NCBI RefSeq assembly: GCF_030144855.1
Contig: NC_082719.1
Span: 33,976,001 to 34,040,000 of the forward strand
Source: Hypanus sabinus
Lineage: Eukaryota
Length of the DNA: 64,000 nt
Direction: 5' to 3'
Both the position numbers and the translations under genes were made by a program. Position 1 is the first letter of the stretch. Each line of letters starts with the position of its first letter. Under the pieces are notes generated by a model. That model did not search any database. It was not told where the DNA came from and saw only the letters and a program-made list of their open reading frames with translations. Positions 1 through 64,000 of the stretch are shown here, piece by piece.

Positions 1-369
1 TACCAACTACATTTTCTCCTATTACTTCAGAGAACATCACCACTGAACATACTATAATCTGTATTCTACCATTTCGGGTTTTAATCTGGTAAATTTCTAC
101 AGTTCAGCTTTATCACCCTTCTACACGCTTTGCAAAAAAAGCCATTGCATTGAAAAATCAGTTGATACAGAAGTAAATCTAGATTATGAGTATTCAGTAT
201 CGTTGTGTACAGAACCTTGAATCCAAAGCTATTCGAGTTGCTTTTCAAGTTAAAGCCTCCAGAGGCAGTTTATTTTGAGTCTCATTTCAAATAATAGCAG
301 CAGGACTATAATAATAGCAGATTTTCTCAATGATTCATTCATTAGGCAATCTAAGAATAATGTGCAGCC

Positions 370-660
370 AGACAGCACTGTGGCACAGCGACTGCCTCAC
401 GACTCCAGTAACCCTGGTTCATTCGAACTTCTGGTGCAATATGGTGTTCTCACTCTTTTCCTGACAACATTGTTGTGGTTTAGGTGCTCTGATGTTTCCT
501 GCTCCTCATCCACCCTCACTTCTCCCTCCCCACTCTCAATTCAAGAACACAAGGGACTGAGGTTCCTTGCCTAAAACGAGGCCAATTTATAGTGGCCAAA
601 GGGCACAATCTGGAAAGGAGGTGATGGAAATGTGGGAAGAATAAGAGTTCAGCATAAAGT
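370..660 (+). mobile_element. Old tRNA-derived SINE remnant in intron 2 (copies at ~13185 and ~26050)
   Basis: gcactgtggcacag...actgcctcac...ctccag...cctggttc head with decayed A/B boxes. Confidence 0.45.
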
Positions 661-715
661 TGTTGGGTAGTGAGTACTGAAGACTGAAAGGTCCACCTGC
701 ATTCATATTACTTAC

Positions 716-1742
716 CACAGGCAGCGTAATCTGATGTTCTGCAAGCCTCATTTTCCATGCATTTGTGAGAGAAGTAAAAGACTGTAATATAGAACATTTA
801 CAAAGTTACTATACATCGCCAACCAACATTAACACATCTGCACTTATTAAACAAAACTCGAGTCAGTTTAATTATATTTGGCCCAATGATAGAAACTCAA
901 AGTGAGATATTCATCATGTTTCATTTACACTCATTTCGACAGAGTTCGTTTCCTAGATAAGATGCTCCTGCATCTATCTATCCCTTCACCAGAAGGTGGC
1001 TGGTTATATTACAGGAGACATTTGGCTAGATCATATCACTAAATTAGTCCAATTCAATGCTCACTCTATTGAACTGAAAGCAAGCGCAAACCTTCCATTC
1101 AGCTGAGTAGCATGTCAAGCGCGCAGTTTTCGAGAGACCCAACACCCGCAAATTTGCATCAAGATCCCAAAGTTACATCAAAAGCACAAGAACAAAGAGC
1201 CGCAAATCAAAATTGACATATACTTCAATAGTCTTTAGGAAGCGTTAGCATGGAAAGAATCTAACACGTCGAGAGGGATGCAGCCCCCTTATCAGAACTA
1301 TTACGAAAGGCATAGTTTGAAAGAAGTTTAGCACAAACACGGGATTCTACAGAAGCTGCCAATCTTGAGCAACACACAAAATGCCACAGCAACTCAGCAA
1401 GTAAGGCACGTTTGACTGGCTGAGTTCCTCCAGAATTCTGTGCGTGTTTGAAAGAAGCTTAACGTTTCATTTACAGACACAAACCGCCTATGGAATAATC
1501 AACTTCCTGAGAATTAAAACAATCACTGTCAGGCAAGAGAGATTAATTTAGAAATTCAAATCAAACTAGTTGCCGACAATTAAAATGCAAAACCTCTCAC
1601 CTAATATAAAAGCAGTCAGTGCTGCAGCTATTAAGACAAACAGCGTGGTTGTTGTTATTGCTAGTATCTTTAAAAGTCTGTCCGTCGGTATCCGAGTCTT
1701 CACTTCTTCGGTCTTGGCCGATTCTACATTCACGTTGCTCAT
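716..1742 (-). CDS. Same protease gene, copy A, exons 1 (1742-1601) and 2 (781-716); the remainder lies left of the window
   Basis: Exons match copies B and C. Donors GTGAGA and GTAAGT, acceptor tattacag. Confidence 0.88.
1331..1445. mobile_element. Penelope-derived fold-back mini-element in intron 1 (all three units)
   Basis: Two inverted pseudo-LTR pieces flanked by a 16-bp TSD, gtttgaaagaag(t/c)tta (1315-1330 / 1446-1461). Confidence 0.7.
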
Positions 1743-1789
1743 TTTGACCACTGGAGCGCAGGTCCTCTGCTTACTCTCGGATAGCAACC

Positions 1790-2440
1790 ACCTGGGAGGA
1801 ATGAAGACGACGCGCCAACCGGCCGCAACTTATCCAGATGGGCGCGTGACGTCATCTGCCCCCAGGTAGGAGCCGATGCGTAATTTTCCGTGTCCCGATG
1901 CGGCCATCTGCCGTTAACCGACTTTCATTGGCGAGCTCGCGAAACAAGTACAAGCAGGTCCGACAAGTGGGATGAATTTGTTGGTACGTGCGGGAAGTTG
2001 ACGAGCGCGCTGTTTCGTTAATGAGTTAAACGGCCTGACCAAAGTGTAAAAAAAGGGCTTCTTTCCCCCCGCTCTTTCAGCTGTCTGAACTCCAGGAGGA
2101 AATAGAATCCTTTCTTTTGCATTTGTTAATGATTGTGGGAGGTTGAAAACTGGAGGAACGATGATGAGTTGAGGAAGAACTTCTGAGTGGGTGGGGTAGG
2201 TGACAGAGATGGAATTTGCAGCCCTGCTTCGGTCCGGGTCGACCGTGCATATCGTTGGGTGTGGTACGATATGGAGAGCAATTTATTGCCCTTCCCCTCT
2301 CCACGCAGCTGATGAATCCAACGGAACTGCAGGGACCGATACGGCGCAGGAGTTCGGGTATATCGCAATACTCACGTGCTGAACCCCGCAGTCTGCATGA
2401 AGACATCAGTCACAGTTCGACTTCCCTCGAACGAACTGGC
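1790..2440 (-). promoter_or_regulatory. CpG-rich, TATA-less promoter of copy A with a palindromic CRE (TGACGTCA 1847-1854), a MYB-type site (ccgtta ~1911-1916) and a CCAAT box (attgg 1927-1931)
   Basis: Clear local CpG enrichment in a CpG-depleted background. The motifs lie 105-190 bp upstream of the ATG. Confidence 0.7.
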
Positions 2441-2939
2441 TAACACAGGACTATTGGTACTTACTCCTTGGAGCCATTCATTTGGACAAAAACTTGCACA
2501 ATGGCGTCTCTCCTTCAAATGGCATTGGGCGATTATCTTCCCTTCTGCCCCACTTCACAGCTCCTGCTAAAAGACACAAACCAGATTACTGTCCTTCAGA
2601 AATCTCATCCCACACAGCTCTCTACTGGGCAGAAAGTTACCACACGTACCCAGACAGATCTGATTGGTTGGCACAACGTTCTTAAGTTGGGCAACATGGC
2701 TTCTTGTCTTTAGTGGAAGCCAAAACATTCATTCTAACAGGACACAGAAAACTGCTAAAATAAAAATTCCTCACAGCAAAGTAGTAGAAATTGCACGGCA
2801 AATGAAATTAGTTTAAAAGGTAATTATTATTACAGGAAACACAACAAAGGCCAGAAACTGTAATGTGACTGTGACCAAGTAATCTGTTTAGCGAGGTTGG
2901 ATCTTTGACTGTTAGACTCTCCTCCCTCCCTTTCATCCT

Positions 2940-4372
2940 GAACTCAGTGCCCACCAGGGCTGTGTGCTCTGCTCGCACATGATTGCACTGTCAAGCACCT
3001 AAGTAATCACATTGTAAAGTTCACTGATGAGGAAAAAAGTCAGGTTTAATATCACTGGCATGCCTCATGAAATGACAGGACACCAACAATGATGAGATGG
3101 CCTACTCATCAATATGCATTATGAAGGACCCCACACACCCCTCATACAAACTCCTCTCCCTCCTGCCATCTGGGAAAAGGCACCGGAGCATTTGGGCTCT
3201 CACGACCAGACTATGTAACAGTTTCTTCCCCCAAGCTATCAGATTCCTCAATACCCGAAGCCTGGTCTGGCACCAACTTAGTGCCCTCTACTGTGCCTAT
3301 TGTCTTGTTTATAAATTATTGTAATGCCTGCACTGTTTTGTGCTCTTTATGCAGTCCTGGGTAAGTCTGAGTCTAGTGCAGTTTTTTGTTCTGTGTTTTT
3401 TTACATAGTTCAGTCTAGTTTTTGTACTGTTTCATGTGGCACCATGGTCCTGAAAAACGTTGTCTTGTTTTTACGGAGTACTGTGTCAGCAGTTATGGTC
3501 AAAATGACAATAAAAAGTGTCTTGACTTGACTTGAAAAGAGGTAGAGGAGTCCGAGGCTAAGTGCCACACAGATAACCTCTTCGTCAACGTTAGCATTGA
3601 CCAAGGAGATGGTTTTCGCCTTCGTGAGAACTCACAAAACTCACATCCCTCTTTACATCGGTGGCACAGCAGTGGAAACTGTAAGCTGTTTCAAGCTCTT
3701 GGGAGTGCACATCACACACAACCTCTCATGGTCCCAGAACACATCCCACACTATCAAGAAAGCTCGTCAATGCCTCTGTTTTCTGAGGAGGCTGGACTGA
3801 GCTACTGCACATCAATACTCACAATCTTCTACAGAGTATCCTAACTGGATGCTTCACTGCGTGGTGGCAGATAGGAAGGCTCTACAACAGGTGGTTAAAC
3901 CTGCCCATCGCGTCACCAGCGCAAGCCTACCCACCATCAAAGACATAGAGAACAGAAAGGTGTGGGAAACAATCCACCGATATCATGAATGATCCCACGC
4001 ACTCTACTCATGGACTCCCATCAGGGAAAGGCTACGTAGCATTCACACCAGGACCACTAGACTCAAAAACATTTGCTTTCCCCAAGCAGTAAAGGTGATC
4101 AACACCTCCACCCACTAAACCTCATTCCACACGCCCCACCATTTCCTATTAGAATCATCGTATATCCAGGCACTCCTGCCCCAACTGTCACTTTATGTGC
4201 ATACTATCTGTTTTTTATGAGTTATTTTGTGTATTTACATTTATTGTGGTTTTACAGTGTTCTTTAACTTAGTGTGTGTTTTTTTTCTGTGCTGCATTAG
4301 ATCTGGAGTAATGATTATTTTGTTTTCCTTTACACTAGTGTACTGGAAATGACGCTAAACATCTTGAAGCTT
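2940..4372 (+). mobile_element. Nested, decayed Rex1/Babar-like LINE fragments (all three units)
   Basis: KDPTHP...LLPSGKR-x-RS...TTRLCNSFFPQAIR and FKLLGVHITHNLSWSQNT...KKARQ-x-L-x-FLRRL, with a gacttgacttga tail. Confidence 0.75.
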
Positions 4373-4417
4373 GATGAGTCAGAATAAAGAACAAACAGGC
4401 TGTTCCTTTCTTTATTT

Positions 4418-5279
4418 TATTCAGTAATAATTAGCTAATACCTCTTCCAGAAGGCAGCACCCCTGGAGCATTTTATAGAAATGTTGACTGACTTTTTATT
4501 TTTCAGTCTCTTGTCAGGGCTTCGGACTTAATTGTGACTGAGGTCATGACTCACGGTTGGGATTTGATCTAGAGAACAATGTTAAGGAACAGGCAAAATG
4601 GCTTGAATGGTATGTTGGAAATAAGTGTAAGTAGGACATTTATCACCTAAGGCAAAATAGTCTTTGATTTATTTTCCAGGATGTATTGTTAAAGTTGACA
4701 CACAAGACTGGAATCTGGAACGAAAAAAATAACTGCAAGAAGAACTCAACAGTTCATCTGTAAAGATAAAGATAGTTGATACGTAAGGTTGAGATATTGC
4801 ATCAAGCAGAACCTTCTACCTGCAGGATTTTATTTTGTATTTAAGTTATGCAGATGTTTTTACTAATTTCAGCTTTGTTTGCTCATTCCAAATTGCCACA
4901 GAGGTGGCAATAACGAGTAGGAAGATTTACCAAGGAGAAATGGCAACGTACTCAGAAATCCGAATGTTGTACAGTTTGAACTTGAAGTTGCAGATAATGG
5001 AGTTGTAATAGGGATGTATTCTTGTCCTTCTAAGAGGTAGAGGGTCGGGGTTTGGGAGATACTGTTTATGAACCCTGTTCATTCTGTTTATGAACTCATT
5101 TTGCCTGTTCCTTAACATTGTTCCCTAGATCAAGTCCTAACCGTGAGTCATGACCTCAGCCACAATTCAGTCCGAAGCCCTGTCAAGAGACTGAAAAATA
5201 AAAAAGTCGGTCAACATTTCTGTGAAATGTTCCGGGGTGCTGCCTTCTGGAAGAGGTATTAGCTAATTATTACTGAATA
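4418..5279. repeat. 183-bp inverted repeat (arms 4418-4600 and 5097-5279); also at 17266-18134 and 30103-30971
   Basis: tattcagtaataattagctaatacctcttccagaaggcagcacc...ggaacaggcaaaatg is reverse-complemented about 500 bp downstream, ~93% identical by eye. Confidence 0.95.
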
Positions 5280-5952
5280 TACAGTATAAACAAGGTTCTG
5301 TTAACCCTGTTTATGAAGTTAATGGATTGTAGTTTGTCGATGGCAAACTCAGCCATAATGCATGATGGTAGAGAGTCTGAATGTTTATCCTGGTAACTGG
5401 GGTGTCCATCAACTGTCAGTTTTTAACCTACCCCTGACCTGAACTATTCATGTTTCCAACACCATATCAGGGTTAAGTTTCTAGTTAATCATTATTTCAC
5501 TTCTAATGGCATTTCTAGACTGTATGCGCATGTGGACAAGATATGCTAAAGCTTAGAATTAGGTTTGTTAACCCAGCTGGTCCATTTTGTGGATTACTTT
5601 CCACAAGAAGATTTGATGTTTCTGAGTCACTGAGTACCAAAGTGAATGACAACTTTGGTGAAGTTCCTTCATGGAAAGGGAGAGTTAATGATATATGGCC
5701 CGATATCAATGGAGTATTGATTTGGGAGCACGGTCATTGGTGAGTATAGATTATTGATTAATGCAGTTACTGCTGGGCTGGCTAGAACAGTTGGAGCTGT
5801 ACGTGGACAGCTATGTGATTTCCACATCCTGAACATTATGGTAGATAGTAGGTTTAGTGTGCTGGTCACTCCACAAATACAGAAAGAGTGGAGATGGATG
5901 ACCACTCGGAAGAACAGTCAGGCCCTGCATATTGTACAGAAATCCCTCAGAC

Positions 5953-6132
5953 CATAAGACATAGGAGCAGTATGAAGCCATTCAGCCTATTGAGTCTACT
6001 CCATTATTCAATCACGGCTGGTTTATTATCCCTCTCAACCCCATTCTCCTCCCTTCTCCCCATAATCTTGGATATCCTTGCTAATCAAGAAACCATCACC
6101 CTCCTCTTTAAGTATACCCAACAACTTGGTCT
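5953..6132 (-). mobile_element. CR1 3' end truncated at the junction LTR (also 18823-19002)
   Basis: The same element continues uninterrupted in unit C at 31648-~32190. Confidence 0.8.
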
Positions 6133-6733
6133 TGTTATGTCCGCAGCCCCCTCATTTATGAGAATTGCAAGAGCCCTAGTGGGGGGGGGGGGGGGGTCAG
6201 TAGACCCAGGAAATGGGAGAGAGACGCACCAGAAGAAACGCTAATGATCCCGTAGCAGGGGAAGCCATTTGAAGGAAGCCACGTGCGTTCGGTTCCCCTT
6301 GCTTGGGAGCCGGTGGCAGGTACCACAGAACCGATATTCGTGAACTAACAACGGGGAACCAACTTTCCCGATTCAACGGATTTGCTTCATAAAAGGCCCG
6401 GGCAAGTTTCTTTTCTCACAAATCTCTCTTTCTCCAACAAGTGAAAACCCAGTGGTCCCCAAAGGCTGAAGCCTGCAGGAACTGAGTGACTTTTATATTT
6501 CCATCGGACAATATATTATCCCCTAGACAAACGATCGAGCTGTTTCTTATTGATGGTTATTATTAGACCTGCGCTTTTAGATTGAGTAGTGACGACATAT
6601 ATTATCTGAATGTTTGTATTAATCTTATTTTTGTGCCCCTTTATAAATAAAGACTTTTAAAATTAGTACCATCAGACTTCAACGGACCTCTCTATCTTTG
6701 CTGGTAAGTGACCTAGTTACTGGGTACGTAACA
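6133..6733 (+). mobile_element. Solo LTR at the A/B duplication junction
   Basis: TGTTA...TAACA termini, internal CATAAAA and AATAAA (~6646). Flanks gtct / actt show no TSD. No PBS or internal region follows. Confidence 0.8.
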
Positions 6734-6944
6734 ACTTGGGAGAACGTACAAGTTTCTTACAGACCACAGCAGGAATCAAACCCTGATCGGTGATAGATAA
6801 CATTGTAAGGTGATTGCACTAACTGCTATGCTTCCAAGACGCCCCTTTACAAACATCTCTGGCACTTCAAATGTCAGTGAAATTACAAATTAAATTACGA
6901 TGCTTAAGCATAGTTTATAATAAGTATTAAAAACAATTCCAACA

Positions 6945-7580
6945 GAGAACATAGAACAATACAACATAGGAACAAGCGCTTTGTCCCCAAATGTTGTGCT
7001 GAGTCAATTAAATTGGTAATCAAATGGCCAATTAAACTAATCCCTTCTGCCTCCTCAATATCCACATCCTCCAATTCTCCTCACTTTCATGTGCCTATCT
7101 AAATGTTTCTAACATATCTGCCTCTACCAACACACCATGCAGCACATTCCAGGCACCCACCAATCTCTGTAAAAACTTGCCCCTCACATCTCCTTTGAAA
7201 TTATCCCTTCTCATCTTAAATGCATGCCCTCTGACATTAGGTATTTCCTGGTTTTAAAAAAAGATAATGCCTGTCTATTCTAACTATGCCCCTCATAATC
7301 TTTTAAACCTCTATCAGATCTCTTCTCAGCCTCTGCTATTGCAGAGAAAACAGACCAAGTCTGTCCAAACTCTCAGGAAAGCACATGCCCTCTAATCCAG
7401 GTAAACCTCATCTGCACCTTCTCCAAAGCCTCAACATCCTTCCTTTGGTGGGGTGAGTTGTTTGCAAAACTCCAGAAGCAGCCTAACTAGAGTTTTATAA
7501 AGCTACAACATAACTTGCTGGCGTTTGAATTCAACGCCTTGACTAATAAAGGCAAGCATGCCAATATGCACCCTGTCAAC
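6945..7580 (-). mobile_element. CR1 LINE 3' fragment (copy at ~19815-20450)
   Basis: Antisense GMLAFISQGVEFK...VML and CR1 3' UTR/tail. Confidence 0.75.
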
Positions 7581-8525
7581 CCATGAGTAGACGTGGAACC
7601 TCTTATAAGAGCACAAAGTGCCCTTCCTCCATGTCACACCCTCTAGCAAGATCCTATTTGATCCAGTTGTGACCTTAGCACCCCTCGTCTCCATCTTATC
7701 CAAATGACTCTAATTTGCGCACATTTAATCACTTTGCCTTCACTGGTCTGGAAGTCCTCTGAAATGGGCACCTCCTTTTGCCTCACTGACGGACCCTTGT
7801 TCTACAAAGCCCCATTGGTGGAAAGGCATCCAGTTAGCATTGGCCACACTCAAATTCTTGTATCTTTCAATAAGGTGTATTCTTTGGTGCTTGGGATAAG
7901 CACAATTTGTTCAACCGCACTACATACATTAACCCTTTAATTTTAGGAATTAACCTATTGCCACTTGTCTGCTCTCAAGAGAAAGTGTTTGAGGTTATTT
8001 TGCCTAAGGGCTTCACCAAATCTCCCCCACCCTACCACAGGATATTTCAAAACATTCTGGTCCTCTGTAACACATGGGACCCTCCTGTGCACTAATTAAA
8101 TGCTTTATGTCCTGTAGTACAGTTATCATAATTCATTGGCTTCGCTATAAATGCAAGTTATTTTCACTCTGGTTTGAGGATTGGAACTGTGCAGATTTGA
8201 TGAATTAGTCTTCCCTATCAATGGTATTTTCTTCTGTTGACAAAAATGGAATACTGCATAGTGGAACATAGGGATATAATTTGGGAAGGAGCACATTGTA
8301 AAATTAAGTGATTATGGAATTAGGTCAGGAAATTGGTATTACAGTAAAAGATCAGCTGTGACCTTATGATTATCAGGACAATGCAAATGGTAAAGGACTG
8401 CTGTTTTCCCCCAATGGGCAAAGACTACGAGTGTACAGTAGTGATGAATTTAAGAAAATGCATCACTGTTCTCCCTTCTGAATTACACAGCTTTAAAGAC
8501 AAACTTTATAATCTTAAATTATATT

Positions 8526-8531
8526 TTTATT
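8526..8531 (-). terminator. Candidate polyadenylation signal AATAAA of copy B
   Basis: tttatt on the + strand ~440 nt past the stop codon, after an AU-rich 3' UTR. Confidence 0.55.
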
Positions 8532-8968
8532 GCAAACAGTTGGACACATCTTACATTACATTAGTGAACAGTACATTTTATAAATTGTTACATTGTAACA
8601 TACAGAATTCCACCACTTGTGATGGTTAAATAGCCATGGTATGGCCAAATAATAAGTTTAACAGAATCTTTTATATTTCTAACGTATACTTTTCCAAGGA
8701 GACCATTTAAGCAATCCATTTAATAAATAGTAATGCTATTAAAAATACAAATGACAACAGCACTATGCTTTAGCTGGTTGATTGCCATAGAGCTGGACAG
8801 TTCAAAATCCAGATGTTCTCCAAATGGGACTTGTTATACTAAGGCTCAAATTGAAAGCTTTTTTCCAAAGCTACAGTATTTCCCACACAGACTTCTATAT
8901 GGGGTGGAAGTATTAAAAACACAACAAATCTAGGCAAATTCCTAGAAAGACTGTCACAAATGAGGCTG

Positions 8969-11900
8969 CTATTGATTTGTATTTTCCATTATCCAATTTC
9001 GAACAGACACTGTCTGCATATATACACCAGGCTGATGAGGTCTTCCACAGCCTCTTCCAAAGGAAACAACTCCTGCCAATAACCATGCCTGAGAACCCTC
9101 ATCTTGGCACAGCAATGGTCCTCCAGAATCTCCCTGGGAAGAAAAGAAAGCAAGGTTGAGGATATGTTACACTTGGAGATCACCATGCAACCCCAACTAT
9201 CCTTACACATCTCAAACCCAAAGTGTTAGTTCCTTTCCATAGATACTTCGGACCGACAAGCCTTTTCTAGTATTTCTATTCATGCAATTCATTATGTTCA
9301 TCTTGGATACCGAGTGCCGTCTTACCAGCAAGTGAAAGGAGAAAATGAATCTCACACTACTCAGCTTTTCTTGAACTACACTCCAAAACTGTGCAACTCA
9401 GTACCTTAAACTACAAGGGATGCAGATTCAGTTGGCAGTGCCAGCTCAAAACCTATTGAACTAACATCTCATCTCTTCACTAAGATCTGTCTTGCATTTT
9501 CATGTTTGCACTTCGAAGTACATTGTATGAAAATTGCTCTATAAATTATTACTACTTCATCTGATACAAGCCTAAGTGGTTATTACACCAGAATTCAGTG
9601 CTTTCCAACTGCCCTGTTGGAAATTGTACCCACTGAGATGCAGAATGCAGCAGTTATTTTGAAAAGGGTTGCACGTGGGATTTTTGAGTTTTTGTATAAT
9701 CACAAGGATAAATTAGCTCTGCTTTAGAAAGCTACAGAAAAACAGCTAAAATGACTGCACTAATCTTAAAAGAACAATTGCTCGTCTCCAATTCTTGGAT
9801 ATACCCAGTGAGTAGTAAATGCACAGAAGGGCATGCACACCTTTCCTTGCTAAAGGATTTAGTGAAGGAGACAGAATGAAAATGTCACATGTCAATTCCA
9901 AAAAGATGAGTGGAAAGCAATCTGTTCAAACTAGCTCCCTACAGTTTGAGCAATGTATTTATAAACAAGCTGCACCATTTCAGTCACTCTACCATCGATT
10001 AAGCCAGCTCCAACATTACAGCCAAGCTATCAGACCCTAATGAAATTGCCACAATTTTAATGATGAGAACTTGATTACTCCACAGTATCCCCATTCATTC
10101 ACCTGCAAAAGCTTGGTCTAATACTGAGTTACCATTTCATGGCAAGTGATTAGATATAATTAACCTGAAGAGCATGGCATCCCACAGAAAAAAACTAATC
10201 AAATAACTCCATACCTGACATGCATCTCTTCCACCTTCAGCCACCCCCGCACAGATCATCTGTTCAGTTATGTTGGGCAGGTAATGCCGACATCGGCTGT
10301 TGCTGAAAACTTCCACTTCAGTCTTCAAAAGACTTCCACTGTCCTCTCCTATTGGCAATGAACAGCACAAAGTTAATATGCAGTCCAAAACAATGGCAAC
10401 ATACGTGAAGTGTCAGTCACCCCTATGCTGCATCACAACACCCTAGATAAATGGCCAAGCATTTTAAACAATCTGCAATTTAAACAATTTTAAAAATCCA
10501 AATGATCTTGCCAGAAAGTTACTTCCCTTAAATATCAGCAATTTTTAAAAAAACTATTCTTTCCAAGCTTGGCTTGTTCTTGTTTTAAACCCAAGACCTA
10601 TACTACCAGAACAGATCATGTAAAAGCTCATCTTAGGTAACCTATGGAAGATGGCTAATTCAACAAGTCTGACCCGTACCATTTTCACTTGTTTTTCCCC
10701 ATCCGACGGTTGTACAATTTCTGCCAGAAATGGATGTTGTGGGTGCAGGTAGACAAGCTGGTTGGACAAAGTCAGTGTATTCAACTGGCTGTGACAGCTG
10801 TAACAGGGCAACGTCATAATTAAAGGACGATGTTGCCTCGGGGTGAACGACCATCTTTGAAATTTTTCGTTTCTGTACACTGCTTGTTGGCTGAGCCAAG
10901 AAATTGATTCCAAGCACTGCAGTCCAGTTCTGTATATCACTAGAATTTAGAGGGAAAGCAAATGTTAGTCTGTGACGATTAAACACAAGGCCTCGCGTAT
11001 CCATCTTTGAATCAATTAAACATTTCCTTAAAATGCAATTAGAATATTTACTAAAGTATTTGCACAAAGTACTTAATTGGCAGAGTGTGGCACTTTATAT
11101 TACACATCTGAAACAGGTTGCCTTCAATATATAATTAAATGTAGCAACAATACAGACATCTCTGCTTCCATGCAATTACAATTTACAGTGCAAGGCAAAA
11201 CAATACTTTACAATAGCTTGCCGTGGGGGAACGTTGCATTTACCTGTCATTGACACAATGTGCAGCTGTTAAAATCCACCTACACGAGATAAGTGTTGCT
11301 CCACAGACGTGTCGGTTGTTCAACTGTATACTGGCTACAAAAGGCCACTCGCCACCATAGGTCTTCAGTCCACCTACAATTCTCTCAGATCGAGTTTTCT
11401 GTTGACCACAACCTGTTCAAAGGAAAAAAAAGTAGATTAATATGCCAAGCCATCAAAGATTTGCCCTCTTGATCTGTTAAAATCACAATTCAAAAGCTTT
11501 GATTCACTTCCTTATCAGGAACTTAACTATTTTCACAAGATGCCAAAACAAAGTACAGTACACGCTAGTTAACTGGGCCATCTGCTAACCAGGGCAGCCG
11601 GTTATTTGGGACAACTCTTAAAGAGCAAAAACAAATCAAGAAAAAAGCTGGGATTCCCCTGTTTATTTGGGACACTATGTTGCTTAATTGGGACAGAAGA
11701 AAATGTGCAAACAGTTTCTAACTAGAATCAGTCATGTGAACTTGTGTGGCTGTTAGACAACACTGTGCTGACAGCAAACAGTTTTTAAAAAACTTTCAGT
11801 TGTATGTGTTTGTGTTCAAAAAGTAGTGACTTTGGTCACTGATAGTTCACAAGAAATAAAGCAGTAAGGCAATCTGAATGCTTGAAACAGCAGTGAGAAA

Positions 11901-24800: not shown

Positions 24801-27423
24801 CCAGGAGTGAAAATGAAACAATTTCACTACTTCAGTCAGTTAGACACTCTGAAGAATGTGAAGGTATCGATGATCATCTTGAATGTTACACTGAAAATGA
24901 AGATTAAAGGATGTAATTGTCAAAAGCATTATATGAAGGCAGTCCATTATCTGCACTAGGTGTCAGTGCTGACCTTGTTCACTTACACAGCATACTCGAG
25001 ATGAATTCCTCCTTTGCTAACTATTAGGAACTGAGTTTCATAGTACTGTAGTAGCATCAGTGGTGTTTCAATTTGTCCTGCATTTTATTTAATTATACAA
25101 GTTCTTTCTCAGTTAAATGGTAGCTTGACTTTTTTTCATATATTTCCATGAAACTTCAGCTAATTGGGACAGCCACCTCGTTGGGCCAAAGTATACCTGT
25201 CCCAATTAACTGGAATCCACTGTATTCCCATGACCCAGCCTGATTAACTCCACCATGGATGATCCCAAGTCCAGCTGCAGAAGGAGATGGGGCTAGCAAC
25301 CCCATCCCGTAATAACCCAGAGCTACAGAATTGCCAACAGAAACTCCAAAGGCCTCATCCCTGAGAAAGGACGCATCTTTGCCGAGAAGATGCATGGCGA
25401 AACCACAAGCCCATGGAAGCCAGGAAGATGGAGATGATTAGGACGCAGTCTGTGCAAGCCAAGCACTAAAGAGGACTCCCCAGGGAAAGTGGAAGAGAGA
25501 CTGGCCAAAGGATACCTGGTGATGCGACCCTGAAGCTGAAATCAAGAAGATGGACTACACCTGGGGACAACTTGAAGACTACAGAAGACTGGTGAGCTGC
25601 TGTTGGTAGACTATGCCCCAATAAGGGGTGAAGGGCTTAATTAACTAATCCACTTGGGCTTTTGTGTTCAAGTACACTGAGTACCAACTACATTTTCTCC
25701 TATTACTTCAGAGAACATCACCACTGAACATACTATAATCTGTATTCTACCATTTCGGGTTTTAATCTGGTAAATTTCTACAGTTCAGCTTTATCACCCT
25801 TCTACACGCTTTGCAAAAAAAGCCATTGCATTGAAAAATCAGTTGATACAGAAGTAAATCTAGATTATGAGTATTCAGTATCGTTGTGTACAGAACCTTG
25901 AATCCAAAGCTATTCGAGTTGCTTTTCAAGTTAAAGCCTCCAGAGGCAGTTTATTTTGAGTCTCATTTCAAATAATAGCAGCAGGACTATAATAATAGCA
26001 GATTTTCTCAATGATTCATTCATTAGGCAATCTAAGAATAATGTGCAGCCAGACAGCACTGTGGCACAGCGACTGCCTCACGACTCCAGTAACCCTGGTT
26101 CATTCGAACTTCTGGTGCAATATGGTGTTCTCACTCTTTTCCTGACAACATTGTTGTGGTTTAGGTGCTCTGATGTTTCCTGCTCCTCATCCACCTTCAC
26201 TTCTCCCTCCCCACTCTCAATTCAAGAACACAAGGGACTGAGGTTCCTTGCCTAAAACGAGGCCAATTTATAGTGGCCAAAGGGCACAATCTGGAAAGGA
26301 GGTGATGGAAATGTGGGGAGAATAAGAGTTCAGCATAAAGTTGTTGGGTAGTGAGTACTGAAGACTGAAAGGTCCACCTGCATTCATATTACTTACCACA
26401 GGCAGCGTAATCTGATGTTCTGCAAGCCTCATTTTCCATGCATTTGTGAGAGAAGTAAAAGACTGTAATATAGAACATTTACAAAGTTACTATACATCGC
26501 CAACCAACATTAACACATCTGCACTTATTAAACAAAACTCGAGTCAGTTTAATTATATTTGGCCCAATGATAGAAACTCAAAGTGAGATATTCATCATGT
26601 TTCATTTACACTCATTTCGACAGAGTTCGTTTCCTAGATAAGATGCTCCTGCATCTATCTATCCCTTCACCAGAAGGTGGCTGGTTATATTACAGGAGAC
26701 ATTTGGCTAGATCATATCACTAAATTAGTCCAATTCAATGCTCACTCTATTGAACTGAAAGCAAGCGCAAACCTTCCATTCAGCTGAGTAGCATGTCAAG
26801 CGCGCAGTTTTCGAGAGACCCAACACCCGCAAATTTGCATCAAGATCCCAAAGTTACATCAAAAGCACAAGAACAAAGAGCCGCAAATCAAAATTGACAT
26901 ATACTTCAATAGTCTTTAGGAAGCGTTAGCATGGAAAGAATCTAACACGTCGAGAGGGATGCAGCCCCCTTATCAGAACTATTACGAAAGGCATAGTTTG
27001 AAAGAAGTTTAGCACAAACACGGGATTCTACAGAAGCTGCCAATCTTGAGCAACACACAAAATGCCACAGCAACTCAGCAAGTAAGGCACGTTTGACTGG
27101 CTGAGTTCCTCCAGAATTCTGTGCGTGTTTGAAAGAAGCTTAACGTTTCATTTACAGACACAAACCGCCTATGGAATAATCAACTTCCTGAGAATTAAAA
27201 CAATCACTGTCAGGCAAGAGAGATTAATTTAGAAATTCAAATCAAACTAGTTGCCGACAATTAAAATGCAAAACCTCTCACCTAATATAAAAGCAGTCAG
27301 TGCTGCAGCTATTAAGACAAACAGCGTGGTTGTTGTTATTGCTAGTATCTTTAAAAGTCTGTCCGTCGGTATCCGAGTCTTCACTTCTTCGGTCTTGGCC
27401 GATTCTACATTCACGTTGCTCAT
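21837..27423 (-). CDS. Same protease gene, copy C, complete; exons 27423-27282, 26462-26397, 24282-24114, 23809-23550, 23218-23085, 22001-21837
   Basis: Coding exons read identical to copy B by eye, with the same splice dinucleotides and stop codon. Confidence 0.93.
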
Positions 27424-27470
27424 TTTGACCACTGGAGCGCAGGTCCTCTGCTTACTCTCGGATAGCAACC

Positions 27471-28121
27471 ACCTGGGAGGAATGAAGACGACGCGCCAAC
27501 CGGCCGCAACTTATCCAGATGGGCGCGTGACGTCATCTGCCCCCAGGTAGGAGCCGATGCGTAATTTTCCGTGTCCCGATGCGGTCATCTGCCGTTAACC
27601 GACTTTCATTGGCGAGCTCGCGAAACAAGTACAAGCAGGTCCGACAAGTGGGATGAATTTGTTGGTACGTGCGGGAAGTTGACGAGCGCGCTGTTTCGTT
27701 AATGAGTTAAACGGCCTGACCAAAGTGTGAAAAAAGGGCTTCTTTTCCCCCGCTCTTTCAGCTGTCTGAACTCCAGGAGGAAATAGAATCCTTTCTTTTG
27801 CATTTGTTAATGATCGTGGGAGGTTGAAAACTGGAGGAACAATGATGAGTTGAGGAAGAACTTCTGAGTGGGTGGGGTAGGTGACAGAGATGGAATTTGC
27901 GGCCCTGCTTCGGTCCGGGTCGACCGTGCATATCGTTGGGTGTGGTACGATATGGAGAGCAATTTATTGCCCTTCCCCTCTCCACGCAGCTGATGAATCC
28001 AACGGAACTGCAGGGACCGATACGGCGCAGGAGTTCGGGTATATCGCAATACTCACGTGCTGAACCCCGCAGTCTGCATGAAGACATCAGTCACAGTTCG
28101 ACTTCCCTCGAACGAACTGGC
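27471..28121 (-). promoter_or_regulatory. CpG-rich promoter of copy C (CRE 27528-27535)
   Basis: Copy of the unit A promoter. Confidence 0.7.
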
Positions 28122-31100
28122 TAACACAGGACTATTGGTACTTACTCCTTGGAGCCATTCATTTGGACAAAAACTTGCACAATGGCGTCTCTCCTTCAAA
28201 TGGCATTGGGCGATTATCTTCCCTTCTGCCCCACTTCACAGCTCCTGCTAAAAGACACAAACCAGATTACTGTCCTTCAGAAATCTCATCCCACCCAGCT
28301 CTCTACTGGGCAGAAAGTTACCACACGTACCCAGACAGATCTGATTGGTTGGCACAACGTTCTTAAGTTGGGCAACATGGCTTCTTATCTTTAGTGGAAG
28401 CCAAAACATTCATTCTAACAGAACACAGAAAACTGCTAAAATAAAAATTCCTCACAGCAAAGTAGTAGAAATTGCACGGCAAATGAAATTAGTTTAAAAG
28501 GTAATTATTATTACAGGAAACACAACAAAGGCCAGAAACTGTAATGTGACTGTGACCAAGTAATCTGTTTAGCGAGGTTGGATCTTTGACTGTTAGACTC
28601 TCCTTCCTCCCTTTCATCCTGAACTCAGTGCCCACCAGGGCTGTGTGCTCTGCTCGCACATGATTGCACCGTCAAGCACCTAAGTAATCACATTGTAAAG
28701 TTCACTGATGAGGAAAAAAGTCAGGTTTAATATCACTGGCATGCCTCATGAAATGACAGGACACCAACAATGATGAGATGGCCTACTCATCAATATGCAT
28801 TATGAAGGACCCCACACACCCCTCATACAAACTCCTCTCCCTCCTGCCATCTAGGAAAAGGCACCGGAGCATTTGGGCTCTCACGACCAGAATATGTAAC
28901 AGTTTCTTCCCCCAAGCTATCAGATTCCTCAATACCCGAAGCCTGGATTGGCACCAACTTAGTGCCCTCTACTGTGCCTATTGTCTTGTTTATAACTTAT
29001 TGTAATGCCTGCACTGTTTTGTGCTCTTTATGCAGTCCTGGGTAAGTCTGTAGTCTAGTGCAGTTTTTTGTTCTGTGTTTTTTTACGTAGTTCAGTCTAG
29101 TTTTTGTACTGTTTCATGTGGCACCATGGTCCTGAAAAACGTTGTCTTGTTTTTACGGAGTACTGTGTCAGCAGTTATGGTCAAAATGACAATAAAAAGT
29201 GTCTTGACTTGACTTGAAAAGAGGTAGAGGAGTCCAAGGCTAAGTGCCACGCAGATAACCTCTTCGTCAACGTTAGCATTGACCAAGGTGATGGTTTTCG
29301 CCTTCGTGAGAACTCACAAAACTCACATCCCTCTTTACATCGGTGGCACAGCAGTGGAAACTGTAAGCCGTTTCAAGCTCTTGGGAGTGCACATCACACA
29401 CAACCTCTCATGGTCCCAGAACACATCCCAGACAATCAAGAAAGCTCGTCAATGCCTCTGTTTTCTGAGGAGGCTGGACTGAGCTACTGCACATCAATAC
29501 TCACAATCTTCTACAGAGTATCCTAACTGGATGCTTCACTACATGGTGGCAGATAGGAAGGCTCTACAACAGGTGGTTAAACCTGCCCATCGCGTCACCA
29601 GCGCAAGCCTACCCACCATCAAAGACATAGAGAACAGAAAGGTGTGGGAAACAATCCACCGATATCATGAATGATCCCACGCACTCTACTCATGGACTCC
29701 CATCAGGGAAAGGCTACGTAGCATTCACACCAGGACCACTAGACTCAAAAACATTTGCTTTCCCCAAGCAGTAAACCTCCACCCACTAAACCTCATTCCA
29801 CATGCCCCACCACCACTCCTTTATCATTTCCTCTTAGAATCATCGTATGTCCAGGCACTCCTGCCCCAACTGTCACTTTATGTGCATGCTATCTGTTTTT
29901 TATGAGTTAGTTTGTGTATTTACATTTATTGTGGTTTTATAGTGTTCTTTAACTTAGTGTGTGTTTTTTTTCTGTGCTGCATTAGATCTGGAGTAATAAT
30001 TATTTTGTTTTCCTTTACACTAGTGTACTGGAAATGACACTAAACATCTTGAAGCTTGATGAGTCAGAATAAAGAACAAACAGGCTGTTCCTTTCTTTAT
30101 TTTATTCAGTAATAATTAGCTAGTACCTCTTCCAGAAGGCAGCACCCCTGGAGCATTTCATAGAAATGTTGACCGACTTTTTATTTTTCAGTCTCTTGTC
30201 AGGGCTTCGGACTTAATTGTGACTGAGGTCATGTCTCACGGTTAGGACTTGATCGAGGGAACAATGTTAAGGAACAGGCAAAATGGCTTGAATGGTATGC
30301 TGGAAATAAGTGTAAGTAGGACATTTATCACCTAAGGCAAAATAGTCTTTGATTTATTTTCCAGGATGTATTGTTAAAGTTGACACACAAAACTGGAATC
30401 TGGAACGAAAAAGATAACTGCAAGAAGAACTCAACAGTTCAGGCAGCATCTGTAAAGATAAAGATAGTTGACACGTAAGGTTGAGATATTGCATCAAGCA
30501 GAACCTTCTACCTGCAGGATTTTATTTTGTATTTAAGTTATGCAGATGTTTTTACTAATTTTAGCTTTGTTTGCTCATTCCAAATTGCCACAGAGGTGGC
30601 AATAACGAGTAGGAAGATTTACCAAGGAGAAATGGCAACGTACTCAGAAATCCGAATGTTGTACAGTTTGAACTTGAAGTTGCAGATAAAGGAGTTGTAA
30701 TAGGGATGTATTCTTGTCCTTCTAAGAGGTAGAGGGTTGGGGTTTGGGAGATACTGTTTATGAACCCTGTTCATTCTGTTTATGAACTCATTTTGCCTGT
30801 TCCTTAACATTGTTCCCTAGATCAAGTCCTAACCGTGAGTCATGACCTCAGCCACAATTCAGTCCGAAGCCCTGACAAGAGACTGAAAAATAAAAACGTC
30901 GGTCAACATTTCTGTGAAATGTTCCGGGGTGCTGCCTTCTGGAAGAAGTATTAGCTAATTATTACTGAATATACAGTATAAACAAGGTTCTGTTAACCCT
31001 GTTTATGAAGTTAATGGATTGTAGTTTGTCGATGGCAAACTCAGCCATAATGCATGATGGTAGAGAGTCTGAATGTTTATCCTGGTAACTGGGGTGTCCA

Positions 31101-31198
31101 TCAACTGTCAGTTTTTAACCTACCCCTGACCTGAACTATTCATGTTTCCGACACCATATCAGGGTTAAGTTTCTAGTTAATCATTATTTCACTTCTAG

Positions 31199-31434
31199 AC
31201 TGTATGCGCATGTGGACAAGATATGCTAAAGCATATAATCAGGTTTGTTAACCCAGCTGGTCCATTTTGTGGATTACTTTCCACAAGAAGATTTGATGTT
31301 TCTGAGTCACTGAGTACCAAAGTGAATGACAACTTTGGTGAAGTTCCTTCATGGAAAGGGAGAGTTAATGATATATGGCCCGATATCAATGGGCTATTCT
31401 TTAATGGAGTATTGATTTGGGAGCACGGTCATTG
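31199..31434 (+). other. Candidate plus-strand exon of unknown identity (copies at 5519-5739 and 18374-18609)
   Basis: tttcacttctag acceptor, TG|gtgagt donor, non-repetitive sequence, one fully open frame (TVCACGQDMLKHIIRFVNP...GVLIWEHGH). Confidence 0.3.
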
Positions 31435-31647
31435 GTGAGTATAGATTATTGATTAATGCAGTTACTGCTGGGCTGGCTAGAACAGTTGGAGCTGTACGTG
31501 GACAGCTATGTGATTTCCACATCCTGAACATTATGGTAGATAGTAGGTTTAGTGTGCTGGTCACTCCACAAATACAGGAAGAGTGGAGATGGATGACCAC
31601 TCGGAAGAACAGTCAGGCCCTGCATATTGTACAGAAATCCCTTAGAC

Positions 31648-32190
31648 CATAAGACATAGGAGCAGTATGAAGCCATTCAGCCTATTGAGTCTACTCCATT
31701 ATTCAATCACGGCTGGTTTATTATCCCTCTCAACCCCATTCTCCTCCCTTCTCCCCATAATCTTGGATATCCTTGCTAATCAAGAACCCAATCACCCTCC
31801 TCTTTAAGTATACCCAACAACTTGGTCGAAACATCTGTCTGTAGCAATGAATTCCAGAGATTCACCATCCTTTGGCTAAAGAAATTCCTCCTCATCTCTG
31901 TTCTAAGGGGACATTCTTGTATTCTGAGGCTGTGCCTTCCTGGTCTGTGAGTCCACCACTATTGGAAACATCCTTTTCATGTCCACTCTATATTCTTTTA
32001 AACTTCAGCAAGTACAGGCCTGGATCTATCAAACATTCCAAATACTTTAACCCTTTCATTCCTGGGATCATTCTTGTTATCCTCCTCTGGACCCTCTCCA
32101 ATGCCACCTTTCTTAAAAAAGGAGCCCAGACTAGCCCTATGTACTCAAGTGCAGTTTGCCCAATGCCTTGTAAAGCCTCAGGATTACACC
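31648..32190 (-). mobile_element. CR1 LINE 3' fragment, uninterrupted (empty-site) version
   Basis: Continuous antisense CR1 sequence across 31827. Confidence 0.8.
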
Positions 32191-32289
32191 CTGGTGGTCA
32201 TTCCCTTCACTAACAACTATACCAGATTGGGTAGCTTGGTTAAGAGTCCTGGGGAGAACAGTAGAGACACCCCATTTCATGTCCAGAAA

Positions 32290-34865
32290 GGATGGATGGG
32301 AGCACAGCATAGGGATGGGGAATGCTATTGTGAGAGCGTCAGGTATGTATTTTTGTAGCCGCAAAAGGCATTGCAGATCAGCATGTTGTCTCACTGGTGC
32401 CAGGGTCTAGGATGTCATGCAGCAGTTGTGGACATTCTGAAAAGGGAAGGTGAACAGCCAGAATCCAAAGTAGTACTGAGATAGGCAGGAGAAGGAATGA
32501 ATTCCTGCAGCCCGAGTTTAGGGAGCTAGGTGGCTCTTTAAAAAGCAGGACCTCAAAGCTTGCAATCTATGGATTGCTGCAGGTGTCACAGAGTTAATGA
32601 GCGTAGTAATAGACGTGTAGGTCAGAAGAATGTGTGGCTGAAGAGATAATGCAGGTGATGGGCTTTTGGTTCCTGGGTCTTTGGGACTATTTCTGAGGAA
32701 AGCAGGACCTGTCCAAGTGGGGCAGATTGGAACTAACATTCTGGATGGAAGGTTTGCCAGAGCTGTTGTGGATGGTTTAAACTGACTTGTCAGTGAAGGG
32801 GGCTGAGAGCAGTTCTTCAGATGGAGAGCTACATGCTTCCTGAAGAGAAAATGTTAATGTCTTGTGGCAGGACAAGAAAGTAAGTATATATCAAGGGTAT
32901 TATAAATTAAACTGCATTTATCCCTGGAGTAGATGAACTCTAAGTTTTAATTAACGTGGAGACAACAATGTTCTTGCCATCACTGAGAAGTGACTGAAGG
33001 ATGGAGAGGACTAGCAACTCAGTACTTCAAGGTGTATACTTTTCAGACTAGACAGTTGGGAGAAAAAAGATGAGGGTGTATTGCACTTTTAGCCAGAGAT
33101 TGCATTACTTTAGTATTGAGGGAGAAGGCTCCTCAAATGAGGCACTGAGTAAAGATTAGAGACAAAAAGGATATTGTAACTTTGCTGGAGGTATATAACA
33201 GATGATAGAGGACTGGATACGCAGGCAGACATCAGTGAGATGCAATAAAAATAGGTTTATTGTATAGTACTGGGAAATTTCTGTTTCTGAAATATTAACT
33301 GTAATTGCCTTAGTGCTAGGGTTCAAAGGATGCAGAATTTTTTGAAGTGTGTCCAGGAGAGATTTTGATGCAGTATTGAGATAGGCCAATAAGGGAAGAG
33401 CATTCCTGGACCTTATCTTGGGGAATACCATTGGTCTAATTGAGGGAGAGTTTGTAGGAGAGCACTTTGAAGATGGATACTATAACTCTGTATATTTTAA
33501 AGTATATTGTATATACTTTATATACTGTATATTTTAAGCGTAGGTGTAGGTATATTGGTGAGGCCTGACGCAGACTGGGAGACCGTTTCGCTGAACAGCT
33601 ATGCTCTGCTCGCCAGAGACAGCAGGATCTCCCAGTGGCCACACATTTTAATTCCACATCCCATTCCCATTCTGATATGTCTATCCATGGCCTCCTCGAC
33701 TGTCAAGATGAAGCCACACTCAGGTTGGAGGAACAACACCTTATATACCAGCTGGGTAGCCTCCAACCTGAAGGCATGAACATTGACTTCTCTAACTTCC
33801 ATTAATGCCCCTCCTCCCCTTCTTACCCCATCCCTGATATATTTAGTTTTTTTTCCCTCCTTTTTTTTTCTTTCTTTCTCTGCCCATCACTCTGCCTGTT
33901 CTCCATCTCCCTCTGGTGCGCCCCTCCCCCTTTCTTTCTCCCTAGGCCTCCCGTCCCATGATCATTTCCCTTCTCTAGCTTTGTATCCCTTTTGCCAATC
34001 ACCTTTCTCTCTCTCAGCTTCACCCCACCCCCTCCGATCTTCTATCATTTTGCATTTACCCCTCCCCCTCCTACTTTCAAATCTCTTACTATCTTTCCTT
34101 TCAGTTAGTCCTGATGAAGGATCTCGGCTCAAAACGTCGACAGCGCTTCTCCCTATAGATGCTGCCCGGCCTGCTGCGTTCCACCGGTATTTTGTGTGTA
34201 TTGCTTGAAATTCCAGCATCTGCAGATTTCCTCGTGTGTGCGATTTAAAAAAGAAATTAGGATGACAAAGAGGATCTCAAGTAATCACGGCAGAATGGAT
34301 TAAGGTGAATCTGAAGGCAATTCATAAGTAAATGAAAGGAGGAAGAATAGCAAGGAAAAAAGTAAGGTATTCTGGGACCAGGGACAATAGGTATTCTGTG
34401 AACGGAAACAGAAGACATAGGTGAGATCCTAGCTGAATATTTTCCATCACAAAGGGAAAAGGCTTTGTAGTTGGAGAATTAAGTGAAGGGGTAGGTGGAA
34501 ACCTAGTGAAGGTCTCCATAAATAAAGAGGAGGTACTTGATGCTTTAGCTGGCTTAAAGATGGATAAATCTCTAAAGGTGAACAAAATATGTCCCAGGAT
34601 GCAGAGAGAGAAGAGATTGCTCATGATGTGGATGTGATGTCTCATTCTTTACTGGATGTGTGGGAGGTACCAGGTGACTGGAGGGCAGCAAATGTGGTCT
34701 CTGTTTTCATAAAAATCTGGTAACTATAGACTAGTGAATCTAACGTCAACACTAGGAAAGATATTGGAAAAAATTGAGGCAAAAGGTTACTAACTGCTAA
34801 GGTCTAAGCCTTCATGACTGTCAAGGTCAGATCTTGTATGACTAATTTGATTGAGTACTTTGTAA
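32290..34865 (+). mobile_element. Old decayed CR1 (ORF1 esterase to RT); resumes at ~39095-39250
   Basis: Degenerate esterase, endonuclease and RT similarity, interrupted by younger elements. Confidence 0.7.
33551..34240 (+). mobile_element. Penelope-like element 3' part: GIY-YIG endonuclease remnant plus pseudo-LTR with a mutated hammerhead
   Basis: YIGEA*RRLGDRFAEQL...PVATHFN...RLEEQHLIYQLGSLQPEGMNIDF. CTGATGA at 34111-34117 followed by AAAA rather than GAAA. Confidence 0.85.
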
Positions 34866-34875
34866 TTTAAAGTAG

Positions 34876-37800
34876 TTACAAGCGAAGCAAGAGGCTGAGA
34901 GTGAGAGACTGAAGCATCGCTGAGGGAAGGTCCTTTTTCTTTAACTGATCGGGGAAAAGAGGCACTACTGCGCAGGTGCGTAATGTAGCGCACCAAGGTT
35001 TAAAAGGGAGACTGCCATATACAGCGGCCATCGTTGGAGTGGACTGAGTCGGAGTGGAACGGCTTTGGCTCAATCAGGCTTCGGCGAGAAACAGGCAGAG
35101 CCGAGGGTACGTTCCAGTAAGTTTCTGTTTTTTCTTTTTTTTGGTTCAGTCCAGAGAATATGCCAGGCAGGATGTTGGAATGCTCCTCTTGCAGGATGTG
35201 GGAAGTCAGGGAGACTGGAGGTCTCCCTGACAACGACACCTGCAAGAAGTGCATCCTGCTGCAGCTCCTAACAGACCGCGTTAGGGAACTGGAGCAGGAG
35301 CTGGATGACCTCCTGATCATTCGGGAGAATGAGGTTTATAGATAATAGCTTCCAGGAGGTAGTTACACCTAAGGAACAGGGCACAGGTAATTGGGTTACC
35401 GTCAGGCGAGGGAAGGGGAAAGGGCAGGTAGTGCAGGGTTCCCCTGTGGCCATTCCCCTCCAGAACAGGTATACTGATTTGGATACTATTGGGGGGTGTG
35501 GAGGGGATGGCTTACCTGGGACAAGATACGGAAACCGTATCTCTGGCACTGAGTCTGGTTCTGCAGTGCAGAAGGGAGGGAGGAAGAAGAGGAGAGCGAT
35601 AGTGATAAGGGACTCCATAGTCAGGGGTACAGACAGGAGATTCTGTGGTTGTGACAGAGACTCCTGGATGGTTTGTTGCCTCCCGGGTGCCAGGGTTTGG
35701 GATGTCTCTGATCACGTGCACGGCATTCTGAAATGGGAGGGTGATCAGCCAGATGTCGTGGTACACATCGGTACCAATGACGTAGGTAGAAAGAGTGAGG
35801 AGGTCCTGAGGAGTGAGTACAGTGAGCTTGGTAGGAAGTTGAAAAACAGGACCTCGAGGGTAGTAATCTCCGATTGCTGCCTGTGCCACGTGCCAGTGAG
35901 GGTAAGAGAAGGATGCTCTGGCAGATGAACACGTCGCTGAGAAACTGGTGTAGGGGGCAGGGTTTCAGATTTCCAGATCATTGGGACCTCTTCTGGGGCA
36001 GGTGGGACCTGTACAAGAGAGATGGGTTACACCTGAACTACAAGGGGGACCAATATACTTGCAGGGAGGTTTGCTAGTGTTATTGGGGAGGGTTTAAACT
36101 AGATTTGCAAGCGGACGGGAACTAGAGTGCCAGAGTAGATAATGGAACGGGGGTAAAAATAAATGATGTTAGTTCATGCAAAGTCACAAATAGTAAGGTT
36201 GTGTGTGGTGGTAATAATCTTCTGAGGTGTGTATATTTCAATGCAAGGGGTATTGTGGGAAAGGCAGATGAACTGAGGGCCTGGATTGACACATGGAATT
36301 ATGACATCATAGCCATTACTGAAACTTGGCTACAGGAGGGGCAGAACTGGGAACTCAATGTTCCAGGTTTCCGATGTTTCAGACGTGATAGACGCAGAGG
36401 GATGGGGGGGGGGTGGCTTTGCTAGTTAGGGAAAATATTACAGCAGTGCTTCGGCAGGAAAGATTAGAGGGCTTGTCTACAGAGGCCATATGGGTGGAGC
36501 TGAGAAACAGGAAAGATATGACCACATTAATAGGGTTGTATTATAGACCACCCAATAGTCAGCGAGAATTGGAGGAGCAAATCTGCAGAGAGATAACAGA
36601 CAACTGCAGGAGACAGAAAGTTGTGATTGTAGGGGATTTTAATTTTCCACACATTGATTGGGACTCCCTTACTGTTAAAGGTCTAGATGGGTTAGAGTTT
36701 GTGAAATGTGTTCAGGAAAGTTTTCTAAATCAATATATAGATGTACCAACTAGGGAGGATGCAATATTAGATCTCCTGTTAGGAAATGAGTTAGGACAGG
36801 TGACGGAAGTGTGTGTAGGGGAACACTTTGGTTCCAGTGATCATAACGTCATTAGTTTCAACTTGATCCTGGATAAAGATAGATCTGGTCCTCGGGTTGA
36901 AATTCTAAACTGGAAAAAGGCCAAATTTGAAGAAATGAGAAAGGATCTAAAAAGCATAGATTGGGACAGGTTGTTCTCTGGCAAGGATGTGATTGGCAAG
37001 TGGGAGGCCTTCAAAGGAGAAATTTTGAGAATGCAGAGTTTGTACGTTCCTGTCAGGGTTAAAGGCAAAACGAATAAGAATAAGGAACCTTGGTTCTCGA
37101 GGGATATTGGAACCCTGATAAAGAAGAAGAGAGAGATGTATAACATGTATAGGCAACAGAGAGGAAATAAGATGCTTGAGGAGTATAAGAAGAGTAAGAA
37201 AATACTTAAGAAAGAAATCAGGAGGGCTAAAAGAAGACATGAGGTTGCTTTGGCAGTCAGGGTGAAGGATAATCCTAAGAGCTTCTACGGGTATGTTAAG
37301 AGCAAAAGGATAGTAAGGGATAAAATTGGTCCTCTTGAAGATCAGAGTGGTCGGCTATGTGTGGAACCAAAAGAAATGAGAGAGATATTAAATGGGTTTT
37401 TTGCATCTGTATTTACTAAGGAAACTGGAATGGAGTCTATGGAAACAAGGCAAACAAATAGGGAGGTCATGGAACTTATACAGATTAAAGAGGAGGAGAT
37501 GCTTGCTGTCTTGAGGCAAATCAGAGTAGATAAATCCCCAGGACCTGACAGGGTATTCCCTCGGACCTTGAGGGAGACTAGTGTTGAAATTGCAGGGGCC
37601 CTGGCAGAAATATTTAAAATGTCGATATTCACGGGTCAGGTGCTGGAAGATTGGAGGATAGCTCATGTTGTCCCGTTGTTTAAAAAAGGCTCGAAAAGTA
37701 AGCCTGGAAATTATCGGCTGGTACGTTTGACATCGGTAGTAGGTAAATTATTGGAAGGAATACTAAGAGATAGGATCTACAAGTATTTGGATAGACAGGG

Positions 37801-39090
37801 ACTTATTAGAAACAGTGAGCATGGTTTTGTGTGTGGTAGGACATGTTTAACCAATCTATTAGAGTTTTTCGAGGAAGTTACCAGGAAAGTGGATGAAGGG
37901 AAGGCAGTGGATGTTGTCTACATGGACTTCAGTAAGGCCTTTGACAAGGTCCCGCATGAGAGATTAGTTAGGAAGATTCAATTGCTAGGTATACATGGAG
38001 AGGTAGTAAATTGGATTTGACATTAACTCAATGGAAGAAGCCAGAGAGTGGTAGTGGAGGATTGCTACTCTGAGTGGAGGCCTGTGACTAGTGGTGTCCC
38101 ACAGGGATCAGTGCTGGGTCCATCGTTATTTGTCATCTATATCAATGATCTGGATGATAATGTGTCAAATTGGATCAGCAAATTTGCTGATGATACAAAG
38201 ATTGGAGGTGTAGTGGACAGTGAGGAAGGTTTTCAAAGCTTGCAGAGGGATTTGGACCAGTTGGAGGAATGGGCTGAAAAATGGCAGATGGAGTTTAATG
38301 TGGACAAGTGTGAGGTATTGCACTTTGGAAGGTCAAACCAAGGTAGAACATACAAGGTAAATGGTAGGACACTGAGGAGTGCAGTAGAACAGGGATCTGG
38401 GAGTACAGATACATAGTTCCCTAAAAGTGGCGTCACAAGAAGATAGGGTTGTAAAGAGAGCTTTTGGTACATTGGCCTTTATAAATCAAAGTATTGAGTA
38501 TAAGAGTTGGAATGTAATGGTGAGGTTGTATAAGACATTGGTGAGACCGAATTTGGAGTATTGTGTGCAGTTTTGGTCACCTAATTACAGGAAGGATATT
38601 AATAAGATTGAAAGAGTGCAGAAAAGGTTGCCAGGACTTGAGAAACTGAGCTACAAAGAAAGGTTGAATACGTTAGGACTTTATTCCCTGGAGTGTAGGA
38701 GAATGAGGGGTGATTTGATAGAGGTGTATAAAATTACGATGGGTATAGATAGAGTGAATGCAAGCAGACATTTTTCACTGAGGCCAGGGGAGAACAAAAC
38801 CAGAGGTGATGGGTTAAGGGTGAAGGGGAAAAAGTTTAAAGGGAAAATTGGGGGGGGGGGGGCTTCTTCATGCAGAGAGTGGTGGGAGTGTGGAATGAGT
38901 TGCCAGATGAAATGGTGAATGCAGGCTCACTTTTGACATTTAAGAAAAACTTGGACAGGTACATGGCGAGAGGGGTATGGAGGGATATGGCCCAGGTGCA
39001 GGTCAGTGGGACTAGGCAGAAAAATGGTTCGACACAGCCAAGAAGGGCCAAAAGGCCTGTTTCTGTGCTGTAATGTTCTATGGTTCTATG
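34876..39090 (+). mobile_element. Near-full-length CR1 LINE, disabled; ORF1 ~35160-36077 (Zn finger, coiled coil, SGNH esterase), ORF2 ~36220-39010 (APE endonuclease + RT)
   Basis: CSSC...CKKC, HIGTND, DGLHLN; IIAITETW, VGDFN, SDHN, YMDFSKAFDKV, GVPQGSVLGP, KFADDTK; TTCTATG tail. Stop at 38018-38020 and several frameshifts. Confidence 0.95.
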
Positions 39091-39255
39091 ATACTATAGT
39101 ATTGATGAGGGCCATGCATTAAATGTGATTTACATGGACATTAGTGAAAACTTTTGACAAGCAATTGATTCAAAAGTTTAGGGCCCATGGGATCTAGAGA
39201 AAGTTGGCAGACTCCATCCAACATTGAGTTGGCAATAGGGGGCAGAGGATAATGA

Positions 39256-39790
39256 TGGAGCACCTCTGCTCCATCTGCAAAAAGCAGGATTTCCTGGTGG
39301 CCTACCATTTTAATTCCAATCTCCATTCTCATGCTGACATCACGGTCCATGGCCTCTTCAGCTGCCATGATGAGGCCACTCTCAGGTTGATGGAGCAACA
39401 CCTCATATTTCATCTGAGTAGCCTCCAACCTGATGGCCTTTCCTCTTCTTAAAGTGTCCAATCTGGTGTTCCTCTTGCCTCTTCTCTGCTCTACTCCTAC
39501 CTATCAGGCCCCCCCCACCCGTGTTCATCCACTTTCCCTTATTCCCGTGGTTCACTCTCCTCTCCTATCAGATTCCTTCTTCTCCAGCCTGTTATGTTTT
39601 CCACCTATGTCCTCCGAGCTTCTTAATTCATTCACCCTCCCCCGCCACTTGGCAACACCTATCACCTTCTAGCTTGTATTTCTTCCCACCTCCCCATTTT
39701 CTTATCCTGACCTCTTCCTCCTTTCTTTCCAGTCCTCATGAAGGACGCTGCCTGACCTGCTGAGTTCCTCCAGCATTTCGTGTGTGCTTC
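39256..39790 (+). mobile_element. Second Penelope-like GIY-YIG 3' fragment with a decayed pseudo-LTR
   Basis: EHLCSICKKQDFLVAYHFN...EATLRLMEQHLIFHLSSLQPDG. Confidence 0.8.
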
Positions 39791-39799
39791 AATGTAGCC

Positions 39800-40640
39800 G
39801 TACACTACACCGAGATTCATTTTCTTGCATTCCCAGTAAAACAAAGAAACACAATAGAATCAATATTTTTTTAAAAAACACACACAAAGACTGACAAACA
39901 ACCAATGTACAAAAGAAGACAAACTGAAAAGAAGCAGACAAGTAACGTGAGCTGTAGAGACCTTGAAAGTAAGTGCATAGTTTGTGGAACCAGCTCAGAG
40001 TTGATGTGAGTGAAGTTATCCATGCTGATTAGGGAACCCGATGGTTGAAGGGTAATAATTGTGCCTGAACCTGTTTGGGGCGGGACCGAAGGCTCCTGCA
40101 CCTCCTTCATGAAGGCGGCAGTGAGAGGAGAGCAGGATGGTAGGACTCTTTGTCGATAGATGCCGTTTACTTGTGGTAATGCTCCTTGTAGGTGTGCTCA
40201 GTGGTGGGGATGGCTTTGCCTGTGATAGGCTGGGCTGCATTTACCACTTTTTATAAACTTCTGGTTCTTGTGCATTGGTGTTTTCAGATCAGGCTATGAT
40301 GCAACTAGTCAGGATTCTCTCCACTGTGCATCTATAGAAGCTTGTTAAAATTTTAGATGACATGCCAAATCTGCACAAACTTCTAAGCAAGTAGAGGTAC
40401 GGTGGTGCCTTCTTTGTGATGGCATTTATGTGCTGGTCCCAGGACAGATCCTCTAGTATGATAACACTACGGAATTTAAGATTACTGACCCTTTCTACCT
40501 TTGATCCCCTAATGAGAGCTGGCTCATGGACCTCTGGATTCCTCCTTCCGTAGTCAATAATCAACTCTTTGATTGTGCTGATGTTGAGTGAGAGGTTGTT
40601 GCTGCAGCACCACTCTATCAAATTTTCATTCTCTCTCCTT
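39800..40640 (-). mobile_element. Rex1/Babar-like LINE 3' fragment
   Basis: EWCCSNNLSLNIS-x-IKELIIDY...DLSWDQH...FYRCTVE. Confidence 0.8.
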
Positions 40641-41035
40641 GCTTTCCCAAGTTGCCACCCCTTATGTGAGCTCAGATAGTGAGCATTGATTGACCTTCCA
40701 TACAAGGATGGAGGGCCTCTCAGACAAAACACTCAAAGATACAATGAATAAAGCAACTGAAACAAATTAACATTTGTGTAACGTGGCATTATAATTTATT
40801 ATGCATTCGATGGACTGCTGATGAATCACTAGTTACTATACTTAGTCTATGATTTTGCTTTGGGCAATTTGTCTAGTAAAAGCAACTGGTGGTTAATAAT
40901 AGAATAGAATCTAGATTGTTGGTCCAGTCCCTTCTAGGTGGGACTACAACTAGAGGTCATGGGTTAAGGGTGAAAACTGAAAATGTAAGGGGAACAAAAG
41001 GGGAAACATCTTCACTCAGAGAGTTGTGAGAGTGT

Positions 41036-41252
41036 TGTGGTGAACTACATATACCTGTCTGGACATGCCCCCTGCTGACTGCTCCTGTGGCTCCTCCCAC
41101 AGACCCCTGTATAAAGGCGATCAAGGCCTGAGCCCAGCCTCTCAGTCTCCAGGATGTAGTATGGTGGTCACTCACTGCTTGTTCCTTCTTCCGGTCAATA
41201 AAAGCCGATATCTCACCTTTACGTCTCAGAGTGAGTTATTGATGGTGCATCA
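41036..41252 (+). mobile_element. Short solo LTR (217 bp) inserted in a CR1 fragment
   Basis: TG...CA termini, TATAAA, AATAAA, 5-bp TSD AGTGT. Confidence 0.85.
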
Positions 41253-43445
41253 AGTGTGGAACAAACTGCCAGCGCAAACAGTGCATGTGAGCTTGACTTC
41301 AATGTTGCACAGAAAGAACACATTCTTTCCCACTTACCTCTACTGACTCACTGAAAAAATAATGAGATCAGCGCCATCCTCTTTCATCCAAACTGACACC
41401 AATGAAAACACAGAGATTTTTTCTCACTCCTGCTACAAAATTCATGTTGTAATGTGATTGACAATTAAGCCAGTGAAGTTCATCTTTGATTGGGGAAGTA
41501 TATTGCTGACAGAAAACTGCACTCCGTTGGAAATCTGGGAGCCTAATTAATTGAACAATTACAATATGTGTTTGCTTAAAAGTTAAGAATATGGAGATAT
41601 AATCCAAATACTTTATTCTCATAATACTATATTTCTGAATGATTGAGTATTTATTCCAAGTAATTGCTATCTACTGTACATAGGCCACTTGGGTATGAAT
41701 TATGTACATGTGAAATAGTTGTACAAATTGAAGCCAATTGAGATACTTGAAATCCTCAGCCACTCTAGGATAAAATCACCCCTTTTAATGTAATTGCTTC
41801 AGCATGTGTAAAGCAATGAATACTAACCAAATAGATGAGCAAATATAATCTTTGGCTATTCAGGTTAACTTTAAAATCAACAAGTACAGAGCAGTATAAA
41901 GCAGTTTGAAGGGATGAAGGCTCTGTCTGATCTGAGGAGAAGACTAGCTGGTTTGAATAAAGGCTTTTTCTATAATTTTCTCACCTGCAATACCCATTTT
42001 GACCAATACTTGATGTTAGTGGGTACAGTATCAGGTTCACATTACATCTGAGCTTGTAAAGCACTGTTACTGGCTGGAAGTTATTGATTCCAGGGTCACA
42101 ATTATTAGCTTTGAGGTGCTCCCATTTGCTTCCATCCACCACTAGCACTTGTGGCTTGGAACAATGTATATTTGAGTTGTAGTTTTCACTACTAATGATG
42201 GCATTTTACCACATCAGCTAGATGGAAAATATGGATATAATTTTAGATTTCTAATAAGGAGAGATTGAGGTTATTCAGAAAAGCTGCACCAAGGTAAACG
42301 TGGTCATAATCTTACAGAATGTGCAATAGGTGTAATGGGTAAAATAATCTGCTCCCACTGTTATTTCTTACGGACAAAGCTACCTGTGGACTTGCTACAG
42401 GGATATATTTAAAGCAGATATGTAACTCAAATTTTTAAAGCTTCACAAATGCAAATAAATACTAGCTTAAACAACAAATGGAAGGTTTACACTTCATTGC
42501 AAATATCATTCAAAACAATGTGTGGATAAATTAAAGATGGATGTTTTAAAATACCTTTTTCAGAGAACGAAACTGATTAACATGTACCATGAAATAAAAG
42601 TGATCCTTAAAAAAAATAGCAACAACTTTTCTTGTAATAAATCTGGCATCATCACAATAATCACTAACAGCCAGAGACAATATTACAGCCATAAATTAGG
42701 TTGCCAGCAATACTTAAAATATTTATTTTTTCCATTATCCAATCCTAATTGCTGTTGTCCTTATGTATATACTTGGATCATCATTAATTCCATAGCCAAA
42801 TCCAGAAGAAACAATTGCTGTCACCATTCATACCCATAATTCTCATGCTGGTGCTACAAGGGTCTTCCTGAAACTCCTAAGAGGAAAGAAAAGCTTTAGT
42901 TGTAGCACATATGGCACTCAGGGGATTACTACACCCACCCCCCATATATAATCCAATCAAATTAGAGTCAACAATAAATCTTGTTTCTCTAGTACCCTTG
43001 TCTCAAGGAGCAATTTCTAAAAATTCAGGATTCACTGGGAAGTGGAGGGCAACAAAATTGAGGTTAAAACTAAATAGTGATTTAGAAATTTAAGCAGCAA
43101 ATTCAACTGGTTTTCACTCCCACCCCTTGCTCAGTCAAATGTGCTCAAGACAAAACCAATTTTAATTGGAATGATTATATGCCACAATTGGAAATTCAAC
43201 AATTCTTAATTAGAGCCAAGAACTAAAAGCCAACATGCTAAGATGTCTGTTTCTAAAACAGAAGTTAATTCAAAGTTGTGCAATGTTTTACCAGGAAGGA
43301 GTGTTGGGAATGGAGAAAAGGAGTGGAGACAGTGAACAGCTCAAGTTTGTTTCCTATTGAATTCACAAATATTATCACACCAAATGAGGCCCAGTGCCTT
43401 TCATCAAATTTAGCAATGTACCCAATAACAGAAAACAGGTGATGA

Positions 43446-44090
43446 CATGTTTGGTGTGTTGGGCTTCTTCAACCCTGGGATTGAATTCAAGTGTCATGAG
43501 GTAATGTTACAGCTATATAAAACCTTAGTTAGAACCTACTTGGAGTACTGTGTTCAGTTCTGGTCACCTCATTACAGGAAGGATATGGATACTATGGAAA
43601 GAGTGCAGAGGAGATTTACAAGGATGTTCCCTGGATTGGGGAGCATGCCTCATGAGAATAGGTTGAGTGAACTTGGGCTTTTCTTTCATTGGAGTGACGG
43701 AAGATGAGAGGTGACCTGATAGAGGTGTATAAGATGATGAGAGGCAATAACCAGAGGCTTTTTTCCAGGGCTGAAATGTCTAGCAAAAGGGTGCATAGTT
43801 TTAAGGTGCTTGGAAGTAGGTACAAGGGGGATGTCAGAGGTAAGTTTTTAATACAGAGAGTGGTGGGTGCGTGGAATGCACTGCCAGCAAAGGTGGTAGA
43901 GGCAGATGCAATAAGGTCTTTTAAGAGACTCTTAGATAGGTACATGGAGCTTAGAAAAAATAGAGGGCTATACAGTAGGGAAATTCTAGGCAGTTTCATG
44001 GTATTCTAGGTAGGATACAAGGTCAGCACAACATTGTGAGCCGAAGGGCCTGTAATGAGCTGCAGATTTAGATATTTCTATGTCTCTATG
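43446..44090 (+). mobile_element. CR1 3' fragment in intron 5 of the pseudogene
   Basis: LYKTLVRTYLEYCVQFWSP...MRGDLIEVYK, followed by a tail. Confidence 0.9.
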
Positions 44091-44571
44091 ACAATCCCCA
44101 CTCCCACTTAGGAGATTTATAAAAATCATAGCAATAAACTGACCTATACTGTAGGAATAATGATTTAGAGAACTACGCACTCATTCTGTAGTTCTTCCTT
44201 AAGTCCTGAATGAACAATTGCTGGTACACATAAACACACAAAAAAACATAGGGCTTGTTCAGCTTTCCTCACTGAGGAAGATCTGGTGAGAATATATCAT
44301 AAAGATGCCATTTTCCCTGCCCAAAAGGAAATGCAAATTGTTAATATCATTACCCTAGATGGACAAGTTTTAAATTTTATACTACCGTAAATGTACTCAT
44401 ACACCTGGACAACCAGTTTGTATCAAAATGCACCATTTCTGCCATCCTAACCTTTTATCCTCAACCATCATCAAGCTCTCTCCAACCCCACCAACAGCTA
44501 AATTTTCAGTCCCTTCAAATCTCTTCACTAGCTTCAAATTTTGATCAAGTCATCCCTCAGTGTCGCTTTGA

Positions 44572-44766
44572 AAACACAAACACGAGGAAATCTGCAGATG
44601 CTGGAAATTCAAGCAACACACACAAAATGCTGGTGGAACACAGCAGGCCAGGTGGCATCTATAGGGAGAAGCACTGTTGACATTTCGGGCCGAGACCTGT
44701 TGACTGTGCTTTTTCCTATAGATGCTGCCTGGCCTGCTGCGTTCCACCAGCATTTTGTGTGTGTTG
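44572..44766. mobile_element. Penelope-derived fold-back mini-element
   Basis: Long inverted arms; flanks cctcagtgtcgctt / cctcagtatccctt (12/14 match). Confidence 0.8.
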
Positions 44767-46085
44767 CCTCAGTATCCCTTGGCCATTTTGTGCTTAGTGT
44801 TACAGCTCCAAGCCATTTTGTGGTGTTACTCTTTAGCGAGGTCCAAGATGTACTTAAAGAACTATTCATACCTTACGTGCATCTCTGCCACCTTCAGGTA
44901 CCCCTGCACAGCTAATCTGCTCAGTTCGCTTGGCATGGAATTCTGACATTTACTGTTGTTATAATCATCCACTTCAGCCATCAAAAGGTCATAATTTGTG
45001 ATTACTATTACCAAGGAAAAAAACTAAAAAAATCAGATCATAATCCAGAATAGCTTGCTTTAAAATGATTGAAACTAATGTCAATATCTACCATCCATGC
45101 AATATGTCACCATTCACAAATTAACACACCAAGGAAGGATACAAAGCCAGCTTGTCTAGCTGGTCATTTAGAACATGCTAGAGGGTTATTTCCACCTGTA
45201 CAGGAGCCGGTTCACAAGGATGGGGAAAGTCATGTTGTTTAGTATCTGCATTTAGGCAGCCAATGTCAGAGGTCCCACCATTTCATAATTTAACCAGCTA
45301 GTCACATAGTAAGTCTTTGATAAATACAATGTTTCATTTAACATTGGGACTGCCTCCAATTTGCCATAATTATAGGAGACTATAGGACCCAGATTATTCC
45401 CATGGATGCCACATGGTATGCCTGTGGTGGGTGCAGGTAGACAAGCTGGTTGGTATACAAGTTAGTGTATTTAACTGGCTGTGACAGCTCTGACACGGCA
45501 ATCATAAATATCAGAGGACGTTGCCTGAGGCTGAATAACTATCTTTGCAATTTTTCGTTTTTGGACACTTTCTGTTCGCTGGTTCAAGCAATGGATTCCA
45601 AACACCACAGTTCAATTGTCTGTGTCTCTGGAATTTGAAAGGAGAAAAACAAATGTTAAATTTACTCTTCCAAAGGCTTGGGCTGGATAAGAAGATGAAG
45701 TCTGTATAGCCTATTTGCATTCATCTTTCATTTAATACGTTTTACCCCCTTGGTTACATGGCAGGGTAATGAGCAACTTGAGATCTGAAAATAACAGTGT
45801 AGTTGTTTTTCACTAATTTACAAGTTTCCTTGAAACTAAATGTAACCGGACAAGCAGACCGAAGGGCATTAATCACATTTAGGATCTCTGATGCAGACTG
45901 ATCAACAATGGGTGTGCGATAGTTTCAGGTCACTCTGCTGCATCAGGTCTCTAATTGGAGCTTTCTAATTATCATTTCCCTTGAATTAGCATATGGAGAG
46001 ATGGGCTAAATAAAGAATAATTTCTTATGCTCGTCTCCAATCTAACTTGCTTAAACAAAAAGTTTCATCAGCATGCAACTGGGGT

Positions 46086-46486
46086 TAAGATTTAAAGAGC
46101 AGATTTAGACCATTCGGTCCATCGAATCTGCTGCACCATTTCATCATGGATGATCCATTTTCCTTCTCAGCCCCAGTCTCCTGCCTTCCCCCAAATCCTC
46201 TCATGCCCTGACTAATCAAGAATCTATTAATGTCTGCCCTAATTATAACCAATGACTTGGCCTCCACAGCCACCTAAGGCAACAAATCCCACAGATTCAC
46301 CACTCTCTGCCTACTAAATTCTTCTTCATCTCCATTCCCAAAGGATGCCCTTCTATTCTGAAGCTGTGTCCTCTGGTCTTAGATTCCCCCAGCATAGGAG
46401 GCATCCTCTCCATATTCACTCTATCGACACCCTTCAACATTTGATAGTGACAATGAGGTCACCCCTCATTTTTCTGAGTTCCAGTG
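46086..46486 (-). mobile_element. CR1 3' fragment
   Basis: Antisense AVEAKSL...RFLISQG and 3' UTR. Confidence 0.8.
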
Positions 46487-47454
46487 TGTTGTTGCGTGAA
46501 TGAAATCACCGGAGGGAGAGTTACTGGTAGATACAAAGCAGCTTCTTTATTTGCAAAAACAAGGTACAGCAGGCATACGGAGACCCTTTTGGTGGAAAGG
46601 TCTGCTAGCCCAATATGGGGCTTGATATTTATTTACTAAAACACAGAGGACAATTTTACAAGTATAGAAAATGCTTTCCTTTGAAGCTACATACAAACTT
46701 CACACCTCCTGATTACATTCATCCCACCAGTGCCAGCAGCATCTGGACTTGTATTCAGGAATCCATTCTTCCAAACTGAATCCACGATTCATTTATTTGG
46801 TATTTTACATGCTTAACATGAAGGACAATCCATATTTACAAAATATGCATAATGCTGTCTTTGAGGTAGGTGAAAGACTGCCAAAAAAAACATTTTTGAA
46901 CCAAGTATTTGTGTGTAGTCACATAATCTTAAAATACACCTCATAATAAAAAAGGCATATTGAGACATCCAGTTCAAAATGCAAGTCGCAACTGAACCTA
47001 ATTCAGACAGATTGTAGCAAGACTACATTTGACAGTTTTTAACGTCCCTTCCAAAAGCGAGGTTTTACTTCATTTTAATTACGTTGTTGGTCTAAGCTAA
47101 TGTTAGAAAGCCATTGTCCTGTATTCAGACTTTTCCAAGCAAAATTTACAGGGCTATTAAATTCTGGTAAGAAAATGGTCCAAGCAAACACATGGAGCAT
47201 GATTATTTTTTTCATTTTGTTCTCCTGTCACCATCCCATCAGAAAATGACTGGTTATATTTTGAAAACATTAGTTTCATATACACGTTGAGCATGAACTG
47301 TGAAAGCAATGCAACCAGCACTTCGTGTATTATTTGAACATAGATGAAGGAGAAGACACAAGAAGCTGATTGTATAAGGTTTTGCAACAGATGCAATCCT
47401 ACACACCAAAGCAAAGCAAAAATACAAGTCAAGCTCCTCAGCTTTACTACAACT

Positions 47455-49197
47455 CTGAGATCACTGGGCGCAAAGAAAAGGCTGGGAATATCAATAACTG
47501 TAGCCCTTCTCTTCCTGATGAACTTAACGTATTCTACGCAAGATTCAAACAGAAGAGGAGCGTCCCGCCCCCTCTGGATGAACTGGACCTGGTGGCATCG
47601 AGATTCATCGTCACCGAGGAAGACATTGGAAGAGTCTTCCTGACGATAAATCCAAGGAAAGTAACAGCCTCAGGTGGCGTCCCGGGACGGGTTCTCCGGG
47701 CCTGTGCAAGCGAGCTAGCTGGAGTGTTTACTGACATCTTCAACTGCTCCCTGCTTCAGTCTAAGATCCCCTCATGTTTTAAGAAGGCAACGATAATCCC
47801 AGTGCCGGAGAAAAGCAAGGTGGCATGCCCGAATGACTACTGACCTGTGGCTCTGACATCAGTTGCTATGAAGTGCTTCAAGCGATTGGTTATGGCACAC
47901 ATCAACCATAACCTACCGGTCAACCTCGACGCTTTGCAATTTGCCTACCGCAGCAACAGGTCAACGGCAGATGCCATCTCTCTGGCACTACATTCCTCCT
48001 TAGAACACCTGGAGAATAAAGACGCATATGTAAGGCTCCTTTTCATCATCTACAGCTCTGCCTTTAATACAATCATTCCAAATAAACTGATTCCTAAGCT
48101 CCAGAACCTGGGTCTTAGCACTCAGATCTGCAGCTGGATCTTCAACTTCCTCACAGACAGCACCCAGGCTGTAAAAATAGGGGACAAGCTCTCCTCTACA
48201 ATCACTCTGAGCACCGGTGCCCCACAAGGCTGTGTACTCAGTGCCCTGCTGTACTCACTGTACACCCATGATTGTGTAGCCAAGTTTCCATCAAACTCAA
48301 TATATAAGTTTGCTGATGACACCACAATTGTAGGCCGTATCTTGGGTAATGATGAGACGGAGTACAGAGAGGAAATTAAGAACCTGGTGGCAAGGTGTGA
48401 AGACAATAACCTATCCCTCAACGTCAGCAAGACGAAGGAATTGGTTGTTGACTTCAGAAGGAGTTGCAGACTGCACAACTCCATCTACATCGGTGGTGCA
48501 CAGGTGGAACAGGTCAAAAGCTTTAAGTTCCTTGGGGTGAATATCACAAATGACCTGACTTGGTCTAACCAAGCAGAGTCCACTGCCAAGAAGGCCCACC
48601 AGCGCCTTTATTTCCTGAGAAAGCTGAAGAAATTTGACCTGTCCCCTAAAACCCTCACTAATTTTTATAGGTGCACCGTAGAAAACATTCTTCTGGGGTA
48701 CATCACAACCTGGTATGGAAGTTGTCCTGTCCAAGACCGGAAGAAGCTGCAGAAGATCGTGAACCTAGCCCAGCACATCACACAAACCGATCTTCCATCC
48801 TTGGACTCACTTTACACCACACACTGTCGGAGCAGAGCTGCCAGGATAATCAAGGACACAACCCACCCAGCCAACACACTTTTTGTCCCACTTCCCTCCG
48901 GGAGAAGGTTCAGGAGCATGAAGATTTGTAAGGCCAGATTTGGGAACAGCTTCTTTCCAACTGTGATAAGACTGCTGAACAGATCCTAACCCGTATCTGG
49001 GCCGTACCTTCCAAATATCCGGACCTGACTTGCACTACTTTTCTTTCCCTTTTCTATTTTCTAATTATGATTTATAATTTAAATTTTTATTATATTTACT
49101 TCGATTTGTACTTCAGGGAGCGCGAAGCACAGAAACAAATATCACTGTGATGATTGTACGCTCTAGTTTGCTGACAATAAAGTAAGGTAAAGTAAAG
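47455..49197 (+). mobile_element. 5'-truncated Rex1/Babar-like LINE in intron 1 of the pseudogene; RT largely in frame
   Basis: [30 protein letters not shown] and a (GTAAA)n tail. Stop at 47841-47843; the first catalytic Asp is altered (LFIIYSSAF). Confidence 0.92.
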
Positions 49198-51061
49198 CTG
49201 GACTATAACCAAGTTATTTAACAAAAAGTTCGATAGCAACAAGGAAGCACAGAAAGATGTCGGCATCACTGGAGATATGCAGGATCACAGTTATGAAACG
49301 TATTCAATGAAGTAAAAATGCAGACTAATCTGCCCCTAAATTAAGAGCTCATCGCAAGTCTCACAGAAATAATTGAATATATTCTTAATTTATTGATAAT
49401 TTCCATCAGTTAATAAACAGGCAATATCTAGAAATGATAAAGACTGATTAAGAATTTGTTTATAAATACAAATAACATCTCTTGCTCAACACCACAGCAA
49501 TCAACGCCACACTATTAAGACGAACAACAATGCTGAAGTTATTGTTACTATCTTTAAAACTTAGGCCTTCGACATCAGATTATTGGCTTCCTTGATTTTT
49601 ACCGTTTCTACATTCACACTGCTCATCTTGACCACTGGAACTAACCAACGCCCACTAAAGCTGACTGTTTGCTTGCTGTCCTATACCAGCTACTACTCTT
49701 CAACCAAAGTACTGAAGAAGACGAGTGAATGTATTGTAATTTATCCCGATGAGCAATGGACATCATGTTCCTCTAGGTAGGAGTTGCTTTTATAAATTTC
49801 CTCATCCTGAATCTGTTCGGGTGCAGTCATCTGCCGTTGCCCATTTTGATTGGAATATTGTATCAGAAAGAGTAATTGTGATGTTATGTCATGCTTAAGT
49901 TTAGAGAAAATCCATTGTTCAATTTCTGAATCTAGTCAAGACTTTCAAACATTGTTGGGATCATTTTTGAACTATTTTCAAAACCTTTGATTTGCACTTA
50001 AAGTACAGATGTTGGCTAATAACATATTTCACTCGATGATAATGATATTTTCCCCTTTTTTCTTTCTTTACCAAATAGCTTCAGTCTTGGTAGTGGGTTT
50101 AGATTCTCTTTTTTTTGAATAATAAAATTATCACATTTCAATGTTCTGATTTAATTTAATTTACATGAATATAGGGTAATGAGATTCCAAATGTGATTCA
50201 AATATGATGTATTTGATCATATTTAATCCTTTTTTTACTTATAATATATATCTTACTGTACTGTATTCTTCTATGTAGAAAATTAATAAAAATATTGAAA
50301 GAGAAAGAGTAATGATAAAGTTTTTAAGAAGTTCACAAAGAACAAGGAAGTAGGAGGAAACTGTTTTCTTTCCCACAGGTAGGTGTGTGCGAGGAGTAAG
50401 GAATTATTTAAAGAAATAAATGATCTGAAAAATATTTGCTAAGGCGTTTCCAGGACTCGAAGAACTTGGTTATTGAGAGCTGGAAAGACAGAAAGATAAC
50501 TTTGTTGCCCCTGCTCTTACACCAGTGACAGCTGTACATTAAAATTGCCCATTTTTGCTTTCAAGTTTACTCAGGATATGAAAAGAGGGAGACCTGAGAA
50601 AGGTATTTAGCAGGAGGTTTTGTAGGATTTGGGTTAGTTATGGAAATGAACAAGAAGTCAGTTAACTTAATCCAAAACAAGAGCAACTGCCAGGGTTAGC
50701 ATCGATCCAAAATGCTGAGAACTCCTTTCCCTTCACAGATGTTACCTGACCTGTTAAGTTTCCCTACCAGTTTGTTTTTATTCCAGGTTCCAGCATCTGC
50801 AGGAACTTGTGTGCCTCAGTGAACTTAACTTACAGAAAATTGATTAAATGTGCTGCCAGGGAATGAATTGGTGAGAGAGTTTTTGCACAGTGGCTGAGTA
50901 TAAAGAAGTCTAGAGATTATTTGGGTTGTGACCCTTCATCAGGAAACATAATCAAGGACTATACCCACCCTGGCCATTGTCCCTTCTCCCCTCTCATGTA
51001 AGGCAGAAGATATCAAAGCTTGAAAGTACGTACCACCAGGATCGAGGAGAGCTTCTATTCT

Positions 51062-51196
51062 GAACAAATGAAACTCTGCAGATGTTGGAAATCCGAGCAA
51101 CACACACAAAATGCTGGAGAGACTCAGCAGGCCAGGCAGCATCTATGGAAAAGAGCACAGTCAATGTTTCAGGCCGAGACCCTTTGGCAGGACTGG
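51062..51196 (-). mobile_element. Penelope pseudo-LTR fragment with a mutated hammerhead core
   Basis: Minus strand cagtc CTGCCAA agggtctcggcct GAAA cattgactg; flanking gagcttctat repeat. Confidence 0.7.
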
Positions 51197-52994
51197 TTTC
51201 TGTTGACAGTGGGACAGAGCTTCTATCTAACTCTCTAACTGACCTCTCATATGCCAGGGATGAATGCTTGATCTCCCAGTCAAACTTATTCTGGTGTTTC
51301 ACTTTATTTGTTCACCTGCACTGTAGCTGCTGCACTATATTTTGCAGTCTGTTTCTTTTACTGCCTTTATGTACGTCACGATCTGCCTGTGTGGCATGCA
51401 AACGAAAGTTATCTTGGTATATAGGACAATAAGAAACCAATGCCAATACCAGTACCAATTCTGGTAAACTAGCCACTGACAGAAGTAATCTGCATGATAA
51501 GTATGAAGGCCAACACTTGATTCATCAACATAGAAGGTAACGGCCAGGAGTTGTAATGGTTAAGATGTAATCAAATGGTCTGTACACCTTAGAGATGGAA
51601 ATCTAAAATCCTTCTCTGGTCTGGTCTTTATGTGTATCAATGATTTGTTGCAGCACAGAAGTCGTATTTCCTTCATGGATTCCATGCCAACTCTGATCTT
51701 GTCAGTCTTTTTGTAATGGGTTAGGAACAGACACTACTAGATTGTCATTAAAAACCATCTGGTTCACTAAAGTTCTTCTGCAAAGTCTGTTCCTGCCCAG
51801 TCCAGCACACACTGTCTACCATCTGTAATGGCCCAACAAGTCACATAGCTGCATCACAGCTGCCGCAGTGTTGCTTCAAGATGCAATGACTAACTTCTGA
51901 CTTTCCAATGGCAACCAGAAATGGGTAACAAACACAGCTCATCATGTGAATAAAACAAAGGATCAAACAAGACTGGATTTCTTTGGTGGTTCCAGATGTT
52001 GTTATCACCTTCAGGTTAAATGCCAAAACTGTGCACATTCTGGCTTTGTTAAATATTAGCATTACTTCAGAGAGACTCATCCAATCTTTCCAGAGGGTGT
52101 ATCATCAGCAAGCTTGCAGCTTGTATCTCCAGGACTTATCTAGGTTCAAAACAGGAAAGGAGAGTTGCAATGCATAGCGTATGGGACACTTTGATAGCAG
52201 TTCTCCATGTTACTAGTTGACATCTCTTCTACCTGACCTGCTGATTGTTGTCTGCATTTACTGTTTACATTTTTAATTTCCAGATCTGCAGTTTAAAAAA
52301 AAAAGTTCCATTTATCTGGAATTACATTCTGCCTTGATGCTTCCAAAGTCCACCTCAATATACACTTATGAACGGAAGTAAGATATCTGTGCCAACTATA
52401 TTTAGCAGATTCCTTTCACACACCACCTTGGTGACTTTTGTGGAAAATGCGATCATGTTTGTCAGATATGACTTATTTATGAAGGTGTGTTTGGTATCCA
52501 TCAGTGTGAAAGCAGTCATATGTTGTTTTCCTCAGGTGTCTTTGACATTGCTAATGTAATGTTGCTTGTGATCTGTGGTTGTTCTCAGTTGTGCCATCTT
52601 GTGAGAGTTGCATTAGACTGGATTTTCAGCGAAAATCATTACAGAGCAAATTGAGCAATTAAAAATGTAGCAGAGAGGCTTAGTAATTCATGTGTTTTTA
52701 TGAGTCATGTTTCATTGAGAAACCTTGTATGTTTTCAAGTTTTTTAAATTAACATAATGTTCATTTATTTCAATGGTATTAATCTTATTAATCAAAGACA
52801 TTCGTACCCCATGATCAAACCATGTCTTCAAGAGTGTGTGATAAAGTTACTTATTAATACTTTTGCCAAGCTGTGGTATGTTGGCCTTAAATATCTGAGT
52901 TTTCATATAAACAAAATTTATTTCCTTATTTTTATTTCATCTCAGCACAACCTTCTTTCCCACTAGTAGAGAATTGGATGGTTTAATTCCTGAT

Positions 52995-54110
52995 ATAAAG
53001 AGCTGGTTCACATTCACAGGTGTACTGGGCTGTCCGTACCACTCTCTGCAGTGCCCCGTGATCAAGGTTGGTGCAGTTCCTGTACCAGGCAGTGATACAG
53101 CCAGTCAGTATGCTCTCAATGGTGCCCAGGTAGAAGCTATTGAGGATTTGGGGGCTCATGCCGAACTCCTTCAGTCGCCCGAGATGGAAGAGATGCTGTT
53201 GTGCTTTTTTTGCCACACAGCCAGGTGAGATCCTCAGTGATGTGTATATCGAGGAACTTGAAACTACTCACCCTCTCAACTGCAGACACATTGATGTTGA
53301 TCGGGCCGAGTCTGTCTCCGTTCCTCCAGTAATCCACGATCAGCTCTTTTGTTTTTTGGACATTGAGGGAGAGGTTGTTATCTTGGCATCAATGTGTTAA
53401 GGTGTACACATCAGTGAGCATCTCACCTGGACTGTGCACACGGGCTGTGTAGATAAAAAAACCATCTCTCCTCTGTCGGCTGTCTCATCACCATGAGAAT
53501 TAAGGCTGATCAATGTCATGTCATCTGCACATTTGATCAGCAGATTGGAGCTGTGTGTGACAGCACAGTCGTGGGTGTAAAGGGGGTAGAGGAGGGAATC
53601 AGGACACAACCCTGGGGGGCACCTGTGTGGAGTTTCAGTGGGGCAGAGGTGAGGGAGCCCATCTTTACCACTTGTTGGCAATCTGACAGGAAGTCAATGA
53701 TCCAACTACACAAGACAGGGTGCAGTTTGAGACCTCTGAGCCTCCTGTCAAGTCTGGTTAGAATTATAGTGTTGAATACTGAACTGTAGTCCAGGAACAG
53801 AATTCTAATGTACGCGTCCCTCTTCTCCAGGTGAGTGAAGACGGTGGGTCGTGCTGTGGCTATGGTGTCACCTGTAGACCAGTTCCGTCGGTAGGCAAAT
53901 TGTAAGGGGCTCAGTGTGGGTGGTAGCATGCCGCAGATGTAGTTTTTATCCACCCTCTCAAAATATTTGCTTATAATTGAGGTGAGTGTGACAGGGTGCC
54001 AATCATTCAGGTTTTCTTAGATGCAGGGACAACGATTTTAAACACTGCACATTGGGAGAGACAGAGAGAGATTAAAAATGTTGGTAAACACACCAGCCAG
54101 CTGTTCTGCA
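52995..54110 (-). mobile_element. Rex1/Babar-like LINE fragment
   Basis: [34 protein letters not shown]. Confidence 0.88.
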
Positions 54111-54461
54111 GCCACTTTGGGTACAAGAGTATTGAACTAAATTTTGTTTTTCAGTCTCAAGGAGTGAAACTCTTGGGCCTCTGACTCAGATGTGACAGCA
54201 ATAACACTGACTCATGGTTGAAACATGATTCCGACAAAAGATGCACTAGTTTAGTGCAAACAATATGTCTGAACTGATTAACACCTAGGGCAAAATAGAC
54301 TTGCATTCTTTTTACTAGAAGTACTTTTATTTCCGGCCTGCATGATTTTTAAGTGACGTGTAGTATCTGCTTCTTTTTTTTAGTGTGTGCCAGATCCTCG
54401 CCAACCTCTTATTTTTTCAAGTGATTGTGTTGGAGGAAAGATTCTGTGAGTGATACCCCAG

Positions 54462-54592
54462 GTCCTTCTCACAGCGCAGTATTTCTTTTACGAGGCCAAG
54501 TTGCGAGCTCGACACTCAACCCGGCACGGATGGAAAGCGTGGACTGGACTCGAACCCGGGAACCTTCGCTCCGGAGTCCGGCGCTGATGTCC
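54462..54592 (-). mobile_element. tRNA-derived SINE fragment
   Basis: Minus-strand B box GGTTCGAGTCC (54556-54546); CpG-rich, so comparatively young. Confidence 0.65.
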
Positions 54593-55099
54593 GGCCTATT
54601 AAAGTTGGATTCACCAGAGGCAGCTATATCATACAGAAATCCTCAAATGCCATTGAGTTAGTGATAATAAGCTCCCTTCTTGAATTGTTCCAGTGAGCTG
54701 TCACTGAACAGGCATTTCAGGATTTCACTTACAATAGAAGAATGGCAATGTACTCTGAAGTTAGAATATTGTGCAGGTGGTATTGCAATGTGCATGTGGC
54801 CCTTGTCCTTGGGTGTTTGGGAGATGCAGGTTATGAACCCTTGGGGAATCAATGGGATGTATTTTGTAAATGGTACTATCAACCTGAGTGCACCAGTGGT
54901 GGAGAGTATGAATAGTTAGTGGTAGATGTGGTCTCCATCAAGTATGTAGTTTTTAGGGTTAAAACATCATTGTTCAAAGGAAAATTTGATACTTTTTCCC
55001 AGTCTTGTTGATTGTTATCATTAAACGGTGGCTTGTTCTCACAGAGAGGTAAATCCATTTCTAGATATGTGTACAATTTTAGGAGATAGTTATTGACAA

Positions 55100-56420
55100 A
55101 GAAGGTGACGGGCTTTTTGGTGGGCTTGAGATATCGTGAGCAGCAGGGACTAGACCTCGGTCTCTGGCACTGAGTCTGGCTCTATGGCTCAGAAAAGAAG
55201 GTGGGAGAAGAGGAGTGAAGTGGTGATAGGAAATTGAATAGTTAGTGGAATAGACTGAAGATTCTGTGGATGTGAAAGAGACACCTGGATGGTATGTTGC
55301 CTCCCAGGTGCTTGGGTCAGCATCTTAGATCGGGTCCACAGCATTCTAAAGGAGAAGGTTGAGCAGCTGCAAGTTGTGGTACTTATTGATACAAGCAACA
55401 TAGGTAGGAAAAGGATGAGGTCCTGAAGCAAGAACATAGGGAGCTGGGTAGGAAGCTGAAGAATGGCCTTAGGAGAGCTAGAAGAGGGCATGAGTGTGCC
55501 TTGGCAAGGAGGATTAAGGAAAACCCAAGGCATTCTTTATGTATGTGAAGAACAGGAGGAAGAGTAGAGTGAGTGAAGGTCCATGTGCTTGGAGTTGGAG
55601 GAGGTAGGAGAGGTCTTCAATGTTCACAAGCAAGAGGCACTTTAATGTCTATGATAGAACAGGCTGATATGCTAGAACATGTTAACATTCAGAAAGTGGG
55701 TGTGCTGGGACTTCTGAAAAACATTAGGATAGGTATGTCCACAGAGCCAGACAGGATATGCTCTAGGTTACTATGGGAAGTGAGGGAAGAGTTGCTGTGC
55801 CTTTGGTGATGACCTTTGTGTCCTCACTGGCCACAGGAGTTATGACAGATGATTGGAAGTTGGCAAATGTTATTCCTTTATTCAAGAAAAGGAGTAGAGT
55901 AACCATGGGGGTTATAGACTAGTAAGTCTTACTTCAGTGGTTGACCAAGTTATTGGAGAAGATTCTTAGAGACAGGATTTAAAAGCAGCTGGAGAAGCAT
56001 GGTCTGACTGGGAGTAGTCAGCACGGCTTTGTGAGGGGCAGGTTATGCCTCAAGCTGCGTATGATAGGGTTCCATGGTAAGCTCATTCTGAAAGTCAGGA
56101 GGTATGGCATCGAGGGATACATGGCTGTTTGGTTTTAGAATTAGCTTTCCCACAGAAGGCAGAGGGTGTTTGCAAATGGAGCATACTCAGCCTGGTGTTT
56201 GGTGACCAGTGGTGCTCCACAGGGGACACCTGCTTTTTGTGATTTTTTATGTTATTTAGATGAGTAAGTGGAGGGGTGGGTTAGTAAGTTTGCAGATGAC
56301 ATGAGGATTGGTGGTGTTGTGGATAGTATAGAAGGATGCTATGAATTACAATGTGATGTTGACAAGGTGCATAGCCAGGCTGAGAAGTGGCGAATGGAGT
56401 TTAATCTAGAGAAGTTTAAT
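55100..56420 (+). mobile_element. Old internally deleted CR1
   Basis: Esterase region joined directly to RT; SKFADD at ~56290. Confidence 0.8.
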
Positions 56421-56429
56421 CTAGCTGTA

Positions 56430-57732
56430 GAAGGATCAGTCCGAGTCAGCATGGATTTATGAAGGGAAAATCACGCTTGACTAATCTTCTGGAGTTTTTT
56501 GAGAATGTAACTATGAAAATGGACTAGGGAGAGCCAATGGATGTAGTGTACCTGGACTTCCAGAAAGCTTTTGATGAAGTCCCACATGGAGGTTAATGGG
56601 CAAAATTAGGGCACATGATATTGGGGACAGAGTACTGACATGGATTGAAAATTGACTGGCTGACAGGAAACAGAGTAGTGATTAACGGGTCCCTTTCAGA
56701 ATGGCAGGCTGTAACCAGTGGGGTACCGCAAGGTTCGGTGCTGGGACCACAGCTGTTTACAATATACATTAATGATTTAGATGAAGGGATTAAAAGTAAC
56801 ATTAGCAAATTTGCCAATGACACAAAGCTGGGTGGCAGTGTGAAATGTCAGGAGGATGTTATGAGAATGCAGGGTGACTTGGACAGGTTGGGTGAGTGGG
56901 CAAATGTATGGCAGATGCAGTTTAATGTGGATAAATGTGAGGTTATCCACTTTGGTGGCAAGAACAGGATGGCAGATTACTATCTAAATGGAGTCAAGTT
57001 AGGAAAAGGGGAAGTACAACAAGATCTAGGTGTTCTTGTACATCAGTCAATGAAAGCAAGCATGCAGGTACAGCAGGCAGTGAAGAAAGCTAATGGCATG
57101 CTGGCCTTTATAACAAGAGGAATTGAGTATAGGAGTAAAGAGGTCCTTCTGCAGCTGTACAGGGCCCTGGTGAGACTCCACCTGGAGTATTGTGTGCAGT
57201 TTTGGTCTCCAAATTTGAGGAAGGACATTCTTGCTATTGAGGGGGTGCAGCGTAGGTTCACAAGGTTAATTCCCGGAATGGTGGGACTGTCATATGTTGA
57301 AAGATTGGAGCGACTGGGCTTGTATACACTGGAATTTAGAAGGATGAGAGGGGATCTGATTGAAACATATAAGATTATTAAGGGATTGGACACGCTGGAG
57401 GCAGGAAGCATGTTCCTGCTGATGGGTGAGTCCAGAACTAGAGGCCACAGTTTAAATATAAGGAGTAGGCCATTTAGAACAGAGATGCGGAAAAACTTTT
57501 TTACCCAGAGAGTGGTGGATATGTGGAATGCTCTTCCCCAGAAGGCAGTGGAGGCCAAGGCTCTGGATGCATTCAAGGGAGAGTTAGATAGAGCTCTTAT
57601 AGATAGCGGGGTCAAGGGATATAGGGAGAGGGCAGGGACGAGGTACTGATTGTGGATGATCAGCCACGATCACAGTGAATGGCGGTGCTGGCTAGAAGGG
57701 CCGAACGGCCTACTCCAGCACCTGTTGTCTAT
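56430..57732 (+). mobile_element. Younger 5'-truncated CR1 (RT C-terminal half) nested in the older CR1
   Basis: YLDFQKAFD, GVPQGSVLGP, KFANDTK, LEYCVQFWSP and 3' UTR. Confidence 0.93.
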
Positions 57733-60700
57733 AAGTGTGAATTAAAACACTTTGTATGGCTGAATTTCAGGTTTCTTGCTGTGTGGTGTGGTGAAGAGAA
57801 TAAGTTGTGTTGTTGAGAATACGGGAGAATAGATTATTGCAAAACTAGTTGCGGTAATGAGATGGCTCTTCAAGTTGAGATAATTTCAATGAATCAGATG
57901 TCTTCTTTGAGATCATAAGGAGTTATGGATTTTCCACAGGAAATGAAGTGGTTGGAAGTTGTTTTGCTCTGTAGAAAATAACTTCATCTAGATGACAGAA
58001 TTGTATACACCCATTTCAAATTCTCCTCTAGGCATTCAACATTAAACAATTATGTATGATAATCTAGAAAACTCATATTTGTTAACTGGGCGGTCCTAAC
58101 AAAAACAACATTTACCATGTATAATTACATATTTCTACTTTTGTTACAGGATTATGAATAAAGATTGTTTCCGGACTTTTTGCTGAACTAATCAAAGTTT
58201 TTTCAAAGCTTCATGGCTGGATCTGAACCCACATAGAGTATTATGAATAGCTCTATCATTACTGGCTTCCATTAGCTCTCCACTTTTGAACCTTATCAAA
58301 ATCAAGGCATATACATGCCACATTCTGAAAGGTGAGCATACTAGAAATGTTCTATTCTATGGGTAGTGCCTACAAAAATTTGCTACATCCTGTAGACTTC
58401 CGACAAGACGAATAAGAGGGAGAAGACTCATGGAGCCGTGGGCCAGCATGTTCACTGTTTCTATTGAGCTGCTTAAAAGGACCGGCCTTAGAATTAGTTC
58501 TGCTTTTTGCTAACGATAGGTCCGATTGGAACAGTCCATAGCTTATTTTGACTTGACTGTTGTGTGATCACCAGCCATTTAGGTCTTACGTATAGTTGGA
58601 GCATCCCTATTGGTTGCTTCTATTGTTGCTCATGTAGTCATACGACTAGACGTCGAGGCTGCAAGCAACAGTGGCTTCACCTTATTCGGAGAAGTGTAAG
58701 GCAGCCAGGATGAAGATTTCAAAGACTCATGAATAGCCATAGTTGTCTCATGCATACAAAAGCCAGCTGTTAGAGATATGCATGCAGCAGCACAGAATCA
58801 CCTGATGAAAAACCAAAAGATGATGGAGCCAGTGAACAACGCTACAACGGACGACATTTTCCAGGTGATCCACAAAACCGCTTCTTTTAAATGAGAGCAG
58901 AGTCCGTGTTCTGCAGTTTGATGGTGCGTTTTCAGGCTGATTGAGTGGTCTGGCGCTTTGCTGTCTCTGAGGAGGTTCCGGGAGGCAAGTGCCCTTGAGG
59001 CCAAGAAGCTTAGAAACAGGGCGTGAGACTATGATCAACTCCTTTTCTCACTGAACTCGCCAGTAAAAGCATTGAGAAAAATTGAAAACATCAAGGCAAG
59101 TTCTGAATGTGAGAGTTCACTGCCGTCTACCAACCTCTTGCTCACTCCTGCTGGAGGAAGGTGACTGAGTGTGATGATCTCTCTCTTCAGAGAGATGGTG
59201 TCTGTCAGAGGATGGTGTCTGAGCACGATTTAACCGACGTGGTTTATGGATTGAACTGTGGATCACGTTATGATGTGATTTCTTGTTTATGGTAGCTCCT
59301 TGCTATTTATGGGCAACCTTGAATCAGGACGGCCTGCAGATAATGCACATTGAGCTGAACTGAACATGGACTCTTCAATTTTCTGTTTTACATTCTGTGA
59401 TTTAAATTGTTCTTTCTTGTTGTCATTTGCGTGATTTTTTTTGCGCAGAAGGGTTGACGTTATTGTCGTTTGTACGGCAGGTCGATGGTTGCCATTTGCG
59501 CAATTTGTTGTTTTGCGCTGGAGAGGGGTTTGACGTTCTTGTTGCTGTTTGTGCGTTCTTTGGTGTGAGGAGTGGGGGTTTGATGTTCTTGCTGTTTATG
59601 CAATCTGTTTTTTGTGCAAGGGAGTTGATGACGCTGCCCTTTGCAGTATTTGTTTTGTGTGTGTGTGGGGGGGGGGGTGGGGGGATGATGTCCTTGTTCT
59701 TGTTCGCACAATTAGTTTTTTATGTGAGTGGGGCTGTTCTTGTTGCTATTTGTGCGATTTGTGTTTTTTTGCTCTTGGGGGAGGGAGTTAACATACTTTC
59801 TTTGAAGAGGTTTCATGGTTTTCTTTGTTCAATGGCTTTCTCTGGAGAAGACACATCACAGAGTTATATACTGTATATATACTTTGATAATAAATGTACT
59901 TTGAATCCTTTGATGTTCACTACTATCATTAGCAGTATACATAAAGTAAGTGATCATCATAAACTTTCACGATATTTCCAGCAGTCAGGTGAGTCAAGTG
60001 ATCTCTGCTTCCTATTTTAACTGTGATACTTTCTGTTCAGCCAGAGGTTTGCAGAAATTTGGTAAATAAAAGTGATGTGTATATTGTGCGGAAGGTTTAT
60101 CTTAATAATCAACATGCTTGCCCGATGGATCTGAACAAGATTTGCTGTAAAGATACAGACACTCAAAAGGTTAAGTTGCGAGGCTAATTTGGATAAACGT
60201 GAGATGGACCTCTTGATTTAAGAGGATTCAGAAAGCATGTAAAATGATAAAGACAAATGGAGAGAAATAATTCCCTCTTATAAGGATTAGAAAGCAAGAG
60301 ACATTACCTTCAGAATTAGGGGTGGGGCACTTAGCAGTGAAATCAGGAAATATTTTTAAAATTAAGTCATGGAGAGTATATTATAATATGGACAATACAG
60401 TGAGGCATAAGTACAATGAAAAACATGCAGAGTCACAGGCATGGGAATTCAAACAATGCACAAAACATTAGCTACTCATGAATTATACAAGGCAGTGAGA
60501 AAAAGGGTGTGAAAATCAACCAAAATCTGAAATTCCATGATAGTTCAAGGGGTGATGCATACTGTTCTGTTGCTGAGGTAGGATTAAGATGGTACAGGTT
60601 AGTTTAAGAATGGGATAGTTGTAGGAAAGGACTGAAGCTGTTCCTGAAAGTGGTAGTGTGCTACTTCAATCAAAATCGTAGTCCGTGAGTCCCTAAGATC

Positions 60701-61352
60701 ATAAGACAAAGAGCAGAATTAGGCCATTCAGCCCATTGAGTCTGCTCTGTCATTTCATCATGAGTGAATTATTATCCCTCAAAACCCCATTCTCCTGCCT
60801 TTGCCCCGTAACCTTTTACACCCTGACTAATGAAGAATGTCATCCTCTGCTTTAAATATACTCAATGACGGTCTGCACAGCTGTTTGTCGTAATGAATTC
60901 CACAATATCCCCCTCACTCTGGCTAAAGAAATTCCTCCTCATCTCTAATCTAAATGGATGTTCTTCTAGTCTAAGGTTGTACCCTCTGTGCCACACTCAC
61001 CTGCTATAGGAAACACCCTCTCCACATCCACTCTATCAAGGCCTTTCAATATTTGATAGGTTTCAATGAGATTCCCATTCACTCTTCTCACCTCCAATAA
61101 GTAGAATCCCAGAGGCATCAAATAATCCTCATATCCTTTCATTCCTGGAATCATTCTTATGAACCTCCTCTGGACCCTCTCCAATAGTCACATCTTTTCT
61201 TAGGTAAGGGACCCAAAACTGAGCACAATACTCCAAGTGCAGTCTGTCCAATGCCTCACAAAACCTTAGCATTACATCCTTGCTTTTATAACCTAGTCCT
61301 CCCAAAATGAATGCTAACATTGCATTTGCCTTCCTCACCATTGACTCTACCT

Positions 61353-61508
61353 CAAACAAGAGAAAACCAGTAGATGCTGGAAATCCGAGCAACGCACACA
61401 AAAAACTGGAAGAACTCAGCAGGTCAGGCAGCATTTATGGAAAAAAGTACAGTCAATGTTTCAGGCTGAAACCCTTCAGCAGTTCCTCCAGCTTTGTGTG
61501 TGTGTGTG
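61353..61508. mobile_element. Penelope-derived fold-back mini-element
   Basis: Pseudo-LTR arm plus a short inverted arm; flanks cattgactctacct / caccaactcaacct. Confidence 0.65.
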
Positions 61509-61696
61509 GCACCAACTCAACCTACAAGTTAACTTTTAGGGAATTCTGCATGAGGACTCCAAGATTTTGAAAATGGTCTATGCCTTTATTCCTTCTACCG
61601 AAGAGTACGACCATACACCTCCTAACACTATACTTTACCTGCCACTTCTTTGCCCATTGTCCCAATCTATTTAAGTCCTTCTGCAGACTCCCTTCT

Positions 61697-61910
61697 TGAT
61701 GCACCATCAATAACTCACTCTGAGACATAAGGTGAGATATCGGCTTTTATTGACTGAAGAAGGAACCAGCAGTGAGTGACCATCATATTACATCCTGGAG
61801 AATGAGGCAGAGGATTAGACCTGAATCGCCTTTATACAGGGGCCTGTGGGAGGAGCCACAGGAGCAGTCAGCAGGGGGTGTGTCCAGACAGGCACACGTA
61901 GTTCACCAAA
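61697..61910 (-). mobile_element. Short solo LTR (214 bp), same family as 41036-41252
   Basis: Reverse-complement homology; 5-bp TSD CTTCT. Confidence 0.85.
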
Positions 61911-62234
61911 CTTCTTCCTCAAACTTGGTCATAATGCCATCAATTCCACCATCCAAATTATTAACATATAATGTGTAAAGAAATGGTCCCAACACCTAAC
62001 CTGTGGAACGCCACTAGTCACCAGCAGCCAACAGATAAGCCTCCCTTTATTCCTACTCTTTGAGCCAATTTTATTGTTATTTGCACAAGTACATGTATGT
62101 GCAGGTGGTGCAATGAAAAATGTGCTTGGAGCAGCATCACACACAGGGTGTTATATAAACAGCATTCACAAGAAAAACATAAATTAGATATAAGTTATAC
62201 ATCATTTTACAAGAAAGGGCACATTTAGAACAAA

Positions 62235-62521
62235 CACGAGAAAATCTGCAGATGCTGGAAATTCAAGCAACACACACAAAATGCTGGTGGAACACGGCAG
62301 GCCAGACAGCATCTACAAACGTTTGTATAAGGAGAAGCACTGTCGACGTTTCGGGCCGAGACCCTTCATCAGGACTAACTGAAGGGACAGATAATAAGAG
62401 ATTTGAAAGTAGTGAGGGGAGGGGAAAATGCGAAATAATAGAAGAACTGTCGAAACGTCGACAGTGCTTCTCCTTATAGATGCTGCCTGGCCTGCTGTGT
62501 TCCACCAGCATTTTGTGTGTG
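62235..62521. mobile_element. Penelope-derived fold-back mini-element
   Basis: Inverted arms ~62270-62352 / 62451-62521; 14-bp TSD acattt(a/g)gaacaaa (62221-62234 / 62522-62535). Confidence 0.85.
62340..62377 (-). ncRNA. Minimal type I hammerhead ribozyme motif of the Penelope pseudo-LTR
   Basis: uaguc CUGAUGA a GGG ucucgg CCC GAAA C GUC^gacag. Conserved core, 3-bp stem II, 3-bp stem I, minimal palindromic stem III. Confidence 0.7.
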
Positions 62522-62727
62522 ACATTTGGAACAAAAACATGCCCAATGCAGTACAATGAAAACAAAGCAGTCATAGTGTTGCAGAACTGTAGTGATTAGA
62601 TTTTTGCCAGATGGTTCAAGAACCAAGTGTTTGAAGGGAAATAGCTGTACTTGAATGAGGTGGTGGGTGACTTCAAGCTTCTGTACCTCCAAAAAGATAA
62701 CATAGATCAGACCTTTGATGGTGAATC

Positions 62728-62813
62728 ATACACAAAGTACTAGAGGAACTCAGCAGGCCAGGCAGCATCTATGGAAAAATGTACAGCTGACGGGCTGAAA
62801 CCCTTCGGCATCA
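62728..62813 (-). mobile_element. Penelope pseudo-LTR fragment
   Basis: Flanked by a ctttgatggtg direct repeat (62713-62723 / 62815-62825). Confidence 0.65.
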
Positions 62814-64000
62814 CTTTGATGGTGGATGCTGCTCTCCTGAGGTAGTGCTTCCTGCAGACAACAGATTTCAGGATATACAGTACTGTCAGTGATAATAAAC
62901 CTGATTTGGATATTCACTCAATGGTGGGGAAGGACTTGTCTGTAATGTATTGGGCAGAGTCCACAACTCTTCGAAGCTTCTTACATTCCCGTGCATTCAA
63001 ATTGCCTTATCAGACCATAATACAAGCAATCAGGATACTTTTAACAGTATATCTGTAAAAGTTTGTTAGTCTTTGCTGACAAGCTGAGCTTCCTAAGAAA
63101 GTAAAGATACTGGTGCACATTCACCCTCCTTCCTTTTCCTGAAGTCAACAATCAGCTCTTTAGTTTTGCTGATGATGAGTTAGAGGTTGTTGTTCCAGCA
63201 CCACTCAACCTGTCTGTCTGGCTCTGGCATGCTGACTCATCCATCCACCAACAATACAGCCATCAGTAAATCTGAAGATAATATTGGAGCTGTACCTAGG
63301 CACAAAGTCCTGTGCATGTACACAGTAGAGCATGGGCTAATATGCAACCTTATGGCCAATGTGTGTGATAATCATCATGGAGGAGATAATGGTAACAATA
63401 CTCACTAATTGAATGTTGCTGATGAGGAAATTGACTATCCAGATGCAGAGGGAGGTACAGAGGCCCAGTTCTTGAAGCTTAATGATGAGTTTGGATGGGA
63501 TTATTTTGTTGAACATTGTTTGATGTAAGCTCTACTGATAGTAGTCACTGAGGCAGGTCACAATACTCTTCTTGAGCACCAGTACAATAGATGCCTTTTT
63601 GAAGCAGGTGGGTGTTGTGACTGTGATCAAAGTCACTTGAGAGACACTGAAGCTAGTGATATAGAAGCCTTTATTCATCACAACTTTCAGGAATTCTTCT
63701 GGAGACACTCTCAGTAGAGTCTCACAAACACAAAATACATCACATTTTTCTACCTTTAAGAGTAAAGGTTACAGTAGGTGGTTCAATACAATTTCAATAG
63801 TTACAATGACATTGTTAATTTCAATAGCTTAGTTTGACAATGCTTTCTTTAAATTACTTATCTGAAGTAAGATGTATTTGAATGTTCACATACCTTTCCT
63901 GGGTATTGACGTGACAGGATCAGTCTGGTGTGCAAGCTTCCTTGAACTTGTTTACAATGGTGCAAATTACTTAAACTCATAGTTGCCTGCTAATTAACAC

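Follow-up and report, generated by a model that had tools for sequence, protein, structure and literature searches.

Elements with long terminal repeats (LTRs) that lie at the junctions of duplications are usually ascribed to crossover between two copies of the element. The Drosophila Bar1 duplication is a case of this kind, in which a complete roo element lies between units of 203.5 kb, and which the part of the published account drawn on here ascribes to unequal crossover of two roo insertions (PMC13322080). In the maize Ac/hAT reversed-ends duplications, as set out in the sections of PMC3744419 that concern us, the repeats start exactly at the element, the middle copy of the element has no matching direct repeat (TSD), and one breakpoint is free of the element; this route requires that the element be a class II transposon and that the first copy have a TSD of its own.

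One-ended LTR integration is known mainly from retrovirus experiments in cultured cells. The excerpts used here of the work of the Hughes laboratory on aberrant ASLV and HIV-1 integration (PMC5041404) describe how integrase inserts one viral DNA end and how the unjoined 3' end then, by way of a short homology, primes host synthesis on DNA in the vicinity. Several pieces can be added in this way, and recombination yields duplications of hundreds to thousands of bp (PMC5041404, same excerpts). Among the 15 XMRV proviruses described in the portion of PMC2857682 consulted, there was one transversion directly beside the left LTR and one duplication of 273 bp. The large duplications described in PMC10462705 are, in the part of that source available, not tied to insertions, and so they offer no precedent.

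The locus reported here shares features with each of these systems. Like Bar1, as described in those parts of PMC13322080, it has a single LTR element between tandem gene-bearing copies; unlike Bar1, the element is a solo LTR, and its end matches the target site in a manner that crossover does not predict. It is like the aberrant ASLV, HIV-1 and XMRV integrations, so far as the excerpts of PMC5041404 and PMC2857682 go, in that the element lies between host copies far longer than a TSD, and also in the short homology at one end, the extra piece of host DNA apparently appended and the changed or extra base beside the left LTR. Those events were, however, somatic, in cell culture, and involved full proviruses, often truncated at one end, with duplicated stretches of hundreds to thousands of bp, whereas the array here is apparently inherited, has a solo LTR with intact ends, includes a whole gene and was later amplified, and its 12.2-kb span is greater than the duplication sizes quoted in the same excerpts. 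With the maize duplications of PMC3744419, as far as that source was available, it has in common that the repeats start exactly at the element, that the middle copy has no matching TSD and that one breakpoint is element-free, although the element here is LTR-like. In its working the locus would seem comparable to an aberrant provirus flanked by a long duplication, and in its appearance to Bar, its membership of either class being putative. A literature search that took in few subscription papers and no supplements found no case in which duplication of a gene in the germ line was put down to one-ended or aberrant LTR integration.

Array architecture and the duplicated protease gene

The window, by which we mean the whole 64-kb stretch of Hypanus sabinus DNA that was analysed, contains a tandem head-to-tail array of at least three copies with a period of ~12.85 kb, extending by self-BLAST from before position 1 to position 31827. 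Unit 1 is partial (1-6131, its left end lying beyond the window) and is followed by unit 2 (6132-19001) and unit 3 (19002-31827). Positions 1-19001 align with 12815-31827 at 98.7% identity and positions 1-6131 with 25682-31827 at 98.0%, the array copies being 0.4-1.4% apart. The same comparison finds 12.2 kb of host DNA repeated on either side of the element that marks the junctions, the first copy of this DNA lying beyond the window. Every unit also contains a pair of inverted repeats of 184 bp, 93-94% alike and ~500 bp apart (4418-4600 and 5097-5279, and again within 17266-18134 and 30103-30971), which could represent a foldback or a MITE-like element.

Between units 2 and 3 there are 80 substitutions, of which 53 are transitions, together with several multi-base indels. 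In the 6.1 kb that is present three times, each copy has private changes of its own (29, 24 and 31), and because of these the three copies are real paralogs and not alleles or read errors; the existence of three distinct copies also rules out haplotype stitching as the source of the array. Divergence between units 2 and 3 is uneven, at 0.28-0.49% over 6134-15800 and 1.41% over 15801-19000 (binomial p 2e-9, for a breakpoint at 15800/15801 that was picked after the data had been seen), and the stretch upstream of the protease gene is ~4x more divergent between units than the gene and the part downstream of it. This suggests conversion or selection over the protease gene, in which case the age of the array could not simply be read from its divergence.

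The gene in question is on the minus strand. In unit 2 it is intact (8969-14576), with six exons encoding 311 aa and a Pfam Trypsin match, and in unit 3 (21837-27423) its GT-AG sites are kept and all 936 coding bases are identical to those of unit 2. Exons 1-2, which are the part present in unit 1 (716-1742), are likewise identical to unit 2. The start of the gene is CpG-rich, and the Trypsin profile was recovered in all three of the protease exons scanned. The encoded protein has a hydrophobic stretch from residue ~31-34, IVGG at 81, and His, Asp and Ser motifs at 119, 168 and 258, and its best solved relatives are matriptase/ST14 and enteropeptidase. An N-terminal anchor with a C-terminal trypsin domain and intact triad motifs is what is found in type II transmembrane serine proteases, and all of these are present in the product, a type II membrane trypsin-like serine protease. 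It resembles matriptase/ST14, enteropeptidase, hepsin and TMPRSS in its N-terminal hydrophobic anchor, IVGG activation site and His-Asp-Ser trypsin domain; unlike them, it is only 311 aa long and has a very short stem, with no room for SEA, CUB or LDLa domains. An older protease paralog, decayed by stops and frameshifts, lies downstream of the array in the same orientation (42721-49853, minus strand). It is 61-64% identical over the aligned stretches and is evidently an earlier tandem duplication.

The junction element, its flanks and the array end

At both junctions the order of sequences is the same: the 3' fragment of a LINE ending in ...AACTTGGTC, a single extra T, the element, and then ACTTGGGAGAACG. 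The element is on the plus strand and is 601 bp long at junction 1 (6133-6733) and 600 bp at junction 2 (19003-19602), reading TGTTATG...CGTAACA in each case. A first-pass annotation of this DNA had given its span as 5953-6850, a range that also takes in the adjoining LINE and SINE-like pieces, and had placed a solo LTR at every duplication junction, which is so at the two junctions that are visible in an array that runs off the left end of the window. The two copies differ by 4 substitutions and 2 indels, and a G run within the element differs in length between them. Of the four substitutions, three lie together in 13 bp close to the 5' end (6154-6166 compared with 19024-19036), and it is possible that this cluster came by conversion from another copy of the family.

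Judged from its terminal features only, the element fits a solo LTR. Its termini are TG...CA, with 7 of 8 terminal inverted bases matching (TGTTATGT and TGTTACGT), and with the neighbouring bases (T-TG..CA-A) the inverted repeat is one base longer on each side, or 8-9 bp in total. AATAAA occurs at 6646 in the junction 1 copy, 88 nt before the 3' end, and the longest open frame is 72 codons. No purine-rich tract lies beside the element (flank purine fractions 0.40 and 0.35), and no internal retroelement sequence is attached in either flank. BLAST found no other copies of the family in the 64-kb window, and an exact 24-base scan of prokaryote genome contigs gave 0 loci. The CpG o/e ratio of the element is 0.68 at junction 1 and 0.76 at junction 2, compared with 0.09 in the host LINE. 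Because its CpGs have been kept the element looks young, and this fits an insertion near the time of the duplication.

A solo LTR is expected to have a TSD of 4-6 bp. None is present here, as the first-pass annotation had stated: at none of the eight lengths tested (3-10 bp) does a direct repeat abut the element. The same annotation had set this against two other solo LTRs in the window with perfect 5-bp TSDs. The TSDs themselves are confirmed (AGTGT for the copy at 41036-41252, plus strand, and CTTCT for that at 61697-61910, minus strand), but the comparison is invalid because these two, which are 89% alike by BLAST, belong to another family, of 217 bp, with no BLAST hit to the junction element. 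They were found by reading the sequence and as a BLAST pair, scans for TG..CA with a TSD having returned many chance pairs and missed both of them. Elsewhere in the window there are large LINE remnants with long open frames and endonuclease and RVT_1 matches (35317-38918, 47370-48989 and 56639-57649), and a short repeat family that is palindromic, head to head, at 44613-44767 and 62231-62521, with further copies at 34038-34250, 51063-51194 and 61353-61482.

The LINE fragment to the left of the element (5948-6131, repeated at 18818-19001) is cut at the junction and is 98% identical to 31600-31827. It lies on the minus strand, as set by BLAST links to the RVT_1 frame at 56639-57649, and belongs to a clade that we take to be CR1-like. 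In character the repeats are reminiscent of a cartilaginous fish. The extra T between LINE and element (6132, and also 19002) stands where the empty site has G, and equals the base found at that column in all three other LINE copies. On the right side, the flank opens on the plus strand with ACTTGG (6734-6739, and also 19603-19608), which is identical to the six bases of the LINE that begin 9 nt to the left of the element and can be described as an interrupted pseudo-TSD. The earlier claim that the flanks do not match consequently holds in register only.

The sequence that follows on the right has the appearance of the truncated head of a tRNA-type SINE-like element (6738-6846, minus strand), a putative assignment that draws partly on the character of ray and shark SINEs and partly on a B-box-like motif at 6772-6782. 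The motif speaks for the SINE-like character that had been claimed for this flank, whereas Rfam, ARAGORN and the search for a second copy in the window do not. Rfam returned four sub-threshold chance hits and ARAGORN 0 tRNA genes for this piece, and neither nhmmer, BLAST nor local alignment found a second copy in the window, the best non-self local alignment scoring 49.5 against 43-53.5 for shuffled sequences. A scan allowing mismatches gave 11 hits, 2 of them to the piece itself and none a clear copy. The motif of the SINE-like piece was found at 0 loci in genome contigs and in no paper by full-text literature search.

At the array end, position 31827, the junction element is absent and the LINE is unbroken (31645-32192, minus strand), being colinear across that point with all three other copies in the window, just as had been noticed at first pass. 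Identity to these copies is 125/163, 115/166 and 89/164 on the left of 31827 and 117/161, 111/161 and 94/162 on the right. Recombination between two fixed LTRs (NAHR) predicts an element at the array end, and we reject it, as did the first-pass annotation, since none is there; this exclusion holds unless the end copy was later removed precisely through the repeated bases.

Origin of the founding duplication

The last 9 bases of the element together with the first 11 of the right flank (TACGTAACA ACTTGGGAGAA, 6725-6744) are identical at 16 of 20 positions to the empty target site at the array end (TACCCAACAACTTGGTCGAA, 31811-31830, plus strand). The register is shifted by 9 nt, and the match holds an exact core of 10 bp that sits within the last 20 nt of the left flank. 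Its parts are AACA (7/9 when TAC is included) and then ACTTGG. A core within 20 nt of the join arose in 52 of 2,000,000 random window pairs, and in 51 of 199,772 with a laxer window; none of the 88,184 other positions in the window reached 16/20, for which the figure with random 20-mers is 7e-5 over 21 offsets. Overall, the chance of the match is 3e-5 to 3e-4 for what was a post hoc find, and a twenty-fold discount on that account would still leave an estimated chance of <1%. The six flank bases by themselves are weaker (0.14-0.38% anchored, 4.8% unanchored), and the strength of the match comes from the addition of the element's own last bases to this modest flank-only part.

Just beyond the core, GAA at 31828-31830 is private to the array-end LINE copy, the other three copies having T(C/G)C. 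It is the only private run of three bases in 361 columns, begins exactly at the breakpoint and is the same as the SINE bases in the matching register. Most simply, GAA would be an old feature that helped to make partners of the two sites. It may also be a repair scar, in which case the empty site would be scarred rather than pristine.

The array was probably founded by an aberrant LTR integration that was half integrase-made and half host-made. The array structure, the sequence matches and the intact protease gene in each unit are direct observations, from which we infer the following steps. Integrase would first have joined the left (U3) end of the element into the LINE at the site that is now empty (31827/31828), the base beside this join having been altered or added as T. 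The free right (U5) end, ending TACGTAACA, could then have paired with the similar host sequence TACCCAACA immediately to the left of this join, and host polymerase would have copied ACTTGG onto it. Either within the same repair event or afterwards, the extended end might have been joined, through the short and imperfect ACTTGG..GAA match, to a chromatid free of the element, at the SINE that lies ~12.2 kb upstream. This would leave 12.2 kb duplicated, the element standing between the two copies and being absent from the end. Subsequent collapse of the element to a solo LTR, and multiplication of the units by unequal crossing over, would complete the array; the model requires the collapse to have come before amplification, and every join would carry the same LTR because the crossing over followed it.

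One feature of one-ended integration, short homology between the element end and the host template that would have been copied, is present, although it was recognised post hoc. The left end of the element, an intact TG with one changed or extra base beside it, may be the normal integrase-made end. The central proposal of the first-pass annotation, that an LTR linking two sites made or marked the founding join, is supported. Of the two routes it offered, aberrant integration gains from the 16/20 match and from the single changed base at the left end, whereas crossover between two polymorphic insertions, which does not predict the match, loses ground. To the fuller proposition, that one-ended LTR integration in the vertebrate germ line made a 12-kb 'pseudo-TSD', duplicated an entire functional protease gene together with its promoter and was the seed of a multi-copy array in which the priming trail can still be read, we would give about an even chance.

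A different origin can be envisaged in which the LTR was already present in the SINE at the left site, with an ordinary TSD of 4-6 bp (from ACTT up to ACTTGG). The LINE would later have suffered a break or a stalled fork, and microhomology repair (MMBIR or polymerase-theta type) onto the TSD copy at the left would have left an insertion of 1-3 bases; the LTR would be a bystander that starts every unit including the first. Microhomology repair is commonly taken to be the main source of tandem duplications, and ACTTGG with the following T would give 7 bp of microhomology, shared by the LINE on one side and, on the other, by a left TSD of 6 bp with the first base of the element; furthermore, no polymorphic or fresh insertion is required. 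However, the breakpoint must fall <=1 nt from the start of the element, the join holds three bases (TCT) beyond a clean microhomology join, and the AACA, TAC and GAA matches are left unexplained. We consider this origin unlikely, while allowing it some weight.

An event of the Bar type, that is, unequal crossover between two independent LTR insertions of the same family ~12.2 kb apart on different chromatids, would leave the join with a single solo LTR, possibly a chimera, and the end site empty. Its architecture is identical to that observed, with the element at the junction and none at the distal end, and it would produce a solo LTR in a single step with both ends as normal integrase joins, as they would seem to be here. 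There is also precedent, since one roo lies between the Bar copies (PMC13322080) and unequal exchange between roo elements occurs de novo as well (PMC7003089), according to those parts of the two sources that were available. In such a crossover the flanks should nevertheless be independent, yet the in-register 16/20 match includes the end of the element (3e-5 to 3e-4), and two nearby insertions are needed of a family that has no other copy in 64 kb. Taking these points together we regard a Bar-type origin as improbable.

It is likewise improbable that the element is something other than a solo LTR inserted by integrase. It might be a cDNA of LTR length that was taken up at a double-strand break, ACTTGG then being the element's own spacer and primer-site start, or a short-TIR DNA transposon rejoined by alternative transposition in the manner of maize Ac. 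ACT-TGG does resemble the spacing from LTR to primer site, but no tRNA-like continuation follows TGG on the right side of the element. For a DNA transposon it can be said that T-TG..CA-A lengthens the inverted repeat by one base per side, and that in the duplications produced by Ac reversed-ends transposition the element marks the exact start and its middle copy has no TSD (PMC3744419, in the sections cited above). Against it, the inverted repeat is only 8-9 bp, the AATAAA 88 nt before the 3' end is LTR-like, and alternative transposition makes no prediction of the 16/20 match.

An assembly artefact, whether a false duplication or a misjoin at 31827, is very improbable, for although the analysis is of the assembly alone and the G run of the element varies in length between copies, the three copies are distinct, with private changes in a star-like pattern (29/24/31), transitions in a ratio of 2:1 and indels of several bases, and the LINE is in register across 31827 with equal identity on both sides, its other copies being 54-77% alike and so too distant to be confused with it. 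Further schemes were rejected. Recombination of a SINE tail with a LINE tail does not agree with a junction at which 180 bp of LINE directly abut the element and a SINE core is lacking, and a simple exchange within the 16/20 stretch would yield a join with no LTR. For an LTR to have inserted by chance at a join that existed already, it would have had to strike that join exactly, and TCT would still lack an explanation.

Significance for the duplication of genes

The tandem architecture and both candidate mechanisms have already been described, and the mechanism at this locus is one that we infer. Since the classes of mechanism are known, the value of the locus lies in its being a clear natural example. 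If the array did arise from a botched integration, a single fresh insertion can duplicate an entire gene, and no other copy of the element need lie nearby. The signature left at the junction, in which the end of the element matches host bases left of the join, the pseudo-TSD is interrupted and the end site is empty, can be searched for genome-wide. Were this origin to be correct, TSD-less solo LTRs at duplication junctions would represent a countable and overlooked route of new-gene origin. At this locus, repeated duplication of a single membrane protease gene is represented by an old decayed paralog and by a young array in which the coding sequence is identical.
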